A program made the translations under genes and the position numbers. Shown here piece by piece: positions 1 to 64,000 of a DNA stretch of 64,000 nucleotides. Source of the stretch: a virus; IMG/VR virus record IMGVR_UViG_3300028920_000039, positions 32,001 to 96,000 of that record; one strand, written 5' to 3'. The notes beneath the pieces are model-generated. The model did not search any database and was not told the DNA's origin. It was given only the letters and a program-made list of their open reading frames with translations. Position 1 is the first letter of the stretch. Each line of letters begins with the position of its first letter.

Positions 1-2
1 TG

Positions 3-344
3 ATGGTTGTGGCAGCAGCTTGCAAGCAGCTTGGAGCAAAGGTGGATGAGATTGAGCTGTTTTCAATTGGCACAGGTAGTGGATATTCGGGCAAAAGCAA
101 GATCCCTCGAGGTAGCTGGTCGGCGGTTCGTTGGGGTATCTGGTTGATCGGCGCTTTTTTGGATGGCGCAGCCAATTCAATGCATGAGTATTTTGTGAGA
201 TCCCTCCCTCTCAAGAAGTACAAAAGGGTCGATTTCACTCGCGACGCTAAGTGGAGAATGGACAGCCCCACTGATATGCTGTTGGCCGAAAAAGCGTGGA
301 AACCTGCTATTGATGCCGCTGTGAAAGAGGTGGAAGCATTTTGA
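3..344 (+). CDS. patatin-like phospholipase, C-terminal fragment (5' truncated by window)
   Basis: LFSIGTG motif followed by a W-rich helix and an 'YKRVD' segment resembles the patatin C-terminal half; the catalytic GxSxG is not in the window. Confidence 0.5.
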   Translation: MVVAAACKQLGAKVDEIELFSIGTGSGYSGKSKIPRGSWSAVRWGIWLIGAFLDGAANSMHEYFVRSLPLKKYKRVDFTRDAKWRMDSPTDMLLAEKAWKPAIDAAVKEVEAF

Positions 345-1381
345 ATGAAGCCATAGTTGATATTGAGCAGAGAGAGTTTGCTCCTAAAATTTTTGCTACC
401 AACGGGGACAAACCGTCGCTCTTGCCTAATGTACGCCATGAGATCCTTCAGCATGCGGCGAACTATGCTCAGTGGGGTAAGATCCATAACATCTTGCTAA
501 TCGGCAGTATACTCACCAAGCGCTGGAAGCCTGACTCCGATATTGATGTTACGGTCATCATGGAGCCTTTCTCTGAAGAATCCTTCAAAGCAGCACGCCA
601 GTACTCAGCTGATCATCAAGACACTGAACTGCTGACAGGAACTGAACATCCTGTTAACGTCTTCATTCGTGATGATTGGGATGATTCATTGGCAGACCAG
701 ATCTACTATGTGTTGGAAGACGATTGGTACAAGCAAACGATTGTGAAGCCCCTTGAGATAAACAAGTATCTAGACGCCTTCGAGAGATATGTGTCGGCTA
801 TTGACCTTGAGAAAGCTGAGTTGAAACGAGATTTGATCGACTATGATGAGTTGGCACAGTTTGCCCCAGAAGATGTTAAAGGCCTACAAAGCCAAGTGCA
901 GGCGAAGCTTGATGAGATCAACGACAGTGTCAAGAAGCTCGCTGCCACATACAAAACGATACATGCCCTTCGTAATATTGCGTTTCGTGCAGAGATGTCA
1001 CCGGAAGAGATCCGACAGTTTCAGATCAAGAACAAGCTGCCGGCGAATGTGGTGTACAAACTGCTTCAGCGATATCACTATACGCGTTTCCTGACAGCTA
1101 TCAACAAAGCTCTTGAGTCTGCTGGTGGGGCAATTGACACTGATCAGGATGTGGATGATGTAGAGCAAGCTTTTGATGTAGAAAGTGCTTTTAAACACAT
1201 TACAAACAATGAAGTTTCTGTTGATGATATTGAAAAAGTGTTAGATGAAATAACAACTTCTGCTGCTGCAGGTTCTTATGAAGTTCCGTTAGGTGCGCGA
1301 CCACAAGCTCGTCGTCGTAAACGGAAAAAGAAGTTGAAAGGCATTCTGACATACGAAAATCTACAAAACAAAAGAGGATGA
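341..1381 (+). CDS. nucleotidyltransferase-domain protein (Pol beta-like superfamily)
   Basis: LLIGSILT...DSDIDV (hG[GS]...DxD) motif; TTG start; basic C-terminal tail. Confidence 0.7.
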   Translation: MNEAIVDIEQREFAPKIFATNGDKPSLLPNVRHEILQHAANYAQWGKIHNILLIGSILTKRWKPDSDIDVTVIMEPFSEESFKAARQYSADHQDTELLTGTEHPVNVFIRDDWDDSLADQIYYVLEDDWYKQTIVKPLEINKYLDAFERYVSAIDLEKAELKRDLIDYDELAQFAPEDVKGLQSQVQAKLDEINDSVKKLAATYKTIHALRNIAFRAEMSPEEIRQFQIKNKLPANVVYKLLQRYHYTRFLTAINKALESAGGAIDTDQDVDDVEQAFDVESAFKHITNNEVSVDDIEKVLDEITTSAAAGSYEVPLGARPQARRRKRKKKLKGILTYENLQNKRG

Positions 1382-1424
1382 ATTCTTTAGTATTGTATAA
1401 CGAATCGAATGAAAGGGTTGAATT

Positions 1425-1802
1425 ATGAATGTTTCGTGTTCTTCTGAAATTTATTCTATTCCTGCTGCAGGAGGCGTCACAGTAACTCTAACCGGTACTG
1501 CCAAATTGATATCTGTTGTTATGACTCTTGCAATAGAGGTTAACAATACGTTTTGTATAACTTTAGTTCGAGAAGGGATCACTTTTGAACTGCTTTCACA
1601 CGAAGGAACTTACAAAGATGTTGTGTGGTTACTTGAAGGTGGTGGGGTTGTTTTGAAAAGCGGCGATCAACTACGATTTTCAAACTTAGCAAATGAAGAA
1701 GGATATGTGTTTTTTGGGTATGAGACTAATGGTCCTCAGGGACCTTCGATTACCGTAACACCAGGTCCTGTGGTTGACGATGCAGCCGGGCCTTTAGCAT
1801 AA
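1425..1802 (+). CDS. hypothetical beta-rich protein
   Basis: 125-aa ORF, GGGTTG-like RBS, preceded by a GTATAAC motif. Confidence 0.65.
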   Translation: MNVSCSSEIYSIPAAGGVTVTLTGTAKLISVVMTLAIEVNNTFCITLVREGITFELLSHEGTYKDVVWLLEGGGVVLKSGDQLRFSNLANEEGYVFFGYETNGPQGPSITVTPGPVVDDAAGPLA

Positions 1803-1811
1803 GGTGAGCCA

Positions 1812-3011
1812 ATGAAAAAGTTTGTGGTTTTTGTAGTTGGATTACTGCTGTCCCTTTCCTTTACTTTTGCTGGTATCATTGAAGATGGAAGGGTTGTGAA
1901 GGGGTCAGCAACTAATTCAACACACCTTGGTGGAATCCCTGCTGCTGAATTTTTGAGAAGAGGCGGGGAGGTCCCTTTGACAGGAAATTTAGACGCTGGA
2001 AACTATCGAATTGTGCATTCTGCTGGACCTGTTGATAAAGGAGATTTGGCTCGTCGAAGTTTTGTTTTAGCGCAGATTGTGGCTCAAATAAATGCTGAAA
2101 TTACCGCTTTGTCAAATCATATTGATGCAACATTTGGGCAATTGACAGGAGATCAAACATGGACCGGTTCCAACATGTTCAGCGGCATTGTCAGCCTAGG
2201 GAGTATAGAGAGCCGGTGTGCTGCTCCTGAGTTTGTGTTTGGGGATAATTCGCCAGTGGATGCTAATCGTTTCAAGATGTATTCCAATTGGGATATCTGG
2301 GCTCTAGCGGTTGATGATGACGGCGACGGGAATTATGTTGATGTAATATGGGTTTTGACTAACTCTTTCCAGGCTAGTATCACTTACCTAATAGGCAACG
2401 GTGGCGGTATTTTGCAAATGAAAGAATGTTCCCAGCAACCTGGGGGCCCTCTTACAGAGGGGTATCGGGAGATATGGCAGAGCGATGGGACCGGCTATGG
2501 CGACGATGGGGATCTCTGCACCGTCCATCAGGCGGGCGGTATCCTGCATACGAATACATTTGCGATGGAGTCTTATGTGGATAATATTGTAGATACTAAT
2601 TCCATTAATTACATGTTCACTAGAACTAGTTTTTGGGATACTGCTTATAATTGGGTAAATACTAGTTCTACGGTGTATCGTGGCGGGGCGTCGGCGTTCG
2701 ACTACACGAATTTTACGTTTGATAGCAGTTGGCACGACCTTGACCTTTCCGCCATTGTGCCGCAGGGTGCTCGCAAGGTAACTATTTATGGGGCCGTGAT
2801 CGACGATACGGCGGGTCAGCAATTTCGGATGCGTAACAACGCTACCACTGGCTCATATGTTGAGGCGGCATGGACCGTGCAGGTGTCGGGCGTGATTGTC
2901 ACATACGCACAAGAGGTGTACTGTGACGAGAATCGCGTGATTGAATACAAGTGCGACCCAAATCTAAGCAACAACTCTTTGCTTGGGTTCACAGTCATAG
3001 GATGGGAGTAG
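1812..3011 (+). CDS. fibre/adhesin-like protein with N-terminal signal peptide
   Basis: MKKFVVFVVGLLLSLSFTFA-G Sec-type leader; GNLDAGNYRIVHSAGPVDKGDLARRSFV and ESYVD fibre-type motifs; C-terminal WHDLDLSAIVP...IGW beta domain. Confidence 0.6.
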   Translation: MKKFVVFVVGLLLSLSFTFAGIIEDGRVVKGSATNSTHLGGIPAAEFLRRGGEVPLTGNLDAGNYRIVHSAGPVDKGDLARRSFVLAQIVAQINAEITALSNHIDATFGQLTGDQTWTGSNMFSGIVSLGSIESRCAAPEFVFGDNSPVDANRFKMYSNWDIWALAVDDDGDGNYVDVIWVLTNSFQASITYLIGNGGGILQMKECSQQPGGPLTEGYREIWQSDGTGYGDDGDLCTVHQAGGILHTNTFAMESYVDNIVDTNSINYMFTRTSFWDTAYNWVNTSSTVYRGGASAFDYTNFTFDSSWHDLDLSAIVPQGARKVTIYGAVIDDTAGQQFRMRNNATTGSYVEAAWTVQVSGVIVTYAQEVYCDENRVIEYKCDPNLSNNSLLGFTVIGWE

Positions 3012-3380
3012 CATGGATGCGGAATACCTTCCACCAAGCTGGGCAAAGGACAGGGCGGACATTTTGCGATGGTGCAGGCGGCAGCGCCTATTCTGGCGGC
3101 TGGAGTGGTTAATTCGGAAATTTGGACCATAGGTAGGCTATGGGGAATGGGACGACAATCCTGAGGCGCGAGGTGACAGACAATTTGTCAGGACGAATCA
3201 GGTTCCCGTGCGCATCAGTGACAGCGGCGGCGGTATGTGTTGGATCAGGCCGATCAATCTGTCATGGGGCAAATACAACGCGAAGCGGGGTGAGTGTCCT
3301 CCGAGTTGGAGCTACTCGAAATGTATTAGGCGCACGCTCGAAGAGTGTGCAAAAGACGAACTCACGCCATAAGGACTGAT

Positions 3381-3866
3381 ATGGGCTGGCTCACCAAAAT
3401 CTGCGGCAAGCCTCTTTGGCCGTTCCGCAAACCGACGCTTAAGGAGACGAACCCCTGTACCGGCAGTGTCCGAGACTGGTACATCGACGCCCACAAGAAG
3501 GGAGTCACAGTCGGACTTGTCGAGTACTACCGTGACCTTCGCCCCTGGGAGCCCTACGCTGACAAAGAGGACCGGTGGCACATGGCCGGTACCTACATCG
3601 ACGAGAACGGCCGCCTGACGGTATACGACGTGATCAACGACGAGATTGTCACCCTCAGCGACACGGAGCTTGAGGACGTGATATGGATTGGACTCACACC
3701 CGATAGTTGCCCAAAATGCAATGCGACCACGGGCGGGACCACAAATTATGTTGCAGGGAATGTCCTTAAATGCACAAGCGGGACGAATATATTTACTCGT
3801 GGGATGACTGCTCTTGCTGTGGCTATTACAGGTACTTACGGAAGGGTTAATATTTTGTTAGATTAG
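3381..3866 (+). CDS. hypothetical protein
   Basis: AAGGA RBS before ATG 3381 (track start 3345 is probably too early). Confidence 0.65.
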   Translation: MGWLTKICGKPLWPFRKPTLKETNPCTGSVRDWYIDAHKKGVTVGLVEYYRDLRPWEPYADKEDRWHMAGTYIDENGRLTVYDVINDEIVTLSDTELEDVIWIGLTPDSCPKCNATTGGTTNYVAGNVLKCTSGTNIFTRGMTALAVAITGTYGRVNILLD

Positions 3867-3935
3867 ACCTTGAAACAGTATGGTAAGCGGTATAGTGTAA
3901 TCAAAGTTAGCATGAAAAGACCATAGGAGTATATC

Positions 3936-4607
3936 ATGAGAGTTGACGACTTGCAGATTTCTGTGAGAGAAGGTCTCGACGCAGAGCAACAAATTCAGCC
4001 CCGCGAATTCGGCGAAGCTAAACCCAAGAAGACGCCCCGTCGCACCACCCGTCCCCTCAAGAAGCACAGAGAGGTTGCCGATCAATTCCTGCAGACTCGC
4101 CAAGCAATTGATGAGCTCAACCAACAAATTGCTGCTGTTCGGGCTATCATTGCTTCTAAGGAAGAAGTAGCGGGGAATCTTGCTCGAGACCTGATGACGT
4201 ATGCTGAAGAGTACCAGGACCGTATGTTCCAGACAGAGAAAGTTCTTGTGGCTCTTGAAGACATTCCTCCTCACAAAGCGCAGATCCCTCAGTGGGGTAA
4301 GGTGATCAAGCATCTGCTGGCTCAGCTAGAAAGTGTGAGTGTTGATATGCGAAAAGAAGCAGAAGAGTTCATCGAAGCAGCCAAACGTGAGATCCCCGGC
4401 GCCACCGAGCTTCTCTACAAAGAGCTTGAATCTGTCAACAAGACGGCAATGGCGGAAGGTTGGATCGGTTTCAAGAAGATACTGGACAAGGTGAAAGCAA
4501 TGGGAAAGAAGGCTCGTGCAAAACTGGATGAGATTACATCCGAGACACAAGACCTCCTGGCTTCATTGCATCCAGACAGCAAGACGAGCAGAGAGTATGG
4601 CAGATAG
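3936..4607 (+). CDS. hypothetical coiled-coil protein
   Basis: AGGAG RBS; heptad-like helical composition. Confidence 0.75.
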   Translation: MRVDDLQISVREGLDAEQQIQPREFGEAKPKKTPRRTTRPLKKHREVADQFLQTRQAIDELNQQIAAVRAIIASKEEVAGNLARDLMTYAEEYQDRMFQTEKVLVALEDIPPHKAQIPQWGKVIKHLLAQLESVSVDMRKEAEEFIEAAKREIPGATELLYKELESVNKTAMAEGWIGFKKILDKVKAMGKKARAKLDEITSETQDLLASLHPDSKTSREYGR

Positions 4608-5151
4608 TAAGGTCAAAAGCGCACCTTCTTTGGTAGAAGCTCGAAAAGCAATGAAGCGCGCGTCTAAGCGCGTCAAGAATACTGCCAAAGCTCGTCGTCT
4701 GACTCGAAAGCAGAAAGCGGCGCGGGCGGCGGCTCGTCGTGCCAAGAAGATGAGAGGGATGAAGCGCGCGGCTGTTGCTCCCAAAGGCAAGGAGTGGCTG
4801 GCGGCACCTGTGCAGATTCGAAAGATCCAGCCTCTCCCTCCGTTGGGAGGCAGATTGCCTACGGCACAGCCGGTTACAGTAGCTCCGCTCCGCCCGGGAT
4901 TCAAGAGGGCGGCACCTGTTGCTGGTGAGTGGAATGGTGTAGAGTTGATACCGGTGATATCGAGTAATGTAGCCTCGTATGGGTATGATCCTGAGAGAGA
5001 ACTTCTCCTGATTGCATTCTTAGATGGAAGTCTGTACCGTTATTTCAATGTTCCTGAAGTGGTTTGGATTCGGTTTCAGGCGGCCAGCAGCAAAGGGAAA
5101 TTCGTCTGGAGTGATGTCAGGGATCAATACGAATACCAGCGCGTTGCGTGA
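4597..5151 (+). CDS. KTSC domain protein with Lys/Arg/Ala-rich N-terminus
   Basis: C-terminal SSNVASYGYDPERELLLIAFLDGSLYRYFNVP...AASSKGKF is the KTSC signature; ATG 4597 overlaps the upstream stop. Confidence 0.85.
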   Translation: MADSKVKSAPSLVEARKAMKRASKRVKNTAKARRLTRKQKAARAAARRAKKMRGMKRAAVAPKGKEWLAAPVQIRKIQPLPPLGGRLPTAQPVTVAPLRPGFKRAAPVAGEWNGVELIPVISSNVASYGYDPERELLLIAFLDGSLYRYFNVPEVVWIRFQAASSKGKFVWSDVRDQYEYQRVA

Positions 5152-5162
5152 AAGGGATAACA

Positions 5163-7472
5163 ATGACTGAAGAACTGAAGATTCCTCCTTCGGTGGCAGC
5201 GAAGATGCCGAAGACCGAAATGAAGAAACCCGTTGACACAAAGTTTCCTGATGTTCCTATGATGGGAGGCACTTCTCCAAAATCGCATCAAGGTCTTTCT
5301 GAATCTGACAAGGCGGGGATTGCGGGCATGCTGATGGCAATGAACGGCGATGCTCCTGAATCTTCAGTAGCCGAGGGCGAAGCGGCTCTCAACAAGATTC
5401 CGAAGAGTCGGCATTTGGATGAATCTACTACACAAGGTGTTGCAGGTATTCTTTCTAGTATGAGTAGAGAAGAGCCTCCTGAAGAAGAGAAGCCTGCTTC
5501 TCAAGTTCAGGAAGTGACTGAAGATGAGAAGCAAATGTGGAAGGATCGAATCTGGAAGCTTTTTGCAAGCGATTATACTGTCGAGCAGGTTGAGGAGGAG
5601 ATCGGTGACAACTACGGTAATCTTCCTCCCTGGTTGTATGATATGATCCATGAAGTAGCGAAAGGATTTACTGAGAAGATGGTTCAGCAAGGTGACAAGC
5701 CAAAGGCTTCTGACTTTAAGATCAAGAAGACCCCTGAAGGCGAGCAGATAGTACATATTCCAACAGGGAAGAAATCAGTTGTGTACAAACGAAAAGGTGA
5801 TGCTGAAGTAGTCATTCGAAACATCGTCACAGGCAAAGAGAAGTGGGAATCTGTTCAGCTTCAAGAAGGCCGCATCAAAGAGTGGATAATGTCCAAGATC
5901 AACGCAGCTCTGGTGAGCCTTGGAGTTCCAAAGGACAAGTGGGATGGCATTGAGGACGCTGTTTTTGCGGCGGCTCTCGCCGGTGAGCTGGGGGATGGTC
6001 TGCCTTCAAGCGAGACAGCGGAAGCAGTGGCAGACATGGTTACGGAGTTGGCTGGTACTGAAGCAGCCCCTACACCAGAACTAGAAGAGCCTGGCGAAGG
6101 CGAGCCGGTGGGAGCAGAGGCGGGTCTTGATACAGAGATCGATATTGAAGAACCTCCTGAGGAAGAGGACCCTGCTCTTGAACCGGAACCCGAACCGGAA
6201 CCCGAACCGGAACCCGAACCCGAACCGGAGGAACCCCTGGAACCGGAAGAGCCTCCAGTCGAAGAACCTGGCGAAGAATCGCCACCTGACGCGGGTGAAG
6301 AAGAGCCTTTTATGGATCTGGTTTCTCTTGACGATATTGAGGCTGAAATTGCTCGATTGGCTGGTGATGAAGAACCAATGGAGCCGCCGGAAGAAGAGCC
6401 TCCTGAAGAAGAAGAACCAGGCGAAGGTGAGCCTGAGGATAACACAGTCTTCATTCCAGCTGAAGAGGAAGAGGAGATTGAGGAAGCAAAGCCTACTTTT
6501 GATCCTCAATTGGTTGATGGAATGGGCAAGCATGTTCTGGCAACATCTCAGGCTATTAAGAATGCGCTCTTTGGTCCTACAAGTTATGTAGCTACTCGAG
6601 ATGAGATGTTGGCGATAACTTTTGATGAAGAATCAAGCGCTTATGCCCATGGTGAAGTAAACATTCACAACGAGTGGGAACAGTCTTCTCCAGGGGATTT
6701 CCCTTCCTATGATGGAGAAACAGAAGTAGATGATGCGATAGGTGATTTCTTGACACAATGGGGTGAATACAGGGATTTAGGGGAAGAAAGTCTTAAGGAA
6801 GCTGAGTTCGAAGACGACCCAGAAGTGAAAGCACAAACTGGTGCTTGGTTGCTCGGCGGTATCCTTGGAAAGCATGAAAGGGCTGGTTTTGATTCCGAAG
6901 AGGAAGCACAAGCTGTTGCTGATGAGTACAAAGCTTTCCTTGACAGTGAAGGCATTCCTTACGAGAGAATTGAAATTTGGGATTCTGAGAGTGTTGCAAC
7001 ATTTAAGGTGTACGTCCAGATTAATTCATTCTCTATGGAAAAAGGGGTCAATCCACCGCCTACTCCTACAAATGCAGACAGAGCCTATGATCTATCGAAT
7101 TTCATCATAGGAAAAGAGCTGGTCAAGGGTAGCTCTTTCGCCTATGCAACATTACCGATGGATCAAGCCAAAGAACGAGCTCTGAAAATCAAGAAGCTCT
7201 CAACCACTCCGGGTCCCAAACGCGAAAGTTTTATTCCCGGTGAAACCGTTATGATTCCTATCGACGGTGAGTTGATGGAAGCAAAGGTACTGGATGTTCA
7301 TTCTCACAACAAGACACTTGACGTGGATGTCGAAGGCAACCTTTTCAAGACAACCTTCGAAAAGGCTTCCAAGCTTTCTGTTGAGGACAGTTTTGTTGAG
7401 CGTCTTCTGGACGGAGAAGATGCGATGCAGATTCTGGATGACATGATAACTGATGAAATTCTGACGAAGTAA
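5163..7472 (+). CDS. large acidic Glu/Pro-rich protein, putative internal head protein
   Basis: very high E/P content with an (EP)n linker; ATG 5163 has an AAAGGGA RBS (GTG 5148 is an alternative start). Confidence 0.75.
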   Translation: MTEELKIPPSVAAKMPKTEMKKPVDTKFPDVPMMGGTSPKSHQGLSESDKAGIAGMLMAMNGDAPESSVAEGEAALNKIPKSRHLDESTTQGVAGILSSMSREEPPEEEKPASQVQEVTEDEKQMWKDRIWKLFASDYTVEQVEEEIGDNYGNLPPWLYDMIHEVAKGFTEKMVQQGDKPKASDFKIKKTPEGEQIVHIPTGKKSVVYKRKGDAEVVIRNIVTGKEKWESVQLQEGRIKEWIMSKINAALVSLGVPKDKWDGIEDAVFAAALAGELGDGLPSSETAEAVADMVTELAGTEAAPTPELEEPGEGEPVGAEAGLDTEIDIEEPPEEEDPALEPEPEPEPEPEPEPEPEEPLEPEEPPVEEPGEESPPDAGEEEPFMDLVSLDDIEAEIARLAGDEEPMEPPEEEPPEEEEPGEGEPEDNTVFIPAEEEEEIEEAKPTFDPQLVDGMGKHVLATSQAIKNALFGPTSYVATRDEMLAITFDEESSAYAHGEVNIHNEWEQSSPGDFPSYDGETEVDDAIGDFLTQWGEYRDLGEESLKEAEFEDDPEVKAQTGAWLLGGILGKHERAGFDSEEEAQAVADEYKAFLDSEGIPYERIEIWDSESVATFKVYVQINSFSMEKGVNPPPTPTNADRAYDLSNFIIGKELVKGSSFAYATLPMDQAKERALKIKKLSTTPGPKRESFIPGETVMIPIDGELMEAKVLDVHSHNKTLDVDVEGNLFKTTFEKASKLSVEDSFVERLLDGEDAMQILDDMITDEILTK
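6180..6227 (+). repeat. 8 x 6-bp tandem repeat GAACC(G/C) encoding (EP)8
   Basis: read directly from sequence. Confidence 0.9.
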
Positions 7473-7486
7473 AGGAGGAAGAAGCC

Positions 7487-7831
7487 ATGCTAATTACGCA
7501 GACGGATATTTTTGACGTCCCTGCAAGCTTGAGCACCGTCGTCAACATCAGAGAGAACAACTCTCTGGAGAGGAGCCTGTTCTTCGATAACAAGAGCTCT
7601 GCAACACTCTCGATTCAGATCGAGACATCTGCCGACGGCGGTACAACATGGTCACTAGTAGGCACAGCTTTCTCGCTGACCGCTGGTTCTCAGACGGTGA
7701 AGGAGATCGCGGCTTCCTATCCTAACCAGTTGCGGATCAGAGCTTCCGGTGGTGGTGATGATCGTGACCTGTACATCGGTTATGCTCGGCTCTTCTCGAA
7801 CACCAGTTCCTGGACGAATCCGACTCTGTAA
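7487..7831 (+). CDS. small beta-sandwich protein, paralog of 30866..31231
   Basis: AAGGAGG RBS; shared N-x-S-x2-T/A...ES/TS.(D/N)G.(T).WSLV pattern. Confidence 0.75.
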   Translation: MLITQTDIFDVPASLSTVVNIRENNSLERSLFFDNKSSATLSIQIETSADGGTTWSLVGTAFSLTAGSQTVKEIAASYPNQLRIRASGGGDDRDLYIGYARLFSNTSSWTNPTL

Positions 7832-7939
7832 AGGAACCGATTCGTTAGGTTCTGTTTCTGATTGCCTCATAAAACCAACTTTCTAACTGTGTTCTGTAAG
7901 TATAACGAAAGGGGTAAAAAACTCTGGTTGGTTTTGAAA

Positions 7940-8668
7940 ATGCAAACTAATCATGTCACAGTGGTGGTGCCTGCATTTAACACTGCAAAATACATCAAGC
8001 CTTGCCTTGATTCCATTTTAAAGCAGTCCCACAAGAACACTGACATCGTCGTTGTCAACGACGGTAGCACTGATGATACAGGTAAAATTGCTTGTGCCTA
8101 CATGCGCAAAGGCCACCCCGTCAGTGTCATGAACATCCATCGCAACAAAGGTGTAACCCACGCTACGCATGTTGGTATCATGTCTGCTCAAGGCCCGATT
8201 GTGACCATTGTTGACAGCGATGATATGTTGCTTGATGGTTCCCTTAAGTATGGCATCAAACCTTTCATGGATCCTAAAGTCGGTTTTGTGTGGACCAAGT
8301 TTGTGAAGAGCACCGGTGGAATTGGTTGGAGCCGAGGTTTGCCAGAAGGTGTTTCCTTGTGGCGTGCTATGATGTACAATAAGTGGTGGAAAGCTAGCCA
8401 TCAGCGATTTCTTCGTAAGTCTGTGTATGAGAATGGCATCCGCCTCAACACTTCGTTTGACAGGTCTTCAGATTTTCAACTTGTTCTTCTGATAGCGCTT
8501 TCAGGCTGTAAGACAATACATGTGCCCGTGGCGACATACTGGTATCGAATGCGAAGACCTAACAGTCTCACATCAGAAGGCTCTGAGAAGCAACGTGTTG
8601 TGGTCACAGGCATTCGAAAGTGGTTGCAATCAGAGATCAAAAAACGAGGTATAAATGAGCCTGCTTGA
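7940..8668 (+). CDS. glycosyltransferase family 2
   Basis: VVVPAFNTAKYIKPCLDSIL...VVVNDGSTD...VDSDD canonical GT2 motifs. Confidence 0.9.
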   Translation: MQTNHVTVVVPAFNTAKYIKPCLDSILKQSHKNTDIVVVNDGSTDDTGKIACAYMRKGHPVSVMNIHRNKGVTHATHVGIMSAQGPIVTIVDSDDMLLDGSLKYGIKPFMDPKVGFVWTKFVKSTGGIGWSRGLPEGVSLWRAMMYNKWWKASHQRFLRKSVYENGIRLNTSFDRSSDFQLVLLIALSGCKTIHVPVATYWYRMRRPNSLTSEGSEKQRVVVTGIRKWLQSEIKKRGINEPA

Positions 8669-8885
8669 TTTCTTTCACAAGAATGAAGGGGAAGATTTGA
8701 AGGACTCAACCAAGGTGGTGCTCGCCAAACTGGCTGAGATGGCTGATCCGAACTGTAATAAATGTTACGGCCGTGGTTTTATTGGGCGCATTCCTCGAAC
8801 GAAAGCTCTTCTTCGCTGTGAAAGATGCGCTCGGAGATATGCCAGGAAGAAGGAAGAGGAAGAGAAAGCTGAGGAAACCAAGTGA
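8655..8885 (+). CDS. small Zn-finger protein
   Basis: CNKCYGRG...CERC. Confidence 0.65.
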   Translation: MSLLDFFHKNEGEDLKDSTKVVLAKLAEMADPNCNKCYGRGFIGRIPRTKALLRCERCARRYARKKEEEEKAEETK

Positions 8886-9787
8886 AGTGTTTGTTCATTG
8901 ACGGTAACCACCTTCTGCACCGAAATGCTCATGTTCATACCGATCTGACCTACGGCAATGAGCCTACAGGGGCGATGTATGGCTTCTTCAACTCCATCGG
9001 CAAGATCAAACGTGAGTATCCGGCCCATCATGTTGTGATTGCCTGGGATATGGGCCACAAACGACGGGACGAGGAGAGCCTGGAGGCTGTCAAAGCCGGG
9101 ATCGTTCCTGAGCCTTACAAAGGCAATCGCACTAAGGATGAAGACGCAACCCAAGAGAATGACTTGGTAAGGTGGCAGATCAACCAGCAGTGGAATGCTC
9201 TAAGGGAAGGTCTTAAGTATACCACTTGTCAGCAGGTGCAGAAGAAGGGCTTCGAGGCTGATGATATCATTGCAAGTTATGTGATGAGCATGGACGATCC
9301 TGCTACTATCGTCACATCTGACAAGGACTATTATCAGCTGTTGGAGCCGGGCATTATCATTCGGGATGACCACCACGATAAGGTGGTTACTTTAGACAGT
9401 TTCCGGGAAGAGTTCGGTCTCGTGGCTCCGCAGCAGTGGATTGACGTCGGGGCTCTCACAGGTGATTCCAGTGACAATATTTTTGGGGTAGACGGTATCG
9501 GCATTAAGACCGCCTGCAAGCTTATAATTCAGCACAAATCCTTGAAAAACCTTTTGAAACATTTGAAGGAAGAGCGGGACAAAGGTGTAGAACTACCTAA
9601 GAGGCATGCGGCGATATTGCAGTTTGAGGAACGGGTTCTCTTGGCGTTCTCTCTCAAGCAGATGGATGACGCTATCGAAGATCTGCCACCTCTTGTGAGA
9701 AGATGCGGCCGAAATGAAGAGTTAACACAGTTTTTCAACAAGTATGCCTTTGAGTCACTTATCGACTACATTCCTGTTTTGAGTTAG
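8882..9787 (+). CDS. 5'-3' exonuclease / RNase H (FEN, T4 rnh / Pol I N-terminal family)
   Basis: IDGNHLLHR, FEADDIIAS, TSDKDYYQL, GDSSDNIFGVDGIGIKTA motifs. Confidence 0.92.
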   Translation: MKCLFIDGNHLLHRNAHVHTDLTYGNEPTGAMYGFFNSIGKIKREYPAHHVVIAWDMGHKRRDEESLEAVKAGIVPEPYKGNRTKDEDATQENDLVRWQINQQWNALREGLKYTTCQQVQKKGFEADDIIASYVMSMDDPATIVTSDKDYYQLLEPGIIIRDDHHDKVVTLDSFREEFGLVAPQQWIDVGALTGDSSDNIFGVDGIGIKTACKLIIQHKSLKNLLKHLKEERDKGVELPKRHAAILQFEERVLLAFSLKQMDDAIEDLPPLVRRCGRNEELTQFFNKYAFESLIDYIPVLS

Positions 9788-9790
9788 CCA

Positions 9791-10258
9791 ATGGCCATTG
9801 AAGAAGTTGTTCGGCCGGTTCGACGTCGTCTTCCTGATCAACGACGTTCAATCACCCATAAGTTCACCGTCTATTCTAAGTCAGTAAACCATATCTGTGC
9901 CAATTGTGGAACAGAAGTTACCTTAGAAGAGGGCGGGATCGATCTCTACCTAACAGTCGGTTTCTTTGATGACGGTTCGCCCGGTGAGCTGTTTGTCAAA
10001 CTTGCTCGCCATGGTAATACACTGAAAGGGCTGTGCGATCAATGGCTGCAGGCTGTTTCAGTTGGGCTTCAGTATGGCATTCCTCTTCAGGTCTTCTGTA
10101 GAAAAGGGTTGTTTGTGGCATTCGAACCATCCGGTCCTACGGACGACTTCATCTACGACGAAAAAGGCAAGGTTGTTGGTAAGCTCAACGCCGCTTCTCT
10201 GGTTGACTGCATCTGTAAATGGTTGATGCAGGAAGTCGTCAAACAACCTTTCGTCTAA
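9791..10258 (+). CDS. stand-alone class II ribonucleotide reductase C-terminal (TSCPD-like) domain
   Basis: RRRLPDQRRSITHKF...YLTVGFFDDGSPGELF...VSVGLQYGIP...FEPSG...SLVD matches NrdJ C-termini. Confidence 0.8.
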   Translation: MAIEEVVRPVRRRLPDQRRSITHKFTVYSKSVNHICANCGTEVTLEEGGIDLYLTVGFFDDGSPGELFVKLARHGNTLKGLCDQWLQAVSVGLQYGIPLQVFCRKGLFVAFEPSGPTDDFIYDEKGKVVGKLNAASLVDCICKWLMQEVVKQPFV

Positions 10259-10308
10259 ACAAATCTCTCTGCAGACCCTTTCATTGTATAACACATCAGA
10301 GGTGTATT

Positions 10309-10461
10309 ATGAAAGACTCTGTAGAACTGGCGATTGAACGGGTCATGTCAAACTTTCGGAAGCGGACAGTGGAGTCAGCAGAGCCCGATGAGTTTGATGA
10401 CGCTATCATCGAAGAGCTACTAGAGGAGGAGCTCACAGAAGAGCTTGAGGAGCAGAGATGA
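10309..10461 (+). CDS. small acidic protein
   Basis: GAGGTG RBS, ATG 10309. Confidence 0.55.
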   Translation: MKDSVELAIERVMSNFRKRTVESAEPDEFDDAIIEELLEEELTEELEEQR

Positions 10462-11285
10462 AGTTCGCAACTGGTTGGATTCGAGACTTTGAGGATCCTC
10501 GAGATTACACTGTAGATTCAGATGAGGTGGTGCCTTTCCTCCTTCGCCGTGAAGCATTCGGTAACAAGGATGGAAAGAAGATTCCGAATCGCTATACTAT
10601 CCCTTCATTGCCTCCTATTAAGCAGCAGGGCCGCATTGGTTCTTGTACAGCTCATGCAGCTACAACCATGTATGAGGCCTATCTGCAAGTAGCTGATCTC
10701 ATTGGCGAGCCCCTTAGCCGCCGTTTTCTGTACAAAGTCACACGAAATCTAATGGGAGAGAAGAGCGACTCCGGGGCTTACCTTAGAACTACCATGCAAG
10801 CCATGGCGATGTTTGGCATACCTCCCGAGCGCTACTTCAAGTACAGCATCAAAGAATATAACCGAGAACCGTCCGGTTTCCATTATTCTATGGCGCAGAA
10901 CTACCAGGCTCTCACCTACTATCGCCTGGATCGTCGTGAGAAGCCTGAGAAGACGATTGATTGCATCAAGACCAACATTGCCGCTAATCGTGCTTGCATG
11001 TTTGGCTTTGTTGTGTTTTCAAACCTGAAAGAGGACGGTGACATTCAGCTCCCGAGTCGGCGTGACAAGGTTGAAGGCGGACATGCTGTTTGCGCTGCTG
11101 GCTACAATGACATCTACAAGGTTGGTGATTCTGTAGGAGCGTTCAGAATTGCTAACTCATGGGGCACTGAGTGGGGTGACGATGGTTTCGGATGGCTCCC
11201 TTACGACTACGTTAGATTTGGACTTGCCACTGATTGGTGGACGATAATGAAAGGTGAATGGTTGGAGCTGGACTGTTTCAAATGA
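10458..11285 (+). CDS. papain-like cysteine peptidase (C1 family)
   Basis: QGRIGSCTA (catalytic Cys, oxyanion Gln), GGHAV (His), NSWG (Asn). Confidence 0.92.
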   Translation: MKFATGWIRDFEDPRDYTVDSDEVVPFLLRREAFGNKDGKKIPNRYTIPSLPPIKQQGRIGSCTAHAATTMYEAYLQVADLIGEPLSRRFLYKVTRNLMGEKSDSGAYLRTTMQAMAMFGIPPERYFKYSIKEYNREPSGFHYSMAQNYQALTYYRLDRREKPEKTIDCIKTNIAANRACMFGFVVFSNLKEDGDIQLPSRRDKVEGGHAVCAAGYNDIYKVGDSVGAFRIANSWGTEWGDDGFGWLPYDYVRFGLATDWWTIMKGEWLELDCFK

Positions 11286-11650
11286 AAGACGAGGACATCG
11301 AAAAAGCAATAGACCACATGATGCTTGATGAGGTGGAGTTCATGAGTCCGGGCGATCCTCGTTACAAGCAGCTCATGCAGTTCCAGAAGAAATATGGCCA
11401 CATGCCTCCGACTGCTCGAAGGGTGCATCTCGGCTCTCCAGGCAGCACTTTGGCTCCAAGAGGGGCAATGAAGAAGAATTCATTGTCGGAATACATCTAC
11501 CAGAAGCTGGTGGCCGCCCATGAGCACTGGACCAGCCCTGACTACAGCGATTCAGTAGACGATGCTACTATGATTGGTGAGCTTGAGAAACAGCTTGAAC
11601 AAGAAGTTGAAGCGGCTCTTCGAGCCTACAAAGAATGGGCTACACACTAA
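11282..11650 (+). CDS. hypothetical protein (IEKAIDHMM motif)
   Basis: ATG overlapping the upstream TGA. Confidence 0.65.
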   Translation: MKDEDIEKAIDHMMLDEVEFMSPGDPRYKQLMQFQKKYGHMPPTARRVHLGSPGSTLAPRGAMKKNSLSEYIYQKLVAAHEHWTSPDYSDSVDDATMIGELEKQLEQEVEAALRAYKEWATH

Positions 11651-11985
11651 TGAATGAAGCAAAAGAACGTCGGTTGGTTTGGGTGGATGTTGGTCACCGG
11701 TGGCGTGATGCTTTTACTAAGTGGTTTAAGCAGAACAAGATGCCTATTTGGGATCAAGGGTGGACTCGAGGTTCCACTGGTTGGGGTTTTCAGGTTGAAA
11801 CAGACCTGACACCTGATGACCTCCAAGACAAGCTCTGGAACGAGGTTCCGGGTGCCGGGATGATTGCTATTTCGACGGGTTATGTGGATGACGACGAGGA
11901 AGACGACGAACAAGACGTGTCCGGAGATTACCCCTCCATTTTTGATGCAGAAGGTCGTTACCAGACGCGACAGATGGGCCAATGA
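11650..11985 (+). CDS. hypothetical protein
   Basis: TAATG coupling; possibly frameshift-joined to the next ORF. Confidence 0.6.
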   Translation: MNEAKERRLVWVDVGHRWRDAFTKWFKQNKMPIWDQGWTRGSTGWGFQVETDLTPDDLQDKLWNEVPGAGMIAISTGYVDDDEEDDEQDVSGDYPSIFDAEGRYQTRQMGQ

Positions 11986-12016
11986 AGAACCGGATGATTA
12001 CGAAGACCATAAAGAT

Positions 12017-12820
12017 ATGGCAGATGCTGCTTGGTACTATGCAACAGGAGATCAAGTAGCTTCTCCTCCTGCTGAATTGGTTCGTTATGCAGAGAAAGAG
12101 ATATGGCAACCGCACGTGAAATCAACGTGGGAAGGCGTCGAAGCAGCTATCGCCACACTGGTTGAAAAGAGCTCAAAGAAAGTTACAACTGGTTGGGGTT
12201 TTATGGATGATGATTATGCAGAATACGAAGAGATGTCTGATTACAGAATGAGTGATGACATACAGGCTCTCAAGAAAAAGGTGCAAAAACTTGCAGACCA
12301 GTACGATTGGAAGATCATTGAATGGGTTGATGATTCTGATCGTTCAGGAATGTATGTTCAAGTCTATCTCGAGGTGCCTTTTACGACAACAGAAGAGGAA
12401 GTGTCGGAAATCCTTGGACAAGAAGCAGAAGAGGTCGAAGAATCCATTGATGCAGCTATCAACATGCTTCTTGAGCAACCCAAGGTTCGAAAGGCTAGCG
12501 TCGCTAAGCAGATCAATGATCTTCTGAAATCAGTCGGCTTCAAAATTGATGGCAGAGAGACCACCGCTGGTGCTATCAAGACGTGGCTTAAGAAAGAAGA
12601 TGGTTTTACCATGGAAGAGATTTTAGATGTGCTCAAACTTGTCTTTCCTCGAACATACATTCACGAGTATGAGATAGTTTTTGGGAAAGGTCCAAAGGTG
12701 AAAGACATTTATGTTCCTGGCGTTGCAACCTTGGAAAAGCAAGGAAAGACCGGTTTGTTTGTAGCAGTGTATCAGAGAGGACGTGGCGGCATGGAATATG
12801 AGATGGGACTTGATGTATGA
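12017..12820 (+). CDS. hypothetical acidic protein (start uncertain)
   Basis: frame open from 11864; first plausible ATG 12017 lacks a clear RBS. Confidence 0.6.
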   Translation: MADAAWYYATGDQVASPPAELVRYAEKEIWQPHVKSTWEGVEAAIATLVEKSSKKVTTGWGFMDDDYAEYEEMSDYRMSDDIQALKKKVQKLADQYDWKIIEWVDDSDRSGMYVQVYLEVPFTTTEEEVSEILGQEAEEVEESIDAAINMLLEQPKVRKASVAKQINDLLKSVGFKIDGRETTAGAIKTWLKKEDGFTMEEILDVLKLVFPRTYIHEYEIVFGKGPKVKDIYVPGVATLEKQGKTGLFVAVYQRGRGGMEYEMGLDV

Positions 12821-13461
12821 TCCTTCCTGAGTTAGAAGTTGGAGATGTGCTATATCGCAAAGGTACTGCTCGTTACGCAGTACACTCTGTCAAGAGAGGC
12901 AAGAAGCTCGACGAGCCAGTCTACATGCTTCGAGGCCTTGAGACCGGTGTTGTCTTCGGGCCTTTCCCGGGTGAGTATCTTAGTGGTGAAGGGTACTATG
13001 TGATGGAGAGACAACAAACCGAAGCTACCAAACACGTATACATCTTCAAGTACAAAGATTCCGACCAAGAGGTCCTTCGTACCACTGCGTCAAGCCAAGC
13101 GCAAGCCATTCACCAAGCCGGTATTCGAAAAGGACACGATTGGATACAAGATGCAATTGAAACCGGTTTGATCCTCATTGATGTTGAGAAGCCCAAGGAG
13201 AAGAAGGATTCGCCTGATGTAGGACCTTCCTGCCCGAACTGCAAGAAACGCAACTCCAAGACGATTGCTACTGGTGAGACAATGTGTCGTGAGTGCGGCT
13301 GGATATGGGATACCCGAGACGAGTCCATCAGCCAGCTCATCAAAACGGTTTCAGGCAACACAGACGCCAAGCCAATGCTGAAGAAATGGAAGCAGCAGCT
13401 TGGCAAGATGATTCCTATGGACAAGGAGGTTGACGAAGCCATAGCGCTGTTGCTGCAGTGA
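12817..13461 (+). CDS. hypothetical protein with Zn ribbon
   Basis: CPNC...CRECGW; ATGA overlap with upstream gene. Confidence 0.7.
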   Translation: MILPELEVGDVLYRKGTARYAVHSVKRGKKLDEPVYMLRGLETGVVFGPFPGEYLSGEGYYVMERQQTEATKHVYIFKYKDSDQEVLRTTASSQAQAIHQAGIRKGHDWIQDAIETGLILIDVEKPKEKKDSPDVGPSCPNCKKRNSKTIATGETMCRECGWIWDTRDESISQLIKTVSGNTDAKPMLKKWKQQLGKMIPMDKEVDEAIALLLQ

Positions 13462-13579
13462 TTTGGTCGCTGCCGCCTCTGCTTTCTCCTCATCTCCTCG
13501 GGCATGTGGTGGCGACCTTATTTGAGGAACTGTCGTTGACTGTTGTATAGAAATTGTATTTTTATATAGGAGAAAAACA

Positions 13580-14077
13580 ATGAAATGGTATGTCGCAGAG
13601 TTCAATGTGTCTCCTGGGTTGCCCAGTGGCCTTCCAGAGTTTATTAATGCTGTTGTTTTGCCTACAAGGTTGGCTGCGATTGGCCTGTTGAAGAAAAGAT
13701 CTGAAGCGCTGTCTCCTGGCAATGAACTGGTTTTAGGATCGGGTGAAGGTGGAGAGGAGTATTTTCCTACTGAATTTGAAGAACCTCCTGTTGAGTCTTC
13801 CGACCCCATCGAAGCAGCCATCGACCACATGCTGGACGAGAAAGGTGGAAAGACCTTCTCTCTAAAGGGCCGAGGTAAGAAGCCCGCTACCTTCAAGAAA
13901 GGCGCCCTTCATCGGCAACTCGATGTTCCCCAGGACAAACCGATCCCGCCAGGCAAGAAAAAGGCTGCTTTGGCCGGAGAGTATGGTCCGCTTGCTAAGA
14001 AGCGAGCAACAGCTGCTTTCAAAGGTATACTGAAGAAGGGTCGTGAGACTGCTGCGGCAGGAAGGAAGAAATCATGA
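13580..14077 (+). CDS. hypothetical protein, acidic N-half and basic C-half
   Basis: AGGAG RBS; KKGALHRQLDVPQDKPIP basic module. Confidence 0.7.
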   Translation: MKWYVAEFNVSPGLPSGLPEFINAVVLPTRLAAIGLLKKRSEALSPGNELVLGSGEGGEEYFPTEFEEPPVESSDPIEAAIDHMLDEKGGKTFSLKGRGKKPATFKKGALHRQLDVPQDKPIPPGKKKAALAGEYGPLAKKRATAAFKGILKKGRETAAAGRKKS

Positions 14078-14931
14078 AGCATAGCGAAATCCAAGAGATG
14101 TTAGTTCCCGGTTCCACCAAGGTGGTGGTTGAAGCAGAGGAAGAAATTGCCGTTCGTGTAGGCAACATGAATTACCAGGTTCAGAATGGCGGTTGGGATC
14201 AGTGGTGGGATAATGGATACGGACCTCGCGACATTGATTGGTTGGTTGACTTTTTTCACACACATCGAGAATATAAGTCTTTCAAGTGGATTTTTGATCT
14301 ACTTGAAAAGGTACAATACACAAGTGAGCTTCCGGGTACGGAAGAGTGCACATGGTGTGGCGGTTCTGGTGAAATTGAAGATGAAGATCCTGAAACTGGT
14401 GAAGTGGAGTATGAGGAGTGTCCTGAATGTAGAGGTACTGGTGAGGTGGCAACTGATGAACCTTCTTTTCCTGATGAGTATGATGATTCCTACTATGCTG
14501 GCAATGACAAGCTGATGGATGACATGGAGTTGTACCTTTCAGGCAAAGGGGATGAGATCGAGACAGTCAGTCCAGAAACCACTCCGAAGGAAGAGCCTCC
14601 TGCGGAAGAGCCTCCTGCGGAAGAGCCTCCTGCGGAAGAGCCTCCTGCGGAAGAGCCTCCTGCGGAAGAGCCTCCTGCGGAAGAGCCTCCTGCGGAAGAG
14701 CCTCCTGCGGAAGAGCCATCTGCGGAAGAACCATCTGCTGAAAAGAAAAGACCTCGTGTGAAGCTGGTAGGCACGGACGGCAACGCCTTTGCAGTTCTGG
14801 GCACAGTCACTCGTGCACTCAAGAAGGCTGGTTACTCCAAGGAAGAGGTGGATGAGTTTCGAAGGGAAGCTATGGGCGGGGACTACAATCATCTGCTGGC
14901 AACAGCAATGGAGTGGGTGGATGTGTACTAG
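14074..14931 (+). CDS. modular protein: DMP19/DUF4375-like motif, CxxCxGxG Zn finger, EEPPA repeat, small C-terminal domain
   Basis: YQVQNGGWDQWWDNG; CTWCGGSG/CPECRGTG; VKLVGTDGNAFAVLG...GDYNHLL. Confidence 0.7.
   Translation: MKHSEIQEMLVPGSTKVVVEAEEEIAVRVGNMNYQVQNGGWDQWWDNGYGPRDIDWLVDFFHTHREYKSFKWIFDLLEKVQYTSELPGTEECTWCGGSGEIEDEDPETGEVEYEECPECRGTGEVATDEPSFPDEYDDSYYAGNDKLMDDMELYLSGKGDEIETVSPETTPKEEPPAEEPPAEEPPAEEPPAEEPPAEEPPAEEPPAEEPPAEEPSAEEPSAEKKRPRVKLVGTDGNAFAVLGTVTRALKKAGYSKEEVDEFRREAMGGDYNHLLATAMEWVDVY
14590..14739 (+). repeat. 15-bp tandem repeat GAAGAGCCTCCTGCG x8 plus 2 degenerate copies (EEPPA)
   Basis: read directly from sequence. Confidence 0.95.
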
Positions 14932-14940
14932 GAGGTAGAA

Positions 14941-15453
14941 ATGACACCATTGTCTGGTCCGGAAGATTACAACGTGGACAGCACCAAAGAAGAGTTTCTG
15001 ACAGTATTCAAACATGAGCTTGAAATGTTTCAGAAGCCAAAGTGTGACCCTACCAATCTAAGCGAACACACCACCGAAGACATTGTTCATGATATCTTCA
15101 GAGCTCTGTATGGTAATGGTGGTGAAACCCGAGGAATCATCTGGAAGATGGCTGAGCAGTCTGTGTTAGTTCTTGAACTCACCAACAGACAGAATGCTTG
15201 TAGGGGGCAAGTAGTTCAACATTTCAAAAGCCACAAGGAAGAGGCAATCGCCAAGGATAGGGGTGTGGTAGCGTTTGTTGCAAGGCACAAAGTGTTGTCT
15301 ACTGTTGCAGCAATTCTTATGTTTTTCGGCCTTTCCAGTTTGTGGGCAATAGCTATGCAGAAGAAGCAAGCCACCAAGCTTGAAAGTATAGTGCTCAGTG
15401 CAGTGAACAAGCATATAGAGATTCTAAAAGACGAGAACAAATCAGGAGGTTGA
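14941..15453 (+). CDS. hypothetical membrane protein
   Basis: GGAGG RBS; hydrophobic VLSTVAAILMFFGLSSLWAIAM segment. Confidence 0.7.
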   Translation: MTPLSGPEDYNVDSTKEEFLTVFKHELEMFQKPKCDPTNLSEHTTEDIVHDIFRALYGNGGETRGIIWKMAEQSVLVLELTNRQNACRGQVVQHFKSHKEEAIAKDRGVVAFVARHKVLSTVAAILMFFGLSSLWAIAMQKKQATKLESIVLSAVNKHIEILKDENKSGG

Positions 15454-15454
15454 A

Positions 15455-16069
15455 ATGGATTCAATTCGTGAAATGGTGAAGCCTATTTTGGCAGGCTGGT
15501 GCCCACAGGCGGAATTGATTCAAGAACATGAGAAGCTGGACGAAGGCATTCGTGCTCAATTGAATGTGTATTTGGATGATATCTCTGAGGAAGAGCTGGA
15601 GAAGGTGAAGGACAGCATCGAAAAGGCGCTTCAGGACTGCGGTCATGCTCCTGTATCCTATGACGAGCTGATGAAGGCTGCTGGCATCAAGCCTATTTTG
15701 GGAGAAGCAGAAGAGCCTGAGGCGAAGGAAGAAGCAGAGCGCACACCTTCTGAAACTCCTCCGGTGTCGGGGACAGTTGAGCGTGCACTTATAAATCTTT
15801 GCTCGGAGCTAATCCAAGAAAACTGGACTGGTGCTTCGGAACACGACAAAGAGATCGCTGCTCAGAGTTGTCACGTTTCGCGTGCTAAGTGGTTGGCCCC
15901 GGAATCGACCATGAATTATCTGGTCGAGACAGAATACATCTCAGATGAACACGAGGAGCCTCAGAAGTATTGGTGGGATATTCAGGTGAAGATGCCTGGA
16001 GGTGAGTATTCAGTTGAAGAACCACCCGCCGCTGACGAGAGTCTTCAGATCACACAGCGAAAGGGTTAA
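15455..16069 (+). CDS. hypothetical acidic protein
   Basis: AGGAGG RBS; 204-aa ORF. Confidence 0.75.
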   Translation: MDSIREMVKPILAGWCPQAELIQEHEKLDEGIRAQLNVYLDDISEEELEKVKDSIEKALQDCGHAPVSYDELMKAAGIKPILGEAEEPEAKEEAERTPSETPPVSGTVERALINLCSELIQENWTGASEHDKEIAAQSCHVSRAKWLAPESTMNYLVETEYISDEHEEPQKYWWDIQVKMPGGEYSVEEPPAADESLQITQRKG

Positions 16070-16121
16070 AGCCCGTTGAGGAGCAATGAGAGATTATATC
16101 TCCGAATACGGAGAGTAAGAA

Positions 16122-17186
16122 GTGCGACTTCGAGAGATTACTATCATGATTGAAGCCGGTGCTTTGGAGGAAAGCATCCAGCAATTGATTAAGGATTTGC
16201 GCGCCACGCAACACGGCGATCGCACCAATCCTGCATACGACATTCTCCAAGATTACCACATGGAAGGTGGTGTCTGGAAGCACACCAAGCTAGCCCTCGA
16301 CGCCCTTCCGAAAGCAGCAAAAGCACTTGCTGACTATTTGGATGATCCTAAGTACACAGAGATCTATGATGAGTTCAAGCATCACCTGCGTGCTGCTGCG
16401 TTTTTTCACGACATCGGCAAGATCGCTACACAGGAGCCTTCCAAGAGACGTCCTGGATCATACTCTTTCCCAGGACATGCTGAGGAAGATCTGATCAATG
16501 ATCTTCTGGATGAGTATGATATTGAAACCAATCAGCTTGTGGCTGAACTGGTAGCCCATCATCATGATGTTCCTTCTGATTTGGCTGAACTGGTGGGTGA
16601 CTGGGATGAGGCTCAACTTATCATGTTAATGATCCTAAAGGTGGCTGACAACATGGCGGTTGGTCCTCGAGGTGTGGGCGATGCTATCAAGCATGTGCAT
16701 CCTTTCCTAGTAGCTCTCCAGGACCAGGAAGAATACGGCCCGCCTCTTCAGGATCAGTGGAGCATCGAAAACATCGAGTGGGCAGAAGGTAGCGAACTTG
16801 GTTTCATGGAACCTGAGCAGGAGATAGTTGGTCCCCATGTGGCCGGTGAGATCGGCGGGGAAGAAGGGGAAGAAGAGGTTATAGGATTGGAAACCTCTGG
16901 GGAGCGAGAGCTGGTATCTTACATAAGCTCGCCGGTATATGAAGGCGATTTCACCGGATCTGTCAGAGCTATGGTTGGTAAGAATCCGGAACCAGTGGAA
17001 GATTTTCTTAGGCATGATGTGATGAGCTTCCTGAAAGCCGAACCGAATGCACCTGAAGAGGGGCAGTGGGTTGACTTTGAGGAGGAGGTTGATCTTGAGG
17101 TTCTTCCCAAGAAATCTTTTGAACTAACATCGGAAACAGCAGACGCAATCGAGTTTCCGATCTATGTGAAAGTAAGCTGGGGCTAA
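16122..17186 (+). CDS. HD-domain phosphohydrolase with acidic C-terminal extension
   Basis: YHMEGGVWKHT, FFHDIGK, FPGHAE, VAHH, VADN: HD type associated with CCA-adding enzymes. Confidence 0.8.
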   Translation: MRLREITIMIEAGALEESIQQLIKDLRATQHGDRTNPAYDILQDYHMEGGVWKHTKLALDALPKAAKALADYLDDPKYTEIYDEFKHHLRAAAFFHDIGKIATQEPSKRRPGSYSFPGHAEEDLINDLLDEYDIETNQLVAELVAHHHDVPSDLAELVGDWDEAQLIMLMILKVADNMAVGPRGVGDAIKHVHPFLVALQDQEEYGPPLQDQWSIENIEWAEGSELGFMEPEQEIVGPHVAGEIGGEEGEEEVIGLETSGERELVSYISSPVYEGDFTGSVRAMVGKNPEPVEDFLRHDVMSFLKAEPNAPEEGQWVDFEEEVDLEVLPKKSFELTSETADAIEFPIYVKVSWG

Positions 17187-17208
17187 AGCCCAAGAGGAGA
17201 CATCATCA

Positions 17209-17856
17209 GTGGAGAAGTACAAACTCTTAGTGACGGGTTGTGGAAGAAGCGGAACAAGTTTTATTTGCAGTGTGTTGGCGCAATGCAAACAACCACTTGA
17301 CCTTGGCCATGAAAGCTGGATAGGCAAGGACGGGATTGCTTCGTGGTTGTTGGCATTTGACAAGAAGCCTCCTCGCGGACCCCAGAATGTAACTTATAGA
17401 GATTTTGATATTGTCTTTCACCAAGTTCGACATCCCTTAGGAGTAATCTCTTCTCTTCACACTGCTGGACAGGAATCATGGGAGTTCTTTAAAGAGTGTG
17501 TTCCTGAATTAAAAGCGCATTCTTGGCCCTATATGCGCCGCCAAAAGGTTCATCCACAAGATGCTGATACACACCTCCTTGCTTGTGCTAAATGTTGGTA
17601 TTACTGGAATCTGCAAGCGGAAAAGATAGCGCAGTGGACGTATCAGGTAGAAAAACTGCCTGAGGTGTTTGAACAGTTTTGCCACAACGTCGGAATTCCA
17701 TACGATGCAGATGTTTTCTGCAAGAAGCTGAAGACAGACTCTCGCAAAACCCGAAGGGACTACGTTCAGATTTGCTGGTCTGATATTCAAGAATTGAGCC
17801 CAAAACTATGTAAGAAAATACAACAGCTTGCAAGGAGATACGGGTATGAGCAGTAG
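17209..17856 (+). CDS. sulfotransferase-family protein
   Basis: VTGCGRSGTSF (5'-PSB loop), GHE, QVRHPLGVISS (3'-PB). Confidence 0.75.
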   Translation: MEKYKLLVTGCGRSGTSFICSVLAQCKQPLDLGHESWIGKDGIASWLLAFDKKPPRGPQNVTYRDFDIVFHQVRHPLGVISSLHTAGQESWEFFKECVPELKAHSWPYMRRQKVHPQDADTHLLACAKCWYYWNLQAEKIAQWTYQVEKLPEVFEQFCHNVGIPYDADVFCKKLKTDSRKTRRDYVQICWSDIQELSPKLCKKIQQLARRYGYEQ

Positions 17857-19348
17857 GTTAAACATTATCATTTTTAGCAAGAATCGGCCTTGCCAGCTTG
17901 ATGCATTGCTGAGATCTATTCAGAAACACATTAAGATACCTTTTAGTATATCAGTTTTGTGCAAGGTGGAAGCGCCTTTTGTGGAAGGCTATCGCATTCT
18001 TTCACAACGACCCCAGGGCAAATCTGTAAACTGGTGCTACGAGAACGATTTTTCATCGCAGACCAAGAAGCTAGTAGCACAATGCGATCCCGGTTCGTTC
18101 GTTATGTTTTTGGTGGATGACATCATCTTCAAGAAATCGCTTAGGAATGACAAGACCTTCAAGCAGTTTGGTTGTGATAAGGGAGTTGCAACTTTGTCCC
18201 TCCGGTTGGGCAAAGACATTACAGCAGATGCTAAGAAAGCAGGAAAGAAGATACCGGGTACTCGATGGGATCCAAAGGCTGTGGGGATAAAAGGTTGGAA
18301 TTACCCAATGTCGGTTGATGGTAACATCTTTCGCGCTAAAGATCTACAAGGATATGTTCATGGTTTGACCTTTCACAATCCTAATTCATTCGAGTCGGCT
18401 ATGTCTGTGAATCCTTTGAAAGGTGACATGATGTGTTACCCCAGCTCTCGCCTTGTGAATCTTGCTATAAACAAAGTACAGACGGAAGTCCTTAAGAATG
18501 CCTGTGGCGACATAGATCAATGGTTTCTCAACGAGCAATGGAGAAAGGGGTTTCAGATTAAACTAGAGCCTATTGAGAAGCTGAAACACACTGAGCGCCA
18601 TGTGATTATTGATTCGCTTGCGTTTGAGAAGCAGTTTGGGGAACCTCCTGAGCATGTTCCTCTGGAATTGCTTGATCGATATACCGTGAAGGGCACCATC
18701 CGCGTGATAGATAACTATCGTTATGGTGTTAGCTCTAAACCACAGGTGTTTCGTACAGAACAAGTGGAAGAATATATAAAACTGGTGCAGGCTCGCCAAG
18801 GTAACTACTACAAACGGGCGGATTCTCGTCTGTACGAAGCGTTGAGTACTTACTCCATCAAAGGGAAGTCTGTAGGAGTGGTTGGTTCAATGAAGCCATG
18901 GTATGAAACCGTTTGTCTCTGCTATGGAGCTGTACCTATCACGGTAGAGTACAACACAATCGTGAATGAAGCGAATCGATGGAAGGTAATGACGGTCGAT
19001 GAGTACAGGAAAAATCCTGTTGAGTTTGACGCAGTAATCTCCATTTCGTCTCTTGAACATGATGGGCTTGGAAGGTATGGTGATCCTCTAAATCCAGAAG
19101 GGGACCTTGACGCTATGCATGATTTGAAAAGCATGGTAGTGAAGAACGGGCTTTTGTTCTTGTCGGTGCCTGTGGGGCTTGACACGTTGGTATGGAATTC
19201 TCATCGTGTGTACGGCGCTATCCGTTTGCCTATGCTGATGAAAGGGTGGAAGGTCTTGGCATACTACGGGTATTGTAAACGAGATCTAAAGAAGGATTGT
19301 GGGCGCAAAGCCAATCATCAACCTGTATTTGTTTTGCAAAACATATGA
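17846..19348 (+). CDS. GT-A-like glycosyltransferase fused to DUF268-like methyltransferase-fold domain
   Basis: N-term IFSKNRPCQLDALLRS...FLVDD; C-term SISSLEHDGLGRYGDPLNPEGD; AAGGAG RBS. Confidence 0.7.
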   Translation: MSSRLNIIIFSKNRPCQLDALLRSIQKHIKIPFSISVLCKVEAPFVEGYRILSQRPQGKSVNWCYENDFSSQTKKLVAQCDPGSFVMFLVDDIIFKKSLRNDKTFKQFGCDKGVATLSLRLGKDITADAKKAGKKIPGTRWDPKAVGIKGWNYPMSVDGNIFRAKDLQGYVHGLTFHNPNSFESAMSVNPLKGDMMCYPSSRLVNLAINKVQTEVLKNACGDIDQWFLNEQWRKGFQIKLEPIEKLKHTERHVIIDSLAFEKQFGEPPEHVPLELLDRYTVKGTIRVIDNYRYGVSSKPQVFRTEQVEEYIKLVQARQGNYYKRADSRLYEALSTYSIKGKSVGVVGSMKPWYETVCLCYGAVPITVEYNTIVNEANRWKVMTVDEYRKNPVEFDAVISISSLEHDGLGRYGDPLNPEGDLDAMHDLKSMVVKNGLLFLSVPVGLDTLVWNSHRVYGAIRLPMLMKGWKVLAYYGYCKRDLKKDCGRKANHQPVFVLQNI

Positions 19349-19992
19349 TTCATTGTATTGGTGATAGTCATGTGGGTCTGTTTGCTGGCACAGACAAAGG
19401 TGTAAAGCATTGGCCTAGCAAGAAGTCACCAAACATTCTTCCATGGTTTCGAGCATACAGATTGGGGGGATGTTTGGCTTACAAGATCTGTGAGCCCAAT
19501 ACTCGCACAAGCGGCCATCGCCGTTTGATGCAGGTTCTTGATGAGATTCCTGACAAGCGAGTTCTGCTTAGTTTCGGGGAGATAGATTGTCGGTTGCATC
19601 TTTTGAAGCAGGTTAAGATTCAGAACCGACCTATCAAAGAACTTGTTTATGAATGTGTTAAACGGTACATTTCTTTGATAGTAAAGGTTCAAAACATGGG
19701 GTTTGAAACAATGGTATGGAATGCGCCTGCAACACATCGAGACGATTTTGTTCCTGACCCGAACAACCCTTCCGACGGTTCTTGTGTTGAGAGGAATGTG
19801 ATTACAAAGAAGTTCAATGATGCCCTCCGAAAGCTTCTCCCTGGAAATGTCCCTTTTATTTGCGTGTTTGACAAACTCCTTCTTTCAGATGGGACTACAA
19901 ACATGTATTACTACTATGATGGTACCCATCTTTCGCAGAAAGTGATGCCTTTTGTATTGGAAGAGTTTGCTAGGCAAGGTGTTGTGCTATGA
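19345..19992 (+). CDS. SGNH/GDSL-like hydrolase
   Basis: IGDSH, FGEIDCR, DGTH motifs. Confidence 0.7.
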   Translation: MIHCIGDSHVGLFAGTDKGVKHWPSKKSPNILPWFRAYRLGGCLAYKICEPNTRTSGHRRLMQVLDEIPDKRVLLSFGEIDCRLHLLKQVKIQNRPIKELVYECVKRYISLIVKVQNMGFETMVWNAPATHRDDFVPDPNNPSDGSCVERNVITKKFNDALRKLLPGNVPFICVFDKLLLSDGTTNMYYYYDGTHLSQKVMPFVLEEFARQGVVL

Positions 19993-20600
19993 TGGCATTC
20001 GATATTGGTGCTAATGTCGGGAAATTGACAGCTGAACTTTTGCGAGACTTCGATAAGGTGATCTGTGTAGAAGCAAATTCCGGCCTTATCAACAAGCTGC
20101 GCCGTCGCTTTGAATGGGCCGATGTGACTGTTGTTCACGCTGCCGCAGCTGAGAAGGAAGGCGGGCATATTCCTTTCTATGTAAGCAATGAACATACGCT
20201 TTCTACCGCATCGGTCGAGTGGATTACCAAATCTCGTTTTGCTGCTTCGTCTCGTTGGGACCGCCCGGTTGAGGTACCAACAACTTCACTGAATTACTTG
20301 ATGCGCATTTTTGGTGTGCCTGATTTCATAAAGGTAGATGTCGAAGGCTTCGAGCTGACTGTGTTTAAAGGATTGTCAAAGCCTGTCCCAAAATTATGCT
20401 TTGAATGGGCAGAAGAGCTGTTTTCTTCGACCGTTAAGTGTGTTAAGCGTCTACAGGAGATTGGCTACACGCAGTTCGGTCTGACCCATGGTGAGTACCA
20501 GAGGGACCAGCTAAATTCAGTTGAGTATGCTCGATGGGAACGGCTCATCTTTGACACAAGTTTGCGGAAACGTTATGGAATGATCTGGGCCAAAGTCTGA
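19989..20600 (+). CDS. FkbM family methyltransferase
   Basis: FDIGANVG, VEAN, PDFIKVDVEGFE. Confidence 0.92.
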   Translation: MMAFDIGANVGKLTAELLRDFDKVICVEANSGLINKLRRRFEWADVTVVHAAAAEKEGGHIPFYVSNEHTLSTASVEWITKSRFAASSRWDRPVEVPTTSLNYLMRIFGVPDFIKVDVEGFELTVFKGLSKPVPKLCFEWAEELFSSTVKCVKRLQEIGYTQFGLTHGEYQRDQLNSVEYARWERLIFDTSLRKRYGMIWAKV

Positions 20601-21295
20601 TGTTGTACACAGTTCAAATTCCGCTAAGAACCAGCCAAGCTCGTTACCAGATGTGTGTCGGTATCCTTGAGCAGCAGACCTTCAAGGACTTCGAGTTAAT
20701 AGTGGCTGATGATTGCACCGACCAGGAACCTCTCAAACCAATAAAAACGAGCTTTCCACATCGTTTGGTAAGGATGGGTCCACGTTCTCCCGGATGGGCC
20801 TATTCGCTTGGCAGAAATGTGTGCATCGACTTCGCCAGTCCCGAGGCACAATATTTGGTGTATGTAGACGGTGACTGGCTGCTCCATCCGAATGCTCTGC
20901 AAGACACTCGTCCTTTCCTGAACATGCATACAAACATCCATGGATGGAAAAAGTATATCAATGAGGAAGGAGTGGTTACGAGAGAACGCTGGTATGCAGA
21001 GCAGCAGATCTTGCCTTTTGATCTTGTGCTTGCTTCTGGTGGATTCGATGAAGTCTACTTCCCGTGGTACGGACATTCAGTCAAAGATCTGTGGCGTCGG
21101 ATGAACCGAATACGTAAGATGGAAGATCAAAATGTAGCTGAGTTTTCGGCTGATTGTATTGGTACAGATATTCGATTCCAACGAGACGACAAGGTGAATG
21201 CTCTGCTAACAAAGCGGCTGGCGAAAATGGGAACCAAGCAGCCCATCCTTCGACGAACAGTACCGGCTGAACTGGTGTATGAATACGGGTACTAA
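20600..21295 (+). CDS. glycosyltransferase family 2-like
   Basis: LEQQTFKDFELIVADD, YVDGD, GGFDEVY. Confidence 0.75.
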   Translation: MLYTVQIPLRTSQARYQMCVGILEQQTFKDFELIVADDCTDQEPLKPIKTSFPHRLVRMGPRSPGWAYSLGRNVCIDFASPEAQYLVYVDGDWLLHPNALQDTRPFLNMHTNIHGWKKYINEEGVVTRERWYAEQQILPFDLVLASGGFDEVYFPWYGHSVKDLWRRMNRIRKMEDQNVAEFSADCIGTDIRFQRDDKVNALLTKRLAKMGTKQPILRRTVPAELVYEYGY

Positions 21296-21304
21296 GGAGA
21301 TATC

Positions 21305-22027
21305 ATGCTCTACTCCATACAAATACCTATTAGAGGCCCACAGGTCATATACGATCGACAGATCGACGCCTTGTCGAGGCAAACTTGTCAAGATTTCGAG
21401 GTTATCGTCTGCGATGATTGTGCGAAGAAATTTCCTTGTTTGAAACCCCAACCCTCCTTGTTTCCTCAGAAGATGGTCAGAATCGTTGATCGAATAGATG
21501 GATGGGGCTATCCCATTGCACGCAATGCTGCTCTGGATAACTGCTCGAAGAAAGCCAAGTACATGGTTCGTCTTGATGGTGATTGGGTTCTTCGAAACAC
21601 TGTTTTGGAAGACATTCTTCCTTTGTTGTCGACCCATACTCTTCTGGAAGGGTTCAAGCTCGGAAGTAACGGGAAGCTAAAGGAATTCGCTCCTTTCTCT
21701 GTTATGCCTCTTGATGCTGTGTTTTCTTGCGGAGGGTGGGAGGAGGCTTTCTTTCCGTGGTATAGTGACTGGGAAGACTTCAAGCGCCGCCTGCTTTTGG
21801 TCAGAGAATTCGAGATTAAGAGTACTGAATTGCTCTTTGCTGATGACACAGGCGAAGCTGATATGACGACTGTTCGGGATCGTTCCCATACACGAAAGTT
21901 GGCCAAGTTCTTTGCGCGGCAAGGTACCACGGTTCCTCTCATGCGAGATCTGTTTGAGAACGAAGTTGTTTTCAAGTGTGGCTACAAAAAGAAAAGAAGC
22001 AAAAATGAGAATTGTGACCAGTTTTAG
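21305..22027 (+). CDS. glycosyltransferase family 2-like (paralog of 20600..21295)
   Basis: LSRQTCQDFEVIVCDD, RNAAL, RLDGD, GGWEE. Confidence 0.75.
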   Translation: MLYSIQIPIRGPQVIYDRQIDALSRQTCQDFEVIVCDDCAKKFPCLKPQPSLFPQKMVRIVDRIDGWGYPIARNAALDNCSKKAKYMVRLDGDWVLRNTVLEDILPLLSTHTLLEGFKLGSNGKLKEFAPFSVMPLDAVFSCGGWEEAFFPWYSDWEDFKRRLLLVREFEIKSTELLFADDTGEADMTTVRDRSHTRKLAKFFARQGTTVPLMRDLFENEVVFKCGYKKKRSKNENCDQF

Positions 22028-23567
22028 TGGACGTCTTTATTATACTACTGGTAAGGATGCTTTGAAGACTATGGCCACCCAGAGTGGTGCTGACTTGCCT
22101 GTTATCGCGTACCATGAGAACAGCTGGGAAGGCACTAATCCGATGAGTGGTCGAACTGTGTGTGAGGTTGACAAACTGGATGGTGTCACCTATCTGGATC
22201 TGTTTGAGTGTGTGCCTGATTTGAGAAAGGTGGTGGCGTACCCTGAGTGGGAACGAGGGAAGACCTACCTGAACAAGAATACCCCTTTTTTCCTTCGAAA
22301 GACAGCGGCAATGTGGCATGCCGTCACTGACAATCCTGCAGACATGTATCTCTGGCTTGATTGTGATTGTTACATGAAGAAGCCTTTCAATCGCCGCCTG
22401 CTTGAGTTCGCTGAGAATTATGACATTTGCTATCTAGACAGGCAACGCATCTCCACTGATACAGGTGTGATTTTCTTTAACACCAAGAAGAATCCCAGGC
22501 TTATTGACTTTATCAAAGAGTGGTACTATCTCTATCTCAACAAAGGTATCTTCAAGATTAAGGGATATGAATCTTGGGCCGATACTGACGCCTTTGACTT
22601 TCTCAGAAGGAAGTACCGAAATCTTTTCACCTTTGGTCAGCTTCAGTCAGGCGAAGGCAGGCGACTATGGTTCCAGCCACGGGAATGGGCGGCTTCTTCT
22701 AAGCGACATCCGTGGTCAATAGAGGAGGGGTGGGAGTATATCCTTCACCTCAAACATCCTCTTAAGAAAATCAGGAAGCCTGTGAAGAGTTCTCGCCCTA
22801 ACATTACTCAGAATCGAGGGCACATCTATGTGGCTTTCGGCAAAGAGTACGACAAAGTGGCGGTGCATTCAGTAGCTTTCCTGCGAAGGGTTTCAAACCT
22901 GCCTGTGCATGTGGTGACCAACATACCCATGTCAGATCGGCATCCTTCTTGGAACAAGCTGAGTAATGTGACGTTTTCCTACTGGCCGATGCAAGACGCG
23001 GATAACAGAGTGCCAAAGACCCTGCTATGCCAGTATTCACCATTTCAGGAAACTCTCTATACCGATGTGGACAGCTTGATACACTCCCCTAAGTTCATGG
23101 AAGTATTCGGCCTGCTTGAACAGAACGATATCCTGCTACCGATCTGGCGTCACAACATCTATGAGAACCAGCTTCCTATCGAATCAAGGCCGCTTTTCTC
23201 AAAGTTTCTTCGGCAATTTCCTCGTCCTGGTTTTCATCCGAAGCAGCCCCTTACCATATACGGGGGCGGTACTTGCGTCTTCAAAAAGAACGAGCAAGTT
23301 GAAAGGTTTTTCTTGATGTACAATGAGTACTGGAACCGCACAGGCAGAGGAAGAGACATGCCTGCCCTTGCCATCACCGTAGCTACCTGCGCTGACAAAC
23401 TAAGCATCGGTTTGCTGTCTAATGACTACAACCGCCATAATAGCAAGATCATTCAGTCGGTCCACGGTAAGGCCAGATCAAAACATCTCCCTTCTTATGT
23501 AGCTTTTCGGCCGAATGCGCAAACCAATCAATGGGAACACCAGAGGAAGAATGGCTCATGGGTATGA
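22005..23567 (+). CDS. two-domain GT-A glycosyltransferase
   Basis: N domain YLWLDCD; C domain GHIYVAFG...TLYTDVD. Confidence 0.7.
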   Translation: MRIVTSFSGRLYYTTGKDALKTMATQSGADLPVIAYHENSWEGTNPMSGRTVCEVDKLDGVTYLDLFECVPDLRKVVAYPEWERGKTYLNKNTPFFLRKTAAMWHAVTDNPADMYLWLDCDCYMKKPFNRRLLEFAENYDICYLDRQRISTDTGVIFFNTKKNPRLIDFIKEWYYLYLNKGIFKIKGYESWADTDAFDFLRRKYRNLFTFGQLQSGEGRRLWFQPREWAASSKRHPWSIEEGWEYILHLKHPLKKIRKPVKSSRPNITQNRGHIYVAFGKEYDKVAVHSVAFLRRVSNLPVHVVTNIPMSDRHPSWNKLSNVTFSYWPMQDADNRVPKTLLCQYSPFQETLYTDVDSLIHSPKFMEVFGLLEQNDILLPIWRHNIYENQLPIESRPLFSKFLRQFPRPGFHPKQPLTIYGGGTCVFKKNEQVERFFLMYNEYWNRTGRGRDMPALAITVATCADKLSIGLLSNDYNRHNSKIIQSVHGKARSKHLPSYVAFRPNAQTNQWEHQRKNGSWV

Positions 23568-24286
23568 AAGGGCACATCTATGTGGCTTTCGGCAAAGGAT
23601 ATGATGAACAAGCTGCTCATTCGGCCTTGGCAGCTCGTCGTTTTTCCACCCTCCCAATATGTGTTTTGACGAACCGGAGAAGCGGTAAGCGATCTAAGGT
23701 CTGGGACAAAGTTTCGAATGTGTCCTTTCTTGAATTTGATCTGACTGACAATGAGAATCGGGCTGTCAAAACTCGGATCGATGAGTATAGTCCTTACGAT
23801 GAGACGCTATACACCGACACAGACACAGTCATCCAGTCACCTCGATTCATACAGGGCTTCGACGCTCTACAGGATGCTCATGTGGCTTTCTCAATAGACC
23901 GTGTGTTCCGTCCTGGCCGAAAAGTTCTCAGGCTGTACCAGCAGGCAATGAACATGTTCAAGGTAGATCTGCCGATGGTTGTGTATCAGGGCGGGGTGTG
24001 TTTCTTTCAGAAGTGCCAGCCTACTACGGAGTTTTTTACTTTGTGGAACGCTTATTGGCAGCAGTTCGGAAGAGGCAGAGAAATGATGTGCTTGGCATGT
24101 GCTGCCAAGAATGTGATTGGAGTTGCAATCGGCATACTTTCCAGGGAGTTTGGGCACCCTCATAGTACTATCATTCAGCATTTCCACAGTGCTTCCGCTC
24201 CACACACTGATCTCATTCCGAAGATCAAGAAGAACAAACCTTTTGACAAGGTGTACGGTCGTAGAAAATGGGATTGGGTGGACTGA
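23564..24286 (+). CDS. GT-A glycosyltransferase (GHIYVAFG paralog family)
   Basis: GHIYVAFG...SPYDETLYTDTD...YQGGVCFF. Confidence 0.7.
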   Translation: MKGHIYVAFGKGYDEQAAHSALAARRFSTLPICVLTNRRSGKRSKVWDKVSNVSFLEFDLTDNENRAVKTRIDEYSPYDETLYTDTDTVIQSPRFIQGFDALQDAHVAFSIDRVFRPGRKVLRLYQQAMNMFKVDLPMVVYQGGVCFFQKCQPTTEFFTLWNAYWQQFGRGREMMCLACAAKNVIGVAIGILSREFGHPHSTIIQHFHSASAPHTDLIPKIKKNKPFDKVYGRRKWDWVD

Positions 24287-25041
24287 TGCGGTTTCTCATC
24301 ATTTCTCGACAACGCGCTGGTTCGCACATGTTGTCTTCAATGCTTGACTCTCATCCTGATCTGACTTGCTTCGGTGAGGCAGAAAATGTGGCTTGGCTGG
24401 ACAGGTTGCATGAAGGCCAAGGCGCTATGATCAAGTACAACCGTGTTGAAGATCGGGAGAAGCTGGGGCAGTTCCGTTTGATACATTTGGTGAGGAAAGA
24501 TTTGTTGGAGCTTACTATCTCCAACTACCTTCTGAAATGCACCACTAAACTAGGAAGCAGTGTGCCGTTTCATAAAGTGCATACAGACTCAGACGACTTG
24601 CTGATATGGGGCGAAACCATGGAAGGTGATGCGTGCTGGGACAAGGATTTTACACCTGCTGTTTTGCAAGAGGACCGCACGAAGAACAGGTACAGGTACA
24701 CAACCGACAAGCAGACCGGCTTTCCGATTGATCTCCTGAGCGCTGGTTCACTCGGAAAGGTGATGGGTCGCCTGTGTGAGGAAGTGCTTTCGTGGCATGA
24801 TTTTCTCAAAGACAGGGCGCTCACTGTTTTCTATGAGGACATTGTTGGCTCGTCTCGAGAGACCACAACAATGCCTGAGGATATTTCTCGCAGGATCTGC
24901 AGACATCTGGGTGTGCCCCAGCACACCATGACAACGTCTTTTAAGAAGGTGAACAAGTTTGATCGACACTCTCTTCCAAAGAAGGTTCGTCATTTAAAAT
25001 CGCAGTTGCGTGATATGTATGTAAACACCTTGTTAACATGA
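24286..25041 (+). CDS. sulfotransferase, Stf0-like
   Basis: IISRQRAGSHMLSSMLDSHPDL.CFGE, IHLVRKD, VFYEDI. Confidence 0.75.
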   Translation: MRFLIISRQRAGSHMLSSMLDSHPDLTCFGEAENVAWLDRLHEGQGAMIKYNRVEDREKLGQFRLIHLVRKDLLELTISNYLLKCTTKLGSSVPFHKVHTDSDDLLIWGETMEGDACWDKDFTPAVLQEDRTKNRYRYTTDKQTGFPIDLLSAGSLGKVMGRLCEEVLSWHDFLKDRALTVFYEDIVGSSRETTTMPEDISRRICRHLGVPQHTMTTSFKKVNKFDRHSLPKKVRHLKSQLRDMYVNTLLT

Positions 25042-25757
25042 CGAGAGGCCATCTATACATAGCGTTTGGAATTGAGTACGACAAGGCCACCGCCTTTTCA
25101 GTAGCAACCCTGAGGAAGCATTCTACCTTGCCTGTCTGTGTTCTGACGAATGTCAAGAAACGACACCCCAAGTGGAAGGAATGCGACAACGTCAAGTTTG
25201 TGTTTATGGAGAGTGCAGATCGTGACAACAGGGATGTCAAGACTCGAATGGTCAACTTCACCCCTTACGACGAATCGTTGTACACTGATTCAGACACACT
25301 CATTCTGTCCAACAAGTTTGCACTGGCATTCGATGTTCTCAAGAACTGTGACATAGCATTCCCTTACTACCCCGGAAAGCAAAGTGCACAGCGGCTGGCC
25401 ACACCTATCTATCGGGAAGCGCTGGCTAAGTTCAAAGTGAAAGACATACCACTTGTGTACCAAGGGGGTGTTTGCGTCTTTCGCAGAAATGACGCAGTCA
25501 AGAAGTTCTTTGCTCTGTGGAATGAGTATTGGAAGGTGGACAGGTTCAGAGATATGCCTCCACTGGTAGCGGCTGTTCACAATGTTCATGGTGTGGCGAT
25601 AGGCTTGCTGTCCCAGAATTATGGATTTCCTCATAGCGATATTATTCAGCACTTCTATGGTTGGCGCCCTCCTAAGACCGGCGCCTTGCCACAGTTTGTC
25701 AAGGACGCCGCAAATGAAACCAGTCGACGCTGGGAACCCCGGAGATGTTTTCGATGA
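25038..25757 (+). CDS. GT-A glycosyltransferase (GHLYIAFG paralog family)
   Basis: GHLYIAFG...TPYDESLYTDSD...YQGGVCVF. Confidence 0.7.
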   Translation: MTRGHLYIAFGIEYDKATAFSVATLRKHSTLPVCVLTNVKKRHPKWKECDNVKFVFMESADRDNRDVKTRMVNFTPYDESLYTDSDTLILSNKFALAFDVLKNCDIAFPYYPGKQSAQRLATPIYREALAKFKVKDIPLVYQGGVCVFRRNDAVKKFFALWNEYWKVDRFRDMPPLVAAVHNVHGVAIGLLSQNYGFPHSDIIQHFYGWRPPKTGALPQFVKDAANETSRRWEPRRCFR

Positions 25758-26575
25758 AAGAGCTAGACCTACTGATCGTTATCAGATGCCACGTGGACCC
25801 GATGTTGGTAGTTGATACCTATCATGCAGCACAGTACAATACTGGCCCCGAAACTGATGTGGTGTTTGCAGTTGATGGCGACACACCAAAGTTTTCTCGA
25901 AAGATGCTGGATCTTTTCGGGAAAGAGCGAGTGTATATTGCTAGCCACAGATGGGGATGGGGCGCAGGCTTGTTCAGTTTGCTACTGGAATCCTACCTGT
26001 ACTTTCGTGAAATCTATCGGTTTAACCATTTTCAATCTATCGACTACGATACACTTTACATTGCTCCTGAAGCTGATCGTATGCTACTTGATAGGATCAC
26101 TAGTTCCAAGATAGGGTTGTTGGGTTGCCACCGTCCTTCAAACTCCCATTGGAAGAAGGTCTACGAGAAGAATGCAGAGCGATTTGTGGAGGTATTCGGT
26201 CACCCCGGACGTGCCTACACGCATGGCGAAGGGGTTCAAGGCGGATACATGACCCTAACTTCCTCGCTTCTCCAGAACATGGCTACTCGCAAAATGTTTC
26301 GGCCCCCTTACACAGTGGCCAGCTCATACACTTCGATTGCCGATGACCATCTTCTGCCGATTTTTGTGAGAATGTGCAACAAAGAGGTTGTGGATGTATC
26401 TGACTTTGCTCGGTGCTTCTGGAAGGCTCGTGAGGATCCGCGAGGTTTGGAAGAGAAAGGCTATAAGGTCTTTCATCCTACCAAGCTGAATCCTCATAAC
26501 AAGAGTAGGTCAACAGAAGTGGAGATGCGTAACTACTTTCGAAAACTTCGTGGTTGCTCCGATATGCTCAAATGA
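25754..26575 (+). CDS. putative glycosyltransferase
   Basis: VVFAVDG, SIDYD DxD-like motif, position in the GT cluster. Confidence 0.5.
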   Translation: MKELDLLIVIRCHVDPMLVVDTYHAAQYNTGPETDVVFAVDGDTPKFSRKMLDLFGKERVYIASHRWGWGAGLFSLLLESYLYFREIYRFNHFQSIDYDTLYIAPEADRMLLDRITSSKIGLLGCHRPSNSHWKKVYEKNAERFVEVFGHPGRAYTHGEGVQGGYMTLTSSLLQNMATRKMFRPPYTVASSYTSIADDHLLPIFVRMCNKEVVDVSDFARCFWKAREDPRGLEEKGYKVFHPTKLNPHNKSRSTEVEMRNYFRKLRGCSDMLK

Positions 26576-26955
26576 AGACCCTTATACACATCACAGGCAA
26601 AAAGCTAACGCTCAAGTTTTCTCCTGAGGGTGCGCTTTCCAGTGCACGGTTAGATGGTAAGAGTGTGACAGATGAGCTAATGTATGTGAAGAAGGCCAAC
26701 TCCACTGAATCTCTGTCAGTGTTTGGGTTTGGTGAAAGGTGGGAACCCGGGTTGGTTGGTTGCTTCAAACGCCTTGAGGCCATACTGGAACCTATGAACT
26801 TTTCCATCCTTAAGGTCGACAAAGTGCGGCAGGATGTGTATGAGATTTTCTTGTGTTCTTCCAAAGACACAGCATTCGTCAACCGAACAGCTCTCATGAG
26901 TCTGCATTACAATCACCGAGAAGACAAGTTCGTTGCAGTTGTAAAAACATACTAA
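26572..26955 (+). CDS. hypothetical protein
   Basis: ATGA-coupled ORF. Confidence 0.6.
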   Translation: MKTLIHITGKKLTLKFSPEGALSSARLDGKSVTDELMYVKKANSTESLSVFGFGERWEPGLVGCFKRLEAILEPMNFSILKVDKVRQDVYEIFLCSSKDTAFVNRTALMSLHYNHREDKFVAVVKTY

Positions 26956-26966
26956 GGAGGTACGAT

Positions 26967-27395
26967 ATGTATACAGTTCGAAAGAAGTTCACAGTAGAAA
27001 TGTCTCACCAGCTTGAAAGAGCATACAGCAGTTGTTGCACTGATTGTATACATGGCCACTCGTATACAATCGAGTTGTTTTTCACTGCCTCAGTGCTTGA
27101 CGAAAACGGTATGGTGATTGATTTTGGAGAGGTGAAGGAAGTCTGTAAACCCGTCATTGATCAGTTTGATCATGCATTGGTTCTTCCTAAGAGTCTTGCT
27201 GAGAAATATGGGCCTCACATGGCTGCTCTAAGCAAAAAACTGATTATTGTTGATGCGAACCCGACTGCTGAGTGGATGGCCTTTCATTTGTACACCGTTA
27301 TCTGCCAGGCGCTTCCTGAGCTGTTCAAGGTGCGAGTTCACGAAACAGTCACTGGTTGGGCTGAGTGGTTTGAAGACAAAAAAGACCAGATATGA
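26967..27395 (+). CDS. queD: 6-carboxy-5,6,7,8-tetrahydropterin synthase (QueD/PTPS)
   Basis: KKFTVEMSH, C..IHGHSY, GMVIDFGEVK, DHALV, PTAEWMA, VRVHET. Confidence 0.92.
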   Translation: MYTVRKKFTVEMSHQLERAYSSCCTDCIHGHSYTIELFFTASVLDENGMVIDFGEVKEVCKPVIDQFDHALVLPKSLAEKYGPHMAALSKKLIIVDANPTAEWMAFHLYTVICQALPELFKVRVHETVTGWAEWFEDKKDQI

Positions 27396-28096
27396 ATCAC
27401 CTTCGTATTTACAGTGATATCATAGCAAATGCACTCCAAAGACCTTTGATACAAGGATATTCAGAGGTACATCACATAGTCCCTACTTGTATGGGAGGTG
27501 ACGATATAGATAGCAACAAAGTTGTGCTTACCGGGAGGGAACACTATTTGTGCCATTGGTTGCTGTATAAGATTCACGGAGGGAAGCTAGTTTATGCTTG
27601 GTATATGATGACGTACAACCCTTTTGGCAAAAGGTATACCTCTCACTCTTTTCAGTATGCTCGAGAGATGCATGCAAAGGAAATAGGAAAAATAGTGAGC
27701 AAAGCATTAACCGGTAGAAAACTACCAGAAGAAACGAAAAGAAAAGTGTCAAAAGCTCTAAAAGGCAGAAAAGGACAACCTCGTTCTGCAAAAACAAGAA
27801 GGAAGATATCTGCTGCTTTGAAAGGAAAACCTGGCCACTCTCAAAGCATAGAATCAAGAAGAAAAATATCATTGGCGCAAAAAGGAAGGAAGATGTCGGA
27901 AGCAGAGGTGGCAAAGATGATAGCTGCAGTAACGGGCGTCAGAAAAGCCCCCAGAACACAGAAACATTGTTTGCATTTGAGCATATCCCGGAAAAATTCA
28001 CCTGTTGTTGTGTGTCCTTACTGCAACAAAACAGGTCAAAAGTCAGTTATGACTAGATGGCATTTTGAGAATTGTAAATTGGCGAAGGGCAGTTGA
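27392..28096 (+). mobile_element. free-standing HNH homing endonuclease with NUMOD3-like repeats
   Basis: EVHHIVPTCMGG...LTGREHYLCHWLL; repeated E.(K/R).KIS.ALKG; C-terminal CPYC...WHFENC. Confidence 0.85.
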
Positions 28097-28335
28097 TGGC
28101 CTTTCCTCTCTTCAAAATCACTGGCAGAGTACAACAGGATCATATTCTCTACGGTGAAGATGCTATGAACCTGGGTGACCTGGGAAACAGCCTTGACCCA
28201 CGAGTGGTTCATTACTGCAAGATTCTGGAAGCCCACAAGAAAGAGTGCCCTATCTGTTCATGGCCCAGGTTTTATCCCAAGTGGCGAAAGTTTTGTCAGT
28301 TGTGTATTCGAGTGTTCAAAAGAAAGGTATTCTGA
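28096..28335 (+). CDS. small Cys-containing hypothetical protein
   Basis: CPICSW...CQLC; TGATG coupling. Confidence 0.5.
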   Translation: MAFPLFKITGRVQQDHILYGEDAMNLGDLGNSLDPRVVHYCKILEAHKKECPICSWPRFYPKWRKFCQLCIRVFKRKVF

Positions 28336-28496
28336 TGGGTGTAAAAGCGAAACGACGGCATGCTCGAAAGATGATCCTAAAAGTTCTCGAATCGAAAATT
28401 CCTGAATTGAAAAACGAGATCATCAAACAGATCAACAATTATCCCTTCTGGACTCGGGTTCACTTTGCTTGGAAGGTGGTTTTAGGCAAAATTTAG
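28335..28496 (+). CDS. small hypothetical protein
   Basis: TGATG coupling with upstream ORF. Confidence 0.45.
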   Translation: MGVKAKRRHARKMILKVLESKIPELKNEIIKQINNYPFWTRVHFAWKVVLGKI

Positions 28497-28589
28497 GCGG
28501 TTTAACGGAACAGGTCCGTTTTTGATCTTGTAAGTAACCGTGGAGTGTATGTTAGAGAAGTTTAACATGCATATATAAAGACGGGCACC

Positions 28590-28625
28590 TAAGCGGATCC
28601 GAGAGGATCCGCTTATTTCTTATTC
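28590..28625 (+). terminator. probable intrinsic terminator
   Basis: TAAGCGGATCC-GAGA-GGATCCGCTTA 11-bp stem with GNRA loop, followed by TTTCTTATT. Confidence 0.7.
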
Positions 28626-28692
28626 TCAATTCTAAACAATTCTTGAAAATAAAAAAGTAGTGTTGACTAGAAACTACATTTGTCATACCCTG

Positions 28693-28706
28693 GTGCTTAG
28701 TATAAC
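28693..28706 (+). promoter_or_regulatory. candidate phage promoter element GTGCTTAGTATAAC
   Basis: GTATAA(C/T) recurs in seven intergenic gaps upstream of gene starts. Confidence 0.45.
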
Positions 28707-28718
28707 TATTTTGACATT

Positions 28719-29237
28719 ATGAGTCTTCCTACGGTACAGAAACCAGCCTCTTTGATGATCATTGATAATCTCACTCAGCGTATGATGGAGATGGAAGTCA
28801 CTCCAGAAGACGCTTTGGATGAGCTAGTGTATCTTGATCCAGAAACTGAACTGGGCCGAGCCATGACCAAAGTCATGGTTGACATCGCAACGCTGAAGCT
28901 TCTGGATTACTACAAAGGCTACACTCGAGAAGCCAATGAGATCAAAATAGTACTTTCGTCAGAGGCACCAGTGGATAGCCTGAAAAAGCTGGTGTCACAG
29001 ATTGAGCAGGATGTCGAGGCTGTACCAGTGGGTTCTGATGAATCTACTCCATTGATCAACGCCGAACTGATGAAGTCCAACATGAGTGACAAGGATTTCG
29101 AGTGGATTCTGAAGCTGATGATATTCACTGAAGAGCCCGACGAGTTCGGCGATGTACCAGTTCAGATTAATATGGACGGCGAGATTTCAGTTGAAGATGA
29201 TGAAGAAGCACCTGTTCCTGGTGAGGAGGAAGAATGA
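28719..29237 (+). CDS. hypothetical protein (head gene block)
   Basis: 172-aa ORF, acidic tail. Confidence 0.7.
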   Translation: MSLPTVQKPASLMIIDNLTQRMMEMEVTPEDALDELVYLDPETELGRAMTKVMVDIATLKLLDYYKGYTREANEIKIVLSSEAPVDSLKKLVSQIEQDVEAVPVGSDESTPLINAELMKSNMSDKDFEWILKLMIFTEEPDEFGDVPVQINMDGEISVEDDEEAPVPGEEEE

Positions 29238-30481
29238 TGGAAAAGATCAAATGTGACTCTTGCGGGTATGAAACACCGCTCGAAGAGATGGATTTCCAAC
29301 TCGACGAAGCAGCTACGATGACCTGCCCGGTTTGCAACTCCAAGATCGAAATCACTGCCAAACTGCTTGAGCCCGGCACTCCTGGTCCTGAAGCGGAAGA
29401 GCTTCCCCCTTCTCCTGAGGAGCTTCCGGGTGAGGAAGAGGAGGAAGAGGAGGAAGAGTTGCCTTCAGGCGAGGAAGAAATGATGTCTGGCGAAGAAGAG
29501 GTCGGGCAGATTACTCCTCGTGAAAGCGTTGAGGAACGGGTGGCCCAAGCTCTCAAGGACATTAAGGAAGGCAAGGACGACAGGGAAGTCATCAGTCGTC
29601 TTCTGAACCCGCCAATGAGGGTGCATTCGCCTGCGAAGCTGGAGATGGGTGTGCCCAACCGCTTTCCCAGTGGTTTTGTGGTAGGTTCTGGTGAGTCCTT
29701 CAAAAATGAGTATGATTATGGGATCTGCTTTTCTCTTGAAGGCTACGTTGAAATATACAAGGATGATAAGGTTGTGACCCAGTTCCATCCTGATGAGGTG
29801 CAACTAGATTTTGCGGATTCAAAGAAGCGACCTTCTTCAGATCTTCAGGAACGCAAGGTGATTGATGTTACTCCTTCACCAGCCCACTATCGTCACATGC
29901 TCAAGATCATCATGCAGAACTCTCGGAGCAAGGCTGATCGTGATTGGGCCAAGGAAGAATACGAGCGTGTGAAAGACGTCAAAATGTGGCGGACAAAGGA
30001 CGAAGATCCGATGGCGAAGGATAAGATGCGTGAGTTTCCAGAGGAATCCAAGAAGCTCAACGAAAAAGAAGATGAGCTGAAGGATTGGAAGGGTGACTTT
30101 GCTACATTCAACGCAAAACTCTACGGTTGCGCCGAAGATCTGAACATTCCGATGGAAGAGTACGAGAAGGTCATCCAAGCACTGCAGGACAAAGACGCCA
30201 TTGGTCTCACCAACGATAAGGTAGAGCTGGATCTCAAGAAGACGAAGGATGTTCTGGTAGACTATCTGAAAGGTCGCGGTGCTGAAGCGGAAGAGGTCGT
30301 TGCTGCTACAGACGGCATGACTGAGCCACCGCCTGAACCACAGGATCTCGGAAATGATGAGATGGGCGGAGAGCTTGGTAGTGAGGTTCCGCCGATTGAG
30401 AGCAAGGTCACAGAGCAGGAAGAGGGTTCCGACTCTGTTGATGATGATGTGGAGCAGGTTCTTCGTAAGTACTTTGCATGA
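29234..30481 (+). CDS. acidic protein with N-terminal Zn ribbon, putative prohead core/internal protein
   Basis: CDSCG...CPVC; poly-Glu stretch; located upstream of the protease. Confidence 0.7.
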   Translation: MMEKIKCDSCGYETPLEEMDFQLDEAATMTCPVCNSKIEITAKLLEPGTPGPEAEELPPSPEELPGEEEEEEEEELPSGEEEMMSGEEEVGQITPRESVEERVAQALKDIKEGKDDREVISRLLNPPMRVHSPAKLEMGVPNRFPSGFVVGSGESFKNEYDYGICFSLEGYVEIYKDDKVVTQFHPDEVQLDFADSKKRPSSDLQERKVIDVTPSPAHYRHMLKIIMQNSRSKADRDWAKEEYERVKDVKMWRTKDEDPMAKDKMREFPEESKKLNEKEDELKDWKGDFATFNAKLYGCAEDLNIPMEEYEKVIQALQDKDAIGLTNDKVELDLKKTKDVLVDYLKGRGAEAEEVVAATDGMTEPPPEPQDLGNDEMGGELGSEVPPIESKVTEQEEGSDSVDDDVEQVLRKYFA

Positions 30482-30846
30482 ATGAAAGAGACCATATCCG
30501 GAAGATTTTCGAGAGTTGTGAGCATGGTGATGATGCGTCTGTTCCGTCCCCGGTTCGGCTGATTGAAGCCGGCCCATCGCAAGAGCTGCCGATTCAGATT
30601 CAGGCTAAGGTGATCATGACTGGTGCTCTTCTTGAATCTTCTTTCAAGGAGAAAGCCACAGACGAACCCACAGAGGCGAAGAGTTTCACATTGAATCTTG
30701 ACTGGGAGTCCATTAGCGAACAACTCAACAAGGCTGTGAGAGAAGTGGTGGAGGGCCATGCCGGTTGTTCAATATATGCTCAAGGCGGTGGCAATTACTA
30801 TCTTGAATCCTGCTTTGTAAATGAGGAATTCAACCGTAGAAGTTGA
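30478..30846 (+). CDS. hypothetical protein
   Basis: ATGA coupling. Confidence 0.65.
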   Translation: MNERDHIRKIFESCEHGDDASVPSPVRLIEAGPSQELPIQIQAKVIMTGALLESSFKEKATDEPTEAKSFTLNLDWESISEQLNKAVREVVEGHAGCSIYAQGGGNYYLESCFVNEEFNRRS

Positions 30847-30865
30847 CTAGCAAAGGAGAAGAATC

Positions 30866-31231
30866 ATGGCTGGTGAACGCGTCGAAAGAGATCAGATCGT
30901 CCTGAGAGACCCTACAGGCTGGGTAATGTCAGATGTCCCAATTCACTTTGCGGGAATGGCTGTGTTCATGCGTAACGACTCTAATAGTCCCGCTACTTTC
31001 AGAATTCACGAGAGTGAAAACGGTACTGTTTGGAGTTTGGTGTTGTTTTCAACACATAACGCGTCGGCATTAGCAAGTTTGACAATTGCTCCTTTAAGCT
31101 TCGCAGTAGCTTTGTTTACCTCTGCAGAGCAGTTTGTCAGGCTTTCACTGGCAGATGAGAACCAGGCGGGAGTGTACTGCTCATTGGTCCAGTACCCACC
31201 GAAGGGTCTGGAAGACCTGCCGGGGTATTGA
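30866..31231 (+). CDS. small beta-sandwich protein, paralog of 7487..7831
   Basis: AAGGAG RBS; MRNDSNSPATFRIHESENGTVWSLV. Confidence 0.7.
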   Translation: MAGERVERDQIVLRDPTGWVMSDVPIHFAGMAVFMRNDSNSPATFRIHESENGTVWSLVLFSTHNASALASLTIAPLSFAVALFTSAEQFVRLSLADENQAGVYCSLVQYPPKGLEDLPGY

Positions 31232-31683
31232 TCATGAACGACATCAGAGAGAACATCAAAGACATTCTGGTACCTGCAACCACTGAAGCAGAGAAACCGA
31301 TTGACCCCGAAGAGCTGGCTGACAAGTTTGACCCGAGTGCTTTGGAAGCGGAGATTGCAAAACGCCTTGACTTCAAGCCTGCTGGTCTTGAAGTGCTCTT
31401 CAACACCGATGATAAGAAGGCTCGAGTTGAGATAACCAGTGATAACCTGGTTGATAAAGCAGGCATCATGGACCAGGTTTTCTCTGAGGTGGGAATTTAC
31501 AACTTCGGTGGATCCGTAGGATATGATCCTGATGAAGGTACATATGCTTGGGTTCCTGTTCACATGAGTTGGGAACATGTTAGTGGCGGAAGCAACGGTG
31601 GGAAGATGTTTGATGCTTTTTACTTCTTCGACACTGGTCGATGGGAGTTCAGGGATCTGGAACGCTATGCTCCACCAGAGTAA
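31228..31683 (+). CDS. hypothetical protein
   Basis: 151-aa ORF in a coupled operon. Confidence 0.7.
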   Translation: MIMNDIRENIKDILVPATTEAEKPIDPEELADKFDPSALEAEIAKRLDFKPAGLEVLFNTDDKKARVEITSDNLVDKAGIMDQVFSEVGIYNFGGSVGYDPDEGTYAWVPVHMSWEHVSGGSNGGKMFDAFYFFDTGRWEFRDLERYAPPE

Positions 31684-31699
31684 ACGGATTTGTGATTAA

Positions 31700-32689
31700 A
31701 TGGAGGATGCAATGAAAGAAGCCAAAGAGAAAGAAGTAGTGGATCTGGAAGGCCGCACCAAGAAGGTGCTGGACAACATGGCCAAGTCCTTTGAAAGGAT
31801 GAGGGACGAAGCCAACAGTCTGATGATGGGCCAGGACAAGTATTGGGCTCACATCATGAAGGGCGTGAAGGAAGAGGCTCAGATTACAGATCGTGATCTT
31901 CTTCTGGCCGGCATGCCGGCTCCTTTGGTGATGGAAGTTATCAGTCTGGAAGAGCAGCCTGCTACTAAGACGTCCACCTACAAAACAGTCTATCTCAAGA
32001 AGAAGGATGGGTCGCAGCAGTCGGTTCCTTTCGATAAAGCGGCAAAGGACATTACACCTTACTCCAAGGCTTTTGAAGGGAACGGCGTCAAAGCAATGGT
32101 GATGGGTGATCCCGACGCTATCCTGAAAGTGTTCCAGAAGCTGTATGGTGATGATATCGTTCAGTGGAGTGTGCCGGCGGAAGAGTCAGCGTTCTTGTTT
32201 CCATCTCTTCAAGCTGCCATTTTGACGGAGATGTACAATGTTGTGAAGTTTCAGAAGGAATCGGCACTCTTTGAGTTGAAGGAAGCCAAGCTTGTTGTCA
32301 AGGAGGACGCAGCCAAGAGAATGGCTGATGCCTTTGACAAGGAAGACAGGCAGGAGCTTCTGGACCTGTTCCCGAATGTGATTCCTGACTATCCGATGCA
32401 GTTGGTGCAGGAAACGAAGACAGTGCTTAACCTCTTGTCCAGTGATGAGATGGCTCGGCTGTTCCCAAACATCAATTCGGAGTATCTCGTCAATTTGAAG
32501 GAATCCGAACTGGAAGAGCTGGCGAATCAGATGGAGGTGGAAATGGCACGCGGGAATGCAGGACGCGGAAGTCGTGGCGCGTGTGGGGGGACTCGCAGAC
32601 GCGACGGATCGGGAGGAGGCGTCGGGAACCGTGGGACCAAGCGGCAACCGAAGAAGAAAAAGAATGCGAAGAAAGGTAAGCCTGCGTGA
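31700..32689 (+). CDS. putative prohead core protein with basic Gly/Arg-rich C-terminal module
   Basis: repeated x-E-S/L-x-E sites; abrupt basic tail MARGNAGRG...KKGKPA. Confidence 0.7.
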   Translation: MEDAMKEAKEKEVVDLEGRTKKVLDNMAKSFERMRDEANSLMMGQDKYWAHIMKGVKEEAQITDRDLLLAGMPAPLVMEVISLEEQPATKTSTYKTVYLKKKDGSQQSVPFDKAAKDITPYSKAFEGNGVKAMVMGDPDAILKVFQKLYGDDIVQWSVPAEESAFLFPSLQAAILTEMYNVVKFQKESALFELKEAKLVVKEDAAKRMADAFDKEDRQELLDLFPNVIPDYPMQLVQETKTVLNLLSSDEMARLFPNINSEYLVNLKESELEELANQMEVEMARGNAGRGSRGACGGTRRRDGSGGGVGNRGTKRQPKKKKNAKKGKPA

Positions 32690-32970
32690 TTCCACCGCTT
32701 GATATCGGAGGAAACTACGTCATAGGGATTCGGAGGTACAGAGACCCATTTATTGTTTTTGTGCTTCCGAATCAGGATTCTTACGAACTAGATATACAGG
32801 AAGCAGAGACGTACATGAAGCTGTTGAAGGTACCGGTTGAGTGCAAGTTTCTGGATTACGTCTGGAACTTTCACGCTGGTAAGCTTACGTTGGACGATAT
32901 GAGATTGGGACCATTGACAGTTGAACAGGCAGAGGCTTACATCAAGAGGCCTGATGCAGTAGCATTTTAG
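32686..32970 (+). CDS. hypothetical protein
   Basis: GTGA coupling. Confidence 0.6.
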   Translation: MIPPLDIGGNYVIGIRRYRDPFIVFVLPNQDSYELDIQEAETYMKLLKVPVECKFLDYVWNFHAGKLTLDDMRLGPLTVEQAEAYIKRPDAVAF

Positions 32971-32977
32971 GAGTAAC

Positions 32978-33241
32978 ATGAACCAGCTTAGAGAAAGCAT
33001 CAAGAAGATCTTGACACCAACGGTGAAGGAAGGTCTTCTATCTCCTCAAGAGGATAAGGGTACTGAAGAAGGCAGTCTTGAAAAAGCCCTTACTGGTGCT
33101 GAGCTGAAGAACTTCCCGAAAGCAATGAAGCGCCTCGGTAAGCGGTTCTCCACACCTGTAAGGTACAGGAAGGGTCACAAGCGCAAGCCAAGAAAGAAAA
33201 AAGGTGAAGCAGAAGAACAAGAAGCAAGGAGTGCACAATGA
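32978..33241 (+). CDS. small basic/charged hypothetical protein
   Basis: AGGAG RBS. Confidence 0.65.
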   Translation: MNQLRESIKKILTPTVKEGLLSPQEDKGTEEGSLEKALTGAELKNFPKAMKRLGKRFSTPVRYRKGHKRKPRKKKGEAEEQEARSAQ

Positions 33242-35400
33242 AGCTGACAGAAGCGAATGCACCGGATATTTTCATTCCTACCAAGAAGCCTCAGCTGGTA
33301 GAATCCGCTGACGGTTCGAGGTCGGCGCTGGTTTGCGAAGGGATCTTCAGTAAGATCAACGCTCGCAATGAGAACAACCGTCGGTATCCGATGACAGTGT
33401 TTCGGAAGAATCTGGCCGAAGGCTCTGCTTTTCGTAAGCGCATGCAGGCTCGTTCAGTGCTTGGTGAGTTGGAGCATCCAGAGAGTGGTAACACCCATCT
33501 GGAACGAGTTTCCCATCTTATTACAGATGCATGGATCGAGGAGTTGACTGAGCAGAAGATCAAGGACATGAACCTTGATTCTACTCTTGTCAAGCCGGGC
33601 ACCTATGTGCTGGGTAAGTACGAAGTTCTCAACACCCCTCGAGGTGGCATTCTCAGGGCGCTGCACGAAGCCAACGTTAGGGTAGGTATTTCGTCTCGCG
33701 GTCGTGGCGATGTGCGAAATGTGGATGGTGTAGACGAAGTTTGCGATGACTACGAGTTGGATACTTGGGACACGGTTTATATGCCGAGTGTGGTGGAAGC
33801 CAACCCTTCTCCGAAGGTCGTTGAGCAGGCAGGTGGTCTTGGTTCGCAACTCCCTTCTGCGGCTCCGCAGGAGCAGGGAGGCGGAATTACCGGCATCGAC
33901 TCAGACGTCACTCCTAATAATGCAGTTCCAGGCAACTGGAAGCCTGAAGCAGAAGAGATCGTCCGGGCATTGGAAGACACTATTGCGGCAGAGCAAGTTG
34001 ACATTGTCAAGATGGTTGAGCTTCTGCCACGTGGCGTCAATCTGATTGATCAGCTGGCTTCGTTGGAAGACGAAGAAGCCATTAAGCTGAAGAGTCAGGC
34101 GTTGTCACTCATTCGTGTGCTTACTAATAAGATTACAGCTATTGAAACAGGCAAGATGCAGCCTGATAGTGGCGGTGAAGTTGGTGGTGGGGGCGGTGGC
34201 GAGAAGAAGCCTCCTAAGGAGAAAGAGGGCGGCGAGAAGAAGGAGAAAGAGAAAGAGGAGAAGCCCAAGAAGAAAGAGAAAGAGGAGAAGCTCAAGAAGA
34301 AAGAGGAGGAATCGGTTGAAGAGGGCACATTCACCGATCTCGCATCTTCTATCGCCAAGGAACGTCAAGGTGGGGAAGCGACTATGTTCAAGGGCGACAT
34401 CGAAGCCGAATTGAACAAAGCAGGCCATGAACCGACAGACGTTATGGTGACTGAACTCGCCAACGAACTTCGAGCACAAGGGATGGCGGTTGACGCAGAG
34501 AAGTATGAGCATCTCGGCGAAGCCACCAAGGAGAAGATGGACATGATGGTCGACGGTTCTATCGTCTCCGTCAGCGCCAAGAATCTGCTGAAGCGCTTGA
34601 AAGAGCACTACGAGGATCTTGATGCAGAGTGCCCTTGTGCAGTGAAGGACTTCCTGGAGAAACAGGAAGACGATGTCCTCGTTCGAATCTGCTCGAAAGG
34701 GGGCCAAGGATACGTGGTTCGTTTGCTGGAGCCTAGCGTTGGCGAAAGTAACATATTCGTTAAGTATGGGGATGTCAAACCCGCTCAGACAGAGTCAACT
34801 GAAAAGGAGGAAGAGATGAACTTGAAGAAAATGTTGGAGGAACTCGTTAGGAAGAACGACGAACTCCAGAAGCAGTTGGAGGCGAAGGGCGAAGAAGGTG
34901 TACCGAAGATCAGGTACGAAGCTGCCAAGAAGCTCATCGGCCGGTTGGTTGAGAAGCTGAAGGACTCGAACAAAACAGCGGCTCACGAGTCGAAGCGCGT
35001 TGCGGCGGCTACCAAACTTCTTCACAAGCTCGTCAATGAGCGTAAGGGTAAGGAACCTGAGAAGGAAGTTACCACGGAAGGTAAGAAAGATAAAAGACCG
35101 GCAGTGACTGAAAGGAAAGAAACCAAATCCGAAGAGACGCCTGCTGCTGAAGAAGAGAAGAAGGAAAGCAAGGAGGAAAAGAAGGACGCTCCTTCTTCTT
35201 TGGACGAGGCGCTTGCGACGTCTGCGATGGACGTACGGAAGGAGCGTCAGGAACGTCTGATCGCAGCTCCGGAAAAGATAACGGAAGACAGCGCCGATCG
35301 TCGAAAGAGGATTCGCGGCAAGAAGCCTGCGACCGTGGTCGAAGCTAAGCCTCGCCCGACCAACGTGATGGAAGCGCTCAATAGGAAGCTGCAAGGTTAA
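33238..35400 (+). CDS. gp21: prohead core protease (T4 gp21-like) fused to long scaffold-like coiled coil
   Basis: NENNRRYP, LGELEHP, VSHLIT, NTPRG, GISSRGRG, DTVYMPS motifs; ~480-aa charged C-terminal extension. Confidence 0.9.
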   Translation: MKLTEANAPDIFIPTKKPQLVESADGSRSALVCEGIFSKINARNENNRRYPMTVFRKNLAEGSAFRKRMQARSVLGELEHPESGNTHLERVSHLITDAWIEELTEQKIKDMNLDSTLVKPGTYVLGKYEVLNTPRGGILRALHEANVRVGISSRGRGDVRNVDGVDEVCDDYELDTWDTVYMPSVVEANPSPKVVEQAGGLGSQLPSAAPQEQGGGITGIDSDVTPNNAVPGNWKPEAEEIVRALEDTIAAEQVDIVKMVELLPRGVNLIDQLASLEDEEAIKLKSQALSLIRVLTNKITAIETGKMQPDSGGEVGGGGGGEKKPPKEKEGGEKKEKEKEEKPKKKEKEEKLKKKEEESVEEGTFTDLASSIAKERQGGEATMFKGDIEAELNKAGHEPTDVMVTELANELRAQGMAVDAEKYEHLGEATKEKMDMMVDGSIVSVSAKNLLKRLKEHYEDLDAECPCAVKDFLEKQEDDVLVRICSKGGQGYVVRLLEPSVGESNIFVKYGDVKPAQTESTEKEEEMNLKKMLEELVRKNDELQKQLEAKGEEGVPKIRYEAAKKLIGRLVEKLKDSNKTAAHESKRVAAATKLLHKLVNERKGKEPEKEVTTEGKKDKRPAVTERKETKSEETPAAEEEKKESKEEKKDAPSSLDEALATSAMDVRKERQERLIAAPEKITEDSADRRKRIRGKKPATVVEAKPRPTNVMEALNRKLQG

Positions 35401-35412
35401 CAGAGTACAAGT

Positions 35413-35450
35413 AGAAAGGGTCGATATTCGTTCGGCCCTTTCTCTTTGTG
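35413..35450 (+). terminator. stem-loop between scaffold and capsid genes
   Basis: AGAAAGGGTCGA / TCGGCCCTTTCT 12-bp stem (one G-U) followed by CTTTGTG. Confidence 0.55.
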
Positions 35451-35580
35451 TGAAAACAGTTGTGCTTCTAAACAAGAAAAAAGTATAACTATAACAGAAC
35501 CGGATTTTTTGTGAAGCGCTGACGAAGGCTGTTAGCAATCCTTTCACAATATTCCTACCCCATAACCTGAGGTACATGTA

Positions 35581-37044
35581 ATGAGAGGCGAAGAAGCCAA
35601 ACATATGCTGGAAACACAACAGGCCAAGGGGTTGTTCCTGGCGGAACGCTGGTGCCAGTTCCCGGGTAAGTCCATTCGCGGATATGAAAAGAGCGATCAG
35701 GTCGACTTCCTGGGTGGCATTGAAGAGGACCATCAGCGCGCTGTAATGGCGCAGATGTATGAGAATACGTTCAAGTGGCTCAATGGGCTGGATGAATCGA
35801 CCAGGACACTTCAGGTCGGTTCGTTCGAAAAGTTCGTGTTCCCCGTCCTCCGCGCCGTCATGGCCAACCTGGTAGCGGCCGACCTTGTTACAGTGAGTCC
35901 GCTGGACGCACCGACAGGGCTTGTGTTCTACTTTGACGTACTCTACGGATCCAACAAGGGCAACATTGCTCGCGGGACGAAGATGTACGACGTTCGTTCT
36001 GGTCCATCCCAGAGTTACCACTATACGGACGAAATTGTGGAACAAGAAAATGAGGGCACTGGCGATGGAGCCACAGCCCAGTTCACAGGCAACCTGGCTT
36101 ACACACCTGTACGTCCAGGAACAGTCTTGATTACCGATGGTACTCTGCGTGTCACAGATGATGGTAATGGCAACCTCGTTGGCAACGTCAACGCTGGTGG
36201 CAACAACACCATTAGCTACGTCACAGGCGCCTTCGATGTTACCTTCTCGGCTAACATCGGCAATGGTGACGACGTCACGGCAACATACGAGTACAACAGT
36301 GAGGCCAATGCCGGCACGCCGGAAATCGACCTCCAACTGACATCGGCTCCGGTGACAGCTCGCACTCAGAAGCTGCGTGCGCGTTGGTCGCTGGAAGCGC
36401 AGCAGGACTTCCAGAGCTACCACGGCATTAGTGCTGAGGTGGAGCTGGTGGCTTTCATGGCGAATGAAATCGCCAAGGAGCTGAACTACAAGGTGATCCG
36501 TCACCTTCGTCAGGTGGCTTCTGCGGGCACAGTGACATGGGATCGCACTCCTCCGACGGGCGTTCCGTGGATCTGGCACAAAGAGTCCATCTATGATGCT
36601 CTCGTGCAGCAAAGCAATCTGATCTTCGACGCGACGCAGCGCGCCGTCGGTAACTGGATCGTCGCGGCCACTTCGGTCTGCAACGTTCTGGAAACCATTT
36701 CGAAGTTCAGTGGTTCCGCTGAAGGTACCACATCGCCTTCCGGTCTCGCGGGCGTCCGCAAGATTGGTAAGGTCGGTGATTTTGATCTGTACAAGGATCC
36801 TACCTATCCGGACGGGGAGTTCATCATGGGCCACAAGGGCTCGAGCTTCTTGGACACAGGGTATATCTATGCTCCTTATCTGCAGCTGTTCACAACCGGC
36901 ACCATCACGCTGGATGACATGATCAGCCGTAAGGGGATGGGTATGCGCACCGGTCTCAAGGTGATCAACAGCAAGATGTACGGTACTGGTACTGTTGAGC
37001 AGACCGGTTTGCCGTTCAGCTGTGATCCTGCTTGTCCTGCGTAA
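35581..37044 (+). CDS. gp23: major capsid protein (T4 gp23-like)
   Basis: LAERW, AQMYEN, PLDAPTGLVFY, ARTQKLRARWSLEAQQD, EIAKELN, GYIYAPYLQL. Confidence 0.95.
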   Translation: MRGEEAKHMLETQQAKGLFLAERWCQFPGKSIRGYEKSDQVDFLGGIEEDHQRAVMAQMYENTFKWLNGLDESTRTLQVGSFEKFVFPVLRAVMANLVAADLVTVSPLDAPTGLVFYFDVLYGSNKGNIARGTKMYDVRSGPSQSYHYTDEIVEQENEGTGDGATAQFTGNLAYTPVRPGTVLITDGTLRVTDDGNGNLVGNVNAGGNNTISYVTGAFDVTFSANIGNGDDVTATYEYNSEANAGTPEIDLQLTSAPVTARTQKLRARWSLEAQQDFQSYHGISAEVELVAFMANEIAKELNYKVIRHLRQVASAGTVTWDRTPPTGVPWIWHKESIYDALVQQSNLIFDATQRAVGNWIVAATSVCNVLETISKFSGSAEGTTSPSGLAGVRKIGKVGDFDLYKDPTYPDGEFIMGHKGSSFLDTGYIYAPYLQLFTTGTITLDDMISRKGMGMRTGLKVINSKMYGTGTVEQTGLPFSCDPACPA

Positions 37045-37065
37045 GGATATCCTGCGATCATATCG

Positions 37066-37100
37066 AAAAGGAGCCACTTCGGTGGCTCCTTTTCTTTTTG
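37066..37100 (+). terminator. intrinsic terminator after major capsid gene
   Basis: AAAAGGAGCCAC-TTCG-GTGGCTCCTTTT with C(UUCG)G loop and T tail. Confidence 0.9.
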
Positions 37101-37196
37101 GTTCAAATCAGTACTCACTACGTCCAGTATTTCCGTATAATACTGTGAGGAGGTTTTATGTGTATGTAAACTGTAGACACAGAAAAGGAGGAGATT

Positions 37197-37886
37197 ATGA
37201 GCAAGTACAAATATCAAAACCTGAACCCCTTTCCGATTTGGCTTCCGGGCGAGCGTGGCGAGCAAGTCATGTTCCGACCTAATGAGTCAACAACCAAGAA
37301 CTGGTTCTCTCGATTTGTTGGCCCTAAGCGGTTAGCCAGGGTACCAAACGACCCTCGAGCTGTCAGACGAACATCTGTGCCAGCTGTAACAGAGATTCCA
37401 GAGCCTGTCCTCACTACTCAACCACCAAAGGCACCCAGCTTCGCCAACAAGGAGACAGATGAATACACTGTCAGAGATGGGCTATATACTTGCAAGCTGT
37501 GCGGAACATTCGTAACCGGTAGCTCCAGTTCGATGCAGGCACACATTGCTAGCTTCCACAAGAAGCCAGTGAGGGTAGACAAGCCTGTACAGACAGACCC
37601 AGAAGAAAGGGTTGTGGTGAGCTCCAGGGAGAGCGCATCTGCTCAGGCGAAGCCAGAAGACTCTGAAGAAATTACGCGCACAGCAAGCGGCAAGCCGCCA
37701 GTCGAGCCTACACCTGAATCCCCAGCAAAGACACCCGAGAAGCCGCCTGATGCTCCGAAGCCTACAAAGGCTACGGGGAAGAAAGGCGAAGAGTGGTTTG
37801 CTTGCCCACATCCGGGTTGTGGCAAGGCATTCACCTCCAACAGAGGTCTTCAGATGCATATCACTCGGGTGCATGGACGAGACTAG
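37197..37886 (+). CDS. protein with two C2H2-type zinc fingers and Pro-rich linker
   Basis: YTCKLCGTF...HIASFH and FACPHPGCGKAFTSNRGLQMHITRVH; AGGAGGAG RBS. Confidence 0.8.
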   Translation: MSKYKYQNLNPFPIWLPGERGEQVMFRPNESTTKNWFSRFVGPKRLARVPNDPRAVRRTSVPAVTEIPEPVLTTQPPKAPSFANKETDEYTVRDGLYTCKLCGTFVTGSSSSMQAHIASFHKKPVRVDKPVQTDPEERVVVSSRESASAQAKPEDSEEITRTASGKPPVEPTPESPAKTPEKPPDAPKPTKATGKKGEEWFACPHPGCGKAFTSNRGLQMHITRVHGRD

Positions 37887-38609
37887 ATGGCAGATCCTGT
37901 TCAAACACTTCAAGAGCTTCGAGAATACATTCTTAGGAAACTGGGTGGATGCAACGTTAAGGTTGAGCTGAGTCCTCAACAAGTGGATGATGCCATCTAT
38001 GATGCGCTTGACCAATTCAACCAGTACATGTGCAAGGCGGAGCCACGAGTTCTTGCAGAGCAGAGCGGGCAAGTCACAATTGAGCTCCTTGAGGGTGACC
38101 GAGGTGTGATAGCGGTGAAACTTCTGTATCCTGAGCAGTACAGAGAATACGCACAGATGAACATCTTCGAGATAATGTATCGAATGGTGTTCCCCCGGTT
38201 GCCTCTAGGAGAGTGGTACGAGCTAAAGATGTTCTATGAGATGTACCAGAAGGTCAGGGGTACTGATCCTGATTGGTATGAGGATGAAGCCACCAAGAAT
38301 GTTTATGTCGACTGCTGGAGTGGTCCGTATGACATCTTTTATATTGTAGCAAGGGATCTTCGCGTGGAAGAGATTTCCCATCTCAAAGCTGCTTACAGTC
38401 GGATGTTCAAGAAGCTGGCGTTAGCCGAAGCCAAGATTACTCTTTCCTACATTCGTGGGAAGTACGGAGCGTCCATTCCTGTTCCTGGCGGTACACTTAC
38501 TACCGATGCAGCTGAGCTGAAAGGTGATGGGTTGCAGGAGAGGGTGGAAGTCATTGAGAAACTTGAACAGATTGGGCGGTACCAGATTTCGCCAGTCATG
38601 TGGGGGTAA
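37887..38609 (+). CDS. neck/head-tail adaptor (T4 gp13-like)
   Basis: EYILRKLG..V.VEL..QQVDDAI..AL; RGKY..IP.PGG.L. Confidence 0.85.
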   Translation: MADPVQTLQELREYILRKLGGCNVKVELSPQQVDDAIYDALDQFNQYMCKAEPRVLAEQSGQVTIELLEGDRGVIAVKLLYPEQYREYAQMNIFEIMYRMVFPRLPLGEWYELKMFYEMYQKVRGTDPDWYEDEATKNVYVDCWSGPYDIFYIVARDLRVEEISHLKAAYSRMFKKLALAEAKITLSYIRGKYGASIPVPGGTLTTDAAELKGDGLQERVEVIEKLEQIGRYQISPVMWG

Positions 38610-39503
38610 GTGATGGTTAGTTCACTCAAACAAGCAAACAAAGTAGTTCACAAAGTCGAAGATCAGTGGCATTATGATACAATGACAAAGTACGGTTTTG
38701 TGCCACTTGACAAGACCGGTACAGGCCTTGTGAGAAGGTACAGATATGTTCATCCAGACACAAACCATAGCATTGAGGTATCAACTGGTTACAGCGCGGA
38801 TCACTGGACAGACAAAACAACCGGGGCACATGGTTACTGGTCAGCTTTGGAGCCTCATTTACAGAAAATAACTCAAGGAAAAGAGACAGTGAAAGACGCT
38901 ATCGAACAAACCATCGACATGTTGGAAGAAACTGGCGATTCATGGCCACCTTCGCTTTCACAAATGTCAAAGATTCGTGAAATTGAGACAGGTGTTGAAG
39001 GTGTTGTGGGGAAACCTTCTTATGGTTCAGCCTTTTACGGTTCTGGAAGAACAATGAAGTTTCAGTTTCCCACAAAAGAAGCAGCACAGAAAGCTGAAAA
39101 GGACGTAAAAAGGTACCTCAATAATCAAGCGGTGGTCGACAAAGGAAAAACAGATGTAGTAGCGTACACTGATGATAATCCTTATATCGATGCGGACGCT
39201 TCTCAGGAGTACCTATCTGTAGTTTTCGCAATCACAGTCAATGAAGAAGCAGACCCTATCGAACAAGCCATTGACATGTTGGTTGAAGTGGAGGCCAAAG
39301 ACCTTGCTTACGATGAAGGTTTTGTTGAATGGTGGATGGCGAAGATGAACAAGCTGTCTCCTGAAGAGCGAGAGGAGCGGATTGGCGATATAGAAGAGAT
39401 AGACTATGGGATAGCGCAGAACTGGATTCACAATCTGCTTGACGATGAAGCGCTTGCTTCAGAGTGGCGAAGTTACAAGCGCTGGAAACGGCGCCAAAGA
39501 TGA
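38610..39503 (+). CDS. hypothetical modular protein (two IEQ.IDML motifs)
   Basis: 297-aa ORF. Confidence 0.7.
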   Translation: MMVSSLKQANKVVHKVEDQWHYDTMTKYGFVPLDKTGTGLVRRYRYVHPDTNHSIEVSTGYSADHWTDKTTGAHGYWSALEPHLQKITQGKETVKDAIEQTIDMLEETGDSWPPSLSQMSKIREIETGVEGVVGKPSYGSAFYGSGRTMKFQFPTKEAAQKAEKDVKRYLNNQAVVDKGKTDVVAYTDDNPYIDADASQEYLSVVFAITVNEEADPIEQAIDMLVEVEAKDLAYDEGFVEWWMAKMNKLSPEEREERIGDIEEIDYGIAQNWIHNLLDDEALASEWRSYKRWKRRQR

Positions 39504-40105
39504 CCTTCACCAATGACACAGTTGATCCACGCCATGCAGACTACCTCGGCTGTGAGATCCTGGATCGTCTGAACGACGAGCTGGACAAGACAGAAGAGGG
39601 TTGGCCGCTCAACACCAATCTGCCTTCACCTGAAGAGATCAAGTACGTCTACGATATGCTGGAAGGCTACTCCCGGCAGTTCTTTCCTATCATGCCTTAC
39701 AAGCACCTGCTTACCACTGTAAAGGAGATTGATGAGGTGCACGGTGAGCTAGCCGATGTGCAAAGGCGTTGGGGTGATATCATTCATCTCAGAGCATTCG
39801 CAATTCCGACGCAGCCAACCCAGCCGCAAACCAGTTTCGGAATAGAGGAAGTCAGGGAAGTGACTCTGTTGGTGACTGTCCCTGATCTTATCACAGCAGG
39901 CCTGGCCATTCAGGATCCTGACAACTTCGACATCACACTCATCGGCCGGCTAGGTGATCGTTTCTACTACCACAACAGAGAGTACGAAGTAACTACGTAT
40001 GTCCCCGCAGCCTGGTGGGCCAACACTGATGTTCCAATCTACTACCAACTGAAGTCGCAACTCCATCGTGCCAGCTCAGTTGACGAGTTCGGCAACACTC
40101 CTTGA
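39500..40105 (+). CDS. neck/head closure protein (T4 gp14-like)
   Basis: position after the gp13-like gene; FGIEEVREVTL...GDRFYY..REYEV. Confidence 0.6.
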   Translation: MTFTNDTVDPRHADYLGCEILDRLNDELDKTEEGWPLNTNLPSPEEIKYVYDMLEGYSRQFFPIMPYKHLLTTVKEIDEVHGELADVQRRWGDIIHLRAFAIPTQPTQPQTSFGIEEVREVTLLVTVPDLITAGLAIQDPDNFDITLIGRLGDRFYYHNREYEVTTYVPAAWWANTDVPIYYQLKSQLHRASSVDEFGNTP

Positions 40106-41343
40106 AGGTTGCAATGTTAACAGATCAAGCAATTCAGTTTCTTCTTGAATTCGCCAAGGATGTAAGAGCTAAGTTCCTAAAACAAGGCGCTTCAGAAGAA
40201 GAAGTCGATTCCTATCTTTCCAGGTTTCAAGAGCTTCGTGATAAGAGAATATTAAAAGGCGAACAACGTGACATAGGTCAGTACAAAACCTTTGGTGACT
40301 TGAAACAAGTTGTGGATAAAGCTTCAAAAGTAGTCACCAAAAGGCAAAAGAAGAAGAAAGCCAAGGCGAAAGGTGCACAGGTTGTTCATTCCGACAACAA
40401 TGTTACTGTATATCATATTACTTCAAAACCCGCTGCTTGCTTCTATGGCGCTGGTACTAAGTGGTGCATTTCAGCAACACACGGCCGCAACATGTTCAAA
40501 CCTTACCAGGAACAAGGTATTAGTTTCTACTTCATCATTTCTAAGAATCGAAGCGCTGAAGATCCTCTTCATAAAGTAGCAGTTGCAGTGTATCCTGGTG
40601 AGGAGGCAATAGAAGTGTACAATGCTAAGGATAACTTAGTATCTGTTTCTGTTCTTAAGGAACTTGGTGTTAGCGAATTGGATATATTCAAGAAGTACAC
40701 TACTGTTGATTTAACTACAAAAGAAGGTTTTTTGGAATGGTTGGGCAAGCAAAATGTTGGGGAAATGGATGTTGATGGTAAAGTGAACATCCATGGTGAT
40801 CTTGATTTATCACACAAAGGCCTCATTAAGTTCCCTGTTGAGTTTGGCAAAGTAACAGGTAGCTTCTACTGCGGCAACAACCAACTAACTTCACTCCAAG
40901 GTGCACCTACCGAGGTAGGTGATTATTTCGACTGCTCCTACAACCAACTAACCTCGCTCCAAGGTGCACCCGCCGAGGTAGGTGGTAGCTTCTCCTGCGG
41001 CCACAACCAACTAACTTCACTCCAAGGTGCACCTACCGAGGTGGGTGGTTACTTTAGCTGCGCTTACAACCAACTAACTTCACTCCAAGGCGCACCTACC
41101 GAGGTGGGTGGTTACTTCTCCTGCGCCTACAACCGACTAACCTCGCTCCAAGGTGTACCTACCGAGGTGGGTGGTTACTTCTCCTGCGCCTACAACCGAC
41201 TCACCTCGCTCCAAGGTGTCCCTGCCAAGGTAGGTGGGAAATTCTATTGTGCCCACAATCCCGGTAACTTTACACAACAAGACATTGCAAAAGCAATGGG
41301 CGGGGTTGAAGAAGCAATCATCTACCTTCTGGATCACTCCTGA
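40102..41343 (+). CDS. protein with GTKWC-type N-terminal domain and LRR-like tandem repeats
   Basis: YGAGTKWCIS; 21-aa NQLTSLQGAPTEVG(G/D)xFxCxx repeats. Confidence 0.8.
   Translation: MKVAMLTDQAIQFLLEFAKDVRAKFLKQGASEEEVDSYLSRFQELRDKRILKGEQRDIGQYKTFGDLKQVVDKASKVVTKRQKKKKAKAKGAQVVHSDNNVTVYHITSKPAACFYGAGTKWCISATHGRNMFKPYQEQGISFYFIISKNRSAEDPLHKVAVAVYPGEEAIEVYNAKDNLVSVSVLKELGVSELDIFKKYTTVDLTTKEGFLEWLGKQNVGEMDVDGKVNIHGDLDLSHKGLIKFPVEFGKVTGSFYCGNNQLTSLQGAPTEVGDYFDCSYNQLTSLQGAPAEVGGSFSCGHNQLTSLQGAPTEVGGYFSCAYNQLTSLQGAPTEVGGYFSCAYNRLTSLQGVPTEVGGYFSCAYNRLTSLQGVPAKVGGKFYCAHNPGNFTQQDIAKAMGGVEEAIIYLLDHS
40852..41259 (+). repeat. 63-bp coding tandem repeat, about 6.5 units (LRR-like)
   Basis: CCAACTAAC anchors spaced 63 bp apart (40881, 40944, 41007...). 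Confidence 0.9.
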
Positions 41344-41363
41344 ACAATCCTTTGCAACCCTTT

Positions 41364-41377
41364 GTGCTTCGTATAAT
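41364..41377 (+). promoter_or_regulatory. candidate phage promoter element GTGCTTCGTATAAT
   Basis: near-identical to 28693..28706; intergenic; upstream of 41429. Confidence 0.45.
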
Positions 41378-41428
41378 AAATCAGTACGTCTCTTTTAGTA
41401 CCGATTCATTTAGTACGGAACACAGAGT

Positions 41429-41857
41429 ATGCTTACTACTGAAGTACAAGAAACCTCTCTAGACCCCACCATTGTTGAAGACGATCTCGACGTCCTTGAG
41501 AAGCTGTATCGTGAAGCAGTCCAGCAGACCAAAACCGATATCATCAACAAGCTGGCTGTTGAACTAACGACACGGGATCCTACACCAGAAGCATTGGTCA
41601 AGTACCCTTTCTTCAAGAACAGCTCTAAGTTACTTTCAGACTATCAGGAAGCACTCACTGTCGAAGAGACAGACGGGCAGATTTCACTAGTGGTTGACAG
41701 AGATGTGCTTCAGAGAAAGAACTTGCCTGAGAACCTGCCTTCTCTGATGGAATATGGTAATGCTTTGGTGAAACCCCTTCCACATATTAGGCCAGTGGTT
41801 TTATCGTCATCTTCCCCGATCTCGTCGGTTACTCGCCGGCTCAAAGAGGAATTGTAA
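41429..41857 (+). CDS. hypothetical protein (neck/tail block)
   Basis: 142-aa ORF. Confidence 0.65.
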   Translation: MLTTEVQETSLDPTIVEDDLDVLEKLYREAVQQTKTDIINKLAVELTTRDPTPEALVKYPFFKNSSKLLSDYQEALTVEETDGQISLVVDRDVLQRKNLPENLPSLMEYGNALVKPLPHIRPVVLSSSSPISSVTRRLKEEL

Positions 41858-42204
41858 TGTTCGTGGATAAGTACAAAACGTGGGTGGAGAAGATCGTCAA
41901 GAATCTTCGATGTTCCAAAGGAGCTGAAAGCAAAGCACTCCTGGCCCGTTTTCAGAGACTTGAACTTCGAGAAGATGAGCTTGGCGCCTTCCATCATGTC
42001 AGGACCCTCCACAAACTGGCTCGTGAATATGCACAGGAACGAAAGAACTTGCGATGGTTAGGTAGGTTGGTAGAGAGGCTCGGCAAGTGGGAGAAGCTGT
42101 TTGAGTCCATCCTTCGCATCACTGAGATCGATGAAGATTCGGTAGTCGAGGCGCTTGCGAAGGATGAGATTGATGAAGAGTTTGCAATAGGGCTGATGCA
42201 ATGA
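41857..42204 (+). CDS. hypothetical helical protein
   Basis: TAATG coupling; GAGG RBS. Confidence 0.65.
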   Translation: MFVDKYKTWVEKIVKNLRCSKGAESKALLARFQRLELREDELGAFHHVRTLHKLAREYAQERKNLRWLGRLVERLGKWEKLFESILRITEIDEDSVVEALAKDEIDEEFAIGLMQ

Positions 42205-43319
42205 GCGGAGATGTTCCAACCAGATACACGCAGATGTATCACAACTACGACAAGGCGTTCGTAGACAAGGTGCACTCTATCAAGGTCTTCACTCAAGATC
42301 GCTCCAAGAACGATGTTGAGTATGGCTTGCCTTGTGTATGGGCTTCTCCGGACAGAGCATTCGGGCAGATTCGCCGACAGATCGCTCGTAAGAACCAGGT
42401 GAAGGAATCTGAGGTCAAGACGATTCCTCTTCCGATTGCGTCACTGAGCCGAATCAACCAAAACATCGACTTGACTCGATACGTCAGATTTAAGTTCAAT
42501 CGTTTGAAGTATGTGCCAACTGAGCAGAAGTACATCGGAATGGATCGTCCGAATCCCTGGGACATGGTGTATCAGATTGACGTCTGGGCCAAGACCATTC
42601 AGGACCTGGACATGATCACTACTCAGATCAACATGTGGCTAAGAGCCGATGAGTTCTACCTGAGGGTGGCCCACCCCTCTCCTATGGATGAGAGGATCGT
42701 TCTAACGCAGTTCCAGGGAATGGTGGAGAATTCTAAGCTAGATACCGGTCAAGAGGAAAAAAGAACTCTTCGGAGAACCTTCACATTCGTAGTACATGGG
42801 TGGGTAATCCACCCGCCGGACGAATACGGAATCGTCAGAAGGATCATTGTCGATTTCTACGACATGACCCTTTCAAGGTTGGATCCAGTGTTCTTGGAGA
42901 GGTTGGTGATCCTGCCAGACGAAGAAGACATCGAACCGGAGGACGAAATCATGGGAACAGTTGCTACATCATTCTATGGTGTTTTGATTGTTGGTGAGGC
43001 ACAAGTCAACGAGACTTACGGGAGTTTTGAGGCTCCTGTCAATGCACTCATAACAGGGATGCAGATCAATGTGCTTGGACGTCCGCCAACAGGTGATGAT
43101 CTCGAATTCCAGCTGACAGTGAATGGTCTTCCCGACACATCACGTTATGTTACAGTGTCAGCCGGAGACAGACAGGAATCGGTGATATTTGGCTCCGAGC
43201 GAAGAATCGTTGCGGGCGATATGCTCGGCGTCAAATGTGTGAGTGTAGGTGGTGTCGACCCCGGAGATTGGATAGAGGTTCGGTTTGATGCCACTTTGGA
43301 TGTGAGTGCGACGACGTGA
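42201..43319 (+). CDS. tail terminator/sheath stabiliser (T4 gp15-like) with C-terminal beta domain
   Basis: PLPIASLSR..IDLTR, YQIDVWAKT..DLD.I..QI, RRTFTFVVHGW. Confidence 0.75.
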   Translation: MSGDVPTRYTQMYHNYDKAFVDKVHSIKVFTQDRSKNDVEYGLPCVWASPDRAFGQIRRQIARKNQVKESEVKTIPLPIASLSRINQNIDLTRYVRFKFNRLKYVPTEQKYIGMDRPNPWDMVYQIDVWAKTIQDLDMITTQINMWLRADEFYLRVAHPSPMDERIVLTQFQGMVENSKLDTGQEEKRTLRRTFTFVVHGWVIHPPDEYGIVRRIIVDFYDMTLSRLDPVFLERLVILPDEEDIEPEDEIMGTVATSFYGVLIVGEAQVNETYGSFEAPVNALITGMQINVLGRPPTGDDLEFQLTVNGLPDTSRYVTVSAGDRQESVIFGSERRIVAGDMLGVKCVSVGGVDPGDWIEVRFDATLDVSATT

Positions 43320-44038
43320 AATCAGCTTGTAGAAATCGTGCTTATTGGGATGATCCTGAGAACAGGAAGAAGCATGCGGAAACTCTAAGGAAGGTCCATG
43401 CAAAGCGTGCGCCTGAAAAGGAAGCTGAGAGAGTGCGGAAGATAAGAGAAGGTAACAAAAGAACAAAGGCTTTGCATCCTGAGAATGTAGTCGCTTCATT
43501 CAAAGGCAAACACCATTCAGCAAAGACAAAAGAACAAATCAGAAGGAAAGCCATTGAGAATCGAGCGGCCATGACACCGGAAGAGATACAGCAAAACCAT
43601 CAGAAAGCAGTTGAGAATCTGCACAAAACCATTCCTGATATGTCAGCTTTCAAGGCTCAGCAGATTGTCGATGGCAAGGTGCGATTCAACACAGGCAGAT
43701 TCTACTCAGAGAAGAATGGCGAGGAGTTGTTCTACAGAAGTTCCTATGAGCTGGCGGCATTTCACATTTTGGAGCAGATGTCTGTGGTGAAAGGCTACTC
43801 AACCGAGTGTGAGATCATTCCTTACGAGTTCGAAGACGCCATTCGACGTTACGTTCCAGATTTGAAAGTGGAGTATCTTGATGGAAGTGTTGACATCATT
43901 GAGGTGAAGGCTGATTGGGCAATAGATTTGCCCGTCAACCAAGCCAAGTTTGATGCAGCTCGGAAGTATTGTTCAGACCATGACTTTGGTTTTGTGGTCT
44001 GGACTGAAGTGAACCAACCAAAATTGGCGGGTTTGTAA
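43316..44038 (+). mobile_element. putative homing endonuclease: NUMOD3-like N-terminus plus TnsA/gp4-like PD-(D/E)xK nuclease
   Basis: KGKHHSAKTKEQIR; YRSSYE...YVPDLKV...IEVK...AKFDAA...F.VWTE. Confidence 0.7.
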
Positions 44039-44059
44039 CCCGTTGAAAGAGAGGAAGTT

Positions 44060-45592
44060 ATGGTTATCGTTTCTCCTGGGGTGTATTCTCGTGAATTAGA
44101 TTTCTCGCTGTATGTCCCCCAACTGGCCCAATCGATTCTTGGAATCGTAGGTACGGCCAGTAAAGGACCAACAGATGAGATCACGCTCATAACGGATGAG
44201 TCAACACTCATCGAAACCTTCGGTGAACCGTCTTCGGACCATCTTGGCTTGTATGCAGCTCTTCGTTACTTGCGTAGAGGCAAACAGCTGAAGTTTGTGA
44301 GGGTGGCTCATTACGACGACAGCGCAGTCGGCTATCTCAGGAACGCAGCCAACGCAGCCAACGCAGCTTTGCTGACAGCGGTGAGTACGGGTTCTTGGGG
44401 CAACAACATCACGGTTGTAGTGTCAGCAGGAACTGGCCCAGACCCTTCGACTGGTGTTACCACTTACAAGCTATCGGTTCGGTATAACAACGTTGTGGTA
44501 GAGAATTACGACCTGCTGCTCTTTGGAACAGCTTATGCAAACTACGACAACTACATCATGACGCGGATCAATGGTGTGTCAGCATACATTACCGTCACCC
44601 CCGTCCCGACCGAAACCGATCTGTTGACTTCGACCACAGCGGTAACGATGTCGGGTGGCGACGATGGTGCGCCAGTTGAGATTTCCGATTACGTCGGAAC
44701 AGCTGCTGTTTCTGGCAGTGACACAGCCACTGGTCTCCAGCTCTTCGCTGATCCTGACACAGTGGATGTGAACCTGTTGGCGGTGCCTGACATCAGCCAC
44801 AGGACGATTATCAGTGAGATGATTACCCTCTGCGAAAGCAGGGCGGATTGCATCTGCTTGATTGATGTACCGTATGGCAAGTCAGTTCAGCAGGCTGTTG
44901 CTTGGGCAAACGGTGTTGGTGGTGGTGCCACCGATCCTACCGCTGCCATCAATTCGTCTTATTGCGCTATCTTCTATCCGTGGGTGCAGGTATTCGACGG
45001 GTATAGCAACAGTAACGTCTGGATTCCTCCGAGCGGACACATTGCGGGTGTGGTTGCTTACACTGACCACGTCGCGGATCCGTGGTGGGCGCCAGCCGGT
45101 TTCAATCGCGGAAAGCTGCAGGATGTTCTTGACATTGAGCATTCTGCTACACAGGGCGAGCGAGACTACATGTATGCCAACGGTAATGTAATCAACCCGA
45201 TCGTCGACTACGCTGGTCAGGGCATTGTGGTTTATGGTCAGAGGACAGGGACCCGGACTTCGTCTGCTCTTGACAGAATCAACGTCAGGCGGATGATGCT
45301 GTACTTGAGGAAGGCAGTATCCACCGCTGTTCGTTCTCTGCTCTTCGAACCGAACGACGAAGAGACATGGGCGGCTTTTCGCAACCTTGTGAATCCTGTA
45401 TGCGATGACATCAAGGCTCGTAGGGGTATCACCGAATTCGAGGTGGTTTGCGATGAGACAACCAATACCTCGGCCGTTCGAGCTCGTAATGAGATGCGCG
45501 GTAAGGTGCTGATAGTTCCGACACGGGCTGCGGAGATGATTTCGATCGACTTCGTAGTCCTCAACAACGAAGCTCAGTTTTCTGAGTTCTAG
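44060..45592 (+). CDS. gp18: tail sheath protein
   Basis: VSPGVYSRELD, WWAPAGFNRG, INPI, LDRINVRR, LFEPND, EFEVVCDETTN. Confidence 0.95.
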   Translation: MVIVSPGVYSRELDFSLYVPQLAQSILGIVGTASKGPTDEITLITDESTLIETFGEPSSDHLGLYAALRYLRRGKQLKFVRVAHYDDSAVGYLRNAANAANAALLTAVSTGSWGNNITVVVSAGTGPDPSTGVTTYKLSVRYNNVVVENYDLLLFGTAYANYDNYIMTRINGVSAYITVTPVPTETDLLTSTTAVTMSGGDDGAPVEISDYVGTAAVSGSDTATGLQLFADPDTVDVNLLAVPDISHRTIISEMITLCESRADCICLIDVPYGKSVQQAVAWANGVGGGATDPTAAINSSYCAIFYPWVQVFDGYSNSNVWIPPSGHIAGVVAYTDHVADPWWAPAGFNRGKLQDVLDIEHSATQGERDYMYANGNVINPIVDYAGQGIVVYGQRTGTRTSSALDRINVRRMMLYLRKAVSTAVRSLLFEPNDEETWAAFRNLVNPVCDDIKARRGITEFEVVCDETTNTSAVRARNEMRGKVLIVPTRAAEMISIDFVVLNNEAQFSEF

Positions 45593-45619
45593 ACAGCTCT
45601 AGCTGAAAGGAGCAGAGTC

Positions 45620-46132
45620 ATGGTAGAAACACTGTCTGCAGATCATATAGCTGCACAAGATGGGGCATTCGAACCACAGCGTAAGAATAACTTCACCCTT
45701 CGGCTTTCAGTTGGCGGGCGGATTATTCAGCAATCGTTGCAGTCATTCCCTCTTCCGAAAGAGGCGAATGAGGTGCTGGAGATCAACTTCGGCAACGAGC
45801 AGCGTAAGGTTGCAGGACGCGCTACCTACGACAATCTCGAGCTGGTCCTGAAGGACTATGCTGATCAACCTACCATGGCGACACTTGTTGCTTGGAGGCG
45901 AAGGGTGTACCAGCCTACCACAGGAGAAATAGGCCTGGCATCTGCTTACAAGGAACAGGGCGAAGTCGTCATGTTCGCGCCGAACGGAACACTCCAGAGG
46001 CGCTGGAAGCTGATCGGTGTATGGCCTTCTCGGAATGATCCGGGCGGCGGTGATATGGAAGCCAATGCGCAGAACCTTATCACAGTCACTATGGTGATTG
46101 ACAAGGCCATCGAGATTGTGCTGGAAGCGTAA
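45620..46132 (+). CDS. gp19: tail tube protein
   Basis: follows sheath; FEPQRKNNF, RKVAGR.TYD, WKLIGVWP. Confidence 0.88.
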   Translation: MVETLSADHIAAQDGAFEPQRKNNFTLRLSVGGRIIQQSLQSFPLPKEANEVLEINFGNEQRKVAGRATYDNLELVLKDYADQPTMATLVAWRRRVYQPTTGEIGLASAYKEQGEVVMFAPNGTLQRRWKLIGVWPSRNDPGGGDMEANAQNLITVTMVIDKAIEIVLEA

Positions 46133-46161
46133 CCCCAACACAGTAACAAGAGGAGAAGTAC

Positions 46162-46971
46162 ATGAGTACTGAGGAGAAAGAAACAACTGTGGAAACTCAA
46201 GATACAACCCCCGAACCCGAGGAAACAACAGCCGGTCCTTACGACAAGGAAGTGGTACTTCCGAGTAAAGGGATGTTCTATGATGGTGTTCTTTCTGATG
46301 GGAGGGTGACCTTGCGCCCCGTCAGCGTTCAAGAGGAAAAACTGCTGGCGGGGAATGCTGGTAATAGACTGGAACTTGCAGATAAGGTGCTTCAGAAGTG
46401 CATTGTCTCGAAGTGCCTGCCACTGTCCGACCTGTTGATGACCGACAAGTTCTATTTGTTGTTGGTATTACGATCCATCAGTTACGGGACAGAGTATGGG
46501 TTTACGCTTGCTTGCGGAAGCTGCAAGTTTGAATTCCAGCATTCAGTGAAACTACCTGAAGGACTTCAGTTGAAGGTTGCAACAGAAGGTGACGTAGAGC
46601 CTTTTGAGGTTACGCTTCCTGCTTGTAAGAAGAAGGTTTCACTTCGATTCCTTCGCGGATACGATGAGGAGGAAATCGAGAATTTCGTCAAGACACTTCC
46701 TGACGCAGGAAAGGATGATGGTGATCCTGGTTATCCTTTCCGGCTGTCACGATTCATTGATAAGATTGAGGGGGAGGATGTTGACCCTATTGAGAAGTTG
46801 CAGTTTTGCGAAAAGCTCATAGGGATGGATTCTATGAAGATTCGGCATTCGATTGCTGAGAGGGAAACTGGCCCCATCTTGACAGTGAGTGCGAAGTGTC
46901 CGAATTGCCAAACACCTGTGAGGTCTATCCTCCCGCTCACCAACGACTTTTTTCCGACGCCTACTGCTTAG
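46162..46971 (+). CDS. baseplate hub assembly / tail assembly chaperone (T4 gp26-like)
   Basis: LPSKG.FY, LRPVSV.EEK, DKFYLLL.LRSISYG, CGSC...CPNC, ends DFF. Confidence 0.8.
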   Translation: MSTEEKETTVETQDTTPEPEETTAGPYDKEVVLPSKGMFYDGVLSDGRVTLRPVSVQEEKLLAGNAGNRLELADKVLQKCIVSKCLPLSDLLMTDKFYLLLVLRSISYGTEYGFTLACGSCKFEFQHSVKLPEGLQLKVATEGDVEPFEVTLPACKKKVSLRFLRGYDEEEIENFVKTLPDAGKDDGDPGYPFRLSRFIDKIEGEDVDPIEKLQFCEKLIGMDSMKIRHSIAERETGPILTVSAKCPNCQTPVRSILPLTNDFFPTPTA

Positions 46972-47173
46972 CGCGAGGGCTGCTGAGCTGAAGGAACTGG
47001 TTAGGCAGCAAGTGGCTGCATCAATGTTTTTGGGGATTTCTTGGGAGACATCAAGCAAGATGTCCGTACCTGAATTCAAAGCAGTTCAGGAAGCCGCCAA
47101 GGAGTTACAGGAAGAGATGAAGACCGATGGGCCTTCTATGCCAGGAACTTTGGGGAAAGCAAGGGTCTTTTAA
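46952..47173 (+). CDS. candidate frameshift-accessed extension of the chaperone (G/GT-like)
   Basis: +1 frame is open 46922..47173 with no ATG/GTG/TTG before 47012; TTTTTTC at 46948..46954; its TAA overlaps the TMP ATG. Confidence 0.6.
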   Translation, partial: FRRLLLSARAAELKELVRQQVAASMFLGISWETSSKMSVPEFKAVQEAAKELQEEMKTDGPSMPGTLGKARVF

Positions 47174-48672
47174 TGCCTGAGAAGAAAGAGTCTATACACG
47201 AGCATATCTTGGATGTACGTCTTAAAGACAATGCTTCCAAGGAGGCTAAAGGGATGCTGGGCGGGTTGAAGGGCCAGTTTACCAAGTTCTTTGAGCAGTT
47301 TCAGTTGACGGCAACTATTGGAGGGGGGATGGAGAAAACCCTGGCTTCCCCGGCAATACCCCCTAAAAGTGTTCAGCAAATGGCCGCAGAACATATTCGT
47401 CAAGCACAAATAGCTGAGCAGAGGCCCGGTATCGGACAGAACCTGCTTGGTGCGGGCATACTGGGCGGGGCCATGCTTAGTAAGCTGGTAGGCACACTCA
47501 TTAAAGACACCTTTGAAATACCTAAGAATCTTCGAACTATTATGTCTCGTCGAAAAGCGGAGGGGGCATCGCCTGTTCTTGGTGAAGAGGAGTTGAAGGG
47601 TAAGACTGAGTTTGGAATGAGTGCGCATATCATGCCGGTGTTTTTAACAGGTGTTGACCCTTCTGTACACAAGCAGTTGACGACGCTAGCTTTGGGGACA
47701 AGAAGAGCAGGACCTGAAGATGTTGATGTTAGTAAGGTTGGCGAAGGTGAAAAACACAAAGCCACTATCTTTGGTAGCATTATTAAGAAGATGTTCACTG
47801 CAGGCAAAACCCGTGCTCTTTCTATCTGGGTTTTTCTTGGCAAAGCAATGGCGCCTGTTTTGGATCTTTTGGCTAACACATTGATGCCTCTGATGGTTCC
47901 ATTGCAAGAGTTTCTGATGAACATCATTGTGTCGGTTCTTCAACCACTTGTAGCACGATTGCTTCCAAAAATGCAAGACCTGTTCCTGAACCTGTCCACT
48001 CGATTACTCCCTACATTTGTCAGATGGGGGCAGAAATTGGGTGATTGGCTGATGACGTTAATTGATTGGTTTGCTGGTGAAGGCGTACCAATGGCTCGAA
48101 ATGCTTTCAACGTAGCTGTTGATTTCATCAAGAATCTAATGGATTGGGGTGTGTTTCTCAAAGAATCCTTGTCGAGTCTCATGGTTTTCATGACTTCATT
48201 CAAAAACGGATTCATAGCTTTCGGAGAGTGGCTTGGAGAAGCGGCCTGGGCAGTATGGGACTTCCTGGAACCTGTTCGCAAAGCTATTATGAATTTCGGC
48301 CAGTGGTTAGGAGAGGTGGGTTACAAGGCCTGGGATCTGCTTGTCAAGATCTTTGACAAGGTTTCAGGATGGGTCAAGAAGGTTGGTAAGTGGCTGGGCT
48401 TCGGCAAAGGTGAGGAGAGGGGCGACATTCAGGAGTTTCAGAGAGGCGGTTTGGTTACATCAACCGGTCCTGCTCTAGTTCATCAAGGCGAAACTGTATT
48501 TCCGAGTGGCTACTCACAAGAAAGCCTGGTTATTGCCAGAAATGGTCTGGGGCAATTGAGGGACATATCCTACATTCTATCTCAGGGTTTTTCGCAGTTA
48601 GCATTGCAGACCCAGGGGGCGGCACCTGGTTCCAGCATTGTTGATGATGTTTTGCGAATGGAAGGTTTGTAA
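47173..48672 (+). CDS. tape measure protein (short)
   Basis: position after chaperone; amphipathic Trp-periodic helices; FQRGGLV...ALVHQGETV motif. Confidence 0.75.
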   Translation: MPEKKESIHEHILDVRLKDNASKEAKGMLGGLKGQFTKFFEQFQLTATIGGGMEKTLASPAIPPKSVQQMAAEHIRQAQIAEQRPGIGQNLLGAGILGGAMLSKLVGTLIKDTFEIPKNLRTIMSRRKAEGASPVLGEEELKGKTEFGMSAHIMPVFLTGVDPSVHKQLTTLALGTRRAGPEDVDVSKVGEGEKHKATIFGSIIKKMFTAGKTRALSIWVFLGKAMAPVLDLLANTLMPLMVPLQEFLMNIIVSVLQPLVARLLPKMQDLFLNLSTRLLPTFVRWGQKLGDWLMTLIDWFAGEGVPMARNAFNVAVDFIKNLMDWGVFLKESLSSLMVFMTSFKNGFIAFGEWLGEAAWAVWDFLEPVRKAIMNFGQWLGEVGYKAWDLLVKIFDKVSGWVKKVGKWLGFGKGEERGDIQEFQRGGLVTSTGPALVHQGETVFPSGYSQESLVIARNGLGQLRDISYILSQGFSQLALQTQGAAPGSSIVDDVLRMEGL

Positions 48673-49208
48673 TGGCTACTGCACCTGTTCTAAAGATTGG
48701 CGATATGGAGTTTGAGCTCGAGCAGAGCTTCTCTGATGGATATCGGAATGACATTCGACCTCCTGGTGAAATGACTCACAGGTGTCATCCTACACATTTC
48801 ATATGGACAGGCGGGGAGTTCACACCTTTGAATATTGCTATCAATTTGGCCGTTGGTGTCCAATCAGCCCTTACCACTCCGCAAACATTGAGAGACGCTC
48901 TGCGGAAGTTCTATCGATATTGTATTCCTAGCAATCCGGTAACTAGCAAACCTCCCGAACCTGTTGTTATCAGCCTGGGTGACTGGTATAAGAAAGTAGG
49001 GTATATGGGTGACCTTAACGTCACTTATATGGAGCCATGGGATATTGAAACCAGTATGCCTATGCGAGCTGAAGTGAGGTTCACTTTTATTATCGATTAC
49101 TTGGCTTTCATTCCTGCTGTAAAGGGCCAGAAATCAGCCGCCCTGCTCCCTTCTTCGTCGAATTGGGATTTCAACTTTACAGTCGGCTCTCGACAAGGAG
49201 GTAGATAG
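48672..49208 (+). CDS. baseplate tail-tube initiator-like protein
   Basis: synteny (TMP, initiator, LysM, hub); F.WTGGE...P.RAEV.FTF. Confidence 0.55.
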   Translation: MATAPVLKIGDMEFELEQSFSDGYRNDIRPPGEMTHRCHPTHFIWTGGEFTPLNIAINLAVGVQSALTTPQTLRDALRKFYRYCIPSNPVTSKPPEPVVISLGDWYKKVGYMGDLNVTYMEPWDIETSMPMRAEVRFTFIIDYLAFIPAVKGQKSAALLPSSSNWDFNFTVGSRQGGR

Positions 49209-49210
49209 AG

Positions 49211-49573
49211 ATGGGTGCAGAATTTCTGAAAAACAGAAGTGCCATTGATAATCGTTATTCTTTGACGTCAGTGCATATTGATGATTCGGTTGCTCCAGGA
49301 CGTCGTCGGTACGGTTTGTGGGTTCCTGCATTGATCAAAAGCCTTCCCGAATCTCCGCTTGATGACGGTACTTATCACAGGTACACAGTTGCTTCCTCGG
49401 ATATTGGTAGATTGGATTTGATTGCATGGCGGTATTATGAAGAGGTTTCCTGGTGGTGGGTTATTGCTTACTACAACAGCATTAAGAATCAGATTACCGA
49501 TATGAGTGTCGGCGATTTGCTCGTCATACCTTACAAAGAAATCATTGCTGCGGCGATTGAAAGGCAGTTGTAG
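49211..49573 (+). CDS. LysM/gp53-like baseplate wedge protein
   Basis: RLDLIAWRYY....WWVIA..N.I......GD.L.IP. Confidence 0.75.
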   Translation: MGAEFLKNRSAIDNRYSLTSVHIDDSVAPGRRRYGLWVPALIKSLPESPLDDGTYHRYTVASSDIGRLDLIAWRYYEEVSWWWVIAYYNSIKNQITDMSVGDLLVIPYKEIIAAAIERQL

Positions 49574-49576
49574 TGA

Positions 49577-50695
49577 ATGTCGGTTGAAGCAACAACAATG
49601 GAGCTGAAGTTAGTAGGTGACACAATTTCACTTCAGAAAACAGTTGGCATGGATGCCGAGATTTTGGAGACTATTTACGGACAGTCAGCTTACAAGATAA
49701 AGATTGCGGATGTGGATATAGCTACCTGGAATCAGGTGGCTCGAGAGTTTGAAACCATCGATATGAGTTTTCGATGGGGGAGAGTAGATGGCCAAGGTAA
49801 GATCACGTGGAGTGAATGGCGCTACCTTCAGCCTCGACGGTTCGAGTTTCAGATCAAAGGCAATATGCTAGACATCTTTGTGTTAGCCACCGATAAGATG
49901 TTTCTTCTGAAGCATCATTCACCGCAGCGGTTGTTTGACGAGATGTCAGTTAAGGAAGTGCTGGAGGACATTGTCAGTAAAGCTGAGTTGCGAGCATCGA
50001 TTGATAGCAGTTTGTCGTCGACGAAGTATACTTTGTACCAGGCTACGATGAGTGATTATGAGTTCATACAGAAAGTAGTTCTTCCCAGGGTTGGTTTGAA
50101 GGGTGTTTTGTTGTTTATGGATCGCGGAGATCGTTTGGTTTTGAAACAGAGGAAGAAGGAGGATCCGGTTGTTAAGTATAGCTATTCGGCTGAAGGTGAC
50201 GATGAGTCAATAGTGCTTTCGTGGTTCAAGTCAACAGTTGTGGTCAACAGCTCAAACTTTGGCACACTAGCTGCCGCTTTTGATCCTCTCAAGCAGCAAG
50301 GAGAGCCTTATCTCAGAACCTTCTTGGCAGATGATGAGTCGGAAGTTCGTGAGAAGGCATTTGCCGGCAAGAACACCCCGAAACCTATTTCAATTTCAGG
50401 ATCACCGGGCAATGTGGAAAATGTGGTTGTGGAGCTTCTCGGCGCAAATATTGATGAAGAGTTGAAGTCACGAGTAGATTGGGAGCCGCCTTTGTCGATG
50501 TACAGGGTGGCCCTTCCTTCATACTTTTTGCCACAAGTTGAAGTAGCAAACACAGCCTATTTAGAAGCAGGATTGCCAGGAGGTTCGCAGCAGGCATTCA
50601 CAACAGGAAACTATTTGATATATGCTGTCTACCATAGAATTGAGCCTGCGAATGTTATGACGTATGTGTTCGGGGAACGAAGGGGTTCAGCATGA
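49577..50695 (+). CDS. baseplate hub protein (gp27/gpD-like)
   Basis: synteny; YQATMSDYEFI...FMDRG.L. Confidence 0.65.
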   Translation: MSVEATTMELKLVGDTISLQKTVGMDAEILETIYGQSAYKIKIADVDIATWNQVAREFETIDMSFRWGRVDGQGKITWSEWRYLQPRRFEFQIKGNMLDIFVLATDKMFLLKHHSPQRLFDEMSVKEVLEDIVSKAELRASIDSSLSSTKYTLYQATMSDYEFIQKVVLPRVGLKGVLLFMDRGDRLVLKQRKKEDPVVKYSYSAEGDDESIVLSWFKSTVVVNSSNFGTLAAAFDPLKQQGEPYLRTFLADDESEVREKAFAGKNTPKPISISGSPGNVENVVVELLGANIDEELKSRVDWEPPLSMYRVALPSYFLPQVEVANTAYLEAGLPGGSQQAFTTGNYLIYAVYHRIEPANVMTYVFGERRGSA

Positions 50696-51510
50696 AATAT
50701 CCTGGTCTATACAGAGGTTATGTGCTCAATAACGACGATTCAGGGCTTGAACAACCTTACTTGGGTCGTTTACAAGTGCATGTTCCTGAAGTTTACGGAG
50801 AGGTGGAAGACACCACTAAGTTGCCTTGGGCATGGCCTTGCTTTCCTGGTTTTGGTGGTGGCGTGACCCAAGAAGATGCGGATGGAGAAGGAGGGGGCAG
50901 GACCAGCGCAATGATAGGCCTTCCAGCTATTGGATCTACTGTGTGGGTGATGTTTGAGCAAGGCGATATTCAAGTACCTGTGTGGATGGGCACGTGGATA
51001 GGGCAGCAGACATCCCTCCCTTCTGAAGCAAAGGAGTATAGCTTGCAAGGTCGAAGCGCTCAGTATCCTGAGATATTCCTCATCAAAACACCTTTCAGTG
51101 AAACGGCTATGATACGGATAGTAGGTGATGGTCTTATTGAAATACGCTTGCAAGATATGTTTGTCAGATTGAAGGGCGAAACTGAAGAAGACGCAGAGGA
51201 CTCAGAAATTGAAATCACCGCTGCCTATGCAGACATCAAATTGAACACAGCACAAGGAAAGATCACATTGTCTGGTAAAGAAGTGGATGTTTTGTCTCAA
51301 GAAAACATGAAAATACAAGCGGGTGTGTATACCACTGACTCAGACGGCAATCAGGTGGTTGCAATAGAAGGTGACCTAGAGGTGGTTGCAACTAAGGATT
51401 CTACTTATCACATAGAAGAAAAGAGCGTCCTTCGTTCCGGTGAGGGTGGTGGGTTTTTTCTACGGACACCAAACGCCAGTGGCTTTGAAAGACATGGGGG
51501 CTCGTTATGA
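50692..51510 (+). CDS. baseplate spike, gp5/gpV OB-fold
   Basis: YRGYV..ND....GR.QV.VPEVYG...PWAWP...P.IGSTVWVMFEQGD...PVW.G. Confidence 0.85.
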   Translation: MKYPGLYRGYVLNNDDSGLEQPYLGRLQVHVPEVYGEVEDTTKLPWAWPCFPGFGGGVTQEDADGEGGGRTSAMIGLPAIGSTVWVMFEQGDIQVPVWMGTWIGQQTSLPSEAKEYSLQGRSAQYPEIFLIKTPFSETAMIRIVGDGLIEIRLQDMFVRLKGETEEDAEDSEIEITAAYADIKLNTAQGKITLSGKEVDVLSQENMKIQAGVYTTDSDGNQVVAIEGDLEVVATKDSTYHIEEKSVLRSGEGGGFFLRTPNASGFERHGGSL

Positions 51511-51899
51511 GTGAATTTTGGAAGGGGATAGCTTTGCCTTGGAGTGGTACGATTCCTTCTGTGATTGAGCCGAAGGATGATAGAGAGGTACTCAAGAGCA
51601 GTGTGTTGTGGATTGTGCTGACAGCGCTCGGTGAGAGAGTGATGCAACCAGAGTTTGGCTCTTTGCTTCCTGGGGCTGTGTTTGAACAAAACGATGCGGT
51701 ATTAGCTGAGTCAATCAAGACTTCAGTTCGGAATGCTATTTCTCGGTGGGATGATCGTATCACTTTTGTGGACTTTACTGTTACAGCTGAAAACAATGTT
51801 ATGACCTGCTCATTGCAATACAAGATGAACATTGATCCGAGGCGTGATAGCATCGATGTGGTTGCTTTTGAAGTGACTCCTGATATGCTAAGATCATAG
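51507..51899 (+). CDS. gp25: baseplate wedge protein gp25-like
   Basis: LTALGERVMQPEFGS.L...FE...ISRWDDRI. Confidence 0.88.
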   Translation: MSEFWKGIALPWSGTIPSVIEPKDDREVLKSSVLWIVLTALGERVMQPEFGSLLPGAVFEQNDAVLAESIKTSVRNAISRWDDRITFVDFTVTAENNVMTCSLQYKMNIDPRRDSIDVVAFEVTPDMLRS

Positions 51900-51987
51900 A
51901 TATGAAGTGCTTGCTTTGCAGTCTGGTATTAGTTGAAAAGCGACAGATCCGATCTATCGCAGAAGTTGCATAACCAAGGAGAAAGAA

Positions 51988-54036
51988 ATGACCACCGCGG
52001 CGACTCCGGCTATTGATTATACAGCGAGGGACTTCCTTACAATCAAGGAAGCACTCAAAGAGCATTTGAAAGCCAAGTTCCCGACGACTTGGCGAGACTT
52101 CTACGAGTCCAGTGCAGGTATTGCAATCCTTGATTTGATTGCTTACAGCCACGATGTTTTGAGCTTTGGGCTTGATTATACAGCCAATGAGCTGTATCTT
52201 CCGACGGCGCGAGACAGAGATTCGGTCCTGCTCTTGGGTCGGCTGGTTGGTTATCAGTTGCGCACTGCAACATCTGCTTCGGTTGTTTGCACTTCTCGAA
52301 TCGATTCTACCTACACAGAAGGCATCATCATTCCTGCTGGCTCCACTATCAAGAGCACAGGCAATGTTGATTTCGTGACAACTGAGGATGCGCGGATTGA
52401 GGCTGGTTCCGTAGTTGGTACAGTTACTTTTGTTCAAGGCGTCAATGTCACAGAGAACTTCTCGTCTGATGGTTCAGCCTTTCAGAAGGTTAATCTAACC
52501 AGGTATTCGGTGGTACAGGGCACCGTGTCAGTTTTGGTTGATGGTGATGAATGGACTGAGGAGACGTCACTGGCGTATGCTGGTGCTAACAGCAACGCTT
52601 TTTCTGTTGAGTATGCTGAGGATGGCGTCGCTACAGTGGTATTTGGTGATGGTACTAGCGGAAGGGTTCCTCCGGTGGGTTCTAACATCGAGGTCACATA
52701 TCGAACAGGTGGTGGCTTATCTGGTAATATTGCTTTGAATGAAATCAGCGGAACCGTCCAAGGCTACCGGGAACTTGTGAGCCCTACTGCTTGGGTTACA
52801 GTTAATATTCTCAATGATGCACAGAGAGGTGCCGGCGGTGAGGAAGCCGAGTCAGTATCTCACGCCAAGTTGTGGATTCCGCCTTGGATCAGAGCAAACG
52901 GTCGAGCGGTAACCGAAACAGACTATGACGCTCTCGCCAATGCTTTCTCAGATTCTACCTACGGCGCACCAGCATTTGCTAAGTCGAAGCTGAAGCAAGA
53001 GATTCCTGAGCTGAATACGGTCGAGCTGTATGTCTGGGCGCGTGATTCAGGCGGTGATATTGTAACGCCGTCTCAGGGGCTTAAGGACGCGCTTGACACC
53101 TACTTTAACAACAACGGGACAGGTTCAGTCAAGTGCATTTGTACTCACACAGAGGTGGTCGACGGGCTGATTGTTTACATTGATGTGAGCATAGCGATCC
53201 GGGTTGCCACATCGTATGTCTCTGCCGGTGTCATCACAGAGGTGCAAACGACTATCGAATCGCTGTTCGATTCTTCTGAGGTCGCTCCGGGCCAAGACTT
53301 TCGGTTGAGTGCTCTATATGAAGCAGTTCACTCACTGGCTGGTGTTGACTACTGCTTGGTTCGTAGCCTGGTCGCTTCTTACATCACTACAGAGATAGTA
53401 GGGGTAGGAGATGATACTGACGTTACTTTCACATCCACATTGGATCTTGATCCTGGGCTTGAGGTGGTTCCGCATACTGTCAGGATGTACTACGGTGCAG
53501 AGACAGAAGTCCTAACGGATGATGGTGAAGGGAATCTCCTCGACTCGATCCAGACCGTCAAAGGATCTATCGACTACGAGACAGGCTCTATCACAGGCAT
53601 CTTCGCTTCAGCGCCGGCAAGCGGTGCTTCGGTTTATGCTGAGTATCGCCACAAACTCGACTATGCTCGTGGTGAGGTGGAAGACACTGGCGACGGGACG
53701 ACAACAATATTTGAAGGTGCTGTCACCTACCCTCCTGTGAACCCTTATGATCCTACCACAGGGCAGAAAGGCATCGCTTTCAGCGATGGCAACCAGGTCA
53801 TTTTGGATGATGGAGACGGGAATCTGGTTGATGACCCAACCGACCCTTTGTCGTCGAACAGAGGCTTAATCGATTACGGAACAGGGGGCTACACCTTGCG
53901 GTTTCCCAACCCCCCTCCGAATAACGCTGAGATCCGCAGCACTTACATGCAGATCTTAGAGACCGATTCGCAGGATATTCCGATAGAGAAGAGCCAGATA
54001 GCAGTTAAAGGTCTGATCACCATCTCGACACTATGA
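51988..54036 (+). CDS. baseplate wedge protein (T4 gp6 / P2 gpJ-like) with two C-terminal DDGxGNL beta domains
   Basis: DYTARDF..IK..L, DFYESSAG, FGDG..G.VP, RAVT.TDY. Confidence 0.88.
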   Translation: MTTAATPAIDYTARDFLTIKEALKEHLKAKFPTTWRDFYESSAGIAILDLIAYSHDVLSFGLDYTANELYLPTARDRDSVLLLGRLVGYQLRTATSASVVCTSRIDSTYTEGIIIPAGSTIKSTGNVDFVTTEDARIEAGSVVGTVTFVQGVNVTENFSSDGSAFQKVNLTRYSVVQGTVSVLVDGDEWTEETSLAYAGANSNAFSVEYAEDGVATVVFGDGTSGRVPPVGSNIEVTYRTGGGLSGNIALNEISGTVQGYRELVSPTAWVTVNILNDAQRGAGGEEAESVSHAKLWIPPWIRANGRAVTETDYDALANAFSDSTYGAPAFAKSKLKQEIPELNTVELYVWARDSGGDIVTPSQGLKDALDTYFNNNGTGSVKCICTHTEVVDGLIVYIDVSIAIRVATSYVSAGVITEVQTTIESLFDSSEVAPGQDFRLSALYEAVHSLAGVDYCLVRSLVASYITTEIVGVGDDTDVTFTSTLDLDPGLEVVPHTVRMYYGAETEVLTDDGEGNLLDSIQTVKGSIDYETGSITGIFASAPASGASVYAEYRHKLDYARGEVEDTGDGTTTIFEGAVTYPPVNPYDPTTGQKGIAFSDGNQVILDDGDGNLVDDPTDPLSSNRGLIDYGTGGYTLRFPNPPPNNAEIRSTYMQILETDSQDIPIEKSQIAVKGLITISTL

Positions 54037-54037
54037 C

Positions 54038-56574
<2,537 letters not shown>

Positions 56575-56578
56575 TACA

Positions 56579-57445
56579 ATGGCATACGATTCGCAGATAC
56601 GTTTAGATTACCACAAACCACTCCTTATTGATGGTAAGCCGATGTTGGAGTGTTGTTGTGATCCGTGCTATTGGCCTGTGATAGAAGATTTGTGGCCACC
56701 CAACAACTACACTCAATATGGCACCACAGCTACTCATCCTTTCTGGTGTTACGTGGATTATAGGTTCTGTGATTGGGTGAAGCTTGATGTTTATGCTGGA
56801 TCGGGATGTACAGGTTTTTTAGGAGGGGACTGGATATTCACAACTTACTCTTCTGCAACGAACTGGCTAACGATCACTGCTAGAGAAACCGTTGCACCTT
56901 TCAACCCCATTCAGTTTCCTTCTGGTACTACTATTTATTGGAAAGTTACTGCTTACAACAATTGTGGTGGCGAACATCGATTTACATTCGGACCCTGCAG
57001 AAAATGGACTTATATAGGTGATACAGGCAATGATTGCAACAACTGTGTGCCCAAATTGCCGAACAATGTCACAGTCATATTTTCCAACATGACAGGGTCA
57101 TTCACTCTTTTTCAGAACAAGAGTCCTGTAGTGTGTTCCTATACTTCATATTGTCACTGGGAGAAGGTGGGGGGAGATTTGGGGTATTTCTATGTGGGTC
57201 TTCCTCCTACAATTCCTGTAGGCAGAAGGGTTGAGGTTGATGTGGATGCAAATGGCATATGGAGAGTGTATGTGCTTCATAGTTACTCGCCTACAGGCTT
57301 GTTTTCTTGTTTCTGCCGTTGGCGCCATGGCAATCCTGGCTGTCCTTGTACCAGCCCCCCTCTAATCACGATCCCTTACAGTGCAGATCTACAGTGGTGC
57401 TCGGGCACCACAACCACTCAAGCCAACATAACGGTGGCTGTATGA
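56579..57445 (+). CDS. Cys/aromatic-rich putative fibre or receptor-binding protein
   Basis: ECCCDPC, CNNC, CFCRW..GNPGCPC; fibronectin-like IYWKVTAYN. Confidence 0.6.
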   Translation: MAYDSQIRLDYHKPLLIDGKPMLECCCDPCYWPVIEDLWPPNNYTQYGTTATHPFWCYVDYRFCDWVKLDVYAGSGCTGFLGGDWIFTTYSSATNWLTITARETVAPFNPIQFPSGTTIYWKVTAYNNCGGEHRFTFGPCRKWTYIGDTGNDCNNCVPKLPNNVTVIFSNMTGSFTLFQNKSPVVCSYTSYCHWEKVGGDLGYFYVGLPPTIPVGRRVEVDVDANGIWRVYVLHSYSPTGLFSCFCRWRHGNPGCPCTSPPLITIPYSADLQWCSGTTTTQANITVAV

Positions 57446-58047
57446 TAGACTCATTCTTCAACTCTGTTCATTGTTTAAGCGGTGCACATTGCCGTACCTG
57501 TCGTCGAGATCGTCATTGGCGAAAAAGTATGATGGAGTTCTTTAGTGACATTGACAAGGTTGATTTTGAGTGCAAGTGGGGTGGCCGGCCACCTACTCAC
57601 AAGGTGCGAAAGTATCGAATTATCCCCAATCGTCTCGAGAGAATGAAGGTTGCAGAACTTGCGGAGGAGATGAAGGGGTACGAGCTAGATGATGAGGCAA
57701 ATGAGATCCTCACAACCTATATAACAGACCATCCACGGCATCATGATGAGTGTGCAGATCGAATGCGCATCTGGATTGCAGAGAAGGAAGATCTGAAGCA
57801 ACAAGGCCTGCCACCCAAACTGATATTGACCCACGACGGTGTGGATTATGAGATACCAGAGAAGTTCCAGTATGCTGGCTCACATGACTTGGCTGATGCT
57901 ATGCGAAAGCTGCCGCTGGACAAGTGGGGAAAGAGTTTACTGAGGAGACATGTGAAAGCAGAGTGGAAAGGACCTTGCCCCAGTTGTCAGGAGTCATCAC
58001 ACATCAATATGATGCGCCTCTGGCTTACCATCAACTCTCCTTCTTGA
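57442..58047 (+). CDS. Cys/His-containing hypothetical protein
   Basis: HCLSGAHCRTCR; CPSC; ATGA coupling. Confidence 0.6.
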   Translation: MIDSFFNSVHCLSGAHCRTCRRDRHWRKSMMEFFSDIDKVDFECKWGGRPPTHKVRKYRIIPNRLERMKVAELAEEMKGYELDDEANEILTTYITDHPRHHDECADRMRIWIAEKEDLKQQGLPPKLILTHDGVDYEIPEKFQYAGSHDLADAMRKLPLDKWGKSLLRRHVKAEWKGPCPSCQESSHINMMRLWLTINSPS

Positions 58048-58075
58048 GTTGTAAGTAACAAAGACCGAGGAGTCT

Positions 58076-61000
58076 ATGGCTATACGCTACTACTGTGGAG
58101 ACGGTTGGAAAACCGTTTCCTTTGCTCGCAAGGATATGGGCGCAGATGCTTATCTATTCTGCCCCGGTCCTTCATTGGAGCATGTGTCGGATGCTGACAT
58201 CCATGTTCCGGGTGTGATGGTATTTGCTGTCAACACTGCTTACCCTCGAATTCGACCCGATGTCTGGATAGGAATGGACGTCAAGGAGAAGTGTTACGAC
58301 AAAGCTCTCTGGAGTGAGCCTTTCAGAAAGATCTGTCGAGCCGGGCGTTCGAAGGCAGGGGTGGACGGTAAGAAGATCTGTGAGTTCCCTGAGGTGTACT
58401 GGGCTGATGTTTCTGGTGATAACATCAAGGATATTTTCAATGGGCGGGCCCATGATTCTTGCTTTGTTTACATGCATAATACCTTAACAGTTGCTTGTCA
58501 TATCATGGTGTGGATGGGGGCCAAGAGGATCCATTTCGTCGGTTGTGATCAGGACAATTCGAAGAAGGACTATCATGACAATCGCAAGTTGCATGATCGT
58601 GACAGAGAAGAGAACTTCCGCCTGTACAAGAAGCAGACAAAGTTTCTACGGCAATTCATGACGTTAGGTCTCCAGCATGGCATTGAGTGTATTTCTTGTA
58701 CCCCGGGTTCGCCGATAAATGAGTTCATGGACTACGTTCCTCTTCAGGAGGCCTTGCGTGTTTCTCAGGAGAAGTCGCCAAAGCGTGGCTACAGTGAGAT
58801 TCTGAATACACGAGAGGTGGAGCGCAAGCAGCTTCAGCAGTGGGGCACACCTGAGCTTGGTAGAGGTGTGGTAGTAGCCTTCAATGAGAACATGGAGTGG
58901 ATGGGGGAATGGTGGTGGGAGAATCTGCGAAGGCATGTGGATGTGTCCGCACCGGTTGCATTTGTTGATCTAGGAATGTCGCCTCCAATGCGCAAATGGT
59001 GTGAGAACAGAGGGCGTATCATTGATTTCACTTGGTCTCCGATTCGTCCTGACGGTGACAAGAAAACGTTTCGAGTAGAGCATGGCTGGAAGCCTTTCGT
59101 CTTTTTCAAGTCGCCGTTCAGGGAAACATTGTTCCTCGATGTTGACTGTGAAGTAGTAGGCGATGTGCTATCGGTGTTTGAGCATCTTGGAAAGAACCGT
59201 TTCGGGATCGCTAAGGACCAGTTGTACCATCAGTTGAAATCGAAGCAGGAACTCTTGCCCGGAGAAGTGATGCACAATAGCGGTGTGTTGGCTGTTAGGC
59301 ATGGCTCAAAGATCGTCGAGCAGTGGGCCAAGGCTATTATTGATGTAGGTGTTGATGGATGGAGAGACAATGATCAGCCTATTCTCAACAAAGTACTCAC
59401 CACATCCGGTATCGAATACGCAGAGATTCCGCCGGAGTACAACCTGCTAGCTCCGTATGCTCAGAACTGGAAGAGCCGATGCAAGGCTGAGGTTGTCACT
59501 TCACCGAAGGTGCTTCATCGGTTGACATCACATCCTCATTCTTTCAACACGCTTCGAACTATTCTTGAAGAGCGCTTTTGTGTAGACGGTATCTGGCTAA
59601 GAGATGCAGATATCTTCCTCAAGTGTTTGTGGGCAAACGAAGCGATGGCAGATAAGGGTGTGGTGATCGGAGTTGACGCTAACCAAGAGTGGATGATACC
59701 ATGGTGGGTTGAGAATTATCGTAGGCATAACAATTACCCTGTGTTGGTAGCCGATTTCGGGTTGACGGATGATGGGATCGAGCTTTGCCGCCAGCTGAAC
59801 CTTGGAGTATCGGCGACCGTTTCACTTGAAGGCCACGGTTGGTTCAAGAAGCCACTCGGTTGTCTTCAGACGATATTCAAGAAGACTGTATGGATGGATA
59901 CAGATGTCGAAGTTCGAAAGGATATCGGTCCGCTGTTTGACTACAGTGAGAACAACATGTTTGGCATCACATACGACCGCGGTACCCCTCAGCAGTACAA
60001 AGATGCCATGCCTTGGGACGCGACTATCTACAACAGCGGTTGTATCTCGTATCGTCACAACGACCCTCTTATTCAGAAGTGGGCTATGATAACAGTGATG
60101 ACCCACGAGCTGAAACCACAGCCTGGGAAGTTGTTCTGCGTCTGTGGTGACCAAGAAACGTTGGCGATGGCTATTCGTCGTTACGCTAAACATCGAATTC
60201 ACAGGATACCGAAGGAGGACTTTGCCCTTCGGCTGAGCAGCGATCCAGATGACTGCATTGCCAAACACTGGACTGGTCCGACAGGTAAGAAGGTCATCAA
60301 ACAGCAGATGGCGGATTCTCGTAAGGACATCGGGGTGATGGTGGGTCTTCTGGACGAGGACACTGAATGGTTGCTTGAATGGTGGTATGCCAACTACAAG
60401 CGCTACAACGACCTGCCTGTGTGTTTTGTTGACTGTGGCATGAGCGATTCGGCACGAGCTTTTTGTGAGGAACGAGGCCGGATTGTAAAGCTGGTCACCA
60501 AACCCCATATCAAGAGCTGGTTCAGAAAGCCGTGGGCACTTCTCGAAACACCATTTCAGCGAACACTTTTCATTGAGACTGATGTCGAAGTCAGAGGCAA
60601 CATCAGAGATCTTATCGTGAATACAGGCGGTCTTGGCATGGTGTACGAGCGTTCCACTAAAGAAGAGTCGGTTGCTTTGAAGAGACATTTTGGTGATAAG
60701 AGGCGGCATAATGTTCCTGACGATGCGCTTGTATACGATGGCGGTCAGCTTGTTTTCAACAGTGACGAGCCAATGCTACAGAGGTGGGCCGATGCCGTTG
60801 AAGAAACCAAGCACCTGCCTGCATGCAACACTGACAACAGCGGTCCGGTGGAGAACGGGTTTGTTGGCGACCATGAGATTCTTGCCAAGGTAATGTATGA
60901 GATGCGTAAAGGGGTTCACATTATGCCACGGTGTGCCAATAAGTACTATGGGCCGCCAAAGGACAGTCTCTTGTATCACAGATGTGGCTACAAAGGGCAA

Positions 61001-62362
61001 GGAAAGGATTCCATCAAGCGTCAGACAGAACGGAAGCAGTTGCCCGAAACCTCGAAACCAAAATCTGTTGTTGAGCAGGATAAAGGTGTGCTTGTCGGCA
61101 TTTTGTATGAGGACACAGAGCAGATGTTGGACTGGTGGATGGGCAACTACTTGTGGCACAACTCATTGCCTGTTTGCTTCGTAGGCTACAAGACAACTCC
61201 TGAAACCAGGGAGAAGTGCGAGGCATGGGGCATCTTCATCGATATTAGCGACATCAATTTCGTGGAAGGTCGTTGGAAGCGCCCCTTTGCTATGCAGCGG
61301 ACGCCTTTCAAGCATACCGTGTGGATAGATATCGATTGTGAGGTGAGGGGTAATGTAGGACGGCTTCTCGATATGAAGTCCCCTTCTCTTATGTTTGAGC
61401 GTCGAACTGAAAAGCTGACTATGGTGTCTAATCTACAGACAACTGCTGATCCACGTCAGTGGGCTAATGTGCCTTCTCAGGCAAAGGCTTTTGATGCTGG
61501 GGTAGTGCGTTTCGACAAAGGGTGCGATCTTATTGCTAAATGGTGTGAGCGATGCAAGATTGTCAGAAGGCTACCGGTAGAAATGGTAGAGGATGAGGTC
61601 TTTGCTGAGGAAAACGGTTTCGTCTATGATCAGGAGGTGCTGTCACTGATTGTGCATGAGAATCAGGTACCTGTTGGTTGGATCCCAAACAAAAATTGTC
61701 GAAACAAGCATTACGGCGACAGCGGTGTCTTTCAGGTGTATCATCGTTGTGGTGGTGGGCTTGAGGGCAAGGGCGGTATCCGAAAGCAGATTCGGGAGCA
61801 TCCGATTGTCATCAGACACAACAGTTTGGTGCTGGCTTGCCGAAAAGATCTTCTTGCTCGGATGGGGCAGAATGTGGTTTGTTGTGAAGTAGGAGTTGGT
61901 GAAGGAGAGCTCTCTGTCAAGATCAACTCTATGCTTCATCCTAAGAAACTGCATCTGGTGGACCTATGGAAGCACCAGGAAGAGGGTTACGAAGACGAAA
62001 ACAATGTGAGTGATGAAGAGCACGCTCGTCGAAAGGCGCATGTTGAAGGCATATTCAAGAACTGCGCCAATGTTCAGATTCATCAGGGCTGGTCTACCGA
62101 TGTCGTTGCACAATTCCCTAATCACTACTTTGATTTTGTGTACATTGATGCTAACCACTACTTCGATCCGGTACTGGCTGATCTCGAAGCATACGCTCCT
62201 AAGGTCAAAAAGAATGGGTTCCTATGCGGTCACGACTATGCTGGTTTGAACCCCATGTTTGAGGTTGAGGAGGCTGTCCAAGAGTTTTGTAACAGGCACA
62301 ACTGGCGGTTACTCTACACCACAGATGAAGAGTGGCCCAGCTTCGTTTTGAGGCGGTTATGA
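58076..62362 (+). CDS. multidomain glycosylation enzyme: Maf/DUF115-like domain, 4 tandem GT-A domains, class I SAM methyltransferase
   Basis: CPGPSL...FVGCD; four W..WW..NY..H...KP....PF..T.(F/W).D.D.EV units; EVGV, VDLW, DFVYIDANH, GHDY. Confidence 0.8.
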   Translation: MAIRYYCGDGWKTVSFARKDMGADAYLFCPGPSLEHVSDADIHVPGVMVFAVNTAYPRIRPDVWIGMDVKEKCYDKALWSEPFRKICRAGRSKAGVDGKKICEFPEVYWADVSGDNIKDIFNGRAHDSCFVYMHNTLTVACHIMVWMGAKRIHFVGCDQDNSKKDYHDNRKLHDRDREENFRLYKKQTKFLRQFMTLGLQHGIECISCTPGSPINEFMDYVPLQEALRVSQEKSPKRGYSEILNTREVERKQLQQWGTPELGRGVVVAFNENMEWMGEWWWENLRRHVDVSAPVAFVDLGMSPPMRKWCENRGRIIDFTWSPIRPDGDKKTFRVEHGWKPFVFFKSPFRETLFLDVDCEVVGDVLSVFEHLGKNRFGIAKDQLYHQLKSKQELLPGEVMHNSGVLAVRHGSKIVEQWAKAIIDVGVDGWRDNDQPILNKVLTTSGIEYAEIPPEYNLLAPYAQNWKSRCKAEVVTSPKVLHRLTSHPHSFNTLRTILEERFCVDGIWLRDADIFLKCLWANEAMADKGVVIGVDANQEWMIPWWVENYRRHNNYPVLVADFGLTDDGIELCRQLNLGVSATVSLEGHGWFKKPLGCLQTIFKKTVWMDTDVEVRKDIGPLFDYSENNMFGITYDRGTPQQYKDAMPWDATIYNSGCISYRHNDPLIQKWAMITVMTHELKPQPGKLFCVCGDQETLAMAIRRYAKHRIHRIPKEDFALRLSSDPDDCIAKHWTGPTGKKVIKQQMADSRKDIGVMVGLLDEDTEWLLEWWYANYKRYNDLPVCFVDCGMSDSARAFCEERGRIVKLVTKPHIKSWFRKPWALLETPFQRTLFIETDVEVRGNIRDLIVNTGGLGMVYERSTKEESVALKRHFGDKRRHNVPDDALVYDGGQLVFNSDEPMLQRWADAVEETKHLPACNTDNSGPVENGFVGDHEILAKVMYEMRKGVHIMPRCANKYYGPPKDSLLYHRCGYKGQGKDSIKRQTERKQLPETSKPKSVVEQDKGVLVGILYEDTEQMLDWWMGNYLWHNSLPVCFVGYKTTPETREKCEAWGIFIDISDINFVEGRWKRPFAMQRTPFKHTVWIDIDCEVRGNVGRLLDMKSPSLMFERRTEKLTMVSNLQTTADPRQWANVPSQAKAFDAGVVRFDKGCDLIAKWCERCKIVRRLPVEMVEDEVFAEENGFVYDQEVLSLIVHENQVPVGWIPNKNCRNKHYGDSGVFQVYHRCGGGLEGKGGIRKQIREHPIVIRHNSLVLACRKDLLARMGQNVVCCEVGVGEGELSVKINSMLHPKKLHLVDLWKHQEEGYEDENNVSDEEHARRKAHVEGIFKNCANVQIHQGWSTDVVAQFPNHYFDFVYIDANHYFDPVLADLEAYAPKVKKNGFLCGHDYAGLNPMFEVEEAVQEFCNRHNWRLLYTTDEEWPSFVLRRL

Positions 62363-64000
62363 AGAGAACCCGTTGGCTGAACAATCCAATCTCCCATCCT
62401 TCTCGTTATCATCCTGTTTACCGAACTGACGAAGGCGAGTACAAGGTATTCAGGATGCGCGGTAAGAAGATAGTGATGGATGTCAACACTCTGGACCTTT
62501 TTCAACCACCAGACAACGGAGATCCGGTGGCTCCGCCGATGCCTGTCTTACCTCAGTTTGTTCGTCCTCACATGCGAACTATCAAGCAGTTGGCACTGAA
62601 TGTTACGCATGCTTGTCAGTTACGGTGTGACTACTGCTATCTGTCTCACTTTTACCCAGAGATGGAAGCCAAGATGGGTGTTGACACAGCTATCAGAGCA
62701 GTGGATGAGCTCTTTAACCACTCGGCACTGGATAAACTGCCTGACGATTACACAGGCAGGGGTCCAGGCATTTCCTTCTTTGGTGGCGAACCTCTTCTTA
62801 ATTTTCCTCTCATAGAAGCAGTTGTAGCACACGCGAGAAGCCGGTCAAAACACTTTAGATTCGGTGTTACCACTAACGGGGTAGCAGTGACACCTTCTAT
62901 AGCAAAATTCCTGGCAGAGAACAAATTCTCAATGATTGTATCGGTTGATGGCCCCAAAGCCTTACATGATAAGCACCGAAAGTTTCCTGATGGCAACGGT
63001 TGTTTTGATTCAGTAGTTGAAGGCCTGGAGATGTTGCGTGATGCTGGTGTTGAGAAAATCACTCTGCGTTCAACTTTCTTACCTGATGAAACAGAGCTGC
63101 TGGAGCGAACCAAGTATCTGAACGAACTGTGCGACAACAATTATGCTCAAAATGTTTCAATTGAGCCTGCTTGCTTATCGGAAGGCTGTGCTTTTGATGG
63201 TGAGGTGCGGTTCACGGTTGCAAATGTAAAAAAGCTGCAGAAGGAGTATCTTGTTGTTGCTGATTGGTTGGCTTCTCGAATCATTGATGATGAGAAAGCA
63301 CGGTTTCACAACATCATGTCATATGTGGATCGGTTGGTCAACAAGAAGCAGTATTGTACCGAGTGTGGTGCCGGGGTAGGTTTTTTGGCAGTTTCCCCTG
63401 TAGGCAAGATCTGTGCGTGCCATCGAGAGATGAATTCGGAGATTGGCGATCTTGAAAGAGGTGGTGTTTGTGAGAAGGCTCGAGCTCCGTGGTTTGACAA
63501 TAGATATTACCTTTGTCAGAAGTGCACAAGATGCAAGATTCGAAACCTCTGCGGAGGGCCATGTCGAGAACACAACATTACGGCAAAAGGTGATATGCAC
63601 ACTCCCGATCCTGTTTTTTGTGAGTTCTACAACATCTGGGCGAAGGCAGCAGTGTCGATTCTAGACCAAGTGGAGCACAAGAAGTTACAGGAGCTGTTTC
63701 CTGCTTACAAGAAACGACAACCTACCATAGTCAGGAAAGCTGTCGAGGAGGAGTACGCATTCGTTAGAGAAGCGGGTGGCTTTGGGGATATTGTGAGTAT
63801 AGGTGCTGCGGCTCGATGCTTGAAGCACGAGAAGCCAGATTGTCATATCACTTTGTATGTCCCGGGTGAATTCAAGAATGTGGTACAGCACTTGAAAGGT
63901 GTGGATGAGATGGTGAGTCTGGGTTCTCTACGTGAGTTGGTTGACGTCAGACGGAAGCGGGGCACACCTTTCAGTCGAGCCGATTATCCCTACTTGGAAA
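62359..64000 (+). CDS. radical SAM/SPASM protein fused to GT9-like glycosyltransferase (3' truncated; absent from ORF track)
   Basis: my translation from ATG 62359 has no stop to the window end: CQLRCDYC (62614..62637), FFGGEPLLNF, TTNG, SVDG...HD..R; SPASM CGAG...CACH...CTRC...CGGPC...C; then FVREAGGFGDIV...LK...PD..I. Confidence 0.9.
   Translation, partial: MKRTRWLNNPISHPSRYHPVYRTDEGEYKVFRMRGKKIVMDVNTLDLFQPPDNGDPVAPPMPVLPQFVRPHMRTIKQLALNVTHACQLRCDYCYLSHFYPEMEAKMGVDTAIRAVDELFNHSALDKLPDDYTGRGPGISFFGGEPLLNFPLIEAVVAHARSRSKHFRFGVTTNGVAVTPSIAKFLAENKFSMIVSVDGPKALHDKHRKFPDGNGCFDSVVEGLEMLRDAGVEKITLRSTFLPDETELLERTKYLNELCDNNYAQNVSIEPACLSEGCAFDGEVRFTVANVKKLQKEYLVVADWLASRIIDDEKARFHNIMSYVDRLVNKKQYCTECGAGVGFLAVSPVGKICACHREMNSEIGDLERGGVCEKARAPWFDNRYYLCQKCTRCKIRNLCGGPCREHNITAKGDMHTPDPVFCEFYNIWAKAAVSILDQVEHKKLQELFPAYKKRQPTIVRKAVEEEYAFVREAGGFGDIVSIGAAARCLKHEKPDCHITLYVPGEFKNVVQHLKGVDEMVSLGSLRELVDVRRKRGTPFSRADYPYLE

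Follow-up and report, generated by a model that had tools for sequence, protein, structure and literature searches.

The window, i.e., the whole stretch of 64,000 nucleotides analysed here, belongs to a tailed phage with P2-type baseplate genes; the source phage is uncultured. Near the window end, one reading frame encodes a radical SAM (rSAM)/SPASM domain followed by a GT9 glycosyltransferase domain (Table 1). From the letters, this frame had been read as starting at ATG 62359 and lacking a stop as far as the window end, and it is indeed open over these 547 codons; in the parent virus record (135,046 bp), it continues unbroken between both domains to a TAG stop and yields 794 aa (L002:4360-6744), with a DTSxxH motif (residues 691-696) and a four-Cys knuckle (C736/C740/C752/C756) encoded past the window end. 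The choice of ATG 62359 as the start codon seems plausible, because GAGG lies 5 nt before it and the ATG is shared with the preceding gene in an ATGA overlap. At its downstream edge, the gene overlaps the next one by 8 nt. It is, therefore, part of a translationally coupled run, with baseplate J/I-like and fibre genes on one side and a GT-A gene on the other; the operon as such is bordered by the baseplate J/I-like genes and by genes for tail-fold proteins.

Table 1. Positions of the fusion gene, its domains and motifs, and relevant upstream genes in the window.
Feature	Position	Strand	Remarks
Baseplate J-like wedge protein	51988..54036	+	Marks the operon as baseplate/fibre
P2 gpI-like baseplate protein, 242 aa	54038..54766	+	C-terminal end C-x3-C-E-x3-E; candidate substrate
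602-aa protein	54766..56574	+	N-terminus gpI-like, collagen-like G-x-T repeats; candidate substrate
Six-Cys array in the 602-aa protein, residues 235-264	55468..55557	+	Glu at +5 of every Cys
1428-aa multi-domain glycosyltransferase/methyltransferase (GT8, sialyltransferase-like, Methyltransf_24)	58076..62362	+	Stop overlaps the fusion start in ATGA
rSAM/SPASM-GT9 fusion gene	62359..64000, plus 744 nt past the window to G000 position 96744 (L002:6744)	+	794 aa
N-terminal beta domain, residues 1-75	62359..62583	+	Conserved MDVNTLDL motif; resembles a reduced RRE: three strands, no predicted helices
Radical SAM cluster motif C86-x3-C90-x2-C93	62614..62637	+	
SPASM seven-Cys motif, C336 to C421	63364..63621	+	Two auxiliary [4Fe-4S] clusters expected
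Inter-domain linker, residues 446-462	63694..63744	+	pLDDT <50 for 451-462
Start of GT9 GT-B domain (whole domain, residues 463-794)	63745..64000	+	GGFGD477 within the window

Conservation and origin of the fusion

The rSAM/SPASM-GT9 fusion is a real feature. Fourteen full-length homologues (41-50% identity), comprising 13 metagenomic proteins (P0003-P0014) and the IMG/VR locus L004, carry both halves in one frame, with conserved residues in each. All of them are unnamed and come from ENA, Logan and JGI metagenomes, and a scan of 185,579 species genomes yielded distant partial matches only, with no full-length fusion homologue. A frameshift, a misassembly or a stop lost in one sequence might be suspected from the relative L003, whose rSAM half contains an in-frame TAG. 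However, the likelihood of such an artefact is practically nil, given fourteen independent full-length sequences from different samples that keep a single frame, with both halves and the length of the linker conserved; the stop or frameshift between the domains that the sequence-only reading had named as fatal to it is not there. The TAG of L003 lies at a variable position, and its interpretation as a selenocysteine at a cluster Cys was rejected. In the databases and literature searched, no protein of rSAM/SPASM plus GT9 architecture is named or characterised, in line with that reading, which had supposed a joining of a peptide-modifying rSAM with a glycosyltransferase to be undescribed.

Fused genes are the less common arrangement of a gene pair that is widespread among phages. 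In about 17 related phage contigs, with gene context taken from IMG/VR loci, rSAM and GT9 are neighbouring separate genes that often overlap, by 4 nt in the split pairs of L005 and L010. In the rSAM tree, the fused forms are explained by one change, i.e., one origin, and their clade (SH-aLRT 97) also includes two unfused rows; L016 falls within it, yet has no GT9. The fusion enzyme would have arisen by the joining of two neighbouring, translationally coupled genes such as those present in many related phages.

The radical SAM/SPASM and GT9 halves

Residues 1-445 constitute a radical SAM/SPASM enzyme similar to CteB, PapB and QhpD, and every motif is intact. The CxxxCxxC, the GGEPLLN and the full SPASM Cys set recognised by eye were all recovered, the last over exactly the span first proposed. 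The cluster motif reads CQLRCDYC, its three Cys being invariant in the alignment of fusion homologues, and GGEPLLN occupies residues 142-148. The SPASM layout is C336-x12-G349-x4-C354 ... C389-x2-C392-x5-C398-x3-C402 ... C421, in which all seven Cys and G349 are invariant among the 13 sequences aligned. The Pfam model Radical_SAM (PF04055) matches above its cut-off (E 7e-19, 69 bits vs. 29.5). The SPASM model (PF13186) reported no match at E up to 1; the motif and the fold are nevertheless present, and more distant homologues do match this model.

In structure, residues 1-445 match CteB (PDB 5WGG; VIA Z 36.4, rmsd 2.7 A, 388 residues aligned) and anSME (Z 29), and the rSAM/SPASM fold superposes on both up to residue 440. 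In HMM comparison, the CteB/SCIFF maturase is the closest (E 2e-59), and the PapB, QhpD and SCIFF profiles match at E 1e-57 to 3e-49. Nevertheless, every NCBIfam equivalog cut-off is missed: 168 bits vs. 425 for the SCIFF maturase (TIGR03974), 195.8 vs. 340 for PapB (NF047865), 190 vs. 453 for QhpD (TIGR03906) and 56 vs. 525 for TIGR04463. The two best of these matches, PapB and, in second place, QhpD, are enzymes linking Cys to Asp or Glu. Since the scores lie below the cut-offs of TIGR03974, NF047865 and TIGR03906, the rSAM half appears as a sister family to the SCIFF maturase, PapB and QhpD, and not as a member of any of them. The likeness to SCIFF maturases that had been noted in the N-terminus thus holds as kinship and not as membership, and the SCIFF-type RRE start proposed there appears to survive only as a three-strand remnant. 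Residues 25-75 superpose on the start of CteB, but around 50 CteB residues lack a counterpart; in comparison with an N-terminal PqqD-like winged helix of three strands and three helices, taken as the RRE yardstick, the predicted model has three strands (28-33, 36-41 and 47-49), with no helices ahead of residue 95.

Fused to a glycosyltransferase and surrounded by glycan genes, the rSAM domain might instead, like BlsE, DesII and BtrN, tailor a sugar or nucleotide sugar for transfer by the GT9 domain, which would make the protein a two-step glycan pathway enzyme; the lower-scoring structural matches do include SPASM/twitch enzymes that act on sugars (7VOB, Z 18; DesII, Z 17; BtrN, Z 15). This role is improbable, however, as peptide and protein modifiers match best by a wide margin both in structure (CteB and anSME) and in profiles (PapB, QhpD and SCIFF), the seven-Cys SPASM motif is complete, and the rSAM is strongly associated in both directions with the Cys arrays described below, even where GT9 is missing.

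Residues 463-794 are a GT9 GT-B glycosyltransferase with a four-Cys knuckle. The GT9 assignment of the sequence-only reading, made from residue 468 (window 63760), where FVREAGGFGD begins, is borne out by sequence and structure. Residues 670-718, which are encoded past the window end, match Glyco_transf_9 (PF01075) with 33.3 bits, the cut-off being 22; in structure, residues 458-779 align with 3TOV at Z 23.3, and WaaC and RfaF reach Z 21-22. TibC, with Z 19.4, matches no better than the LPS heptosyltransferases and, in both sequence and structure, the GT9 half is no nearer to it than to these enzymes, which are its closest GT9 relatives. The models of LPS heptosyltransferases I, II and III (TIGR02193/02195/02201) give 39.9/185, 22.3/135 and 23.6/170 bits, respectively, all below cut-off. 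Fused and split forms alike have G473, G474, G476, D477, D691 and H696 without exception, and the GGxGD477 and DTSxxH motifs and the four knuckle Cys are likewise invariant in them. By motif resemblance, D477 and DTSxxH are putative equivalents of Asp13 and the D-T-G-x-x-H motif of WaaC. The GT9 half is presumably an inverting GT-B enzyme, with the four-Cys knuckle as a putative metal site. Queried by itself, the GT9 half had no match at E 1e-5 in a word-indexed search; in an exhaustive profile search, some 448 representatives were recovered at E 1e-30, and most of these are standalone proteins 305-360 aa long. A search for phage-encoded ADP-heptose synthesis (SIS and cytidylyltransferase-like families) found none.

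Cysteine arrays in virion proteins and the proposed function

Arrays of C-[E/Q]-x-x units are present in upstream gpI-like fibre proteins of nearly all close loci, with 6 units in this phage and 108 in one relative. A reverse search, starting from the arrays, used a DNA pattern of five CE-x-x units, which mostly returned 12-bp tandem repeats in short frames; only matches in long ORFs with diverse arrays were counted as positives, and seven tandem-repeat loci served as controls. An rSAM homologue was present in 10 of the 12 records with diverse arrays vs. none of the seven controls, and none was found in L175, an array-rich provirus record. Moreover, an extra E/Q lies one unit past the last Cys in ~70% of true array ends and before the first Cys in ~30%, an asymmetry that fits a pairing of Cys(i) with E/Q(i+5).

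RiPPs are the products for which the rSAM branch concerned is chiefly known, and some RiPPs (glycocins) are glycosylated; the fusion could be a conventional RiPP maturase that produces a small secreted glycosylated ranthipeptide, e.g., a phage-encoded bacteriocin, from an unannotated short precursor. This is very unlikely, since an all-against-all neighbourhood comparison of 20 loci revealed no conserved small Cys-rich precursor ORF (the small ORFs recurring in them are antisense shadows of enzyme genes), the RRE appears reduced to strands, neither a protease nor an exporter was found in the neighbourhood of the fusion gene, and the Cys arrays sit in large baseplate/fibre proteins of 199-1473 aa. 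The likely substrate is a virion protein and not a small RiPP precursor.

GT9 is dispensable for the association between arrays and rSAM, because only three of the 10 rSAM-positive array records have it and L016 does without it. In two GT9-less relatives, a GT4-like GT-B follows the rSAM, in L018 as the next gene and in L023 after a few others, and the pairing of rSAM with a GT-B enzyme thus outlasts the exchange of the GT family. Two possible acceptor signatures were considered: loci with and without GT9 do not differ in the Ser/Thr content of their arrays, and the occurrence of collagen-like G-x-T repeats does not follow that of GT9; therefore, no specific acceptor is indicated.

The GT9 half could also target a non-virion acceptor. 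This might be the host LPS core or envelope glycans, with receptor masking or superinfection exclusion as the effect, or else a free glycan; the fusion would then ensure co-expression only. The kinship with LPS heptosyltransferases, the array-bearing phages that may do without GT9 and the lack of any array feature correlated with it all agree with such a target. It is, however, rather unlikely in view of the stable gene order, the overlapping stop and start codons and a fusion kept across 41-50% sequence divergence, of the GT4-like GT-B that takes the slot of GT9, and of the location of the gene inside a baseplate/fibre operon, beside further glycosyltransferases, and not in a lysogeny or moron region.

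On balance, and with moderate confidence, we favour a bifunctional virion-protein maturase in which a thioether-forming rSAM and a GT9 act on baseplate/fibre proteins. The N-terminal half, a radical SAM/SPASM enzyme with three clusters, would belong to the branch that forms thioethers (CteB, PapB and QhpD). It would take hydrogen from the side chains of Glu or Gln within the C-[E/Q]-x-x arrays that gpI-like baseplate/fibre proteins carry; each Cys sulfur would then be bonded to the acidic or amide residue at +5, resulting in ranthionine-type staples. More tentatively, the GT9 domain may add a sugar from a host-made nucleotide sugar to the same protein or its glycan, and the flanking GT-A, GT8 and methyltransferase enzymes could then extend it. 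Judged from sequence, thioether stapling of a virion protein is likely, and glycosylation of the same protein by the GT9 half is plausible. The analysis establishes which domains are present and that their motifs are intact, the conservation of fusion and gene pair, the place in the operon and the statistical link between this rSAM family and the arrays; the reaction and the +5 pairing are inferred from these, and the GT9 acceptor even more so. A narrower version, in which one polypeptide would form Cys-Glu/Gln thioether staples through its rSAM and glycosylate the same array via the four-Cys knuckle of its GT9, as TibC does with TibA, is conceivable, but somewhat less likely than not. It would represent the first case on a virus particle of thioether chemistry of the RiPP type and of protein glycosylation by a GT9, as well as the first natural ranthisynthase-glycosyltransferase fusion.

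Radical SAM thioether synthases have so far been associated with small peptide natural products, and proteins are rare among their targets (QhpC and, in 2026, CrpA). The neighbouring genes suggest that the fusion enzyme staples, and perhaps glycosylates, baseplate/fibre proteins of its own phage, a role that is not known to have been described. If true, RiPP chemistry would reach the structural proteins of viruses through a phage baseplate/fibre operon, providing an enzymatic route to redox-insensitive, protease-resistant and sugar-coated host-recognition fibres. The fusion is predicted to be a compact, self-contained enzyme with two activities, and a clear candidate substrate is encoded a few kilobases away.

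Comparison with known systems

CteB, the SCIFF/thermocellin maturase (PDB 5WGG/5WHY), and PapB share with the fusion enzyme the fold of the whole rSAM/SPASM unit, the CxxxCxxC and the seven-Cys SPASM motif, and in the candidate substrates, too, an acceptor lies a few residues past a Cys. However, the fusion enzyme scores below both cut-offs, appears to retain only three strands of the RRE and has a glycosyltransferase attached, and in place of a peptide of ~45 residues, its candidate substrates are virion proteins of large size containing as many as ~100 repeats.

QhpD and CrpC provide the precedent for thioethers in proteins rather than RiPPs. [quoted passage not shown] In contrast, the fusion enzyme is encoded in a phage structural operon, its candidate unit is C-[E/Q]-x-x, it scores below the cut-offs of both families and, unlike either system, it includes a glycosyltransferase.

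With WaaC/RfaF and TibC/Aah, the GT9 half shares the GT-B fold and, by motif resemblance, probably an N-terminal GGxGD with an invariant Asp and a C-lobe DT[SG]xxH...P..(G)PT, whereas it lies far below the heptosyltransferase equivalog cut-offs (40/185 bits) and its phage has no ADP-heptose genes. TibC, a GT9 of the BAHT family (TibC/Aah), performs protein O-heptosylation on repeat arrays, with a four-Cys iron finger that contacts the substrate (PMC4358343). [quoted passage not shown] As in TibC, the four-Cys knuckle is inserted near the C-terminal end of the C-lobe, but its spacing is C-x3-C-x11-C-x3-C vs. C339, C342, C358 and C370 in TibC, and the TibC-type beta-barrel is absent, the N-terminus being occupied by the rSAM domain.

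A Thermus phage rSAM-module preprint and a cyanophage paper were considered as precedents and rejected, as their rSAM genes are unrelated. Finally, glycosylation of mycobacteriophage capsids and tails has reportedly been described by Freeman et al. in 2023. That system has no radical SAM partner, Cys arrays or GT9, but there, as here, the phage has glycosyltransferase genes next to those of structural proteins, and virion proteins are the presumed targets of the enzymes.

The fused gene and its two halves

The reading frame that the sequence-only reading had described as open from ATG 62359 to the window end (547 codons) continues on the parent IMG/VR record (135,046 bp, rated complete by CheckV, with the window at bases 32001-96000), where it closes with a TAG to give the 794-aa protein P0002. 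A GAGG lies 5 nt upstream of the ATG, which overlaps as ATGA with the stop codon of the 1428-aa gene before it, and the gene on the 3' side begins 8 nt ahead of the fusion stop. The CxxxCxxC, GGEPLLN, SPASM Cys and FVREAGGFGD motifs noticed from sequence are all present where they had been placed.

Coordinates of the fusion, its neighbours and related features (window positions unless a locus or record is named; L002 is the fusion locus on the parent record, G000)
Feature	Position	Remark
gpD-like and gpV-like baseplate genes		upstream of baseplate J-like gene
Baseplate J-like wedge protein	51988-54036	upstream
P2 gpI-like protein, 242 aa	54038-54766	upstream
602-aa protein	54766-56574	upstream; gpI-like N-terminus, collagen-like G-x-T repeats
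288-aa Cys-rich protein	56579-57445	between fibre gene and GT genes; CCCDPC run
Two unknown proteins		between 602-aa protein and 1428-aa gene
1428-aa protein		directly upstream of fusion; GT8, sialyltransferase-like and methyltransferase domains
Fusion P0002	L002:4360-6744	794 aa
rSAM cluster motif	C86-x3-C90-x2-C93	sequence
GGEPLLN		rSAM half; sequence
Seven-Cys SPASM motif	C336 to C421; 63364-63621	sequence
Inter-domain linker	residues 451-462	low confidence in AlphaFold2 model
FVREAGGFGD	from residue 468	GT9 half; sequence
GT-A enzyme, 281 aa		downstream of fusion
Two phrog_5417 paralogues, 143-152 aa		downstream of GT-A
Regulators and queC	queC L002:10032-10688	further downstream
QueE-like small radical SAM enzyme	G000 112526-112780	same phage
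Second glycan-tailoring run	17828-25041	DUF268 methyltransferase-like, FkbM methyltransferase, two GT2, sulfotransferase
141-aa ORF	L206:2870-3295 (G000 26869-27294)	head module, right after portal gene; 4.7 kb before window start
GT-A fused to phrog_5417 domain	L006:12247-13599; L012:4297-5613; L022:13197-14486	related phages
Two tandem GT9 genes	L022:11160-13200	related phage
Intein-bearing genes	L022:8720-11149; L025:9749-12337; L029:9899-12439; L029:12449-14143	related phages

Both domain assignments were right. Among the family models proposed for checking, the Pfam models Radical_SAM (E 7e-19) and Glyco_transf_9 (33.3 bits against a cut-off of 22, residues 670-718) both match. The SCIFF maturase model (168 bits) stays far below its cut-off, as do the other top NCBIfam models, PapB (196 bits), QhpD (190) and nif11 maturase (187); with the heptosyltransferase I model, whose cut-off is 185 bits, the GT9 half scores 40. 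When the 13 full-length homologues were combined into a profile, CteB (5WGG) was hit with E 2e-59 and RfaF (1PSW) with E 9e-5. In the AlphaFold2 model made on that alignment (mean pLDDT 83), the N-terminal half matches CteB (Foldseek E 5e-23) and superposes on it over 388 residues (model 25-439; VIA Z 36.4, rmsd 2.7 Å), and the C-terminal half (model ~458-780) matches the GT9 structures 3TOV (Z 23.3), RfaF (21.6), WaaC (21.1) and TibC (19.4). As to the proposed RRE-like N-terminus, residues 1-75 are modelled as three strands without helices, so they would form at most a reduced RRE. A classical RiPP seems very improbable.

Fused and split forms

The rSAM-GT9 fusion is real and conserved. Among 5.8 billion proteins, 13 full-length relatives were found (775-790 aa, 41-50% identity, 96-100% query coverage), all unnamed and from ENA, Logan or JGI metagenomes; they span both halves, and the stop or frameshift between the domains that would have undone the fusion was not seen. 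Invariant alignment columns occur in both halves and include all cluster cysteines and, in the GT9 half, G473, G474, G476, D477, D691, H696 and cysteines 736, 740, 752 and 756; standalone GT9 partners likewise keep this four-Cys knuckle and the catalytic-looking positions without variation. No close relative occurs among 185,579 prokaryotic species genomes. Two further phage loci, in IMG/VR, are fused, L004 and L003, the latter with a lone in-frame TAG (L003:5758-5760) at a variable position (RA*W), for which sequencing error, a pseudogene and stop-codon reassignment are all possible explanations.

About 17 more phage contigs carry separate adjacent rSAM (450-530 aa) and GT9 (313-400 aa) genes in unchanged order, frequently overlapping or almost contiguous (4-nt overlap in L005 and L010). 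In the rSAM-domain tree, one change suffices for the 14 fused forms, whose clade (SH-aLRT 97) also includes L016, a contig lacking GT9, and a single protein that is not fused; split pairs are dispersed over the remainder. An exhaustive profile search at E 1e-30 gave ~448 representatives of this GT9 group, the majority standalone and only a handful fused to rSAM. The most fitting description of the protein is a phage-specific rSAM and GT-B module in its fused form, set within a baseplate/fibre operon. In three related phages the rSAM homologue is split by an intein, as is the gene after rSAM in L029; these inteins combine Hint/Intein_splicing with a LAGLIDADG or HNH endonuclease domain.

Operon and candidate substrates

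The cassette of rSAM, GT9, GT-A and two phrog_5417 genes is found in at least 11 non-redundant loci, three of which have GT-A and a phrog_5417 domain joined in one protein. The profile of the GT-A family matches chondroitin and heparosan synthases (E 3e-7), and the phrog_5417 model resembles a domain of the Haloferax tailed virus 1 tail protein (E 5e-7), its proteins being tied to tail-collar fibre clusters in the ESM Atlas. QueC and the QueE-like enzyme indicate 7-deazaguanine DNA modification, a system unrelated to the SPASM enzyme.

The 602-aa protein, to which the gpI Pfam model gives no match despite an N-terminus resembling that of the 242-aa protein, has six cysteines in residues 235-264, each with Glu at +5, and the 242-aa protein carries a C-terminal C-x3-C-E-x3-E motif. 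The same tag occurs in the 141-aa head-module ORF, which has the C-terminus ACASYCEVSDES and may be a third substrate. The 288-aa Cys-rich protein has neither a family match nor a C-E array. Homologous upstream fibre/baseplate proteins in related loci bear C-[E/Q]-x-x arrays, from a few units up to 108 in one 615-aa protein; arrays are absent from more distant rSAM loci. E/Q continues one unit past the last Cys in ~70% of true array ends and stands one unit ahead of the first Cys in only ~30%, an asymmetry in keeping with a pairing between Cys(i) and E/Q(i+5). When IMG/VR was scanned for five consecutive CE-x-x units and simple 12-bp tandem repeats were discarded, an rSAM homologue was found somewhere on the record in 10 of the 12 records with diverse arrays in long ORFs, compared with none of seven tandem-repeat controls. 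L175, a 43.6 kb provirus (IMGVR record G008) in which an 875-aa ORF contains CxxxC spacings 153 times and CE units 97 times, is an exception to this association, no rSAM homologue being found on its record. Within a functional account that is computational throughout, drawn from sequence, model and gene context, the best-supported role of the N-terminal half is probably thioether stapling of these arrays in virion proteins, for which QhpD/QhpC and CrpC/CrpA, the latter shown in 2026, are SPASM-enzyme precedents of protein-scale ranthionine crosslinking (PMC13692751).

Role of the GT9 half

Since GT9 is present in only three of the ten rSAM-positive array records and is missing from L016 of the fused clade, it is accessory to the array-rSAM core. 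A pathway shared by rSAM and GT9 is nevertheless favoured by a stable, translationally coupled gene order, by a fusion kept across deep divergence, by a GT4-like GT-B gene after rSAM in two GT9-less relatives (directly 3' with a 4-nt overlap in L018, several genes 3' in L023), alongside a cytidylyltransferase-like gene immediately 5' of rSAM in L013, and by an operon rich in GT and methyltransferase genes. Tailoring of a sugar by the rSAM half is a live, if improbable, alternative to stapling.

That the GT9 half glycosylates the same virion proteins is plausible, if tentative, and draws no support from any acceptor signature: neither Ser/Thr at array x positions nor collagen-like repeats differ by GT9 status. 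An envelope or LPS target, though less likely, is also a live reading. An ADP-heptose pathway was not found among the phage genes. TibC/Aah represents a protein-directed GT9 branch, which hyperglycosylates a repetitive beta-helix and whose four-Cys iron finger serves substrate contact (PMC4358343). The four-Cys knuckle of the fusion occupies a comparable site, close to where the C-lobe ends at the C-terminus, but differs from that of TibC in Cys spacing, and TibC is no nearer to the modelled GT9 half than WaaC and RfaF are.
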